From: a virus
Strand: one strand, 5' to 3'
Virus record (IMG/VR): IMGVR_UViG_3300022690_000259
Location: 1 to 40,182 of that record
DNA length: 40,182 nucleotides
The notes under the pieces were generated by a model that ran no database searches, was not told the DNA's origin, and worked only from the letters and a program-made list of their open reading frames with translations. The number at the start of each line of letters is the position of its first letter. Position 1 is the first letter of the stretch. A program made the position numbers and the translations under genes. Positions 1 to 40,182 of the stretch are shown in pieces.

Positions 1-144
1 GCAGCCGGTGCAATTGTAGTTGGCGCAGGTTTGGCAACCGATGCCTTACTTGATTTAACCAAAGAAATAAACAAATCTAACTCCGAGGTAACTAAATTAT
101 TTCAAGTCACGGGCGAGGAATTACAAAAACTTAGCGCGGGCATT
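1..144. repeat. Terminal direct repeat, copy 1 (144 bp, identical to 40039..40182)
   Basis: Base-by-base reading shows positions 1-144 and 40039-40182 are the same string. This implies a 40,038-bp genome unit, from circular-contig overlap or terminal redundancy. Confidence 0.95.
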
Positions 145-2244
145 CAGGCCACGGCTGACACATTCGGAAAAGAATTTAATGAAGTACTCGTAGTCGCCAA
201 TACATTAAGTAAAGAATTTGGTATTTCAGGTGAGGAAGCATTGGACAAAATCAACAAAGGCTTTCTGGCCGGCGCAGATATCAACGGCGAATTTTTAGAC
301 ACCTTGCGCGAATACCCAACCCAATTTAGGGAGTCAGGATTTTCCGCAGATGAATTCATAAGCATAATAACAGCCCAAACTACTGAAGGTATATTTTCAG
401 ATAAGGGTATTGATGCGGTTAAAGAATTTGGCCTAGCAATTCGGGAACAAACAGAGCCGGCCAAAAAAGCACTTGAAGACGCATTCGGTAAAGATTTCAC
501 CGACAAGTTATTGAAAGGAGTTAGAGATGGATCTATCACAACAGCGCAAGCATTAAAAACCGTTACCGGAGCTTTAAAAAATCAAGGTATCGAAGCTGAT
601 AGAGTTGGCGCTGTGTTGGCTGATTTATTCAAAGGCGCTGGCGAAGATGCTGGATTAAGATTTATCAAAACATTATCGGATATCAACACCAACATTGATG
701 ACTTGGTGGATGAAACCGACAAATTTACTCAGTCACAATTAAAGCTTTTAGATGCTAACCAACGAATTGAGTTCGCGCAACAACAGATTGTAGCGGCTTT
801 CGACCTAACCGGTGATGAATTAAGTGGGTTAACGGATCAATTTACAGCCTTTGCCTTGGAAACATTAGTAAAGGTTATTGATGTTGGCGTAGATATAATT
901 AATTTCTTCATTGAATTACAAAACCAATCAGCCGCGGCTAGGCTTATTTTTGGGTTGTTTGGTGCTACTATAGGGGCTACTGTAGATTTTGCCATTTTAC
1001 AATTTGAATTGTTATTTGATTCCGCCAAGTTGGTGGGTAATGTTTTAAAGGGCGCATTTACTTTAGATTTTGCCGCTATTAAATCAGCTTTATCTACAGG
1101 GTTTTCAGATATAAACAGCACTGCTTCGGATTTCGGTAAAAGCGTAGGCACAAGTTTTACGGGGGCTTTTGAAAATGCAATCAAGCAAGAAAAGCCAATT
1201 GAAAAGATCAGCAAGGAAACCCTATTCAAACCAGCTGAAAAAATAGGTGCTGCAGCGGGTAAAGTTGCGGGTGATTCTTTTGTAAAAGGAATACAAACAA
1301 GCACATCTGATCAGAAAAAAGCAGAGGCAACTGCAAAGAAGGCTAATGATGCAGCCGCCAAAGCGTTTAAAAAGTTCTTTACCCCTTTAGATGATTTAGA
1401 ATTCAAAGTTGAACCTGATTTTGTTTTTCAAGAGGTAGACCCAAAGGAAAAGAAGAGGGTTTTTGAGAAATTATTTGGGTTTACTAAAGAAGATCAGGAG
1501 GCGTTTTTACAAGAGGCAACAGATTTTGCTGCAGCATTAGCTGAAGGTGTTAATGAGGTGATATTTGCTGGTAAACAAAAAAGATTACAGGAAGAAACTG
1601 ACGCGGAATTAACTGCTCTTGATGATCAGACCAACAACCAAATAACTGCTTTAAAAGATCAGTTAGATCAAGATTTATCAAACACCAACTTAAGTGACGA
1701 GCAAAAATTAAAATTAAAAAAGGATTTTGAGTTAGCAAGTACAGCCTTAGAGCAGGATGCAGCCGACAGAAGGGCAAAAATAGAAACCGAAGCTGCTAGG
1801 AAATCAAGAGGTTTAGAGGTAAAACAGGCGATAATATCAGCAATACTAGCAGGTGTTCGGGCATTGGCCGCGCCTCCGGGGCCGCCTTTTACTATTCCTG
1901 CGGCTGCATCTGCAACGGCATTTGGTTTATTACAAGCTGGTAAGATAGCGGCAACGCCTTTGGCTTTGGGTGCTGACTTTGTAACGTCGGGGCCACAATT
2001 ATTATTAGTGGGTGATAATCCAGGCGGACAGGAACGAGTAGAGGTAACGCCATTAAGCAGCCCGAATGTTAATGGCCCTCAGGTGAATCAAAACTTCGTC
2101 AACAATCAAAATGCATTAGATAATGATGCAATTGCAGATATAGTAATACAAAGCGTGAGAATGATACCTGTAGTAGTCACTGAGGGCGATATAAGCGATA
2201 CGCAAAGGCGAGTAAAAGTAATTGAAAATGAAAGCAGTTTTTGA
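1..2244 (+). CDS. Tail tape measure protein, C-terminal part (continues from 39427..40182 across the junction)
   Basis: 40038 is divisible by 3, so the frame opened at ATG 39427 continues into 1..2244 (combined 2856 nt, about 951 aa). The protein is long, Ala/Lys/Glu/Gln-rich and helical, with a hydrophobic Gly/Ala segment (LIFGLFGATIGATV). Its C-terminal GPQLLLVGDNPGGQERVEVTPL is typical of siphovirus tape-measure C-termini. The TTG start at 31 in the ORF track is a window-edge artefact. Confidence 0.75.
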   Translation, partial: AAGAIVVGAGLATDALLDLTKEINKSNSEVTKLFQVTGEELQKLSAGIQATADTFGKEFNEVLVVANTLSKEFGISGEEALDKINKGFLAGADINGEFLDTLREYPTQFRESGFSADEFISIITAQTTEGIFSDKGIDAVKEFGLAIREQTEPAKKALEDAFGKDFTDKLLKGVRDGSITTAQALKTVTGALKNQGIEADRVGAVLADLFKGAGEDAGLRFIKTLSDINTNIDDLVDETDKFTQSQLKLLDANQRIEFAQQQIVAAFDLTGDELSGLTDQFTAFALETLVKVIDVGVDIINFFIELQNQSAAARLIFGLFGATIGATVDFAILQFELLFDSAKLVGNVLKGAFTLDFAAIKSALSTGFSDINSTASDFGKSVGTSFTGAFENAIKQEKPIEKISKETLFKPAEKIGAAAGKVAGDSFVKGIQTSTSDQKKAEATAKKANDAAAKAFKKFFTPLDDLEFKVEPDFVFQEVDPKEKKRVFEKLFGFTKEDQEAFLQEATDFAAALAEGVNEVIFAGKQKRLQEETDAELTALDDQTNNQITALKDQLDQDLSNTNLSDEQKLKLKKDFELASTALEQDAADRRAKIETEAARKSRGLEVKQAIISAILAGVRALAAPPGPPFTIPAAASATAFGLLQAGKIAATPLALGADFVTSGPQLLLVGDNPGGQERVEVTPLSSPNVNGPQVNQNFVNNQNALDNDAIADIVIQSVRMIPVVVTEGDISDTQRRVKVIENESSF

Positions 2245-2428
2245 AAAAGCAACCGGCAAAGTGAAAATTGAGCGTAGAAAAATATGTGGGGGGTGTCCTC
2301 ATATAAGGGCTAAGTTCAGAATATTTGGAATTCCATTAGCAAATAGAAATCAATGCGGTGTTTGCAAGTGCGATGTTAAATTAAAAACAAGTTTAAAATT
2401 GGAGAAATGCCCGAAAGGAAAGTGGTAA
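2222..2428 (+). CDS. Small Cys-rich (zinc-ribbon-like) protein
   Basis: 68 aa with Cys clusters (CGGCPH, CGVCKC, CPKGKW). The ATG overlaps the tape-measure stop. Confidence 0.5.
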   Translation: MKMKAVFEKATGKVKIERRKICGGCPHIRAKFRIFGIPLANRNQCGVCKCDVKLKTSLKLEKCPKGKW

Positions 2429-2622
2429 CAGATTTCGAAGATGAAATCAAAGAGCATTTGGCGGCGCTTAAAAAAAGCGGAACGATGACGCCAGATGTAA
2501 AAGCAATACATGCCCTCTGTTTAATATATGAGCAAACAACATTGAACAACGTTTGCTTATCATGCCCTAGAAGTCTATCAAAAGTTCATAAATATTTTAT
2601 CCAACAAGCAAAGTTTTTTTAA
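2407..2622 (+). CDS. Hypothetical protein
   Basis: 71-aa + strand ORF tiled between neighbours. Its stop overlaps the next start (TAATG at 2620-2624). Confidence 0.5.
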   Translation: MPERKVVTDFEDEIKEHLAALKKSGTMTPDVKAIHALCLIYEQTTLNNVCLSCPRSLSKVHKYFIQQAKFF

Positions 2623-2939
2623 TGGCAAACGGAGAAATCAAAAAAGAAGTAGTTGAAAGTTTTGTTAAGAATTTTAAAACTGACTTACAAAAGAAGTATG
2701 GAGAAAATACCAGTATAGAAAAAGTCCTTTACCATCTAGTAGATAGGGGTGTAATTCCTTCCGGTAGGGTTAGGGATTTCGCTATTGTTCATGACTTTCA
2801 GCAAAAACAAAGTACCATTTCAACCATGAACTGGACAATGAGTAACGAGGTTAAATACAACCTAGAAAGCAGACAAATACAGCGAGTAATAAAAAAACAC
2901 ACACTAAGATATTGCTGCGGTAAATATGTAAGTAATTAA
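2622..2939 (+). CDS. Hypothetical protein
   Basis: 105-aa + strand ORF with a TAATG-coupled start. Confidence 0.5.
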   Translation: MANGEIKKEVVESFVKNFKTDLQKKYGENTSIEKVLYHLVDRGVIPSGRVRDFAIVHDFQQKQSTISTMNWTMSNEVKYNLESRQIQRVIKKHTLRYCCGKYVSN

Positions 2940-2996
2940 TCATAGTTCCAGAAATGTCATACACAATTTTACCAATCAGTGGTATAATTGTAGTGT

Positions 2997-4061
2997 ATGA
3001 AGCAATTATTTAAATCCGATTGGTCAATAATTACAGCTAAAAGCGATAAAGTTGTAGATATCGATATCGAAGGTATAATTGGATTTGATTGGTGGGACGA
3101 CGACAAGGATATTATCAAGTCTAAAGAGGCCATGAAAGCCGAACTGAAAGTAATTTCCTCTATAAAAGCCACTCACATAAATGTAAATATCAATTCACCT
3201 GGCGGAGATGTCGCCCACGGATTTTCAATTCATGATTTATTAGCCTCGCATGAAGCGCACATTACCACAAAAGTAAATGGCTTAACTGCTAGTGCTGCAA
3301 CGGTAATTGCTCAAGCTGGCGACGTTCGGGAAATGTCTGATAACGCTTTGTATTTAGTACATAACGCGTCAACATGGGCGTTTGGTAATAAAAACAGTTT
3401 ACTATCAACAGTTGGCAGTCTTGAAAAGGTTGACGATAGAATGAGTAATCTGTATGCTAAGAGAAGCGGAAAAACTAAAGAGTCTTTTGAGGCTCTAATG
3501 GATTCTGATAATGGATTGGGCGAATGGATTAGTGCAGAGGAAGCAAAAGACGCGGGGTTGATTGACGAAGTATTTGAGCCAATGGCAATAGCTGCAGTTG
3601 CAGTTGAAATAAATCATAAAAAATACGGTTACCCAGATTATAAAAACAAATTTCAAAATTTAAATATACCAAAAATGGCAAACGAAAATTCAGAAACTAC
3701 CGACGCGAAGGTCGAATCTGTCTTGGATAAATTCAAGGCTTTACTAAATATTAAAAAAGTGGAAGCTAAAAAGGAGGAGCCAAAAACGGCTATTACCGAT
3801 GAAGAAATTCAAGCATTTGCAGACACTACCAACGCGCAAATAGAAGCTGTTACAATTGCTAAGGATAAAGAAATTGCAGATTTAACCGAGTCAAAGGATA
3901 AAGAAATAGCGGCCTTAAAAGCCAAGCTAGCAAAACGTGAAGTCACCGCAACGAATATTGAATCAAAAGATGATTCAATTAATTCTAAGAGTGAGCCTGA
4001 ATTCTCTTCATTAGCAGGGCGGCAATTATCTAAAATTCAAAGAAAACTAGGTGTAAAATAA
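2997..4061 (+). CDS. Prohead protease (ClpP/S14-like) with scaffold-like C-terminal domain
   Basis: NINSPGGDV, LTASAATVIAQAG and LYLVHNAS match the ClpP-family phage prohead protease core. The C-terminal ~130 aa is Lys/Glu/Ala-rich coiled coil with a KDKEIADL/KDKEIAAL repeat. The gene sits immediately upstream of the capsid gene. Confidence 0.8.
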   Translation: MKQLFKSDWSIITAKSDKVVDIDIEGIIGFDWWDDDKDIIKSKEAMKAELKVISSIKATHINVNINSPGGDVAHGFSIHDLLASHEAHITTKVNGLTASAATVIAQAGDVREMSDNALYLVHNASTWAFGNKNSLLSTVGSLEKVDDRMSNLYAKRSGKTKESFEALMDSDNGLGEWISAEEAKDAGLIDEVFEPMAIAAVAVEINHKKYGYPDYKNKFQNLNIPKMANENSETTDAKVESVLDKFKALLNIKKVEAKKEEPKTAITDEEIQAFADTTNAQIEAVTIAKDKEIADLTESKDKEIAALKAKLAKREVTATNIESKDDSINSKSEPEFSSLAGRQLSKIQRKLGVK

Positions 4062-4067
4062 ATAATT

Positions 4068-5081
4068 ATGGCTGATCAATTAACAACAAATTTCACCCAC
4101 CAATGGGCGGGTGTTGAGATAACAGAAAACCTGTTTTTTGAGCCTCAATTAGAGGGTAAAGATCTATACAGAGAATTCCAATTTATACCCGACGTACAAG
4201 GCAAAACCAATATTTACTTACCCAGAAAACTACAAAAGGTTTTACGTAAGGATACAGGTTGCGGAGTCACTGCCGCTGGCACAACCACGATTAACGATAA
4301 AACGTTAGAGCCTTGTAAAATTCGTCTAGACCTCGAGCAGTGTGAAGATGAATTTGATAACACTGTTTTTGAGAAATTCAGACGTTCGGGAGTTGATAGA
4401 AACGACCTTACGGGTACTCTTATCGAGGAAATAATGTTAGAGCAGACCACTAGAGCAATCCGAGAGGATAACCAAAAATTACTTTGGTTCGGTGATGATG
4501 CGGATGCAGATGATTTCTACGGAATTTGCGACGGTTTTTGGAGATTCTTTATTGATGCATCAAGTAATTTAGGCGTTTCAATTGACATGTCAAACAACGC
4601 CAATATCGAAGATAGCAACGGCGATCTTGTAGAGGATGGCGCATTAGTTGTTTTGAGACAACTTTGGAAAGAACAACCAGCGGTATTACGGAATATTCCT
4701 AAAGCAGAAAAACGATTTTATGTTACTGCTACTATTTGGGATAACTATCTAGAAACATTAGAGCAGTTGGGTACAGATGCGGGATTAACAACTTTGCAAG
4801 ATGGGAATATTATGCTTTCATTCAGAGGTGTTAGGCTTGTAGAAATGAGTGAATGGGATGATGCATTAGCAGATGTTGCTAATCCGTTCAATGCAGAGAT
4901 TGGGGCGAATGCAATTCTTTACACCACTCCGGTTAATTTGGTTATTGGCGCAGACATTACCAATCCTGAGTCTGAGATAAGAATTAGATTTGATGTAGAA
5001 ACCGAGCTAGTGAAAACAAGAGCTAAGTTTATTCAGGGCGTTCAATTCGTTGAGGAAGTGCTAATTGGAATAGCTATTTAA
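4068..5081 (+). CDS. Major capsid protein (putative, HK97-fold by position and size)
   Basis: 337 aa directly downstream of the protease/scaffold, in the canonical position. I did not see motif-level proof. Confidence 0.65.
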   Translation: MADQLTTNFTHQWAGVEITENLFFEPQLEGKDLYREFQFIPDVQGKTNIYLPRKLQKVLRKDTGCGVTAAGTTTINDKTLEPCKIRLDLEQCEDEFDNTVFEKFRRSGVDRNDLTGTLIEEIMLEQTTRAIREDNQKLLWFGDDADADDFYGICDGFWRFFIDASSNLGVSIDMSNNANIEDSNGDLVEDGALVVLRQLWKEQPAVLRNIPKAEKRFYVTATIWDNYLETLEQLGTDAGLTTLQDGNIMLSFRGVRLVEMSEWDDALADVANPFNAEIGANAILYTTPVNLVIGADITNPESEIRIRFDVETELVKTRAKFIQGVQFVEEVLIGIAI

Positions 5082-5101
5082 TAACCTTAAAATTAACAAC
5101 T

Positions 5102-5641
5102 ATGTCAATATCAAGTGGTTTAACAATAGCATGTGACGATGAAAACAGAAGAGGGGGCGTAAAAACCCTTTGGCTGACAGAGCGTGTTAATATCGTGGAC
5201 TTTACACCAGGTGTTAGCGATCACGAATACACAGCCGTTGAATTAACCGGAACGCCTGTACAGTTTTACAAATTCGATTTTACCGACTTTTCGGGCGGTG
5301 CTGGTTCGGAAGGATCTATCGAAAACGGTTCTGATTCTCAAGCTGTAAGCTTAGAATTCCATATACCAAAAATGGATAAAATCAAAGCGACTACATTGAA
5401 TTGCTTAAAACAATCATGTAAGGTTGTAGCGATTTACGAAGATTTCAATAAAAAATTCTTCGTAGCGGGATTCGATGAAGTTATAGAAGAAAAAGCAGCT
5501 TTGGAAGTCGCGGTTAATGAATTAGGAGGAACCGCCTTGCAGGATGAAAATGGTTACGTAATTTTGTTAACCGGCGAGGCTGCGGATCTTCAACGAGAGT
5601 TTACGGGCGATACTACGAATGCAACAATATTCCAACAATAA
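5102..5641 (+). CDS. Virion structural protein (possibly tail tube or head-associated)
   Basis: 179 aa, last gene before a strong terminator in the protease-capsid transcription unit. It is beta-rich and acidic, and its size fits tail tube or decoration proteins. Function is an inference. Confidence 0.4.
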   Translation: MSISSGLTIACDDENRRGGVKTLWLTERVNIVDFTPGVSDHEYTAVELTGTPVQFYKFDFTDFSGGAGSEGSIENGSDSQAVSLEFHIPKMDKIKATTLNCLKQSCKVVAIYEDFNKKFFVAGFDEVIEEKAALEVAVNELGGTALQDENGYVILLTGEAADLQREFTGDTTNATIFQQ

Positions 5642-5647
5642 TATATA

Positions 5648-5679
5648 GGGTAGGCATCCAGTGCCTACCCCCTTTTTTT
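5648..5679 (+). terminator. Rho-independent terminator
   Basis: GGGTAGGCA (5648-5656) pairs perfectly with TGCCTACCC (5662-5670) across a 5-nt loop, followed by CC and T7. Confidence 0.8.
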
Positions 5680-5689
5680 ACTTTGAGAC

Positions 5690-7063
5690 ATGACCAAAAA
5701 AAAAGGTAGAAACCAAAAAATACAACGTGCGGAAGTAGAAAAAAAAGGCAGAATATTAGCAAGCTCACATTTAACCGTACCTACTAGCACATCACCGCGA
5801 GAAATTGACCGTAGGGACAGAATCACAACACCTTGGGTTTTATTTTACAGAGACTCGTTAAATGCATTTCCAAATAATTTAGCGGATCAGATTTTAAAAA
5901 GTGGCACCAATTCGGGTATCATAAATTCCAAAAGAACGCTTACTGTTGGTGATGGATTGAGGTACACAAAGGACGGTGAGGATTTTCAATTAACAGGTGA
6001 TGATCTGGATTTTGTTGAATCAATTAATCCACAAGACGATTCATTGGAGGAATTATACAATGATGTGGCTTTTGATTTTATAGGTTGGGGCGCTTCTTAT
6101 GTTAGAGGTATACGGGATACGGAAAATAATATTCACTTAGATCATATAGACGTTACCAAGGTCCGGTTGAGCCCACGAAATGCAGAAGGAATAATTGAAA
6201 CAGCTTTTATTAGCCCTGATTGGGTTAGAATCGGCAATAAAAGGAGTGCTGATAAGGAGCAAAAAAGGCGAATGGCAACCATTCCTATTTTTGACGCCTC
6301 TAAAAAGCAAAAAGAATTTATATTTATACTGAAACGTAATTTTCCTGGCTTGGATTATTACGGTGTACCTGATTACATGGGCGCTGTTTTGAGTGGTTGG
6401 GTTGATATCAATTACAGAATAGGCCGGTTCAATATTGACGACCTGGACAATGGGTTAATGCCTTCAGCTTTAATTCAATTTTTCGGCGAGCCACCGGAGG
6501 GAATGTCACCAAAACAATACATCCAAGCAATGAAAGACAATTTTACCGGTCAGGGCAAAAACGGTAAAATGTTGTTTCAATTTTTGGAGGAAAGCGGACA
6601 GGCTGCAAATGTTCAATTATTTGAAGGCGTCAAACAGGGGCATTTTGAAATATTAGATAAGATGGCCGACCAATCATTAGTAACGGCTCATGGATGGTAT
6701 AGAAGCTTAACCGGATTAGCGGAGCCTGGCAGTTTAGGAAGCAACCAACAGATTCTTAATGAGTTTGATTTGGCTATGAATATGAAAGTCATTCCAGATT
6801 ATAGAAGGCCAATAAACAGATTCTTCAATCGTATGCTGAAAATTGCTGAAAAAGATTTTCAAGTGGCGGTAATTAATCTTGAGCCTTTATCTCTATCAAA
6901 TCGAATTGATGCAAATAAATGCTTAACAGTTGACGAGGGAAGGGAGATATTAGGAAGGCCACCGCATAAAGACAAGGAAATCGGCAAACAATTAATTGAC
7001 TTAGAAGACAGAGAAGACGATGATGCTACTACAAGCAACGGAAGCCGTAGAGGCAATAACTAA
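5690..7063 (+). CDS. Portal protein (putative)
   Basis: 457 aa. Size, an acidic C-terminus and segments such as ADQILKSGTNSGIINSKRTLTVGDGL and NFTGQGKNGKMLF resemble the phage portal family (PF04860-like). It lies in the head module. Confidence 0.65.
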   Translation: MTKKKGRNQKIQRAEVEKKGRILASSHLTVPTSTSPREIDRRDRITTPWVLFYRDSLNAFPNNLADQILKSGTNSGIINSKRTLTVGDGLRYTKDGEDFQLTGDDLDFVESINPQDDSLEELYNDVAFDFIGWGASYVRGIRDTENNIHLDHIDVTKVRLSPRNAEGIIETAFISPDWVRIGNKRSADKEQKRRMATIPIFDASKKQKEFIFILKRNFPGLDYYGVPDYMGAVLSGWVDINYRIGRFNIDDLDNGLMPSALIQFFGEPPEGMSPKQYIQAMKDNFTGQGKNGKMLFQFLEESGQAANVQLFEGVKQGHFEILDKMADQSLVTAHGWYRSLTGLAEPGSLGSNQQILNEFDLAMNMKVIPDYRRPINRFFNRMLKIAEKDFQVAVINLEPLSLSNRIDANKCLTVDEGREILGRPPHKDKEIGKQLIDLEDREDDDATTSNGSRRGNN

Positions 7064-7508
7064 ATACGACGATAGCGATATTGTCAAAGGCATAATAATA
7101 TGCTTTGTTTTAATGATGGCATTTATTACAATAGCTGGCGTTGTGTATGTGAAGTTTTTTCAAACTAAGTTTGATTTAAGCAAATTACCACCAGTGAAAA
7201 TAAATATTTCAGCATTAGACGCGATGGAAATAACACATGCTATGGTTGAAAAAATATTTAAAATACCTATTAATGGAGTTTCAGCAGAAAAAAGAGCGTC
7301 AGACCTACAGCATAAAACAAATGAGGCTTTAGCGAATAATTCAGATATAGCTACTTTAATTGTTGAGTTAATCGATACGATGGGTAAGCTCGTTACATCG
7401 GTTCAAAGTATGGATTCGAATATGAGTAGTTTTTATAAGTCTCAAGGTGGAAAAACAGATAAACTTAACGATACTATTTTAGAATTTGTCTTGAAAAAGA
7501 CAGTATAA
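7020..7508 (+). CDS. Membrane-anchored hypothetical protein
   Basis: 162 aa with one clear hydrophobic helix (IIICFVLMMAFITIAGVVYV). It overlaps the portal 3' end by 44 nt. Confidence 0.5.
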   Translation: MMLLQATEAVEAITKYDDSDIVKGIIICFVLMMAFITIAGVVYVKFFQTKFDLSKLPPVKINISALDAMEITHAMVEKIFKIPINGVSAEKRASDLQHKTNEALANNSDIATLIVELIDTMGKLVTSVQSMDSNMSSFYKSQGGKTDKLNDTILEFVLKKTV

Positions 7509-7532
7509 CCGACGCTTGGACACCCGCAAAGG

Positions 7533-8168
7533 ATGCGTTATAAAACCGACACCATGGAAACAACAATAGATAATAACGTGCAGAATCTACAAGTAAATAG
7601 AGGCAATGATATTTATGAATTCCCAAAGCATTCGTGTAGGATTGGATTGAGGAATAATGTACTAACTATACGGGACGTATCAGATGATAGGGGTGAAGTT
7701 GTTACATTAAATTCTGACGATGTAACAAGCCCTTCAGAAACTAACAACACCGCTTTAGCCTTAACTTTAATTGGATTTTTAGATACGGGCGTTGGTGCAA
7801 GTACAGTGGCTGCGCTTCAAATAATAGACACAAGCATTACAGATGCAGTAAATAATATAACCGTTAGTCAGCCCAATTCAGCAACAGCCACAATTCCAAC
7901 GGCTTTTACTTTAAATGATAGTACAAGCGTGAAAATAGCCGATGTGGATTCGGGGCGAAAATATATACACATTTGTAATAACGACACTCAAAAAGATGTT
8001 TGGATAAAACTTCAAGCCGCAAGTATTGACAGCTTGAAAAAAGGAATTTTATTAGAAGCTAAAGGTAATACGGGTAGCCACTTTACTTTAGACGCATCTA
8101 TTTATCGTGGTGAAATATCAGCTATTGCGGAGTCGGGCACTCCGGTTGTAAATGTAACAGAATTCTAA
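7533..8168 (+). CDS. Hypothetical virion-module protein
   Basis: 211-aa ORF. Its stop overlaps the next start (TAATG). Confidence 0.55.
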   Translation: MRYKTDTMETTIDNNVQNLQVNRGNDIYEFPKHSCRIGLRNNVLTIRDVSDDRGEVVTLNSDDVTSPSETNNTALALTLIGFLDTGVGASTVAALQIIDTSITDAVNNITVSQPNSATATIPTAFTLNDSTSVKIADVDSGRKYIHICNNDTQKDVWIKLQAASIDSLKKGILLEAKGNTGSHFTLDASIYRGEISAIAESGTPVVNVTEF

Positions 8169-8665
8169 TGGCAGCAACAACAGAAATAATAACCAGCGCG
8201 GAAATAATCGAATTATCGATACCTCTAAAAGCAGGGTTTGAGCCTCGTTATTTTGACAAATGGATTTTAAAAGGACAAAGGCAATGGGTTAAACCATTTT
8301 TGGGGGTAGATTTTTATGATGAAATTTTGGATGAAATTGAAGGTACACTAACATCTGATAATGAAACATTAGTTACTGATTATTTAAAGCCAATGTTAGC
8401 CCACTATATGTTGTATGAAAGGTTGCCGCAAATAAGTTCGCATGTAACAAATGCCGGCGTAACAAGTCAAACAGATGAATTTAGCGCGCCTGCTCCACAA
8501 ATAAGCATAAGCGGAATTAGAAACCAAGCCCTTTCAGATGCGCAACATTTTGAGGAGCAAACCAGAGAATTTATCAAAGAAGCTCAAGAAGACGATTCAA
8601 GTAAATACCCTTTGTTTGAGTGCGGTAAAAAGAATAGTAACAAATACGGGTTTATATTTTATTAG
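8168..8665 (+). CDS. Hypothetical protein (possible head-tail connector)
   Basis: 165 aa with a TAATG-coupled start. The connector call rests on position only. Confidence 0.5.
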   Translation: MAATTEIITSAEIIELSIPLKAGFEPRYFDKWILKGQRQWVKPFLGVDFYDEILDEIEGTLTSDNETLVTDYLKPMLAHYMLYERLPQISSHVTNAGVTSQTDEFSAPAPQISISGIRNQALSDAQHFEEQTREFIKEAQEDDSSKYPLFECGKKNSNKYGFIFY

Positions 8666-8667
8666 AT

Positions 8668-10755
8668 ATGCCAAGAAATAACCATAGGGAAATAGAGAAT
8701 AGTCAAATACATCCACCAAAGGATTTTTCAACGGCGGATAATGGCGATAGAATTGAGAAAAACCTCAATGGTGAATTAATATGGATAGGATCACCTTGGC
8801 AACCCAACACAATTGACGTTGTAGATATTAATGATGCTCCACCTACAGAAGAAAATGGTGATAGATATATTGTAATAGAAATTACCTCAACGGTAGCTGA
8901 TCCAGGATGGGACGGGGCGGCGGTAAATGACATCGTTGAATTTTCAGATACCAATAACACCTGGGGTAATCGTGCTCCTGCAAAAGGAGATATAACATAT
9001 AATGAAACTTTAGATGATTACTATCAATACGATGGTGATGAATGGATTGTATTAATTGCCGGCGGCGGAGGCGGTTCAATTACCATTAATTGGAAATTCT
9101 CTACAAATATTACTGACGCAAACCCAGGCAGCGGAAATTTCAGATTAAATAATGCTACTCAAGGAAGTGCAACAAGCATTTTTGTTAGTGACTTCTCAGA
9201 CAACGGCACCGATGTAACCGCGATTTTAGACTCTGTAAAAATAGGCACTGATATTTATATTCAACAGGGCGACGATTCTACAAGATTTCATCTTGCAACC
9301 GTGAACGCCGTCCCTATTGACGCAACTACCTACTGGAAAATACCAATTACAATAAGTGATTCGGGGGCGGATATACAAAATAATAAATCATGCCCTTTTG
9401 TATTTTTAGGTGGGGGAGCAGACTTTTCAGATGGAGGCGAGGCAGGCGGAAAGAATAGAACTTTAGGTAATACTGATAACTTTGGATTTGCCCTTCTTAC
9501 AAATAATAACCAAAGAATATCGATTCTTAATGATGGCAAGGTCGGAATAAACGAAACCACGCCATTAGCTCCGTTACATGTAAAATCGAGTGGGGTAGCT
9601 AATGTATTTATTATTTCACCGAATACAGGATCATCAGAAACTAAAGTCGAAGAGAATGTAAGCAATGAGATGAATCTCATTATGAAAAATGCCGCCGGTA
9701 CTGAGGTAATTAAATTGTCCACCAGTTCAGGGATTAACTCTTTTGTCAATGCGGGTAATTTTGGGATTGGAGCTTCAGGCGCAAGCGTACCATTGCATGT
9801 AAGTAAATCAAATACATCCACAACACCAGCGGTAAGGATTGAAAATACATTGACGGGAGATGCTGGACTGGAAGTAAAAGTGCCTGGACAGTCTTATTAT
9901 TTTGCTATAGATCAGAATGATCTTAAGAAATTAAAGATAGGCGGGGGTAGTGTGATAGGTGTTACGCCTTTTATCACTATTGACATTACTGGATGCATTG
10001 GCCTTGGTATAACAACTCCTGAGGGTATATTACACACTGAGCAAAGTACAGATGCTAAAGGGGTATTTTTTGATAACATAGGGAATACGGCAAATGCACC
10101 ATTTCTTAATTTACGAAAATCAAGGGCGGGCGCTGTTATAAATTCAGGCGATGGCATTGGGCGCATAAAATTTATGGGTCATGATGGAACGGATTTAAAT
10201 ACAACAGGGGTTTTTATACAGGCCGAATCTGAGGGCACAATAGCTGGTAATAAAATACCTGCGAGCTTTCAGATTTTCACAATGAATTTAGCTGGTACGC
10301 TTGCTGAGAGAATGCGAATTACACCGGATGGCGATTTGGGAATAGGTGTGACATCACCGGATGAAAAGTTGCATGTAAATGGAAATGTAAAAGTAGACGG
10401 GAATATTATAGCAAATAATTTCCCACAACCCACACTTACGGTAGAAAATCCGGGAGCCTCCGAGAATATAACATTTTTCAGAACTGATTTTGCAATTACA
10501 GTGCAGGAAGTTATAACGGTTTTGCGCGGATCTTCTACTCCTAGTGTGACCTATCAGTTAAAACATGCTACGACAAGAAATGCAGCGGGTAATAATTTAA
10601 CAAATAGCGGGGCTGTAACGAGTATTACGACCGGAGATACGGCGACTTTAAACGACGCAACCATTCCGGCAAATAGTTGGGTATGGCTCATAACAACAGT
10701 ACAAAGCGGAACGGTTGACGAAATGAGCGTTAATTTAAGGTACAAACCAGATTAA
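8668..10755 (+). CDS. Tail fibre protein
   Basis: 695 aa with a Gly run (GGGGGS). Four spaced copies of a G-x-G-I/L-G...P...LHV motif are present (GKVGINETTPLAPLHV, NFGIGASGASVPLHV, CIGLGITTPEGILHT, GDLGIGVTSPDEKLHV), as seen in phage fibre shafts. Confidence 0.65.
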   Translation: MPRNNHREIENSQIHPPKDFSTADNGDRIEKNLNGELIWIGSPWQPNTIDVVDINDAPPTEENGDRYIVIEITSTVADPGWDGAAVNDIVEFSDTNNTWGNRAPAKGDITYNETLDDYYQYDGDEWIVLIAGGGGGSITINWKFSTNITDANPGSGNFRLNNATQGSATSIFVSDFSDNGTDVTAILDSVKIGTDIYIQQGDDSTRFHLATVNAVPIDATTYWKIPITISDSGADIQNNKSCPFVFLGGGADFSDGGEAGGKNRTLGNTDNFGFALLTNNNQRISILNDGKVGINETTPLAPLHVKSSGVANVFIISPNTGSSETKVEENVSNEMNLIMKNAAGTEVIKLSTSSGINSFVNAGNFGIGASGASVPLHVSKSNTSTTPAVRIENTLTGDAGLEVKVPGQSYYFAIDQNDLKKLKIGGGSVIGVTPFITIDITGCIGLGITTPEGILHTEQSTDAKGVFFDNIGNTANAPFLNLRKSRAGAVINSGDGIGRIKFMGHDGTDLNTTGVFIQAESEGTIAGNKIPASFQIFTMNLAGTLAERMRITPDGDLGIGVTSPDEKLHVNGNVKVDGNIIANNFPQPTLTVENPGASENITFFRTDFAITVQEVITVLRGSSTPSVTYQLKHATTRNAAGNNLTNSGAVTSITTGDTATLNDATIPANSWVWLITTVQSGTVDEMSVNLRYKPD

Positions 10756-10756
10756 T

Positions 10757-11044
10757 ATGCCAACTTACACATGGTTACAATCATTCAATAGAGTAGAATT
10801 AGATACTGACTCTAAATATATCGAAGACGATCAATATTTTGATTATTCAGGCGATACGTATAGTAAAAAAACCGGTGAAGAAATAAAGAAAAACGATGAT
10901 ACAACGGGGCTCACAGAAATTTTTATAGTCGGTACTGTTTATTATAATCAATTCGAAGACGACAGCACCCAGGAGGTTGTAGAAGACGAAATTACATTAT
11001 CTGAATATGAGGCCGTTGCGACGTCAACACCAACAAAAGCATAA
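10757..11044 (+). CDS. Hypothetical protein (acidic)
   Basis: 95-aa ORF between the fibre gene and the last late gene. Its stop overlaps the next start (TAATG). Confidence 0.5.
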   Translation: MPTYTWLQSFNRVELDTDSKYIEDDQYFDYSGDTYSKKTGEEIKKNDDTTGLTEIFIVGTVYYNQFEDDSTQEVVEDEITLSEYEAVATSTPTKA

Positions 11045-11667
11045 TGGCAGTAGCATTTAACAGTGTAAATTCCGGCATAGCAGATTTTACGTCTAGCTTA
11101 AGCTTCGCGCTCAGTACAAGCGGATCAGATAGGCTAGTAACATTTGCAACGTTTGTAGCTTCTAACTCGATAAACGTTACCGCAGCTACTTATGACGGCG
11201 TTGCACTAACACCAGTTGGCAGTTTATCGGGCAATGGGTTTACAATGGAATTTTTTAGATTAGTAGCTCCTGCTACAGGAAGCAATACATGCTCGGTTAC
11301 GTGGAGTGGTTCGTCTAGTGTATCAATTGGCGCAATGAGTTGGACGGGAGTTGATCAGACAACGCCGGTTAGTGGTTTTCAATCTAACCTCTCAGGCACA
11401 TCAAGTAATAGCGTAACTGTAAGTAGCTCCGTAGGTGATTTTGTTGTCGATGCCATTGCGCATTTTCAAAGTCAAACCGTAGGATCAGGTCAAACCCAAA
11501 GATATAGTGTTTCAACATTTGATCAGCACAGCGGAAGTACAGAGCCAGGCGCGTCCCCGAATGTTGCAATGTCTTGGAGTTTTAGTATAGGTGATAATAC
11601 TAATTTGATTGCCATGAACATTAACCAGGTAGCTGCAGTAGTTCGCAGAATATTTAATGTGACATAA
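11044..11667 (+). CDS. Ser/Thr/Gly-rich beta protein, last gene of the late block (possible receptor-binding or fibre accessory)
   Basis: 207 aa, strongly Ser/Thr/Val/Gly-rich, directly downstream of the fibre genes. Function inferred from position. Confidence 0.5.
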   Translation: MAVAFNSVNSGIADFTSSLSFALSTSGSDRLVTFATFVASNSINVTAATYDGVALTPVGSLSGNGFTMEFFRLVAPATGSNTCSVTWSGSSSVSIGAMSWTGVDQTTPVSGFQSNLSGTSSNSVTVSSSVGDFVVDAIAHFQSQTVGSGQTQRYSVSTFDQHSGSTEPGASPNVAMSWSFSIGDNTNLIAMNINQVAAVVRRIFNVT

Positions 11668-11746
11668 ATAATTATTTTTTTTAATTGTATTGAAAGCCTT
11701 TAGAAATAAGGGGTTTTCGTGTGCGTGAATATTTATTTGAAATAAA

Positions 11747-11779
11747 TTAAACTTTTGTTAAACTTTTGTTAAACTTTTG
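11747..11779. repeat. Three perfect tandem copies of TTAAACTTTTG (11 bp)
   Basis: Read directly: units at 11747-11757, 11758-11768 and 11769-11779, in the 151-bp gap between the late and early blocks. Confidence 0.9.
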
Positions 11780-11818
11780 TTTAGCTTTACAGTACAATAA
11801 ACCATAAATAAAGTTAAA

Positions 11819-12073
11819 ATGGAAAATATACCAACGAGCTATGAAGATGTAATCGACTATTCGGGTTCGGGATGGGAGCCAAAAATTAACAACCGTTTTG
11901 GTTATTCAGGTTCTAGCATTGATTCATGGAACCAAGATTCAGCAAAAATATGCTGTATAGAATTAGGATTTAAAATTTGTAAATGTAATAAGTGTAAAAT
12001 AAAAATAACAAAAAAATGGACTACAAAAAAAAGTACAAAAAAATACCTAGGGGGTATAAGCACGAAGTATTAA
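11819..12073 (+). CDS. Hypothetical small protein (Cys-rich middle; 3' end runs through poly-A tracts)
   Basis: 84-aa ORF, first after the late/early gap. Its last ~20 codons are Lys-rich from A-runs and overlap the next gene by 58 nt. Confidence 0.4.
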   Translation: MENIPTSYEDVIDYSGSGWEPKINNRFGYSGSSIDSWNQDSAKICCIELGFKICKCNKCKIKITKKWTTKKSTKKYLGGISTKY

Positions 12074-12465
12074 CATTATCCGGCTGTGTTAAGTCTGATA
12101 TTTTCAACTGGGAAAAGGGACATATTAAAAAAGTTGGTGTTGATAAGGTTAAGAGAATTACCAAGGCTATTCAGCAAGTTTGGCAACCTCATAATTTAGT
12201 TTCTTTAATGACTGTAAATATGGGAAAAAACAGAATAGTTGTTGACCATCCAACCGCTACAAATTACATTAAGTATAACGACTTAATGAGTTTCAAGATT
12301 GACATTACAGGAACGATTGGGAATCATGAAACGGTTTATGAGTTGGTTGATTCTGCATACAGTGAGATTAATAAATTATGGAATGAAAACCCTTATGAGA
12401 TAGATCTTTTAATTGCAAAAAAGATTATTCATGATAACGAAAAATCTAAAGAAGATCAGTCTTAA
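12016..12465 (+). CDS. Putative HTH (Cro/CI-XRE-like) DNA-binding protein
   Basis: The N-terminal HEVLTLSGCVKSDIFNWEKGHIKKVGVDKVKRITKAI resembles the XRE-family helix-turn-helix pattern (xxS...is.wE.G). It sits at the start of the early region. Confidence 0.45.
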   Translation: MDYKKKYKKIPRGYKHEVLTLSGCVKSDIFNWEKGHIKKVGVDKVKRITKAIQQVWQPHNLVSLMTVNMGKNRIVVDHPTATNYIKYNDLMSFKIDITGTIGNHETVYELVDSAYSEINKLWNENPYEIDLLIAKKIIHDNEKSKEDQS

Positions 12466-12479
12466 GTATTTTGAATTCA

Positions 12480-12500
12480 TTAAACTTTTGTTAAACTTAG
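12480..12500. repeat. Second site of the TTAAACTTTTG motif (one full copy plus partial TTAAACTTAG)
   Basis: Read directly, 25 bp upstream of the ATG at 12525. Confidence 0.85.
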
Positions 12501-12524
12501 TTTTAAATTAAAATCATTCTCCAT

Positions 12525-12698
12525 ATGTTAAATTCAGAAACAGTACAAAAAGATTTAATTGAGTCAGTTGTCGAGTTAGCCGGATGCGGTAAGGCTCTTG
12601 AGAACACATTAACCAAATACCTCGAAATACTTGTTGAGATAGTTAAGCTCGAGACAAAAGCAAAGATTGCAAACACAGTTATAGGAATCGAGGTATGA
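12525..12698 (+). CDS. Small hypothetical protein (57 aa, not in ORF track)
   Basis: Manual translation: MLNSETVQKDLIESVVELAGCGKALENTLTKYLEILVEIVKLETKAKIANTVIGIEV. The stop overlaps the next start as ATGA (12695-12698). It replaces the antisense track ORF 12503..12706. Confidence 0.5.
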   Translation: MLNSETVQKDLIESVVELAGCGKALENTLTKYLEILVEIVKLETKAKIANTVIGIEV

Positions 12699-13171
12699 AA
12701 ACTCATTGGCGAAAATTAGACGACCCTAATTATTTAGGCGCTTATAGCTTGCAAGATGGTGAGAATCGGGAATTAACCGTTACAATTGAAAAGGTAATCG
12801 TTGAAGAGATCCGAACCGAAAAAGGAGGCGAACGGTGCAAGGTGGCTTATTTAAAAGACGAAAAGCCAGTGATATTGAATGTTACCAATTGCAAAATCAT
12901 TACAAAAATGTTCGGTACTCCTTACATTGATGATTGGATAGGCAAGAAAATAACATTGTATGTATCGGTAATAAAGGTCAACAATGAGAAAATGGATTGT
13001 TTGCGGGTTAGGTTAATAAAGTCTAACATCCTCCCAAAACTGACACCAAAACATGAAAAATGGGAGGGTGCAAAAATAGCATTAAGCGAAGGTAGTATTA
13101 CGATTGAGGATATAAAAATGAATTATAAATTAACCAAGAAAAACGAAAAATTATTATGTTGTTCAAAATAA
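12695..13171 (+). CDS. Hypothetical protein upstream of exonuclease (candidate ssDNA-binding/annealing partner)
   Basis: 158 aa, overlapping the exonuclease gene start by 16 nt. I recognised no family. Confidence 0.55.
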   Translation: MKTHWRKLDDPNYLGAYSLQDGENRELTVTIEKVIVEEIRTEKGGERCKVAYLKDEKPVILNVTNCKIITKMFGTPYIDDWIGKKITLYVSVIKVNNEKMDCLRVRLIKSNILPKLTPKHEKWEGAKIALSEGSITIEDIKMNYKLTKKNEKLLCCSK

Positions 13172-13929
13172 GAAGTAGTGCCAGTGGCCGAATAATGGCC
13201 GGATCGGTTGGGTTATCTGATCCTCAACAGCGGGAATACGATAAATTAATAGCAAAGGAAAAAGTTACAACAAAGCAAGCTGAGACTCTTGCACTTTTGA
13301 TTGAAAGGCGGGCTAATCCTCAATTGCCAAAAGGTGCTAAAACTTACTGCGAGGAGTGGTTAAAATGCGAATTGTACAAGCGGAAAATAGAAATTAGCTC
13401 GAAATACATGAGTAAGGGCAATGATGTTGAAGGTGAATCAATTGAGTATATCGCTGCACAAATGGGGTATGGAATGCTGATAAAAAACAAGGAGCGATTT
13501 TCAAACGATTTTATCGAGGGCGAGCCCGATGTTATTATCAAAGATGCTGTGATTGATGCCAAAAACTCATGGGATTTCACAACCTTTCCATTGTTTGAAG
13601 ATAAGGTGCCTGATACTGATTATTACTGGCAAGGTCAATGCTACATGGAGTTGACCAAAAAGCCACATTATCGATTAATTTACACCTTAATTGATACACC
13701 AGAATATTTAATTCAGCGTGAATTCAGCAGCTATTGCTACAAGAATAATCTGGAAACAGAAGAGGCAATATATAATGAATTTCATAGGAAAATGACCTAT
13801 GACGACGTTGAGGATAGTTTAAAAATCAAGGCTTTTGATTTTGATTATAATCCAGACGATGTAAAAAACATTGAAACCCGCGTTAAAATGTGCCGTGAAT
13901 ACATCAAAGGACTGTTAAAAGCAATGTAA
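13156..13929 (+). CDS. PD-(D/E)XK recombination exonuclease (YqaJ/lambda-Exo-like)
   Basis: The motif pattern ...GNDVEGESIEY..., ...EGEPDVII... and ...VIDAKNS... fits the D...(D/E)xK nuclease core of YqaJ-type phage exonucleases. It is adjacent to NinB-like. Confidence 0.6.
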   Translation: MLFKIRSSASGRIMAGSVGLSDPQQREYDKLIAKEKVTTKQAETLALLIERRANPQLPKGAKTYCEEWLKCELYKRKIEISSKYMSKGNDVEGESIEYIAAQMGYGMLIKNKERFSNDFIEGEPDVIIKDAVIDAKNSWDFTTFPLFEDKVPDTDYYWQGQCYMELTKKPHYRLIYTLIDTPEYLIQREFSSYCYKNNLETEEAIYNEFHRKMTYDDVEDSLKIKAFDFDYNPDDVKNIETRVKMCREYIKGLLKAM

Positions 13930-13931
13930 CA

Positions 13932-14411
13932 ATGTGTGCGTTAAAACTAGAATATCCAGGCTCTGTTGATATAGACGCAGTGTTGACACTCGACGAAACG
14001 CCGAAATTCAATGACGACCTAAAACAATTCAAGTTAAAGCGAGTTGTTTTAGGCCTGAAAAGATTTGTAAAGAAGCGCACATTACCACAAAACGCTTATT
14101 ACTGGGCGGTAGTTATTCCAATATTAACCAGAGGGTTTATTAATGTTGGTTATGGAGCCATGACTGACATAAAAACCCACAGCTGGATGAAAAGAAAATA
14201 TCTTCTAGGTGAAGAGAAATGCGATTTCGACGAAATGCCAGTACTTGAAATAATCGGAAGTACGACAAAATTAAATATTGAGAGATTTTTTGAAATAATG
14301 CATGATTTACACAGGTACGGCGCTCAAAACCTCGGTGTAAAGATACCTGATCCTGATAAGAACTGGCGCAATCCAGAACACGAAGCATATTCAGCGTACA
14401 TTAAATTATAA
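13932..14411 (+). CDS. ninB: NinB/Orf-like recombination mediator
   Basis: RTLPQNAYYWAVVIPIL parallels lambda Orf RSLDQNRKLWACLGDVS. GSTTKLNIERFFEIMHDLHRYGAQNLGVKIP parallels GQSTSRMRVGEFAELLELIQAFGTERGVKW. Confidence 0.55.
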   Translation: MCALKLEYPGSVDIDAVLTLDETPKFNDDLKQFKLKRVVLGLKRFVKKRTLPQNAYYWAVVIPILTRGFINVGYGAMTDIKTHSWMKRKYLLGEEKCDFDEMPVLEIIGSTTKLNIERFFEIMHDLHRYGAQNLGVKIPDPDKNWRNPEHEAYSAYIKL

Positions 14412-14436
14412 ATTATTTATTTAAACCAAATTAAAT

Positions 14437-14661
14437 TTGGAAATTTTTGTAAAAATTTTAGGGGCTGTAATAGCCGTATTGGGATTTACTTTTATTATGG
14501 CTTGCTTACTATCGCTGCCTGTAATGTGGTTATGGGATTGGTTGATGCCTGAAATATTTGGGTTAACAACCATAACATTTTGGCAAGCTTTAGGACTGAA
14601 TTTATTGTCAGGATTTTTAATAAAAAGTAATTCATCAAGTTCGTCAAATTCAAATGATTAA
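14437..14661 (+). CDS. Small two-helix membrane protein, paralogue A (TTG start)
   Basis: 74 aa with two hydrophobic helices and a Ser/Asn-rich tail (SNSSSSSNSND). It shares 63/74 residues with 14938..15162. The ATG of the paralogue is replaced here by TTG. Confidence 0.5.
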   Translation: MEIFVKILGAVIAVLGFTFIMACLLSLPVMWLWDWLMPEIFGLTTITFWQALGLNLLSGFLIKSNSSSSSNSND

Positions 14662-14686
14662 TCAAATGACAAAATAAATAAAACGA

Positions 14687-14911
14687 ATGAGACAAGACCA
14701 GGAAAGACAAAAGCGTTTAGAACCTAAACGAATACTCGACGCAAGCATGGAAATTAGCGACAAAGGTTGTGATATAATGCACGTTACCGATAAGGAAATA
14801 ACATTCAGGTATAAAGACGAAACCGTTAAATATTTCCCTTACTCCGGTTGGGCAACTGGCAAGAGTATAAAAGACGGTCGAGGCCTTAAAAACTTACTTA
14901 AACAATTATAA
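14687..14911 (+). CDS. Hypothetical protein flanked by the duplicated cassette
   Basis: 74-aa ORF between the two paralogues. Its 3' end joins the same 33-bp leader as the upstream gene. Confidence 0.5.
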   Translation: MRQDQERQKRLEPKRILDASMEISDKGCDIMHVTDKEITFRYKDETVKYFPYSGWATGKSIKDGRGLKNLLKQL

Positions 14912-14937
14912 ATTATTTATTTAAACCAAATTAAATC

Positions 14938-15162
14938 ATGGAAATATTATTAAAAATTGTAGGCGGCATATTAGCCGTATTAGGAATAACTTTTTTCATG
15001 GCCTGCTTACTGGCCTTACCGGTAATGTGGTTATGGGATTGGCTTATGCCGGAGTTATTCGGGTTAACAACTATAACATTTTGGCAAGCTTTAGGATTGA
15101 ATTTATTGTCAGGATTTTTAATAAAAAGTAATTCATCAAACTCAAGTAATTCAAACGATTAA
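14938..15162 (+). CDS. Small two-helix membrane protein, paralogue B (ATG start)
   Basis: 74 aa. See paralogue A. Many nucleotide differences between the copies are synonymous. Confidence 0.6.
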   Translation: MEILLKIVGGILAVLGITFFMACLLALPVMWLWDWLMPELFGLTTITFWQALGLNLLSGFLIKSNSSNSSNSND

Positions 15163-15170
15163 TCGAGAAA

Positions 15171-15202
15171 ATATACAATTGTATATAGGAATAATTGTAT
15201 AT
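15171..15202. promoter_or_regulatory. Perfect 16-bp palindrome ATATACAATTGTATAT plus a third AATTGTATAT half-site (candidate operator)
   Basis: The palindrome at 15171-15186 is self-complementary by direct reading. The half-site repeats at 15193-15202. Confidence 0.35.
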
Positions 15203-15260
15203 TACATAGTTCTTTTGATATTCATATTAGTGCAGCGAGACGCACTATATACATAAATAC

Positions 15261-15317
15261 AGCCTCTTACCGGATGTTTGTCTCGCAACAAAATTGAAGG
15301 TAGGAGGCTTATTTTTT
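15261..15317 (+). terminator. Terminator-like or attenuator-like stem plus T-run, 4 nt before the next start codon
   Basis: AGCCTCTTACC (15261-15271) pairs with GGTAGGAGGCT (15299-15309), 11 bp with one G-U. The 27-nt interior can itself fold. TATTTTTT follows, and the ATG is at 15322. Confidence 0.4.
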
Positions 15318-15321
15318 AAAG

Positions 15322-16047
15322 ATGGCAAAGGATAAAAATTCATTTACAGCTTATTACGTTTGGAAGAATACATTCAAGACTCTTCCTAATGAGCAAGCAG
15401 GCCAATTAATCAAGCATATACTGGCCTATGTCTCTGGTGAAAACCCTACAACTGATGATATTTTAATCAATGCAGTATTTGCCAGTATTAAAAATGATAT
15501 TGATATTGACACGCAGAAATGGAAAAAGCAGCAAAAGCAAAGAATTAAGGCAGGCAAAAGGAGTGTTGAGGTTCGTAAGCAAGCGCCATTGATTGATAAA
15601 CCACCGTTGAGCGAAATTGAAGATAAAACAACAGTTATTGAGGAGTCGTTAACGAGCGTTGAACATCCGTTTAATTCTGTTGAACGAGCGTTGAACATCC
15701 GTTTAATTCCACCGAACGAAACAGAGGAACCGCCAATTGGTGTAATAAAAAAATCAATAGAAGATCGAGTAAAAGATTTTCGTGAAGAAATTGAAAAGTT
15801 AAATTCTGAAAAGAAAATTTTAACTGACGTGCTTTTAAATGATTCGGCAAAAGGTTTTTTACCTTATTGGTCGGAGCACTCAGGAACCGCCAAAAAATTC
15901 AGGCGAGAAAAAGAAACTAATTGGAATTCTAATTTAAGAATGTGCCGATGGAAATCTCTGGCTAAACAATACAATAAAGAAAAATCACAGAAAAATGGAA
16001 AAATCAACATTGCCAACATTGTCAGAAATAGATCTGACAATAATTGA
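15322..16047 (+). CDS. Putative replication/DNA-binding protein (DUF6291-like N-terminus) carrying internal DNA iterons
   Basis: The N-terminus FTAYYVWKNTFKTLPNEQAGQLIKHILAYVSGENP resembles the DUF6291 / replisome-organiser-type N-domain recalled from Bacteroidota and Firmicutes mobile elements. It contains the 27-bp repeat at 15651-15709. Confidence 0.5.
   Translation: MAKDKNSFTAYYVWKNTFKTLPNEQAGQLIKHILAYVSGENPTTDDILINAVFASIKNDIDIDTQKWKKQQKQRIKAGKRSVEVRKQAPLIDKPPLSEIEDKTTVIEESLTSVEHPFNSVERALNIRLIPPNETEEPPIGVIKKSIEDRVKDFREEIEKLNSEKKILTDVLLNDSAKGFLPYWSEHSGTAKKFRREKETNWNSNLRMCRWKSLAKQYNKEKSQKNGKINIANIVRNRSDNN
15651..15709. repeat. Two exact copies of AACGAGCGTTGAACATCCGTTTAATTC (27 bp, 32-bp period): candidate origin iterons
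   Basis: Copies lie at 15651-15677 and 15683-15709, with an extra GTTGAAC core in the spacer. The 32-bp period is out of frame, so the copies encode different peptides (LTSVEHPFNS vs ERALNIRLIP). Confidence 0.85.
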
Positions 16048-16765
16048 GGCCAAACGCAGCAAGAACATAAGATATGCAAGTGCTGATGATATTTTAATTG
16101 CACTCGGAGAAATCATGCATGATCTTGGCGAGCAACCGGATAAAATTACCTCGTTTATTGAAAGCGACGCAGCAACAAGGGTAATTAAAAACTTAAAATT
16201 GATGTTTCCAAAAATCCACATAAAGGAATTGACATTAGCATTTGATTTAGCTGCAGCTGAGAACGAGAAATTTAACGTGAAATTAAGTTTATTCAATCGC
16301 TCATTTAATTTTGAATTCATCGCCAAAGTTTTGAAAGCATATTTAAGATTTATTGAGCCAACGCGCCGAAGGATTGCAAAGGAGGATTTCGAAATTGAAT
16401 TATCCGACGAAGATCAAAACACCTACGACCAAAAGAAACTGCAGATTGTAAAAGTTGGAATTGAAAACGCCTATAATCATTATGTAAAAACCGGTAAAAT
16501 GCCACCGGCCTGCGCGTGGATGTACGACCATTTAAAAGAATCAGGCAAAATCAAATTTACTGAACATGAGGAGAATGAAATCAAATTCGGAAAGGCCAAA
16601 GATCGGCTCGAAAAAAAGTTAAAAGATAGCTATTCTGAGTTAGGCCGAACGGATAAAAAAAACCTGCTAGATAGATTGGAGCGCCTGGCGAATGACCCAG
16701 AATTGAACACCATGTTCAAACAAGTTGCCCTGCAAATACATTGGGATAGACACATAAATAAATGA
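15995..16765 (+). CDS. Hypothetical protein (replication module by position)
   Basis: 256-aa ORF overlapping the previous gene by 53 nt. No P-loop or other motif seen. Confidence 0.55.
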   Translation: MEKSTLPTLSEIDLTIIEAKRSKNIRYASADDILIALGEIMHDLGEQPDKITSFIESDAATRVIKNLKLMFPKIHIKELTLAFDLAAAENEKFNVKLSLFNRSFNFEFIAKVLKAYLRFIEPTRRRIAKEDFEIELSDEDQNTYDQKKLQIVKVGIENAYNHYVKTGKMPPACAWMYDHLKESGKIKFTEHEENEIKFGKAKDRLEKKLKDSYSELGRTDKKNLLDRLERLANDPELNTMFKQVALQIHWDRHINK

Positions 16766-16790
16766 AAACTTTTAAAACTTAAATAAAATT

Positions 16791-17093
16791 ATGGAAAACA
16801 AAATTGCAGAAACACTAGAAAAACTCTACTGGGAAGAACTCAATAAGGAGGGTATCACAAAAGAAGATATAGGGCTTATAATGCTAGAAATAGAATTTAC
16901 ACCCGTTACACCGTTTGAAGGCGCGAGTCCATGCGAAGTGAAGGAAACAATTGGCAATAATTATATTGTCATGTCTCCAACTGGCGCGATAACGGTAGAC
17001 GAGGAAGGATTAAAAGTTATGCGTTTCAGGTATTTACAATTCGACCCTGAGAGGATTGGGCAAAGAAACGCTATTAATAATATGTTTAAATAG
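16791..17093 (+). CDS. Hypothetical protein
   Basis: 100-aa + strand ORF. Confidence 0.5.
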   Translation: MENKIAETLEKLYWEELNKEGITKEDIGLIMLEIEFTPVTPFEGASPCEVKETIGNNYIVMSPTGAITVDEEGLKVMRFRYLQFDPERIGQRNAINNMFK

Positions 17094-17133
17094 CATTAAA
17101 TTTTTAATCACATTGGGATAAGCACATAAAGAA

Positions 17134-17757
17134 ATGAGAATATTACTTGCATGCGAAGAAAGCCAGGCGGTTTGTATTGAGTTCAGGAAACTAGGACATG
17201 AAGCGTTTAGTTGTGATACTCAAGAATGCTCCGGAGGCCATCCTGAGTGGCATATACAAGGTGATGTTTTACAGCAATTAAATAGAGGCTGGGACATGAT
17301 GATTGCGTTTCCGCCTTGTACACATTTAGCGGTAAGCGGAGCCGCACATTTTGAACAAAAACGAAAAGACGGTAGACAGCCAGAGGGTATTAATTTTTTT
17401 ATGGCTTTGGTAAATGCACCAATTGACAAAATTGCAATTGAAAACCCTATAGGAATAATGAGCACTGAGTATAAAAAGCCGAATCAAATAATACAACCTT
17501 TTTATTTTGGCGATCCAGAACCAAAATCCACCTGTTTATGGCTAAAAAACTTACCTAAATTAGTTCATATCAAACAAGATGATTTGTTTGCAACTAAAAC
17601 ACATGTTGAGCCTCAATATGCAATGTATAATAGTAAAAAAACTAAATATGGTAAAAGTAAATATTCATCCTTTGGCAAACTCGGGAAAGGCAAAGGAAAA
17701 GAAAGATCAAAAACATTTCCAGGTATTGCGAAAGCAATGGCCGAACAATGGAGTTAA
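17134..17757 (+). CDS. C5-cytosine-methyltransferase-fold protein lacking a canonical SAM loop and target-recognition domain
   Basis: Motif-like order: IQGDV (III), AFPPCTHLAVSG (IV, Pro-Cys), ENPIG (VI), RSKTFPGIAKAMAEQW (IX/X-like). The motif I position reads LLACEESQAV instead of FxGxG. Only 207 aa. Confidence 0.5.
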   Translation: MRILLACEESQAVCIEFRKLGHEAFSCDTQECSGGHPEWHIQGDVLQQLNRGWDMMIAFPPCTHLAVSGAAHFEQKRKDGRQPEGINFFMALVNAPIDKIAIENPIGIMSTEYKKPNQIIQPFYFGDPEPKSTCLWLKNLPKLVHIKQDDLFATKTHVEPQYAMYNSKKTKYGKSKYSSFGKLGKGKGKERSKTFPGIAKAMAEQWS

Positions 17758-17773
17758 ACCAAACTAAATAATT

Positions 17774-18136
17774 ATGATAAGTATCAGAGAAATTGAGCGA
17801 AAGTATAAATCATTAATGCACGAGGTGAAAACGGATCACCATTATAAAATAGATCTTGAAAATAGAGCAAATGTCTATACGTGCGATAAGGGACATACAA
17901 CCAAAACTATCGACATAGATCCAGGAGTCACGCCTTATTTTCATTCCTGTTTTGTTTGTGGGCGCCTGGCAAAAAGTAGTTTTTATCATGATACTTTGAA
18001 AGATGAAAAACCAGTTGAAGAATGGTATCGCCCAACACTAGAAGAGTGTAAAAAATTGAGAAGAAAACCAGCTGAATTGGAACATGTTTTCAGTGGAGGA
18101 CTATTATCACGAAAATTTAAACCAAATGAGATCTGA
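17774..18136 (+). CDS. Hypothetical protein with a putative zinc ribbon
   Basis: 120 aa with a CDKGH...CFVCG pair. Confidence 0.5.
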   Translation: MISIREIERKYKSLMHEVKTDHHYKIDLENRANVYTCDKGHTTKTIDIDPGVTPYFHSCFVCGRLAKSSFYHDTLKDEKPVEEWYRPTLEECKKLRRKPAELEHVFSGGLLSRKFKPNEI

Positions 18137-18416
18137 AACCATATTGCAAAATGTCGCCAACGAATTTTTAATCGAAGTTGACGCCATAAAATCACCATCT
18201 CAATACAGTAAAGATGCAACGCCTCGACATGTGTATTTTGATTTTTGCATGTTGTTTCAGTATGAGTTATCTGATAAAATGGAGCAATGCGCAACCCTTG
18301 TTAATAGGGATGTAACAACATTAAGAGCAGGAGCAAAACGAGCACAACAATTAACACGAACGGATATAGAAATCGCTCGGAAATTTGAAATAATTAAACG
18401 TAATATTTTAAAATAA
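18084..18416 (+). CDS. DnaA-domain-IV-like HTH protein (start may be ATG 18126)
   Basis: ATPRHVYFDFCMLFQYELSDKMEQCATLVNRDVTTLRAGAKRAQ resembles the DnaA C-terminal DNA-binding domain pattern (R.iamyL.re....s...ig..f..rdHtTv.ha..k). Confidence 0.4.
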   Translation: MFSVEDYYHENLNQMRSETILQNVANEFLIEVDAIKSPSQYSKDATPRHVYFDFCMLFQYELSDKMEQCATLVNRDVTTLRAGAKRAQQLTRTDIEIARKFEIIKRNILK

Positions 18417-18423
18417 TTCTCCT

Positions 18424-18657
18424 ATGCCACAGAAGCAAACCGACAACTTAAACGATATGATATTACACTACAGAAATGTAAGGTATTTGATCTACAAGGA
18501 TAAGGAATTCATAACTCCTGACGAACTTTATAATATGGGTGTTGGCCTTTGCTCTAGCTGCGGAAAAGAATCATTGCATGAGCATATAAATTGCCCAAAG
18601 TGTGGCACCAGAAAATTTGTATTGAAAGAATCAACAATAGCCAGTTTGAAAAAATAA
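18424..18657 (+). CDS. Small zinc-ribbon protein
   Basis: 77 aa with CSSCGK...CPKCG. Confidence 0.5.
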   Translation: MPQKQTDNLNDMILHYRNVRYLIYKDKEFITPDELYNMGVGLCSSCGKESLHEHINCPKCGTRKFVLKESTIASLKK

Positions 18658-18682
18658 TTATTCACCATAAACTAAAGAAGAA

Positions 18683-19015
18683 ATGAAAATAGAATTTGAT
18701 CAGGAATTGCTAATTGAAATTCAAGACTATATCAATGAACTTGAAGAACAAGTTGGGTTAAGGCCAGAAACAATGAAGGATATTGAAATGGCTATATCGA
18801 ATAAAATGAAAGAATTAAATAAACCAGCGCCAGAAGTAGAATTACGTCAAGTATGGCGTAATAAAGAAACTGGGAGTAAAGTAATTATTACAGAAGATAA
18901 AATTGAGGGCATTAAATCTACTATTAATGAGTACGATTATGTTTGCGATAGACCTCATGGAGATGGAGATTTTTCATACTTCTGTAATTTTTCACATTGC
19001 CGATGCTGGAATTAA
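18683..19015 (+). CDS. Hypothetical protein
   Basis: 110-aa + strand ORF. Confidence 0.5.
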   Translation: MKIEFDQELLIEIQDYINELEEQVGLRPETMKDIEMAISNKMKELNKPAPEVELRQVWRNKETGSKVIITEDKIEGIKSTINEYDYVCDRPHGDGDFSYFCNFSHCRCWN

Positions 19016-19046
19016 TTATTTAACCACCCTTAAACTAATAACATAA

Positions 19047-19625
19047 GTGCAACAAACCCTAACCAAAAATAAGAAGTGCAAAAACTGCGGAACTAAATTT
19101 GACCAATATGGATTTGGCGACGTGGCATGTTCCGGAAAGTGCAAAGTTGAATGGTCCAACAAGCTGAAGGGAAAAAACGAAGCTCTAAAAGAAAAATACA
19201 GCACAACCATACTTGACGGCAAACACGAAGTAGATAATAATTTACTAAGAAGGCCACTACCTCAATTACTTGATGCAGCTGTTCAAACTTGCCATAAATA
19301 CATAAGGTTAAGAGATGCCGGCCAGCCTTGTATAAGTTGTGATGAATTTAGAACTCTTCAAGCTGGTCATTTTTATTCCGCCAACGAGCACCCTTGCCTG
19401 AAATTTTCAGATTTAAATATTAACGGACAATGTGAAGAATGTAACGGGGGCAAATACGGGAACTTTGATGAATACGAAAAACGACTTAGGGAAAAGATTG
19501 GGCCGTTCTTATTAACGAAACTTGAAGAAACCACCATAAGATATAAGCGCCTTGGATGGAAATGGGATAGACCAGCATTGATAACAATAATTAATGAGTA
19601 TAAAGAGAAAATCAAGTTGCTATGA
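19047..19625 (+). CDS. ninG: NinG/Rap-like recombination endonuclease (GTG start)
   Basis: CKNCGTKF...ACSGKC at the N-terminus, then CHKYIRLRDAGQPCISCD...LQAGHFYS...NINGQCEECN, match the lambda NinG family (PF05766) Cys/His pattern. Confidence 0.65.
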   Translation: MQQTLTKNKKCKNCGTKFDQYGFGDVACSGKCKVEWSNKLKGKNEALKEKYSTTILDGKHEVDNNLLRRPLPQLLDAAVQTCHKYIRLRDAGQPCISCDEFRTLQAGHFYSANEHPCLKFSDLNINGQCEECNGGKYGNFDEYEKRLREKIGPFLLTKLEETTIRYKRLGWKWDRPALITIINEYKEKIKLL

Positions 19626-19915
19626 AAATAAATCAAATATACAAAGCATGCACGAAAAATAAATATATAATTCTACGTGATAATAACAATAGTTTAGTTG
19701 GTATTAATTGCGCTATCCATAAAATGAAAAGATTTAAAGGGATTGAGGTTAATAATGGTAAGTCAAACTTCCAGAGTTATTACCCGTGCTCATTCCAAGA
19801 ATATATAAGATTAAAAATTCCTTTTTATTCACTAGCCACACTGTCAGTAAACCGATCGCTAAATCAATCATTAAAGAATTTTCCAATAAAAACGAATATT
19901 ATTTATAATTTATAA
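19622..19915 (+). CDS. Hypothetical protein (low-complexity)
   Basis: 97-aa ORF whose ATGA overlaps the NinG stop. Asn/Ile/Lys-rich composition leaves coding status uncertain. Confidence 0.35.
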   Translation: MKINQIYKACTKNKYIILRDNNNSLVGINCAIHKMKRFKGIEVNNGKSNFQSYYPCSFQEYIRLKIPFYSLATLSVNRSLNQSLKNFPIKTNIIYNL

Positions 19916-19988
19916 AACAATTACATTATATTTACCATCACACAAAAATCAATCTCCATATTCAAACACTTATTAAAAATATAGATAT

Positions 19989-20062
19989 ATCAAACAAGGG
20001 GCGAAGGTCGTCATCTGGGGTTTGTGTTTATGGAGAGCACACCCCTTGTTTGATTCTGTTTT
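19989..20062 (+). terminator. Long-range 13-bp hairpin followed by a T-run (terminator-like or structured RNA)
   Basis: ATCAAACAAGGGG (19989-20001) pairs with CCCCTTGTTTGAT (20042-20054), followed by TCTGTTTTT. The 40-nt interior holds a competing helix (GGGGTTTGTG with CACACCCC). Confidence 0.4.
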
Positions 20063-20072
20063 TAAAATATAT

Positions 20073-20147
20073 TGCGGGGTAGAGCAGTTGGTTAGCTCGG
20101 ATGGCTCATAACCATTAGGTCGTTGGTTCGAATCCAACCCCACGCAA
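20073..20147 (+). tRNA. tRNA-like gene, anticodon CAT (Met or Ile2), with a bulged A in the acceptor stem
   Basis: Hand fold: D arm GAGC/GCTC, anticodon arm GATGG-CTCATAA-CCATT, variable AGGTC, T arm GTTGG-TTCGAAT-CCAAC. The acceptor TGCGGGG pairs with CCC(A)CGCA only if A20142 bulges. No encoded CCA. Confidence 0.6.
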
Positions 20148-20251
20148 CGGTTTCCGGATAAAATGACTAATACAGTGGATGGGATTTCCTACGGATAGTC
20201 AGACTCTCGAAGTGTTTCAGACTCGTCTTGTCAACTTAGGTAAAGTTGGGG

Positions 20252-20320
20252 TGCAATGTAGCTCAGTGGTAGAGCGAGCCCTCTTGAGGGTGGTCAGTGG
20301 TTCGAGCCCACTCATTGCAG
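20252..20320 (+). tRNA. tRNA-like gene with a shortened, irregular anticodon arm (only 7-nt-loop reading gives CTT, Lys)
   Basis: Perfect acceptor TGCAATG/CATTGCA, D arm GCTC-AGTGGTA-GAGC and T arm AGTGG-TTCGAGC-CCACT. Only 20 nt lie between the D and T arms (canonical 22-23). Total 69 nt, no CCA. Confidence 0.45.
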
Positions 20321-20339
20321 CAAACTAGTACTGACGAAC

Positions 20340-20364
20340 GAGGCCGGTTATATTGGCCGGCCTC
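20340..20364 (+). other. GC-rich hairpin after the tRNA-like genes
   Basis: GAGGCCGG (20340-20347) pairs with CCGGCCTC (20357-20364) across a 9-nt loop. There is no T-run, so its terminator status is unclear. Confidence 0.35.
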
Positions 20365-20379
20365 AACTTAAAATTCTCC

Positions 20380-20616
20380 ATGACTCACCCAAACACCGAG
20401 TACCCAAAGAAATCACCAGACATAACGGGAAACGATCCTGTTTTCAGTGTAGATGTAATAACAGTAGACAAGGATAATTTTTTAAATCTGGCATGGTGGA
20501 ATTATCAAAGTAAAATGTGGATGTTTCACACTGACACCATAGAACCTCCTTATTATAAAGGCAAACTGATAGATTTTGTCTGGATGTATAAACCTAAGAA
20601 TTTCAAAGTAAAATAA
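20380..20616 (+). CDS. Hypothetical protein (DUF551-like?)
   Basis: The track ORF starts at TTG 20353 inside the hairpin, so ATG 20380 (MTHPNTEYPKK...) is preferred. The Trp-rich pattern LAWWNYQSKMWMFH...VWMYKP loosely resembles DUF551. Confidence 0.5.
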   Translation: MTHPNTEYPKKSPDITGNDPVFSVDVITVDKDNFLNLAWWNYQSKMWMFHTDTIEPPYYKGKLIDFVWMYKPKNFKVK

Positions 20617-20626
20617 ACCCTACCCA

Positions 20627-21139
20627 ATGAGTAAAATAATTGAGCTAGCTAAAAAACTAAAAGCCTTATCTGAAAGGGGCGAGCACGGAGAAAAACACAA
20701 TGCTGCTGATATGCTTACGAAGCTGTTAAAAAAACACGACCTGTCAGTTGAAGATATCGAGAGAGAGGAAATTAGCTCTCATTTTTTAAGTTTTAAACTA
20801 AAACAAGAGACTTTATTAACGCAAATAATCTACTCTATATTAGGTCACCGAATGAAATTATACCCTCATGTTAGCTTGAAAACTAAGATGATGGTTAAAT
20901 GTACTTCGGCAGAATTTATAGAAATAGAGGCGGCATTCCCTTTTTATTGGAATAAATACGAAAAAGAATTAGGATTATTTGATAAAGCATTTACTTATAA
21001 AAACTATTTATTTCCCAAGAATAGCGATTCATCCAAGAATAAAAAGCAAGAAAAAATAACGGATGAAGAAGCGGAAAAAATTGTGCAAATGATGTCGAGT
21101 ATTGACGGGTCTAAACACCATAAACAAATCAACCAATGA
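20627..21139 (+). CDS. DUF2786-like protein
   Basis: The N-terminus IIELAKKLKALSERGEHGEKHNAADMLTKLLKKH matches the DUF2786 helical motif common in phage early regions. Confidence 0.45.
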   Translation: MSKIIELAKKLKALSERGEHGEKHNAADMLTKLLKKHDLSVEDIEREEISSHFLSFKLKQETLLTQIIYSILGHRMKLYPHVSLKTKMMVKCTSAEFIEIEAAFPFYWNKYEKELGLFDKAFTYKNYLFPKNSDSSKNKKQEKITDEEAEKIVQMMSSIDGSKHHKQINQ

Positions 21140-21582
21140 GTAAAGATCTATTTGGACACGAAGGAATGAAAGCATTAAGCTGGAAAGAACCATTCGCTAC
21201 CTTAATGCTGCACGGTAAAATTGAAACCCGTACATGGAATACTAATTACCGTGGCCTTGTTTTGATATGCGCCAGCCAAAAAGCGTACACCGAAATGGAT
21301 TTATTTGGCATTTCAGGCGTGGTATTAACACAAAAAATATTAGTCACCCTTAATAGTAAAGGACAAAAAGAAAACCCGTCGTATGCAATTGCAGTGGGTA
21401 GGCTTATTCATTGCCGCAAAATGAAGCCAGAAGATGAACACAAGACATTTGTGCAATACAGACCTGAGCTACATTGCCACTTTTACGAAGATGTCAAACC
21501 TATTGTACCTATTCCATGGAAAGGCGCTCAAGGATGGCGAAATGTTCCTCAAGATTTCATCAATAAAATTCAATATTTATGA
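21136..21582 (+). CDS. ASCH (PUA-like) domain protein
   Basis: KALSWKEPFATLMLHGKIETRTWNTNYRGLVLICAS resembles the ASCH N-terminal pattern. ATGA-coupled start. Confidence 0.55.
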   Translation: MSKDLFGHEGMKALSWKEPFATLMLHGKIETRTWNTNYRGLVLICASQKAYTEMDLFGISGVVLTQKILVTLNSKGQKENPSYAIAVGRLIHCRKMKPEDEHKTFVQYRPELHCHFYEDVKPIVPIPWKGAQGWRNVPQDFINKIQYL

Positions 21583-21854
21583 GTAAAGAACAACTAACAC
21601 CGCTTTCAATAGCAATAAAATACGTTCATGGGCATCATGGCGCTTTAACTGACGATCAAGAGGTTAAAGATATGGTTGCAGATATTGAAACTCTTCTAGA
21701 ACAGCAAAGAGAGAACGGGGTATCAAAGGGATTATCAATAGCAAGAAAGTGGTATAAAATAGGATTGGTAGAAGCTGGCGCAATAGATGAAGGTGATTTT
21801 GATAAATATTGGAATGAAGTTCATATGCCTAATATTTTAAAGGAAGCCCTATAA
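21579..21854 (+). CDS. Hypothetical protein
   Basis: 91 aa with an ATGA-coupled start. Confidence 0.5.
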   Translation: MSKEQLTPLSIAIKYVHGHHGALTDDQEVKDMVADIETLLEQQRENGVSKGLSIARKWYKIGLVEAGAIDEGDFDKYWNEVHMPNILKEAL

Positions 21855-21856
21855 CT

Positions 21857-21994
21857 ATGAGTGAAGTAGAGAAAAAAGCTGATGAAATGATTGAGATAAT
21901 GCAAGACGCGGAACTCACATATGATCAAATGTTAATTGTAATTAAAAATGTACGTGAAAGGTTAATCATTCAGAAAAACCAACCAGACCAATGA
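21857..21994 (+). CDS. Small hypothetical protein (45 aa, not in ORF track)
   Basis: Manual translation: MSEVEKKADEMIEIMQDAELTYDQMLIVIKNVRERLIIQKNQPDQ. It starts 3 nt after the previous stop. Confidence 0.35.
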   Translation: MSEVEKKADEMIEIMQDAELTYDQMLIVIKNVRERLIIQKNQPDQ

Positions 21995-22110
21995 AAGAAG
22001 CTCCAATCAATTGGCAAGAGTGGATCAACGAAAACATTCTAAAATAAACACAGCCATTATTGCAGTAATATAAAATATTATCCGTAATATTGGCAGAAAC
22101 ATAAAACAGC

Positions 22111-22305
22111 ATGGAAATCAATAATCACATTAAGAAAATGCTCAGTGATGAAAAGTACCGGATTGAAATAGCGATACAATTAACCCAGAACGACCAAAAA
22201 GCCATGGGTTTATTAGACATGGCAGAGAGAACATTTTACCACAAGCTGAAAAGTTACGGGATCACAAATCGAATCAACCAAAAACGTAAAGACAAGTTAT
22301 CATGA
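22111..22305 (+). CDS. Fis-type (HTH_8-like) small DNA-binding protein
   Basis: The C-terminal MAERTFYHKLKSYGIT matches the Fis/NtrC HTH_8 signature (R.TLYRKLKKYGI). Confidence 0.5.
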   Translation: MEINNHIKKMLSDEKYRIEIAIQLTQNDQKAMGLLDMAERTFYHKLKSYGITNRINQKRKDKLS

Positions 22306-22718
22306 AGGATTCGTATAATGTTTTGTTTATAGAAAGCATGGAAATGCAGGAAGATCCGTTCGGAAGTTTTGAGATACCAATATTTGTTCAGAACCGATTT
22401 TTATTAAATTATAGCATAAAAATGAATTGCCCAATTACAGGAAATTTATTTAGAGAATTAGCATTTGAAACTACCGGAGAGAGTTCTGATTACTTTGAGG
22501 CTCAACGAAAAGCTATTCAAAATATGATAGACGGTAGGCATAGCGGCGCAACCAATAGGATATTTGATGTTGATTCAAAATGCAAGCCAGTTAAAAAAAT
22601 ACATCACCTCGAGGTAAGTCATTTCCCTAAAGAAATTCAAGATATGTTTAGGCAATTATTCGATATATCTACATGGGAATTCGAATTAAAAACGATCAAT
22701 GAGAGTAATAATATATAA
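22302..22718 (+). CDS. Hypothetical protein
   Basis: 138 aa with an ATGA-coupled start. Confidence 0.5.
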   Translation: MKDSYNVLFIESMEMQEDPFGSFEIPIFVQNRFLLNYSIKMNCPITGNLFRELAFETTGESSDYFEAQRKAIQNMIDGRHSGATNRIFDVDSKCKPVKKIHHLEVSHFPKEIQDMFRQLFDISTWEFELKTINESNNI

Positions 22719-22761
22719 TTAAAAAATCACAAATTCATTATAAAACCGTAAATTATAAGTT

Positions 22762-23130
22762 ATGAGACAATTATTTATATTAAGTATTTTAATAGTATTT
22801 ACCGTATCATGCAGTACTGAGTATGTAAAACCTGACATTACAGGCGAGTGGAAATTGATCAATACATTTGATGGCACTTTTAACATAAATTGGAACAACG
22901 GCCGTGGCATAAGCATCAATGAAAAATTATGTGATTGCAATATTTTAGACACTGGATTTCAGATATATGATTACACCTACACCGGATTAAAATTATGCGT
23001 TGAAAACCATATCTACGAAGTGTGTAAACTGAATGACACCCTAATTTTAACAGAAAACGACTTTGTTAGTACTTTTATCCGGTATAACATGCACCAATTG
23101 GATAGCGTACAGAACGCTGGGTGCTTTTGA
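22762..23130 (+). CDS. Predicted lipoprotein
   Basis: MRQLFILSILIVFTVSCSTEY is a signal peptide with a lipobox-like VSC and Cys at position 17. Confidence 0.6.
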   Translation: MRQLFILSILIVFTVSCSTEYVKPDITGEWKLINTFDGTFNINWNNGRGISINEKLCDCNILDTGFQIYDYTYTGLKLCVENHIYEVCKLNDTLILTENDFVSTFIRYNMHQLDSVQNAGCF

Positions 23131-23132
23131 AT

Positions 23133-23297
23133 ATGTTCACCGAAGACTATCAAGAGTTTCAACCTCTACAGGTTAAACCTAATTATAGTTTTTATATAGA
23201 ATTGTTTGGGTGGGAAACCTATTGGACGTCGTTAAAAGGCGCAATAGTACCTGAACTTAGCGAATACGTTAAAACTAAAAATATTAGTGCAAACTGA
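23133..23297 (+). CDS. Small hypothetical protein (54 aa, not in ORF track)
   Basis: Manual translation: MFTEDYQEFQPLQVKPNYSFYIELFGWETYWTSLKGAIVPELSEYVKTKNISAN. It starts 3 nt after the previous stop. Confidence 0.4.
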   Translation: MFTEDYQEFQPLQVKPNYSFYIELFGWETYWTSLKGAIVPELSEYVKTKNISAN

Positions 23298-23306
23298 ATT
23301 AACAAT

Positions 23307-23456
23307 ATGGCAAAATCGATAAAGAAAAAGTTTAGAAACCTGATCCAAAAATATAAACAGGTAGATCTATGGTGGATCGTAGGCTTAATAGGCTTAAGCC
23401 TAATGATCTGGGGCCTTTATAATTTAGGAATGAATTTAATTGAAAGCTATGGGTAA
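23307..23456 (+). CDS. Small membrane protein (49 aa, not in ORF track)
   Basis: Manual translation: MAKSIKKKFRNLIQKYKQVDLWWIVGLIGLSLMIWGLYNLGMNLIESYG. Basic N-terminus plus one transmembrane helix. Confidence 0.4.
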   Translation: MAKSIKKKFRNLIQKYKQVDLWWIVGLIGLSLMIWGLYNLGMNLIESYG

Positions 23457-23808
23457 GGATAACCCAATTTGGAAAAAAGTCAAGATGTTCATTAACGACG
23501 ATAACGGCGGATGGGATGAATTAAAACCGAGCTCCAATAAATCGATTGAATTTGAAATTCCTAAACCAACAGAAAATAAATTCTTAAAAGCTATGAAAGA
23601 AGCCCCTTTAGTAATTATAGACCTAGATAAAAAAATAGAATTAGAAATTGACGTTGGTGAAGGTGAGGATATTACAGTGATTACCACTAACGACCGCGAT
23701 ACTTATGAAAAGTTGTGTAGAATTGTGCAAGAGCCGAATCGCACACAGGTTAGGTTAATATTAAATAAACAATTATGGCATACACCGACAAACAGAAAAC
23801 AGAGATAG
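23449..23808 (+). CDS. Hypothetical protein
   Basis: The track ORF begins at TTG 23440. ATG 23449 (MGKDNPIW...) is preferred and overlaps the previous stop by 8 nt. Confidence 0.5.
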   Translation: MGKDNPIWKKVKMFINDDNGGWDELKPSSNKSIEFEIPKPTENKFLKAMKEAPLVIIDLDKKIELEIDVGEGEDITVITTNDRDTYEKLCRIVQEPNRTQVRLILNKQLWHTPTNRKQR

Positions 23809-24212
23809 TTAATGAAATCTGTAAAAGGGTAAGCGAAGGTGAGGCGTTAAGAAATATCTGCTCTGAAAAAGAACAGATTGATGTTGTTACATTCTATAAG
23901 TGGATAGATGACGACGAGGATAAAGCCAAACACTACGCGCGCGGTATAAGGGCTAGGACTGACATACATTTTGAGTCCATTCGGGAAATAATCCATGAAG
24001 ATTGTACCTACACCTACAAGGACGAGAATGGCAATGAGATAACTAGGATTGATTCAGCTAAAGTTCAACACCAGCGTTTAAAAATGGACGGTGAAAAATG
24101 GATGGTCGGAAAAGAGAACGCTCCTAAATACGGCGACGTTACGAAACATAAAATATCAGGCGACGAAGACGACGACACGCCGATTAAAATAATTGGCACC
24201 ATTATAAAATAA
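23775..24212 (+). CDS. terS: Terminase small subunit
   Basis: KQKTEIVNEICKRVSEGEALRNICSEKEQIDVVTFYKWIDDDEDKAKHYARGIRARTDIHFESIREI follows the common TerS pattern (I...I..G.SLR.IC......T...W......F...YA.AR..)). It lies just upstream of the large terminase. Confidence 0.7.
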   Translation: MAYTDKQKTEIVNEICKRVSEGEALRNICSEKEQIDVVTFYKWIDDDEDKAKHYARGIRARTDIHFESIREIIHEDCTYTYKDENGNEITRIDSAKVQHQRLKMDGEKWMVGKENAPKYGDVTKHKISGDEDDDTPIKIIGTIIK

Positions 24213-24226
24213 TTAAAGCAAAGGAA

Positions 24227-24385
24227 ATGGCAATAGCAATAGCAATAGGTTTCGCAATTACGATTGGCTTGATAGTTTTTGGGATTTTTGCGATTGACAC
24301 AGTGTGCAGTAATCAATCATTGATAATCAGGAATCAAGAGAAAATACTCAGGCAGTTAAAGGCAACGCCTAAAAAAAATGATTGA
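24227..24385 (+). CDS. Small membrane protein between terS and terL (52 aa, not in ORF track)
   Basis: Manual translation: MAIAIAIGFAITIGLIVFGIFAIDTVCSNQSLIIRNQEKILRQLKATPKKND. One transmembrane helix. The stop overlaps the terL start by 8 nt. Confidence 0.45.
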   Translation: MAIAIAIGFAITIGLIVFGIFAIDTVCSNQSLIIRNQEKILRQLKATPKKND

Positions 24386-25739
24386 AAACGGAATTATAAC
24401 ATTTGACACACGCGGGAACGAAAAGCAAAAGGAGTGCGCCAGACGTTGGAACGACGATTACACAAGTGATATAATTTACGGTGGAGCAAAGGGAGGAGCC
24501 AAAAGTTTTACTGGCTGCTCCCTTATTTTTTCAAATGCCTTCACCTACCCTGGCACCCATTATTTTATTTGCAGGAAGAAATTAAACGACCTGCGAAAAT
24601 TTACCCGCCCATCCATTGACGAGGTTTTTGATATTTGGGGCATACCCCAGGCTAATTACAAGTTTAACGCCATGGATAATATGTACATTCTGCACAATAA
24701 ATCTAAGGTGTTTCTATTAGAAGCTAAGTACATGCCCTCTGATAAGGACTATGCACGGTTTGGGTCAATGCAGATGACGAGGGGGTGGCTTGAGGAGGCT
24801 GGGGAGTTTGAGCCAGATGCAAAAAGCAATTTAGCGGCAAGCGTTGGGAGATGGAGGAATAATAAATACGGATTAAAAGGTAAGATACTTCAAACATGTA
24901 ACCCGGCTAAAAATTACCTATACGGGCAGTATTACAAACCATTTAAAGAAGGGACTCTAGGTAAAAATAAGGCATTTATACAGGCGTTTCCTCAAGATAA
25001 TAAAATGTTATCCAAGGGCTATATAGAGCATCTTTACGAGACATTGGATAAAAATCAGATTGAAAGGCTTATTCATGGCAGCTGGGAGTACGACGACGAC
25101 CCAACATGTTTAATCGACATCGATTCAGCTAATGATTACTTCACCAACGAACACATATTGCCGGAAGGTGACAAATACATTACCGTTGACGTGGCTCGAC
25201 TCGGAAAGGATAAAACTACAATTAGAGTCTGGCATGGTTGGCGAGTAATCCAGGTTGAGGAGTACGACAAAACAACTATCAACGAGGTTGTGGATATCGT
25301 AAAGACAATAGCCAATATCCATGAGGTGCCAATGAGTAGGGTTGTTGTTGACGAAGACGGCGTAGGCGGAGGCGTTAAAGATTACCTGAAATGCAAAGGA
25401 TTTGTTAATAATAGTTCACCCATTCAGAAAGGTGTGGATAAAAAATTCAAAGAAAATTACGATAATCTAAAAAGTCAATGTAGTTTCAAAATCGCCAAGC
25501 GGATTGTGCGAAAAGAATTATATGAAATTTGCGATAACAACAACAGAAAACAAACTGTGATTTCAGAAATGGAAGTAGTTAAAAGTAAGTCTGATATGCC
25601 TGTAGGTAAATTGGGTGTGCTTCCAAAAGATGAAGTTAGAAAATTAATTGGCCGTTCGCCTGATCACTGGGATAGCATAATGATGCGTGAATTTTTCGAA
25701 TTAAGAAGATCAAAAATGTTAGCAAGCTCATGGATTTAA
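24378..25739 (+). CDS. terL: Terminase large subunit
   Basis: 453 aa. It has a Walker-A-like GGAKGGAKSF, a WLEEAGE acidic (Walker B/catalytic Glu) segment, and nuclease-domain acidic motifs VDVARLGKDKT and VVDEDGVGGGVKD. Confidence 0.85.
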   Translation: MIENGIITFDTRGNEKQKECARRWNDDYTSDIIYGGAKGGAKSFTGCSLIFSNAFTYPGTHYFICRKKLNDLRKFTRPSIDEVFDIWGIPQANYKFNAMDNMYILHNKSKVFLLEAKYMPSDKDYARFGSMQMTRGWLEEAGEFEPDAKSNLAASVGRWRNNKYGLKGKILQTCNPAKNYLYGQYYKPFKEGTLGKNKAFIQAFPQDNKMLSKGYIEHLYETLDKNQIERLIHGSWEYDDDPTCLIDIDSANDYFTNEHILPEGDKYITVDVARLGKDKTTIRVWHGWRVIQVEEYDKTTINEVVDIVKTIANIHEVPMSRVVVDEDGVGGGVKDYLKCKGFVNNSSPIQKGVDKKFKENYDNLKSQCSFKIAKRIVRKELYEICDNNNRKQTVISEMEVVKSKSDMPVGKLGVLPKDEVRKLIGRSPDHWDSIMMREFFELRRSKMLASSWI

Positions 25740-25936
25740 AATTCATAATATTTATAATAATATTACTAGGCATTATACCACTAGGATTATCTGTCTTGTA
25801 TATGTTTTTTGGATTTAAAAAATATAATAAACAGGTCTCGCATAGCATACCCTTATTGTGGTATGGAATTTTATTGATGACATTATTATTTATAGATGAA
25901 TTAAAACCAATAATAAATAACTTTTTTAACTCATGA
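25730..25936 (+). CDS. Small two-helix membrane protein (holin-like topology)
   Basis: 68 aa with two hydrophobic helices. It overlaps the terL stop. Confidence 0.5.
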   Translation: MDLKFIIFIIILLGIIPLGLSVLYMFFGFKKYNKQVSHSIPLLWYGILLMTLLFIDELKPIINNFFNS

Positions 25937-26172
25937 GCGCAGAACAGCAAGAATTTAAGGCAACATTTGAATTAAGATGGGAGGTAAGGGTGTTAAAACC
26001 TACTATGGCAGAGTTATTCGACCCCAATAGGCCTATGCACGAAAGCATTCTACAACAGAAATGGGTAAGTGAAGACGGTAAAGTAAAATGGGTTGACGTA
26101 TCTGTCGTAGCGCAAGAGCAGAAAATTGAGGATATCGCGTCTTCAACCGGTAACGATTTAACAAATTCATAA
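25933..26172 (+). CDS. Hypothetical protein
   Basis: 79 aa with an ATGA-coupled start. Confidence 0.5.
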   Translation: MSAEQQEFKATFELRWEVRVLKPTMAELFDPNRPMHESILQQKWVSEDGKVKWVDVSVVAQEQKIEDIASSTGNDLTNS

Positions 26173-26206
26173 TTAAAACTAATTATTTCACGAAAATCAT
26201 AAAACT

Positions 26207-26386
26207 ATGGAAGCAGAAAATCAAAAACCTTTAGCGATTATCAGAGGCACAAAAGAAAATAATGATATCATCACTACCTTTCTTAATGATAATGGGTTTG
26301 TAACAACCTCAATAGAATCTAAGCAAGAGGATATTTCTTTAATATCACGTGATTGTGATGATAATTTATATGTAATTAAAATGTAA
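26207..26386 (+). CDS. Small hypothetical protein (59 aa, not in ORF track)
   Basis: Manual translation: MEAENQKPLAIIRGTKENNDIITTFLNDNGFVTTSIESKQEDISLISRDCDDNLYVIKM. It fills the 26173-26390 gap. Confidence 0.4.
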   Translation: MEAENQKPLAIIRGTKENNDIITTFLNDNGFVTTSIESKQEDISLISRDCDDNLYVIKM

Positions 26387-26390
26387 AACT

Positions 26391-26924
26391 ATGTCAAAAG
26401 GAAAAGGTAAAAATAAGGGTGCAAAAGCTAAGGTAGAAACCAAAGTTGAGCCAGTTGTAAGTCAGGAAATAAAAGCAGGAGCGAAGGAAACTCCTAAAAT
26501 TGAAACCGTAGTAGATCCTCCTGTAGTTGATAAACCGACTTTAGGTATTAATTCTACATATAATGTCGGGTTGGCAATTAAAGGTAAAGACAATGAGTTA
26601 GAGTATATTACTTTTGAAATTGGAACGAACGAAAAAGGCGAATTAGAATTTACGAAAGAGTTTACTGAAAAGTTTATAAAGACGTTTGGCCCTCAAAAAC
26701 CAGAAGTTGACCCACTCATTACAAAGGCTGAAAAACTAGTAGGGAAAACACCACCTGAATTAACAATCGAAGCTGTGGACGAAGAAATGAGAGATGCAAT
26801 TGAAAACATTGGCAAGATTCAATCTAAATACCAGCAATTAACAGCGATATCAAAATCAAGTAAATTAAGGCGTATGATTCGCATTTTGAGAACTGCCAGT
26901 AAAGATTGGAAGCCGCGTGTATAA
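26391..26924 (+). CDS. Hypothetical structural-module protein with Lys-rich disordered N-terminus
   Basis: 177-aa ORF. Its stop overlaps the GTG start of the next gene. Confidence 0.5.
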   Translation: MSKGKGKNKGAKAKVETKVEPVVSQEIKAGAKETPKIETVVDPPVVDKPTLGINSTYNVGLAIKGKDNELEYITFEIGTNEKGELEFTKEFTEKFIKTFGPQKPEVDPLITKAEKLVGKTPPELTIEAVDEEMRDAIENIGKIQSKYQQLTAISKSSKLRRMIRILRTASKDWKPRV

Positions 26925-27666
26925 CTACAAAATTTCAAGCTTAGGAATAGATTTTCAGCTACCAATTAATTGGAGTGAAATTACTATCCAAAAATTCGCA
27001 GATTATCAAGATCTAGTGAAGCAGCTGCAAAAACAGTTTGTTGAAACATTCAGTTTAAAGGATGAAACAGAAATTGCACAGGTTACGACAATCGAAATAT
27101 TTATCAAGATGCCGAGTTACTTCACCAAAATAATATCGTTTTGGTCTGGGTTGAGCTTAAGCGATGTGTACAAAATAGATAAGAACGATGTACTTGCCTG
27201 TTACACTCATATGAATAAATTTCTAGCCAACAATACAACCGAAACCGGCATTGATAAATTTACATTCAAAGGAGCGGAGTATTTATTCCCTGGATCTAAA
27301 AGCGATATCAACGGCAATACAGCATTAATGGCCGATGAAACATTCGGAGCGATGATTTACGCCTTCCAGCAAAATAAGAGTTTGGAGGAGTTAGGCAAAG
27401 GAAGGTTTGAAGCTGTGGCCGCGCAAATGGCAATTTTATGCAGGCCAAAAGGCGAGGAGTACGACCCTGATAAATCCAATGTGAGAGCTTTGGAATTCAA
27501 GCAGCTGCCCATGGATATCGTATGGGAGTTTGTTTTTTTTTCGATAAGACAGACGAGCAGATTCAAAAAGCTTACAGAAACCTATTTGAAGGAAGGGGAG
27601 GAAAAAACAAACTTAGCCGGTGGGGGTGGTATAACTCCCTCTACCAAGCTGCAGGAAAAGACATAA
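26917..27666 (+). CDS. Tail-assembly-chaperone-like protein, zero-frame product (gpG analogue; GTG start)
   Basis: 249 aa. It contains the T9 run at 27533-27541, and its 3' 145 nt overlap an open -1 frame. The arrangement matches the gpG/gpGT paradigm. Confidence 0.5.
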   Translation: MYNYKISSLGIDFQLPINWSEITIQKFADYQDLVKQLQKQFVETFSLKDETEIAQVTTIEIFIKMPSYFTKIISFWSGLSLSDVYKIDKNDVLACYTHMNKFLANNTTETGIDKFTFKGAEYLFPGSKSDINGNTALMADETFGAMIYAFQQNKSLEELGKGRFEAVAAQMAILCRPKGEEYDPDKSNVRALEFKQLPMDIVWEFVFFSIRQTSRFKKLTETYLKEGEEKTNLAGGGGITPSTKLQEKT

Positions 27667-27779
27667 TGAAATTAGACAAAGTTGAGGCAATGCCTTTTCA
27701 TAAAGTCATGGCGTTTTTGAGTTACGAAAAGGATTTTTATTATAAGCCACCAGTTGTTAAAAAAAGGAAAAGGAAATGA
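27522..27779 (+). CDS. -1 frame extension ORF (gpT-like part; probably expressed by frameshift at 27534-27540, not from its own ATG)
   Basis: It is open in the -1 frame relative to 26917..27666 and has protein-like sequence (WGWYNSLYQAAGKDIMKLDKVEAMPFHKVMAFLSY). Its stop overlaps the next start as ATGA. Confidence 0.5.
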   Translation: MGVCFFFDKTDEQIQKAYRNLFEGRGGKNKLSRWGWYNSLYQAAGKDIMKLDKVEAMPFHKVMAFLSYEKDFYYKPPVVKKRKRK

Positions 27780-28033
27780 GAATATTAGAATTTGAAGGTT
27801 ACGTAATTGACGCAAATAAATTAGAATGCGTCTCCTCGATACATGAAGATATTGGCTTGTATTCAAAGTATAAGGTATCGTTTCAGGTAGGCGGTATTAA
27901 ATACATTAAAAGCATTGAGTACAGGGATGATTCTAAAGATTATCCAGAGAGAGACGAGGCGTATAAAAAGATTGTTAAAATAAGGGAATCTATCGTTGCG
28001 GAAATGAAAAAAAGAATAGATGAATTTGCCTAA
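27776..28033 (+). CDS. Hypothetical protein
   Basis: 85 aa with an ATGA-coupled start. Confidence 0.5.
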   Translation: MRILEFEGYVIDANKLECVSSIHEDIGLYSKYKVSFQVGGIKYIKSIEYRDDSKDYPERDEAYKKIVKIRESIVAEMKKRIDEFA

Positions 28034-28754
28034 AATACTAATAGCTGCACCAACCAGCGATAAAAAAGATTATTGCCTTGACGAATGGGTAGATAACGTA
28101 CTTTCGTTTGATTACCCTGCGAGTACAATACTATTAGTGGACAATTCCCACAACGAAGAATACTATCATAAAATTTTAGACAAAGGAATTAACTGTCTGC
28201 ACGTTAAACCGGAAGGAAACGTGGTTGATTATATTGCGGATTGTCAGAAATTGATTAGACATTATGTTTTAGAGGGCGGCTATGATTACCTCTTCTCTCT
28301 GGAGAGCGATGTAATACCACAATCCGATATTATACTACAGTTATTACATCATAATAAAAGAATTGTAGCCGCCCCTTATTTCGTGCAATACAAAGGCGGT
28401 GACCCGTCATTGTGCATGATTGATCCAGAAATACAACACGTAAAAGAAATGAGCTACATGCATACCCGAATGGTGGGCACAAAGCAAGGATTAAGCAGAT
28501 TAACCGGTGAGTTAGTAAAAGTTTTTGGCGTCGGCCTCGGCTGTTCGTTAATACATAAAGATGTTTTGAAAAAAATAGACTTCCGCTCGGGCACCGCGTC
28601 CAACGAGACCCGAATGGATCGGAGTGTATTTTCGGACAGCCTATTTTATATTGATTGCTTCAAGGCAAAGATACCCGTTTTTTGGGATACAAAATTACTT
28701 GTACGGCATAAATATAGTGATTGGAGCGGCAATATTGATTTATATATTAAATAA
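28020..28754 (+). CDS. GT-A fold glycosyltransferase (GT2-like)
   Basis: ILIAAPT (beta1), ILLVDNSHN (DxS-type nucleotide-sugar site), FSLESDV (acidic DXD-equivalent) and GLGCSLIHKDVL, in the order typical of family-2-like glycosyltransferases. Confidence 0.55.
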   Translation: MNLPKILIAAPTSDKKDYCLDEWVDNVLSFDYPASTILLVDNSHNEEYYHKILDKGINCLHVKPEGNVVDYIADCQKLIRHYVLEGGYDYLFSLESDVIPQSDIILQLLHHNKRIVAAPYFVQYKGGDPSLCMIDPEIQHVKEMSYMHTRMVGTKQGLSRLTGELVKVFGVGLGCSLIHKDVLKKIDFRSGTASNETRMDRSVFSDSLFYIDCFKAKIPVFWDTKLLVRHKYSDWSGNIDLYIK

Positions 28755-28827
28755 TAATACAATGAATTCGCTAAAACCTATAGTATAACAATCGAATGTA
28801 TTAAATGAATGTACATACACTTAAAAA

Positions 28828-29277
28828 TTGATTATGAAAAATAATACTTACCAAGAACGACTCAATCAATATAAAGAGGAAATATCCATCATAAACCGAG
28901 GTATCAAAGCTTACATAGGCCGTGGTGAAAAAGTTGTAACAGGAGCAGTTGCCAAATATGAAAATGAGCACAAAGTTTTTAAGCTGCAATTAGACCTTTC
29001 CGCTAAAGAGGGTTCAATGTTGCAGCTCGCTCAATTGATGAAGGAAAAAGACGAGCAATTTGCGTCAGAAATGAAATTCATGAAGGCCAATTTCGCCAAG
29101 CTTCTCAAAAAAGCAATGGACGCAAAGGACGGATTACCAAAAGATCAAAAAAGAATGGTGGTAGCATATCGGGAAATGGATGTCAAGAAATCTTGGCTTT
29201 CAGACGAACATAAATTAGTGGCATTCAAAGCAATGATGAACATTTTAAATGCTAATAGTAATGGGAAATCAATTTAA
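28828..29277 (+). CDS. Hypothetical helical protein (glycan island)
   Basis: 149-aa Lys/Glu-rich ORF. No family recognised. Confidence 0.5.
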   Translation: MIMKNNTYQERLNQYKEEISIINRGIKAYIGRGEKVVTGAVAKYENEHKVFKLQLDLSAKEGSMLQLAQLMKEKDEQFASEMKFMKANFAKLLKKAMDAKDGLPKDQKRMVVAYREMDVKKSWLSDEHKLVAFKAMMNILNANSNGKSI

Positions 29278-29821
29278 GTTACTCAAGGATTATGAAAATC
29301 CAAGCCGTAAAATCCATAAAGGCGTTATAAAAACTAGATCCGAATGGTGTGAGATATTCGAACATCTAAATTTAAAACCTAGTGAATTATTTGGGAAAAA
29401 TGATTGGTTTGAGAAGGTAGAGGAAAGGATAGAAGTTAAAATAATGTATTGCTACCGTAAGAAACACAACTCTATGCCTGTTGGTAAATTAATAGGAATG
29501 TTTTTAGAGGGCGTTCATCCAACAGAAGAACAACGAATACTATGCGAGAAAGCCATAAACGGGAAGCTGGTAGATAGGAATGATTTACTTCATGTATTAA
29601 TGGGAATGTATTCAGAATATAAAAACCCAACCGACCGCAAAGCTAAAGAGGTGGTTAGATGTATTGTAGGCACTCTAGGCGTAACTACCGAGGAATGGTT
29701 TAAGCTAAAGAAAACAACAGAAGTACCCATTTCAGACTGTGGTAGTGAAACGGTAAGTTTTGTAAGTAAAGAGCAGCGCGACCATGCAATCAATGTATTA
29801 TCAAGCAACACAGCTAAATGA
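29249..29821 (+). CDS. Hypothetical protein (glycan island)
   Basis: 190-aa ORF. No family recognised. Confidence 0.5.
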   Translation: MLIVMGNQFKLLKDYENPSRKIHKGVIKTRSEWCEIFEHLNLKPSELFGKNDWFEKVEERIEVKIMYCYRKKHNSMPVGKLIGMFLEGVHPTEEQRILCEKAINGKLVDRNDLLHVLMGMYSEYKNPTDRKAKEVVRCIVGTLGVTTEEWFKLKKTTEVPISDCGSETVSFVSKEQRDHAINVLSSNTAK

Positions 29822-30552
29822 ACCTAACAATAGTAACAGCGGTCTGGAAGCGGCCAGAAGTATTTGAGATGTTTGCCCAAGGCGTTAAGCTACTGCAAAA
29901 ACATTTTAAAGGAAGGATTAATATCACCGTCGCATGTACCGGATCTGAGGGTCAACAATCAAGATCAATGGTTGAGGCTCATAAATTCCTATATGCTGAA
30001 TACCACAACAGGGCGTTAGGCCAAAAAATGAACAAAGCCGCAATTATATCTAGGACATTAGAACCTGATTACGTGATGTTAGTTGGCAGCGATGACATAA
30101 TGGCCCCGAATGTAATGGAGGTTTACTACGAGGAAATGCTAAAAGGCATTGATTACCTCTACGTTAAAGACTTTTATTTCTTCGATACTGTCACAAAACA
30201 GGGATTATATTGGGCGGGATACGCTAAAACCAGTAATCGCGGCCATGGATGCGGCGCCGGTCGTGTGTTATCTCGTCGAGTATTGGACGCCCTTGGATTT
30301 CAACCATGGTACAATGATAAATGTCACAACATTCTTGATACTGCATTTGACAGGAGAATGAGAAGCATTCAAGGAATAAAACCAATCGCCAAATCTTTCT
30401 ACCTCCGGGACATTGACGGTTTTGGATTGGATATTAAGAGTAGTACAAACATGACGCCATTTGCAAAGTGGGACAATACCGAATTTATGGACGGCAAGAA
30501 AATGTTATTTGACAATTTACCGGAGAAACTAGCAAAACAGATATATGGATGA
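29818..30552 (+). CDS. GT-A fold glycosyltransferase (putative)
   Basis: LTIVTAVWKRPEVF..., ALGQKMNKAA... and DYVMLVGSDDIM (DXD-type GSDD) follow the GT-A pattern. ATGA-coupled start. Confidence 0.5.
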   Translation: MNLTIVTAVWKRPEVFEMFAQGVKLLQKHFKGRINITVACTGSEGQQSRSMVEAHKFLYAEYHNRALGQKMNKAAIISRTLEPDYVMLVGSDDIMAPNVMEVYYEEMLKGIDYLYVKDFYFFDTVTKQGLYWAGYAKTSNRGHGCGAGRVLSRRVLDALGFQPWYNDKCHNILDTAFDRRMRSIQGIKPIAKSFYLRDIDGFGLDIKSSTNMTPFAKWDNTEFMDGKKMLFDNLPEKLAKQIYG

Positions 30553-30718
30553 TTTAAAAAAAATTAAAGCTATTGTTTTAGTCAGTAATCAGAAATTAGA
30601 ATACCAGTTCAGTTGTTATGATTTTGATATTCATAATTCTTGTCATAGATTTTATAATGAAGAAGGGGCGATCGTGTATATATTTCCTGCGCAACATACA
30701 ATCGTTAGTATATTATGA
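30545..30718 (+). CDS. Small hypothetical protein (57 aa, not in ORF track)
   Basis: Manual translation: MDDLKKIKAIVLVSNQKLEYQFSCYDFDIHNSCHRFYNEEGAIVYIFPAQHTIVSIL. Its start overlaps the upstream stop, and its stop overlaps the next start as ATGA. Confidence 0.45.
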   Translation: MDDLKKIKAIVLVSNQKLEYQFSCYDFDIHNSCHRFYNEEGAIVYIFPAQHTIVSIL

Positions 30719-31338
30719 AGATATTTATCACAGGGTGCGCCAAATCGGGCACAACGTTACTGGCTAGGTTAATGGATTCATTCGGCCATATAATAGCTAC
30801 TGAGGAAACAAGTTTGCACGGGCTATGTCAAAGTGAGCACAATAATATAGTTTGTAAACGCAGTGAGTACTCTATATTTTCCAATATATTGACTAGAAAG
30901 GATTTGAATAACCAAAAACAGTTGATTAAGAAAAAAGGAATCAAAGTAATTAACATTTATCGTAACGGTGTTGATATAATGGAAAGTTTCGAGAGGGATT
31001 GGGGTTACTGGAATCCGTTAATATGGTGTGAAAGTATTAGACAAATGCAAGAGTATAGGGCTTTGATTGCTGTGAATATCAGATATGAGGCGTTGGTAGA
31101 AAGTCCGGACGTAATACAGAGGTATATCGCTAGTCGACTAGGGTTAAAACCTAACTACTTATTCAGTGAATACACCGAGAAAACACCTGAAACGATATTC
31201 CCTACCGATCAGGAGCGCTATAAAATACGGCCAATATCTAGCGATAGAATAGGTAAGCAGTTTGATGTTCGTAAGCCTGGCATTGACATTGATTATTTTA
31301 ACCAACAAATGGAAAGTTTAGGGTATGAAAAAGTATAA
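30715..31338 (+). CDS. Sulfotransferase-like protein
   Basis: The N-terminal IFITGCAKSGTTLLARLM fits the PAPS 5'-phosphosulfate-binding loop (xKSGTT / RSGTTLL), not Walker A GxxxxGK[ST]. IYRNGVDIMESF fits the 3'-phosphate-binding R-x-x-x-D...S motif. Confidence 0.5.
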   Translation: MKIFITGCAKSGTTLLARLMDSFGHIIATEETSLHGLCQSEHNNIVCKRSEYSIFSNILTRKDLNNQKQLIKKKGIKVINIYRNGVDIMESFERDWGYWNPLIWCESIRQMQEYRALIAVNIRYEALVESPDVIQRYIASRLGLKPNYLFSEYTEKTPETIFPTDQERYKIRPISSDRIGKQFDVRKPGIDIDYFNQQMESLGYEKV

Positions 31339-31888
31339 TCCTGTAGAAGACAATCATAATTTTATACAGTCAAGCGCAACAATTAGCCCTATCGCTATAA
31401 TTGGAAAGAATAATTACTTTGGTCACGGGGTAATTATTTACGATAACGTAAGCATAGGTGATAACAATTACTTTGGCGCGTACTGTATAATAGGAGCCAA
31501 ACCAGAATCAAGGGAGTTCTTTAAGGAGTCAAAACAAAGGGTAATCATAGGTAGTAACAACCGGTTTTATAAGCAGGTAACTATTGACGGCTCAACTGAT
31601 AAAGAGACAATCATAGCTGATAACTGTGAGTTTCTAAAGAATAGCCATGTAGGACATGATGCAATCATATGGAACAACGTTAGTCTAAGGTGTAACGCGG
31701 TAGTTGGCGGTGGGTGTGTAATTAATAAAGGCGTAGTAATAGGATTGAACGCAAGCATACACCAGAGAGTAGAGATACCAAAAGACGTTAGCATAGGCAT
31801 GAATAGCTGTGTTACTAAGAAGCAGATTATAAACGAAGGTTTTATTTACGGCGGGGTACCCGTTAGGCAATTAAAGAAGATAAAATAA
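31325..31888 (+). CDS. LpxA-like left-handed beta-helix acyltransferase (short form, no C-terminal helical domain)
   Basis: Hexapeptide repeats run throughout (IIGKNNYFGHGVIIYDNVSIGDNNYFGAYCIIG...). NSHVGHDAIIWNNVSL aligns with E. coli LpxA NAHIAHDCTVGNRCIL, including the catalytic His context. 187 aa versus about 262 aa for LpxA. Confidence 0.7.
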   Translation: MKKYNPVEDNHNFIQSSATISPIAIIGKNNYFGHGVIIYDNVSIGDNNYFGAYCIIGAKPESREFFKESKQRVIIGSNNRFYKQVTIDGSTDKETIIADNCEFLKNSHVGHDAIIWNNVSLRCNAVVGGGCVINKGVVIGLNASIHQRVEIPKDVSIGMNSCVTKKQIINEGFIYGGVPVRQLKKIK

Positions 31889-32418
31889 TGTGTGGTATTC
31901 TGGCCGTAGTAGGAGACTTTAGGTACGACAAAATACCCGACGCTTTAATAGAGCGTGGCCGGGACGGTCAAGGGGTATATGAAGACGAACACGTGCAGTT
32001 AATACAGACCCGTTTACAGATTACCGGCAATGATGAAATGAAACTACCTGTACAAACTGATACATGGGTACTATTATTTAATGGAGAGATATACAACTAC
32101 AAACTACTTAACAAGTTGTACCTGTACATGTACGATTTCAAGTACGATTCTGATTTCGAAACGGTATTATATGGGTTTGAGAAGTACGGATATAGCTTTA
32201 TAAACATGTTAGATGGTCAATTTGCCATATTCTTGTACAATAAAAAGACTCAACAGCACCATTTCTTTAGGGATGAACTAGCAATAAGGACGGTTTACAA
32301 GATGGAATACCAAGACAGCACTATTTATTCAAGTAATCTACGCTCATTACCAGCGATTAAGTTTAACAAATTCCCTACAAGGGGTTATGGAAATGTTACA
32401 AACGCAATTGAATTATGA
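31888..32418 (+). CDS. AsnB-type class II glutamine amidotransferase domain (N-terminal half of a split asparagine-synthetase-like enzyme)
   Basis: MCGI N-terminal nucleophile, with RLQITG, FNGEIYNY, SDFETVL, LDGQFAIFLYN and FFRDELAIRTVY all colinear with the AsnB GATase domain. TAATG-coupled start. Confidence 0.8.
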   Translation: MCGILAVVGDFRYDKIPDALIERGRDGQGVYEDEHVQLIQTRLQITGNDEMKLPVQTDTWVLLFNGEIYNYKLLNKLYLYMYDFKYDSDFETVLYGFEKYGYSFINMLDGQFAIFLYNKKTQQHHFFRDELAIRTVYKMEYQDSTIYSSNLRSLPAIKFNKFPTRGYGNVTNAIEL

Positions 32419-32557
32419 AGGTACGTATGGAAATGAAAAACCCCAGCTTTATAAACTGGCTTATAATTAAGTCTTGCAATTTTATGTTATGGTTTGCAGA
32501 GCTGGTATACGAGGGTAAAGAATTGGAAGAACAGCAAAAGGATTTAGTATCAACGGC

Positions 32558-33307
32558 ATGGAAAGCAATACGCTAAATTTTTATAACGACTTCAAGAAAG
32601 CAGTCAAGAAACGGACTGTTGATAATATGGCGGTGCCTGTATCGGGTGGTTTAGATTCTACTTTGATAGTTAAGGCGTTGTACGATAATGGTGATTTGGA
32701 AAGCTGTAAGAAACATCGTTTTTCATTCATAAATATGATGGACGGGCAAAGCCAGTATGTAAATAAATTATCAGAGACATACGGTATAAATATTCATAGA
32801 GTATTTCAAAGGCATTTAGATTGTCAGTTTGAAAACATGATTAGAATTTGGGAGGAACCATATTATGCATTGAGTATTAATTACTATCTATTTGATGTAA
32901 TTCGCGGAGCTGGTAAACGCGTCTGCATGTCAGGACTAGGAGCAGACGAACTATTCGGGGGTTACACATACTACAATACACCTGATTACCCACGCGGATT
33001 CATGGAGCCAATAGAAGCAGTAAGCAACGAGGCTAAGAAAAAACAAGATTTACACCTTCTCACCCATCATCATTTACGGAAAATGGATAAAATGGGAATG
33101 TATTTTGAGGTAGAAAGCCGCTACCCTTTTTTAGATACTGCAGTAAGAAAATATGAAGACGTTGGTAAATCGATGATCAAGGAAATACTGAGGGAAGATT
33201 TCGACGATGATTTTATCAATAGGCCAAAACAAGGGTTTAGGGCTGGCGTAAGCTCAAAGGAAATGTACTTGAAACAAATTAATTTATGGATTAAATTATT
33301 TGCGTAA
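32558..33307 (+). CDS. Asparagine-synthetase-type ATP-pyrophosphatase domain (C-terminal half of the split enzyme)
   Basis: PP-loop VPVSGGLDSTLIV, GLGADELFGGYTYY, LRKMDKMGMYFEVESRYPFLD and RPKQGF are colinear with the AsnB synthetase domain. It is in a different frame from the N-half. Confidence 0.8.
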   Translation: MESNTLNFYNDFKKAVKKRTVDNMAVPVSGGLDSTLIVKALYDNGDLESCKKHRFSFINMMDGQSQYVNKLSETYGINIHRVFQRHLDCQFENMIRIWEEPYYALSINYYLFDVIRGAGKRVCMSGLGADELFGGYTYYNTPDYPRGFMEPIEAVSNEAKKKQDLHLLTHHHLRKMDKMGMYFEVESRYPFLDTAVRKYEDVGKSMIKEILREDFDDDFINRPKQGFRAGVSSKEMYLKQINLWIKLFA

Positions 33308-33534
33308 TGGATGATTATCATAAAAAATTAGATGAATTAATATCTAAAGTTGATAACGGGAAACAGAAGTATAAAAAATCTCCGCTATTCAATAAGGTTG
33401 TTAATTGCTTGGCGTATAAACATGAGCCAATACAAATAATGAGTGATTTAATAGATATTATTGAGACTCAACAAGATGAATTTGAGAAATATCAACAAGG
33501 CGATACAAGGCCGATTTTAATTAAAACTATATGA
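33307..33534 (+). CDS. Hypothetical protein
   Basis: 75 aa with a TAATG-coupled start. Confidence 0.5.
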   Translation: MDDYHKKLDELISKVDNGKQKYKKSPLFNKVVNCLAYKHEPIQIMSDLIDIIETQQDEFEKYQQGDTRPILIKTI

Positions 33535-34310
33535 AATTAGGAATATTCTACACAATTTACAACGGTACTGAATTACTCAATGGAGCAATAAAACAAATTG
33601 AACCTTACGTTGACGTAATACTATTGCACTATCAAACAACCTCCCACCGAGGCCATAAATCAGATGAATTCGTAAGGTGGTACGAAGCCAATGAGAAAAA
33701 ATTGAGTAAAAAAATCAGGATACTCAAATATGAGCCTATCGAAGATTGGCAGGCCACGAAAAAAAATGAGCGAATCAAACATAATAAGGCTATCGATCTG
33801 CTACGAAGAGAGAATTGCACTCACTTTATAATGGGCGCGTGTGATCATTATTACAACCCACACGAATTCAAAGCAGCAAAGGAATATCTAATTGAAAATC
33901 CTTTCGATGTTACCTGGACTAAAATGTTCACATATTATAAAAACCCAACTTGGCAATTAACACCATTGGAGAATTATTGCATGCCGTTTATTAACAAATT
34001 AACGGATGAAACGCGGATTTGTAGCCGCTTTCCTGTACGAGTTGACCCATCCTGTGGAATTGCTCCGTATAAAACTTCTAAAGGTTTTGACCCAAAAGTC
34101 TTAATTTTACATCACTTCACCATGATTAGGCAGGATATTCGAAACAAGTTCGTTAATGCAGCCGCCGGCGTAAATTGGGCGAATAAAATAGAAGAATTTA
34201 TCAAAGAGTACGAAAATTACGATATTAAAGTAAATCCAGGTGTGAAGTATTTTAGTGGCGACGGCAACATAAGAAAAATTAAACAAGTGCCAAATTGGTT
34301 TAATATATGA
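33531..34310 (+). CDS. Putative GT-A-like glycosyltransferase (weak)
   Basis: The N-terminal beta strand LGIFYTIYNG..., a mid-protein acidic segment (GACDHYY) and the 259-aa size fit a GT-A-like layout. The call is tentative. ATGA-coupled at both ends. Confidence 0.3.
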   Translation: MKLGIFYTIYNGTELLNGAIKQIEPYVDVILLHYQTTSHRGHKSDEFVRWYEANEKKLSKKIRILKYEPIEDWQATKKNERIKHNKAIDLLRRENCTHFIMGACDHYYNPHEFKAAKEYLIENPFDVTWTKMFTYYKNPTWQLTPLENYCMPFINKLTDETRICSRFPVRVDPSCGIAPYKTSKGFDPKVLILHHFTMIRQDIRNKFVNAAAGVNWANKIEEFIKEYENYDIKVNPGVKYFSGDGNIRKIKQVPNWFNI

Positions 34311-34786
34311 GTCAGGTAGATGATATAAAAGCAGAATTTGAAACAATTGCCAACGCTCAAGTTGGAATCGAAACATTTAAATACGATTATCCTTCTGCTA
34401 AAAATGTATTTGCAGACGTGCCATACCCTGTTTTAATGTTACACACCATCACGGAAGCGGCGTTTACTCCTCAGAAAAAAGGCTATAAGAATTACAATAT
34501 AGTATTTGGCGTTTACTCTGAATATCTTGAAGCGGAAAAGGATAGTACTGAACGTTCAGTAAAGCAGGCTAAACTGGAAACATTAGGCGATCACTTTTTA
34601 ATAGAATTTGACGCCAGGGCACAAGATCAAACGGCCGGTAATTGGTTTAGATTAGTGGGTGCAGCTGAGGTATTACCCACAACAGAATGGATTGAAAACA
34701 TGGGTGATGCAAGAGTGTACGCCTATGAGATAAGTTTTATTTTACAAGTTCCTAGCGAATGCACGACGGGAACGTTTAATTATTAG
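34307..34786 (+). CDS. Neck / tail-completion-like protein (by position)
   Basis: 159 aa with an ATGA-coupled start, upstream of the gp10-like gene. No motif proof. Confidence 0.45.
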   Translation: MSQVDDIKAEFETIANAQVGIETFKYDYPSAKNVFADVPYPVLMLHTITEAAFTPQKKGYKNYNIVFGVYSEYLEAEKDSTERSVKQAKLETLGDHFLIEFDARAQDQTAGNWFRLVGAAEVLPTTEWIENMGDARVYAYEISFILQVPSECTTGTFNY

Positions 34787-34789
34787 ATT

Positions 34790-34969
34790 ATGCCAACGAG
34801 AAGCGATAAATTATATAACGAAGGAATATCGAATGTAAAGGATACTAATGAGCTGTATAAACTATTTGATTCAGCCCCTCCACCTCCGTTTATGCACTTT
34901 ATACCTACTAATACTTTAAAACCAAACAACTATATTACTGAGCCTGTAGAGGAATTAAAAGAAGAATAA
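34790..34969 (+). CDS. Small hypothetical protein (59 aa, not in ORF track)
   Basis: Manual translation: MPTRSDKLYNEGISNVKDTNELYKLFDSAPPPPFMHFIPTNTLKPNNYITEPVEELKEE. Its stop overlaps the next start (TAATG). Confidence 0.45.
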   Translation: MPTRSDKLYNEGISNVKDTNELYKLFDSAPPPPFMHFIPTNTLKPNNYITEPVEELKEE

Positions 34970-35499
34970 TGGCACTGGACGCAGCTAAAATAGTATACAA
35001 AAAATTAGCGGAGGAGCTTCTACTTTTGGAGGCTCAGGAAATAATTAACCAAGGACATAAAGCAACGGGCTCATTAATTAACACTTTAAAAAATCCAGTG
35101 GTCCCAATACTTGGCGGAATTTCAATAGAGGGTAAAATGAATCAATATGGTTTGGCGCTCGAAAAGAAGCGGCAACCAGGTAAGCCACCTCCAGTTTCAG
35201 TGCTAATAAAATGGATTAAAACGAAAGGAATAACCAACACTGACAGAACAACACGGCAAATAGCATTTGCTATTCAGGAAGCGATAAGAAGGGAGGGCGT
35301 ACCGACAACTGGCCGTAAAACTCCAAACGGCAAAGGCTCGTTTAGGTTTTCAAAAGTGGGCCGCCGAACGGGATGGATAACGCAAACACTAAAAGAAGCT
35401 GAGGGGCTGATTGAAAAAAGAACATTTGAGGCGGTAGGAGTAGAGGCGGAAGTAGCAATAAATAATATTGTAAGGGACTTTAAAAAGAATTTGAACTAA
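34969..35499 (+). CDS. HK97-gp10-like head-tail joining protein (putative)
   Basis: IINQGHKATGSLINTL resembles the gp10-family (d)TG.L..S motif. Size is 176 aa. Confidence 0.4.
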   Translation: MALDAAKIVYKKLAEELLLLEAQEIINQGHKATGSLINTLKNPVVPILGGISIEGKMNQYGLALEKKRQPGKPPPVSVLIKWIKTKGITNTDRTTRQIAFAIQEAIRREGVPTTGRKTPNGKGSFRFSKVGRRTGWITQTLKEAEGLIEKRTFEAVGVEAEVAINNIVRDFKKNLN

Positions 35500-37085
35500 T
35501 GGCAATAACGGAAGATTCAACACCAAGCAACCCTATATCATTAGGCCGACAAGTATCATATACTGTTAGTTCTAATGATATTGATATTGTTAGGATGAAG
35601 GGAAGTGTTGATATTGATTCAAGCGCGGTTATAATTTTAGATCCAGATATAGGAGAAACGAATGAATTCACCTTTGATTTTCAAACGATCGTCGAAAGGA
35701 ATTTAGGCGGATATATGACCGTTGAAGAGGGCGGTCATGGAATGCCAGTGCTTGACGCGTGGACTTTATTGGATGCCGACGAAGCATTTTTTGATATAAT
35801 ACCCACATTTATTGAGTTGGTTGGTACTGTGGGAGGTGGATTGGTTGAGGCAGATAATTTAGTAGGCTCAACGACAGCTGTAATTAATGCATTTTTAGCG
35901 CGTGAACAATCGCAAAATATGAATGAGTTTAATCTTAACGCTCCATTAAGGCGATTTTTAACCAATAATAGTCCTAATTCGGTGTTTCCAATTACCTCAA
36001 GAAATATAAGATTAACTGATAACGCTTGGTTAAGTGGGTATACCACGAATTCAGCCGCTACAATATTGCTTGAGGTAGCAGTTACCAATACCAGCAACGT
36101 AACAACCGTTTCATTTATTGACTTGGTTGATCTGCAAAATGCAGATCGTGGAGATATACCGGTTGGCCCTATAAATTTAAATGCCGCAACTTTAACCGGA
36201 GATTCGGAAGGCTCGCAGCCTATTATTAATTCAACCACCAAAAGTTATACTGTAACAGTAGTTGGTAGAGGAAATGAGCAAGTAACAAATGGCGACTTTT
36301 CAAGTTCTACGGGGTGGACTTTAGGCGGATCATGGGTCATTGCCGGAGGCGTTGCAACTAATGGCCCTACCTCCACATCGAGCGACATATTAAAACGGAC
36401 ATTATCATTAAGTACAAACACTGAATATTTTTTTTCAATAGATAAAGTTTCACATGGCGGTGATTTTTGGACATTGGATGTTGATTTTGACAACACCAAT
36501 ATAATAAGTTTCACTAGTGGCAACTCAAACAAAAAATATTTCAGGACACTGAACACGGCGGGCTCAATTTCTAACCAGGATATTGAATTAAATTTCAAAG
36601 ATGCCAGTGGGGCCACTATTACAATGGATAATGTTTCTATAACACAACGCTCTGTATTATCTGAAACAATAACTTTCGAGCTTTACGACAGATGCTTCAA
36701 TAAAGAGGTTGTCTTTTTTTGGGAGAATAGATTCGGCGGGTTGGATGGTCCTTTTGTATTTCAAACAGAAGAGAGAGGCATTACTGTCGATAAAAAAACA
36801 TATATCAAACCTCTAACTAATAATTTTACAACTCAAAGTAGAGGGCGTACAACAATAGGAGGCGAATCTAATACACCATTCAGTGCATTTTCCACAGCTT
36901 TAAAAGACAATGAATTAATATGGTTAGAGGAAATTTTTGAGGATAGGCTAACGTTTATTTTAGTCAATGGGGAATTTATACCAGTAACAGTAACTAGAAA
37001 TTCGGCTAAAACTGTTCAGGAAGGATTGAACCAATTAAGAATTGATTATACATACGCAAACAACAGGATAATTTTAGGGAAATAA
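35499..37085 (+). CDS. Tail/baseplate structural protein with a CBM-like beta-sandwich segment
   Basis: 528 aa. VTNGDFSSSTGWTLGGSW resembles the NG.FE.G...W opening of CBM4/9-type jelly-rolls. TAATG-coupled to both neighbours. Confidence 0.5.
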   Translation: MAITEDSTPSNPISLGRQVSYTVSSNDIDIVRMKGSVDIDSSAVIILDPDIGETNEFTFDFQTIVERNLGGYMTVEEGGHGMPVLDAWTLLDADEAFFDIIPTFIELVGTVGGGLVEADNLVGSTTAVINAFLAREQSQNMNEFNLNAPLRRFLTNNSPNSVFPITSRNIRLTDNAWLSGYTTNSAATILLEVAVTNTSNVTTVSFIDLVDLQNADRGDIPVGPINLNAATLTGDSEGSQPIINSTTKSYTVTVVGRGNEQVTNGDFSSSTGWTLGGSWVIAGGVATNGPTSTSSDILKRTLSLSTNTEYFFSIDKVSHGGDFWTLDVDFDNTNIISFTSGNSNKKYFRTLNTAGSISNQDIELNFKDASGATITMDNVSITQRSVLSETITFELYDRCFNKEVVFFWENRFGGLDGPFVFQTEERGITVDKKTYIKPLTNNFTTQSRGRTTIGGESNTPFSAFSTALKDNELIWLEEIFEDRLTFILVNGEFIPVTVTRNSAKTVQEGLNQLRIDYTYANNRIILGK

Positions 37086-39427
37086 TGAGTGTAACAGTTG
37101 AAATAAGAGACAGCGCCAATAATTTAGAAGGCATTTTGGAGGTGAAAGACTCCATTAGCTTTCCCCTGTCTTTAAATTACGGAGTTGCTGACATCAAAAA
37201 CGCCACACCATCAAACAAACGTTACCGAGGTGGTAGTTTTTCACGAACTTTTGAGGTTGCAGGATCTCAAGCGAACGACCAACTTTTACAACATATCTAC
37301 GACACCAATATAGAAGATAGCAAAGATGTTAAAGCCAAAAAAGATTGCGTCGTCAAGATTGATGGAGCGCCATATTTAAGGGGTGGTTTTAAGGTTAATA
37401 ACATTGAAACAGAGGCGGGTGTAAAAACATATCAATGTGTGGTAACCGGCGATAATACCGTGTGGGTTGATTTATTTAACCAGCTTAAACTAGATGAATT
37501 AGATTGGGGGAGCCATACTTTTGATATTCTTACAATTGAAAATAGCTGGACGGCCAGTAATCTTGATTACTATTATCCATTCACAAATTACGGGCGATGG
37601 ACTCAGGGAGATAATATAACGGTCGAAGACTTACGGCCAATGATATTTTTTAAGTCAATGATTGATAAGGCTTTTTCAAGCATAGGTTATAAAGTTGAAA
37701 GCACATTTTTTAACACAAATCAATTCAAAAAAATAGGCAGGTTATTTACTGGCACTGGATTTAAACACGACGAAGATACCTTGGCGGCTAATAAATTCAA
37801 GGCTACCAAAACCAGTGATCAAGTAGTAAGCTTTGGTGCAAAAGCTTTCAATGTGCCATTATTTGGGTTGATCGATCCTATCCAATTTGAAACCAGCGAC
37901 AATGCAATATTTAACCCTGCAACTGAGAAATTTACGGTAGACGAACAAGGGAAATATGATTTTGAAATTTCTCTTAACATCCAAGCTAAACAACAAGCGC
38001 CCGATACTATGTTTTTTCAGCTTATAAAAAACGGTTTTATACTGGAAGAAATAGAAATATTCTTCTCAAATGGCACTTCAACAAGTACACCAGGGTTTAG
38101 TTCGGTGAGCGATTTAATTGTACAAACCGGTGAATTTGATTTAATTACAGGTGATGAAATAACATTTGGTTATCGTTTTGAGTATGGAAGCATAACAATA
38201 AAAGCAATTCCAGATATTGAAATTACAATACAGATAGGCACCTTCGCCGGCAACCAATTGAGCCCACAATTTATAAACGGGGTTATAATCGATCTTGCAA
38301 AGCAATTGCCAGATACGCCAATTATTAATTTTATCAATGGCCTTACTCATGAATTTAACCTGTATTGGAAAACCAACGTCGCAGAAAGAAAAATAAGAGT
38401 AGAGCCATTTGGTGATTGGGTGGATTTAGACAACGATACTCAAATAGGTTTTTACAAAAGCATACCAAATGCTAATAATTTCACCCTTGATTTTGACGCA
38501 AGTAAAAAACATAAAGTAACATTCCTGAGCGATTACAAACGAGAGTTGAGATATCGATACAAAGACGATACAAAGGATGTCTTTTTAACCAAGATTAACA
38601 ACGCAGAAAATGAAAGCTTTGGCAGTTACAAACATACATTTTCAGATAGATTTACCGAGGGCGAACAGGAAAGTATCAACCCTACATTTGCTTTTACTTA
38701 TTACATAACAGATAGATCTGTGGCTCGTAATAGTTTAGCCACTGACGCGCCATTATTAGGTAGGTTGTGGGGCGAGCAAAAAGTAAACGGAGAGCCGCCA
38801 ACGTTTGACACTGACTTCGAAGAGAGGATAGTATACAAAAACTTTGCAGCTCAAGGCGGAAATGAGGTAAAATGGGAGGGGAATTTTATATCAGTCATTC
38901 CAACAGCTTTAAGTTATGGCGACCGATCGACAGATTTAGATTTGAAGTTTAATGGCAATTTAGGATTGGTGAAAACTTTCTACGGTTCGCAATTAAGCGT
39001 AATCGAAAAAGGTATTTTACTAAACGCCTTCTTTAATCTGAGTGAGTCAAACGTGTTAAGATTGGAAAATGGCGATTTAATAAGAGAGCCTTTATATTTG
39101 AGTGATCCGGTGGAGCTCAAAGGCTACTGGTTAATTAATCAAATTACCGATGTAACGCCGCAAGATCCAGGCACTTATAAATTTGAATTGGTAAAGTTTG
39201 AGAATAAAACTCCTCTGACAATAGATGAAGATCAAAGTGGAGGTATTGGCGACGGTGATTTTGGTGAGGATAAAATATTTTCACCTGGTTTAGAAACCGG
39301 AGGGAATAAAGACGACATCGACGTGTTTGCCGAAATAACTTTAAGCGGTGAAAACACCGCGTATTTACATGTTACCATTTTGAATACAGATACAAATTTA
39401 ATCGAACCAGTCACAATACCAGGATAA
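37085..39427 (+). CDS. Large tail/baseplate structural protein
   Basis: 780 aa, beta-rich. Its stop overlaps the tape-measure start (TAATG at 39425-39429). Confidence 0.5.
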   Translation: MSVTVEIRDSANNLEGILEVKDSISFPLSLNYGVADIKNATPSNKRYRGGSFSRTFEVAGSQANDQLLQHIYDTNIEDSKDVKAKKDCVVKIDGAPYLRGGFKVNNIETEAGVKTYQCVVTGDNTVWVDLFNQLKLDELDWGSHTFDILTIENSWTASNLDYYYPFTNYGRWTQGDNITVEDLRPMIFFKSMIDKAFSSIGYKVESTFFNTNQFKKIGRLFTGTGFKHDEDTLAANKFKATKTSDQVVSFGAKAFNVPLFGLIDPIQFETSDNAIFNPATEKFTVDEQGKYDFEISLNIQAKQQAPDTMFFQLIKNGFILEEIEIFFSNGTSTSTPGFSSVSDLIVQTGEFDLITGDEITFGYRFEYGSITIKAIPDIEITIQIGTFAGNQLSPQFINGVIIDLAKQLPDTPIINFINGLTHEFNLYWKTNVAERKIRVEPFGDWVDLDNDTQIGFYKSIPNANNFTLDFDASKKHKVTFLSDYKRELRYRYKDDTKDVFLTKINNAENESFGSYKHTFSDRFTEGEQESINPTFAFTYYITDRSVARNSLATDAPLLGRLWGEQKVNGEPPTFDTDFEERIVYKNFAAQGGNEVKWEGNFISVIPTALSYGDRSTDLDLKFNGNLGLVKTFYGSQLSVIEKGILLNAFFNLSESNVLRLENGDLIREPLYLSDPVELKGYWLINQITDVTPQDPGTYKFELVKFENKTPLTIDEDQSGGIGDGDFGEDKIFSPGLETGGNKDDIDVFAEITLSGENTAYLHVTILNTDTNLIEPVTIPG

Positions 39428-40182
39428 TGGCAACGCAAGTAGTAGGTTTTAAGATTGAGTTACAGGGCGACGACGAGTTAAGCAATAGCATACTTGACTT
39501 AAATAAACAGCTTAAGGCATTAACCGACCGAAAAAAAGAGCTTGACAAAGAACTTAAAAGCGGATCAGCTGGTAAAACAGCTGAGGAAATGGCAAAGCTC
39601 GAAAAAGAGATTGTCGAAGTGGGGCTTTCCATCAAGGAAACAAGGGGTGAGTTAGGCAAACAACAAAAAGATTTTCTTAAAATACGTGGTGCAATTGAGG
39701 CCACAAGCGGAAGTTACAACGATTTAGTAAAAAGAAATCAGGCATTACGGGCTGAATTAAAAGCTCTACCAAGTGCATTTGATAAAACCAATAAAAAGGC
39801 CAATGAGCTTAAGAAGGAAATATCAGGCGTAACCACAGAGTTAAAACAATTCGATAAAGAATTAGGTGATAGTTTTAGAGATGTCGGTAACTACGGCAAG
39901 GCCATTGACGGGTTGGCAGATAAACTCAAAGGATTAAATTTAAGTCAAGGCGGTGCAAATATCAATCTAAGTAGCGCCGGTGGTATTCTGCAAAGTGTCA
40001 TACCTCAGATTTCAAAATTTGGCGGCGCAATTGGAATAGCAGCCGGTGCAATTGTAGTTGGCGCAGGTTTGGCAACCGATGCCTTACTTGATTTAACCAA
40101 AGAAATAAACAAATCTAACTCCGAGGTAACTAAATTATTTCAAGTCACGGGCGAGGAATTACAAAAACTTAGCGCGGGCATT
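39427..40182 (+). CDS. Tail tape measure protein, N-terminal part (open to window end; continues at 1..2244)
   Basis: Manual translation: MATQVVGFKIELQGDDELSNSILDLNKQLKALTDRKKELDKELKSGSAGKTAEEMAKLEKEI... I saw no stop before the window end. Coiled-coil composition. It is absent from the ORF track because it is open-ended. Confidence 0.75.
   Translation, partial: MATQVVGFKIELQGDDELSNSILDLNKQLKALTDRKKELDKELKSGSAGKTAEEMAKLEKEIVEVGLSIKETRGELGKQQKDFLKIRGAIEATSGSYNDLVKRNQALRAELKALPSAFDKTNKKANELKKEISGVTTELKQFDKELGDSFRDVGNYGKAIDGLADKLKGLNLSQGGANINLSSAGGILQSVIPQISKFGGAIGIAAGAIVVGAGLATDALLDLTKEINKSNSEVTKLFQVTGEELQKLSAGI
40039..40182. repeat. Terminal direct repeat, copy 2 (identical to 1..144)
   Basis: Same comparison as copy 1. 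The repeat lies inside the tape-measure reading frame. Confidence 0.95.

What the first reader, a model, noticed from the sequence alone, without database searches (positions are those of the whole stretch)
28020..34310. Glycan-tailoring island inside the late structural operon: glycosyltransferases, sulfotransferase, LpxA-like acyltransferase and AsnB-like amidotransferase
Seen: eleven or twelve consecutive + strand genes. They encode two GT-A-like glycosyltransferases (28020, 29818) and a weaker third (33531), a sulfotransferase-like protein (30715), an LpxA-like hexapeptide acyltransferase (31325), and an AsnB-like amidotransferase in two pieces (31888, 32558). There are also four or five ORFs with no family I recognise (28828, 29249, 30545, 33307). 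The island is translationally coupled to the flanking virion genes (ATGA at 27776 and 34307), and there is no terminator at its borders. I saw no nucleotide-sugar synthesis genes, flippase or polymerase. Established: mycobacteriophages carry glycosyltransferases next to structural genes that glycosylate capsid and tail proteins. Temperate phages carry O-antigen-modifying GT or acetyltransferase cassettes for serotype conversion, but those are usually lysogeny-expressed morons. AsnB-like enzymes amidate uronic or nonulosonic acids in surface-glycan clusters. Inference: a late-expressed system that builds or decorates an acylated, amidated and sulfated glycan using host sugar-nucleotide pools. 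The most plausible target is virion proteins (Ser/Thr-rich fibre-region proteins are candidates); alternatively the dying host envelope. To my knowledge the combination of sulfation, amidation and an LpxA-type acyltransferase in a phage structural operon is not a described system.
Basis: partly seen in the sequence, partly recalled or inferred. Interest (0 to 1): 0.8.

Follow-up and report, generated by a model that had tools for sequence, protein, structure and literature searches.

The report
Phage-only sugar-chain building gene cassette
A 40-kb uncultured phage carries, between its DNA-packaging and tail genes, a conserved set of soluble enzymes that should build and decorate a short sugar chain, and the same cassette recurs in dozens of other uncultured phages but in no cultured one, so its target (most likely the phage particle) is still unknown.

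Summary
Window 28020-34310 has 12 tightly packed + strand ORFs. Nine are conserved in relatives: three GT-A glycosyltransferases (28020, 29818, 33531), a PAPS sulfotransferase (30715), a truncated LpxA-like acyltransferase (31325), an AsnB-type amidotransferase split into two genes (31888, 32558), and two unknowns. Three small ORFs (30545, 32415, 33307) are not conserved.

The stretch 28.8-34.3 kb is an indel: relative L065 has the same flanks and only the first GT.

The island is not unique. GT_B, AsnB and the hexapeptide acyltransferase form a near-invariant core in 47 informative IMG/VR phage loci. A second GT usually follows, and a variable slot holds a sulfotransferase, a SAM methyltransferase or other enzymes. 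It sits among morphogenesis genes of unrelated phage lineages, often on the opposite strand, so it is an autonomous mobile module.

All products are soluble. The genome has no integrase-sized unknown ORF and no hydroxymethylase. GT_B is absent from 50,697 GenBank phages and had one hit in 185,579 species genomes.

Best reading: a phage-autonomous cytoplasmic system that makes an acylated, amidated, sulfated oligosaccharide, most plausibly on virion proteins. The target is unproven (about 0.4). It is a new variant of phage-encoded glycosylation.

The parts
28020..28754 (+). GT_A: GT-A fold glycosyltransferase, GT62/Anp1-like. Part of the conserved backbone next to f249, not of the inserted cassette.
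   Evidence: Weak Anp1 hit. Family profile vs PDB hits Mnn9 at E 3.4e-4 and STIV A197 at 0.028. Two homologues carry PF03452. D41-N42 and E95-x-D97 are invariant. Present in the cassette-less relative L065.
28828..29277 (+). u149: conserved basic helical protein of unknown function, first gene of the inserted block.
   Evidence: Homologues at the same position in L081, L083 and L087, 38-54% identity. No Pfam, PHROG or NCBIfam hit.
29249..29821 (+). u190: variable slot upstream of GT_B, function unknown.
   Evidence: Only L081 has a detectable homologue. In L091 and L098 the slot holds a TOD1/MUCI70 GT-like protein.
29818..30552 (+). GT_B: GT2-family glycosyltransferase, the anchor gene of the mobile cassette.
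   Evidence: 202 homologues. 11 of 27 aligned members hit PF00535. G90-S91-D92-D93 invariant. Fused to a hexapeptide domain in P0057. dN/dS about 0.1 vs L087.
30545..30718 (+). u57: small ORF, not conserved; doubtful gene.
   Evidence: No homologue in relatives. There GT_B instead has a C-terminal CxxC extension.
30715..31338 (+). SULT: PAPS-dependent sulfotransferase in the variable tailoring slot.
   Evidence: Pfam Sulfotransfer_3 at 37 bits, cut-off 27. 37 of 40 family members hit it. AF2 pLDDT 96.8. All top 50 Foldseek PDB matches are sulfotransferases or sulfotransferase-fold PAP-binding enzymes, with TM 0.68-0.72 to CurM, OLS and TPST2. 5'-PSB KSGTT, 3'-PB RxGxD and YExLV are kept.
31325..31888 (+). 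HEX: left-handed beta-helix acyltransferase, LpxA-like but lacking the LpxA C-terminal helical domain.
   Evidence: Hexapep E 1e-16. LpxA NCBIfam 93 bits, cut-off 226. Best PDB match 8e62 (189 aa) at E 3e-26. SHVGHD aligns with the conserved HD in the LpxA chains shown (H of 'HIAHD', 3r0s).
31888..32418 (+). GAT: class-II (Ntn) glutamine amidotransferase half of a split AsnB-type enzyme.
   Evidence: GATase_7 E 6e-20. Starts MCGI, with RGRD and NGEIYN. Separate ORF in L081, L083, L087, L091 and L098.
32415..32576 (+). u53: ORF in the spacer between the two AsnB halves; probably not a gene.
   Evidence: No similarity to the linker of fused AsnB proteins. The spacer varies from -23 to +357 nt in relatives.
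32558..33307 (+). ASNS: PP-loop ATP-pyrophosphatase (synthetase) half of the split AsnB-type enzyme.
   Evidence: Asn_synthase E 3e-25. SGGLDS present. Aligns to residues ~226-487 of the fused 462-489 aa AsnB of other cassettes. dN/dS about 0.11.
33307..33534 (+). u75: small ORF; the slot is kept but the sequence is not conserved.
   Evidence: L081 and L083 have unrelated 71- and 64-aa ORFs at the same place.
33531..34310 (+). GT_C: GT-A fold glycosyltransferase of a small, so far phage-associated family; last gene of the cassette.
   Evidence: 34 homologues in 5.8 billion proteins. AF2 pLDDT 93.4. Foldseek hits. xCDHxY (D105) and D172-P173 invariant.
24378..25739 (+). Context: large terminase subunit. 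TerS lies at 23775-24212.
   Evidence: PHROG 979 and 1482. 41% identity to the Cellulophaga phi10:1 TerL.
26917..27666 (+). Context: f249, conserved backbone gene always next to GT_A. A -1 frame ORF at 27522-27779 overlaps it.
   Evidence: Homologues in L065, L081, L083, L087, L091, L098 and L106. No family hit.
34307..39427 (+). Context: downstream backbone genes of 159, 59, 176, 528 and 780 aa, leading into the tape-measure-like gene at 39427 that wraps to 2244. Probable tail or virion genes.
   Evidence: Synteny in L065, L081, L083 and L087. The next gene carries PhageMin_Tail in relatives. No Pfam family for these proteins themselves.

Best explanation
The island is a phage-autonomous, cytoplasmic machine for building and tailoring an oligosaccharide.

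Shown:
- It has three GT-A glycosyltransferases, a PAPS sulfotransferase, a truncated LpxA-like acyltransferase that keeps the His motif aligned with LpxA chains, and a glutamine-dependent AsnB-type amidotransferase split into two subunits.
- All are soluble and under purifying selection.
- Fusions and strict co-occurrence link them across many phages.

Inferred:
- HEX and AsnB tailor one sugar. An O-acyl group is added and a uronic or ulosonic carboxylate becomes a carboxamide, either on the UDP-sugar or after transfer.
- GT_B, the invariant partner, transfers that sugar.
- GT_A and GT_C add neighbouring residues from host nucleotide-sugar pools.
- The sulfotransferase caps the glycan. Other phages use a methyltransferase in that slot.
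- The acceptor is most likely one or more of the phage's own virion proteins, made in the same cytoplasm from the same gene array. This would give particles a variable surface glycan.
For: Enzyme identities.

One pathway:
- Of 47 IMG/VR loci with at least 4 kb downstream of GT_B, 45 have AsnB and 43 have HEX next to GT_B. 27 have GT_C and 20 have an upstream GT.
- Fusions exist: GT_B-HEX (P0057), AsnB-HEX (L113, 664 aa), HEX-SULT (P0268), GT2-TPR-SULT-MTase (P0193, P0214) and GT4-SULT (P0326).
- The slot after GT_B swaps between SULT, SAM methyltransferase, radical SAM and an extra GT. This is the pattern of a diversifying surface glycan.

Cytoplasmic, and unlikely to be a lysogenic conversion cassette:
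- No hydrophobic segment in any island protein.
- Every ORF of 250 aa or more is accounted for except two that are too short for an integrase.
- GT_B gave one hit in 185,579 species genomes, a 43-kb contig of a MAG.

Link to morphogenesis:
- In this lineage the cassette is inserted beside a backbone GT, between terminase and tail-like genes.
- In GpA-terminase, sheath-type phages it lies between terminase and the sheath-like gene.
- In L114, L117 and L140 it lies just upstream of protease and capsid genes.

Selection: dN/dS is about 0.1 with saturated dS.
Against: - No acceptor is identified. No virion protein has an obvious glycosylation tract.
- The immediate flanks have no recognisable virion family.
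- In 15 of 19 loci of the GpA group the cassette is on the opposite strand to its structural neighbours. Expression timing may therefore be independent.
- All these enzyme families are typical of O-antigen and capsule clusters, which act on lipid-linked intermediates.
- No cultured phage carries the cassette, so no experiment bears on it.
- The GTs are not sequence homologues of the mycobacteriophage virion GTs; no mycobacteriophage was hit.
Confidence: 0.42

Rival explanations
1. Host-envelope remodelling during infection. The soluble enzymes act at the inner face of the membrane on undecaprenyl-linked O-antigen, capsule or LPS-core intermediates, or on their UDP-sugar precursors. The infected cell then displays an altered glycan, which would block superinfection or stop progeny re-adsorbing to debris.
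For: - AsnB-like amidotransferases, beta-helix acyltransferases, GT2 enzymes and sulfotransferases or methyltransferases are the standard toolkit of surface-polysaccharide clusters. NCBIfam shows partial hits to LpxA, NeuD/PglB/VioB and the XrtA/PEP-CTERM amidotransferase.
- The cassette often has its own orientation, like a moron.
- The variable tailoring slot fits receptor-type diversification.
Against: - No flippase, polymerase, ligase, bactoprenol GT or membrane acyltransferase, and no hydrophobic segment.
- No integrase-sized ORF, and the family is essentially absent from 185,579 bacterial and archaeal genomes, so it is not a prophage conversion cassette.
- A short lytic cycle leaves little time to rebuild a surface glycan.
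- The position is consistently inside morphogenesis modules.
Confidence: 0.25
2. Production of a soluble modified nucleotide sugar or small glycoconjugate (acylated, amidated, sulfated). It would act as an inhibitor, a signal or an anti-defence molecule rather than being attached to a macromolecule.
For: - The invariant triad includes two enzymes whose closest characterised relatives act on UDP-sugars or free carboxylates: LpxA on UDP-GlcNAc and AsnB-type amidotransferases.
- The toolkit resembles Nod-factor tailoring: a GT2, a hexapeptide acetyltransferase and a sulfotransferase or methyltransferase. There is a weak NoeE hit and a NodS hit in fusion P0193.
Against: - Two or three glycosyltransferases per cassette imply a defined acceptor and an oligosaccharide product.
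- No export or lipid-anchor gene is present.
- The resemblance to Nod-factor tailoring is only an analogy.
Confidence: 0.1
3. DNA hypermodification. The GTs glycosylate a modified base in phage DNA and the other enzymes decorate the sugar, protecting the DNA from restriction.
For: Phage GT clusters that glycosylate 5hmC or 5hoC in DNA are well known (PMC13326640).
Against: - Among the ORFs scanned with Pfam/PHROGs, which include every ORF of 250 aa or more, there is no thymidylate-synthase-like hydroxylase or hydroxymethylase, no DNA polymerase and no nucleotide-metabolism gene. The replication-region genes found are a RecE-like exonuclease, NinG and a DNA methyltransferase.
- To my knowledge, sulfotransferase, LpxA-like and AsnB-like enzymes are not part of any known DNA modification pathway.
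Confidence: 0.04

Closest known systems
Mycobacteriophage virion glycosylation (Freeman et al. 2023, Cell Host Microbe 31:1216; cited in PMC12582341 and PMC12801897; details from my own knowledge)
   Same: Phage-encoded soluble GT-A type glycosyltransferases lie beside structural genes, act in the cytoplasm with host sugar nucleotides, and decorate capsid and tail proteins. The glycan varies between phages.
   Different: - Sequence families differ. tblastn with GT_B and GT_C hit no mycobacteriophage.
- This cassette adds an amidotransferase, an LpxA-like acyltransferase and a sulfotransferase or methyltransferase.
- Hosts are probably Bacteroidota-type, not Actinobacteria.
- Virion glycosylation is not demonstrated here.
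Giant-virus capsid and fibril glycosylation machinery (chlorovirus PBCV-1 A064R and partners; Mimivirus fibril clusters with a hexapeptide N-acetyltransferase; own knowledge)
   Same: Virus-encoded, host-independent, cytosolic GTs plus tailoring enzymes (methyltransferase, beta-helix acyltransferase) build an atypical glycan on virion proteins. The GT_C model matches many giant-virus GT2 proteins in BFVD.
   Different: - Those are eukaryotic viruses that also encode nucleotide-sugar synthesis.
- No AsnB or sulfotransferase is described there.
- There is no gene-order similarity.
Serotype-converting cassettes of temperate phages (gtrABC, Oac, phage D3 iap/wzy)
   Same: Phage genes that alter a glycan with a GT2 enzyme and an acyltransferase.
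   Different: - Those rely on integral membrane proteins (GtrA flippase, GtrC, Oac) and are expressed from prophages.
- Here there are no membrane proteins, no integrase-sized ORF, and the family is almost absent from bacterial genomes.
O-antigen and capsule clusters with AsnB-like uronamide-forming amidotransferases (P. aeruginosa WbpS, Francisella WbtH; own knowledge) and LpxA/PglD-type beta-helix acyltransferases
   Same: Same enzyme superfamilies and the same chemical logic (amidated uronic acids, O- or N-acylated sugars).
   Different: - NCBIfam scores are far below every equivalog cut-off.
- AsnB is split in two here.
- HEX lacks the LpxA C-terminal domain.
- No dehydrogenase, aminotransferase, flippase or polymerase is present.
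Nod-factor tailoring enzymes (NodC GT2, NodL hexapeptide O-acetyltransferase, NodH/NoeE sulfotransferase, NodS methyltransferase)
   Same: The same combination of a GT2, a hexapeptide acyltransferase and an alternative sulfo- or methyl-cap on a short oligosaccharide.
   Different: Only an analogy. The hits are weak (NoeE E 0.001 at 18 bits vs cut-off 500). There is no NodA/NodB, and no AsnB in Nod clusters.

Membership tests
Glycosyltransferase family 2 (Pfam PF00535), for GT_B 29818 | Significant match to the PF00535 profile | tested here: inconclusive
   The window protein has no hit at E 0.1. However, 11 of 27 aligned homologues at 42-50% identity do hit, best 9e-8.
Glycosyltransferase family 2 (Pfam PF00535), for GT_B 29818 | DxD-type metal and nucleotide-sugar motif after the fourth strand | tested here: met
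   G90-S91-D92-D93 is invariant in 27 sequences. It aligns in register with the ExD of the GT_A family in hhalign.
GT-A fold glycosyltransferase, for GT_C 33531 | Rossmann-like GT-A fold with an acidic motif | tested here: met
   AF2 pLDDT 93.4. Foldseek hits SunS, SpsA and TarS at E 1e-7 and viral Fringe-like and GT17-like proteins at TM 0.70-0.82. D105 in CDH is invariant.
GT62 / Anp1-Mnn9, for GT_A 28020 | Match to Anp1/Mnn9 above the curated threshold | tested here: not met
   17.5 bits against a cut-off of 28.8. Only the family profile reaches Mnn9, at E 3.4e-4. It is GT-A-like, not a GT62 member.
PAPS-dependent sulfotransferase (Sulfotransfer_3) | Pfam gathering threshold, 5'-PSB loop, 3'-PB motif and the sulfotransferase fold | tested here: met
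   37 bits against cut-off 27. KSGTT and RxGxD are conserved. Profile hits TPST1/2 and CurM ST. The Foldseek top 50 are all sulfotransferases or sulfotransferase-fold PAP-binding enzymes.
Protein-tyrosine sulfotransferase (TPST/RaxST type) | Specific similarity beyond the PAPS-binding motifs, and a peptide acceptor | tested here: inconclusive
   TPSTs are the best profile hits (E 3e-6), and a Glu 20-21 residues after the PSB Lys is kept (sequence reading). CurM/OLS sulfotransferases fit equally well by structure. Family fusions are with GT2, GT4 and hexapeptide domains, which points to a glycan acceptor.
LpxA (acyl-ACP:UDP-GlcNAc O-acyltransferase) | Equivalog score | tested here: not met
   93 bits against cut-off 226 (NF003657) and 83 against 231 (TIGR01852).
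LpxA (acyl-ACP:UDP-GlcNAc O-acyltransferase) | Beta-helix with the catalytic His (E. coli H125, in the AHIAHD motif) | tested here: met
   SHVGHD aligns with the H-[IV]-[AG]-HD motif of the LpxA chains 3r0s and 4eqy and with 8e62. That this His corresponds to the E. coli catalytic H125 is from my own knowledge.
LpxA (acyl-ACP:UDP-GlcNAc O-acyltransferase) | C-terminal alpha-helical domain (about 70 residues) | tested here: not met
   The protein is 187 aa. It matches LpxA positions 24-177 of 264 only.
Asparagine synthetase B type amidotransferase | N-terminal Cys nucleophile, NGEIYN, and the PP-loop SGGxDS | tested here: met
   MCGI, RGRD, NGEIYN and SGGLDS are all present.
Asparagine synthetase B type amidotransferase | Single polypeptide; equivalog score for AsnB | tested here: not met
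   Two ORFs in different frames separated by 139 nt. Scores are 106 and 87 bits against cut-off 267. The enzyme is fused (435-502 aa) in other cassettes.
Phage serotype-conversion cassette (gtrABC / Oac) | Integral membrane flippase, GT or acyltransferase, and a prophage context | tested here: not met
   The highest 19-residue Kyte-Doolittle mean is 1.46. There is no integrase-sized unknown ORF. Only 1 hit was found in 185,579 genomes.
Virion glycosylation system (mycobacteriophage type) | GT genes within or next to the structural module | tested here: met
   The cassette lies between the terminase and tail-like genes here, and between terminase and sheath-like or protease-capsid genes elsewhere.
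Virion glycosylation system (mycobacteriophage type) | Glycans covalently bound to capsid or tail proteins | not testable with these tools
   Needs glycoprotein staining and MS of purified particles. No cultured carrier is known.

The most novel reading that the evidence does not exclude
Several unrelated lineages of virulent, uncultured phages coat their particles with a phage-made oligosaccharide. It would carry an acylated, amidated sugar and a swappable sulfate or methyl cap, all built by one horizontally mobile cassette. This would be the first sulfated glycan on a phage virion, a second and far more elaborate virion-glycosylation system after the mycobacteriophage one, and it would include a naturally split class-II (Ntn) glutamine amidotransferase.
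Probability: 0.3. Interest if true: 0.8.

Novelty: new variant of a known kind. Interest (0 to 1): 0.6.

Why it matters
Phage-encoded glycosylation is known mainly from DNA glucosylation, prophage serotype conversion and, recently, mycobacteriophage virions.

- A conserved, mobile, phage-associated cassette with amidation, acylation and sulfation or methylation would show that environmental phages run much richer glycan chemistry than assumed.
- If the target is the virion, this bears on particle stability, adhesion, immune or grazer recognition, and host range.
- It would also give a function to the unexplained sulfotransferase and asparagine-synthase genes that keep being annotated in viromes.
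- The swappable tailoring slot and the split AsnB are natural experiments for enzyme engineering.

Tried and rejected
Searches that gave nothing:
- Single-sequence phmmer of the three GTs and the sulfotransferase against PDB.
- PHROGs on the GTs and the sulfotransferase.
- Profiles A1 and A3 against PDB sequences.
- hhalign of A3 vs A1 was insignificant; A3 vs A2 was only suggestive.
- Megablast of the region against GenBank phages.
- The sigma-70 promoter and terminator scan was at chance level. The Bacteroidota promoter motif was absent from every intergenic gap. Transcription units could therefore not be defined.

Ideas tested and dropped:
- u53 (32415-32576) as the missing AsnB linker, which would imply frameshifts or a pseudogene. 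It shows no similarity, and spacer length varies among relatives.
- Clear Ser/Thr-rich acceptor tracts in virion proteins. None was found.
- DNA hypermodification. No hydroxymethylase or ThyA homologue was found.
- Lysogenic conversion. See the membership test.
- The small ORF before GT_C as a glycocin-like system, prompted by the SunS fold match. The ORF is not conserved, and the match reflects the generic GT2 fold.

Literature:
- The search for PDB entry 8E62 returned only unrelated papers.
- The Freeman 2023 paper is not held.

Full report
**What the window is**

The 40,182-base window is a complete, circularly assembled phage genome. Its first 144 bases repeat exactly at its end, so the unique length is 40,038 bp. 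All long ORFs are on the + strand.

- Recognisable genes are TerS and TerL (23775-25739), a tape-measure-like gene that starts at 39427 and wraps to 2244, a ClpP-type head protease, a capsid-like protein, a portal and a tail fibre.
- In the other half lie a RecE-like exonuclease, a DNA methyltransferase and NinG.
- TerL is 34-41% identical to those of Cellulophaga, Flavobacterium, Polaribacter and Bacteroides phages. No GenBank phage matches at the DNA level.
- Apart from 15995-16765 (256 aa) and f249 (249 aa), which have no family hit and are shorter than typical integrases, every ORF of 250 aa or more is accounted for. No integrase family was detected among the ORFs scanned with Pfam/PHROGs.
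- I found no thymidylate-synthase-like gene and no DNA polymerase.

**Checking the observation**

The 12 ORFs between 28020 and 34310 exist as described.

- Junctions overlap by 1 to 29 nt, or are back to back. The one exception is a 73-nt gap at 28755-28827. The ATGA overlaps at 27776 and 34307 are real.
- Terminator-like and promoter-like sites are at chance frequency, and none sits at the borders.
- GC content does not differ from the rest of the genome.

*Enzymes with direct family hits*

- Pfam gives Sulfotransfer_3 for 30715, Hexapep for 31325, GATase_6/7 for 31888 and Asn_synthase for 32558.
- The sulfotransferase hit covered only the N-terminal loop, so I built a 40-member family alignment. 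37 of 40 members hit Sulfotransfer_3.
- The family profile hits tyrosylprotein sulfotransferases and the CurM sulfotransferase, with the 5'-PSB, 3'-PB and YExLV segments aligned.
- An AlphaFold model (pLDDT 96.8) finds only sulfotransferases or sulfotransferase-fold PAP-binding enzymes among the top 50 PDB matches.

*The three glycosyltransferases*

None of them gets a significant Pfam hit itself.

- GT_C (33531): the model has pLDDT 93.4. It has a GT-A fold, matching SunS/ThuS, SpsA and TarS in PDB and phage 'Fringe-like' and GT17-like proteins at TM 0.70-0.82 in BFVD.
- GT_B (29818): it has 202 homologues. 11 of 27 aligned members hit PF00535, and GSDD is invariant.
- GT_A (28020): the family profile reaches Mnn9 at E 3e-4. 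Two homologues carry the Anp1 domain, and DN and ExD are invariant.

*The acyltransferase and the amidotransferase*

- The hexapeptide protein is LpxA-like in its beta-helix and keeps the SHVGHD His motif that aligns with LpxA chains. It lacks the C-terminal domain and scores far below the LpxA cut-offs. Its best structural relative by sequence is the equally short 8e62.
- The amidotransferase halves keep MCGI, RGxD, NGEIYN and SGGLDS.
- No island protein has a membrane-like hydrophobic segment.

**The island is an indel, and GT_A is not part of it**

The relative L065 has TerL, a 66-aa ORF, the f249 homologue and the GT_A homologue. These are followed directly by the homologues of the 159-, 176-, 528- and 780-aa downstream genes. 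The inserted block is therefore 28828-34310. GT_A belongs to a backbone in which it always sits next to f249: L065, L081, L083, L087, L091, L098 and L106.

Close relatives L081, L083 and L087 (60-80% protein identity) have the whole island in the same order. Against L087, dN is 0.16-0.56 with saturated dS, and dN/dS is about 0.1 wherever it can be computed.

The three small ORFs are not conserved.

- In place of the 30545 ORF (u57), relatives have a C-terminal CxxC extension on GT_B.
- 32415 is unrelated to the AsnB linker.
- The slot at 33307 holds unrelated small ORFs in relatives.

**The island is one copy of a widespread mobile cassette**

A scan of IMG/VR with the GT_B profile gave 60 loci.

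| Among the 47 loci with at least 4 kb downstream of GT_B | Loci |
|---|---|
| AsnB-type gene next to GT_B, same strand | 45 |
| Hexapeptide acyltransferase next to GT_B, same strand | 43 |
| GT_C | 27 |
| A further GT upstream | 20 |
| The sulfotransferase | 7 |
| A SAM methyltransferase detected in the same slot | 2 (others seen) |

- Other variants carry a radical-SAM enzyme or a TOD1/MUCI70-type GT.
- In phages with a lambda GpA-type terminase, a sheath-like gene and baseplate J, the cassette sits between the terminase and the sheath-like gene. These phages are unrelated to the window.
- There it is co-directional in 4 loci and on the opposite strand in 15.
- In L114, L117 and L140 it lies just before the protease and capsid genes.

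Domain fusions tie the enzymes together:

- GT_B-hexapeptide (P0057).
- AsnB-hexapeptide (L113).
- Hexapeptide-sulfotransferase (P0268).
- GT2-TPR-sulfotransferase-methyltransferase (P0193, P0214).
- GT4-sulfotransferase (P0326).

GT_B has no homologue in 50,697 GenBank phage records, and neither does the sulfotransferase. GT_C gives only weak Lak megaphage hits. GT_B gave a single hit in 185,579 species-representative genomes, on a 43-kb contig of a MAG.

**The split AsnB**

In all other cassettes AsnB is one protein of 435-502 aa. In the window lineage it is two ORFs.

- This holds for the window, L081, L083, L087, L091 and L098, down to about 50% identity.
- The spacer ranges from a 23-nt overlap to 357 nt, and the frame relations vary.
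- Both halves keep their catalytic motifs and are under purifying selection.
- This is an old gene fission, not a sequencing error or a fresh pseudogene.
- L109 may be a decayed copy.

**Mechanism**

Shown: the enzyme classes, their solubility, their linkage and their conservation.

Inferred: the near-invariant triad suggests that the acyltransferase and the amidotransferase tailor one sugar and that GT_B transfers it. The other GTs would extend the chain. The slot after GT_B would supply a cap, sulfate here. The donors would be host nucleotide sugars, glutamine and ATP, an acyl-CoA or acyl-ACP, and PAPS.

The acceptor is not identified. I favour virion proteins (about 0.4) for four reasons.

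- The enzymes are cytoplasmic and lack any lipid-carrier or export partner.
- The phages look virulent, and the families are essentially absent from cellular genomes.
- The cassette recurs inside morphogenesis modules of unrelated phages, here beside a backbone GT.
- The swappable tailoring slot is what one expects of an exposed, selected glycan.

Several points count against this reading.

- No obvious acceptor tract exists. The maximum is 29% S+T, in 11044-11667.
- The flanks are unannotatable.
- The cassette is frequently in opposite orientation.
- The enzyme families are those of O-antigen and capsule clusters.

Rivals: host-envelope remodelling (0.25), a soluble glycoconjugate (0.1), and DNA modification (0.04; no base-hydroxylating enzyme).

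**Comparison with known systems, and novelty**

Functionally the closest systems are mycobacteriophage virion glycosylation and giant-virus capsid or fibril glycosylation. Chemically the closest are O-antigen clusters with AsnB-like uronamide formation, and the Nod-factor tailoring set.

- The cassette is not a member of any of them. Equivalog thresholds for LpxA and AsnB are missed by a wide margin.
- The defining membrane components of serotype-conversion cassettes are absent.
- No mycobacteriophage was hit by tblastn with GT_B, GT_C, the sulfotransferase or the hexapeptide protein against GenBank phages.
- Phage sulfotransferase genes have been noted before, with 'function unclear' (PMC10580990). 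Large cyanophages with many GT genes have been described only by annotation (PMC12801897).

I rate it a new variant of a known kind (phage-encoded glycosylation) and a good experimental lead rather than a resolved system.

Noticed in passing
window 1-144 and 40039-40182: Exact 144-bp terminal direct overlap. The window is a circularly closed assembly of a 40,038-bp genome, and the tape-measure-like gene (start 39427) runs across the junction to 2244.
   Followed up: yes
window 26917-27666 and 27522-27779: The 249-aa backbone gene overlaps an 85-aa ORF in the -1 frame by 145 nt. Both reading frames are conserved in L081, L083, L087 and L106, and an A-run (GGAAAAAAC, 27600-27608) lies in the overlap. 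This may be a programmed -1 frameshift of the G/GT type, although the pair is not next to the tape-measure gene.
   Followed up: partly
whole window: Unusual gene order for a tailed phage. It runs TerS-TerL, small genes, glycan island, tail-like genes and tape measure, and only then head protease, capsid, portal and tail fibre. From 26391 round to 11667 the only intergenic gaps of 40 nt or more are four of 48-162 nt (2245-2406, 2940-2996, 5642-5689, 28755-28827).
   Followed up: partly
window 30715-31338 vs L087, L081, L083: The sulfotransferase is much more diverged between close relatives (42-63% identity) than its neighbours (61-79%). This suggests faster evolution or allele replacement in the tailoring slot.
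   Followed up: partly
window 11044-11667: A 207-aa protein just after the tail fibre has 29% Ser+Thr and no low-complexity repeats. It is the most S/T-rich protein of the genome, has no family hit, and is a candidate glycan acceptor or fibre-tip domain.
   Followed up: partly
L109 3303-4528: In this locus the amidotransferase half is interrupted after about 95 aa and the synthetase half lacks the SGGLDS loop. It may be a decaying copy of the split AsnB.
   Followed up: no
L093 9206-9994: The hexapeptide acyltransferase ORF continues into a C-terminal extension with a lipoprotein-like signal (LVMFSGC). This is either a fusion or an unrecognised adjacent small lipoprotein gene.
   Followed up: no
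L091 7882-8823; L091 5001-5657 and L098 5253-5879: Cassette variants carry a radical-SAM enzyme between the acyltransferase and the amidotransferase. They also carry a TOD1/MUCI70-type GT-like protein in the slot held by 29249-29821 in the window.
   Followed up: partly
all intergenic gaps of the window: The Bacteroidota promoter motif (TAnnTTTG, with or without an upstream TTTG) is absent from every intergenic gap of 40 nt or more, although TerL suggests a Bacteroidota-type host. Promoter type and host remain open.
   Followed up: partly
window 13156-13929, 17134-17757, 19047-19625: The replication and recombination region encodes a RecE-like exonuclease, a DNA methyltransferase (PHROG 757) and NinG. 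No polymerase was found, so the phage presumably relies on host replication.
   Followed up: no
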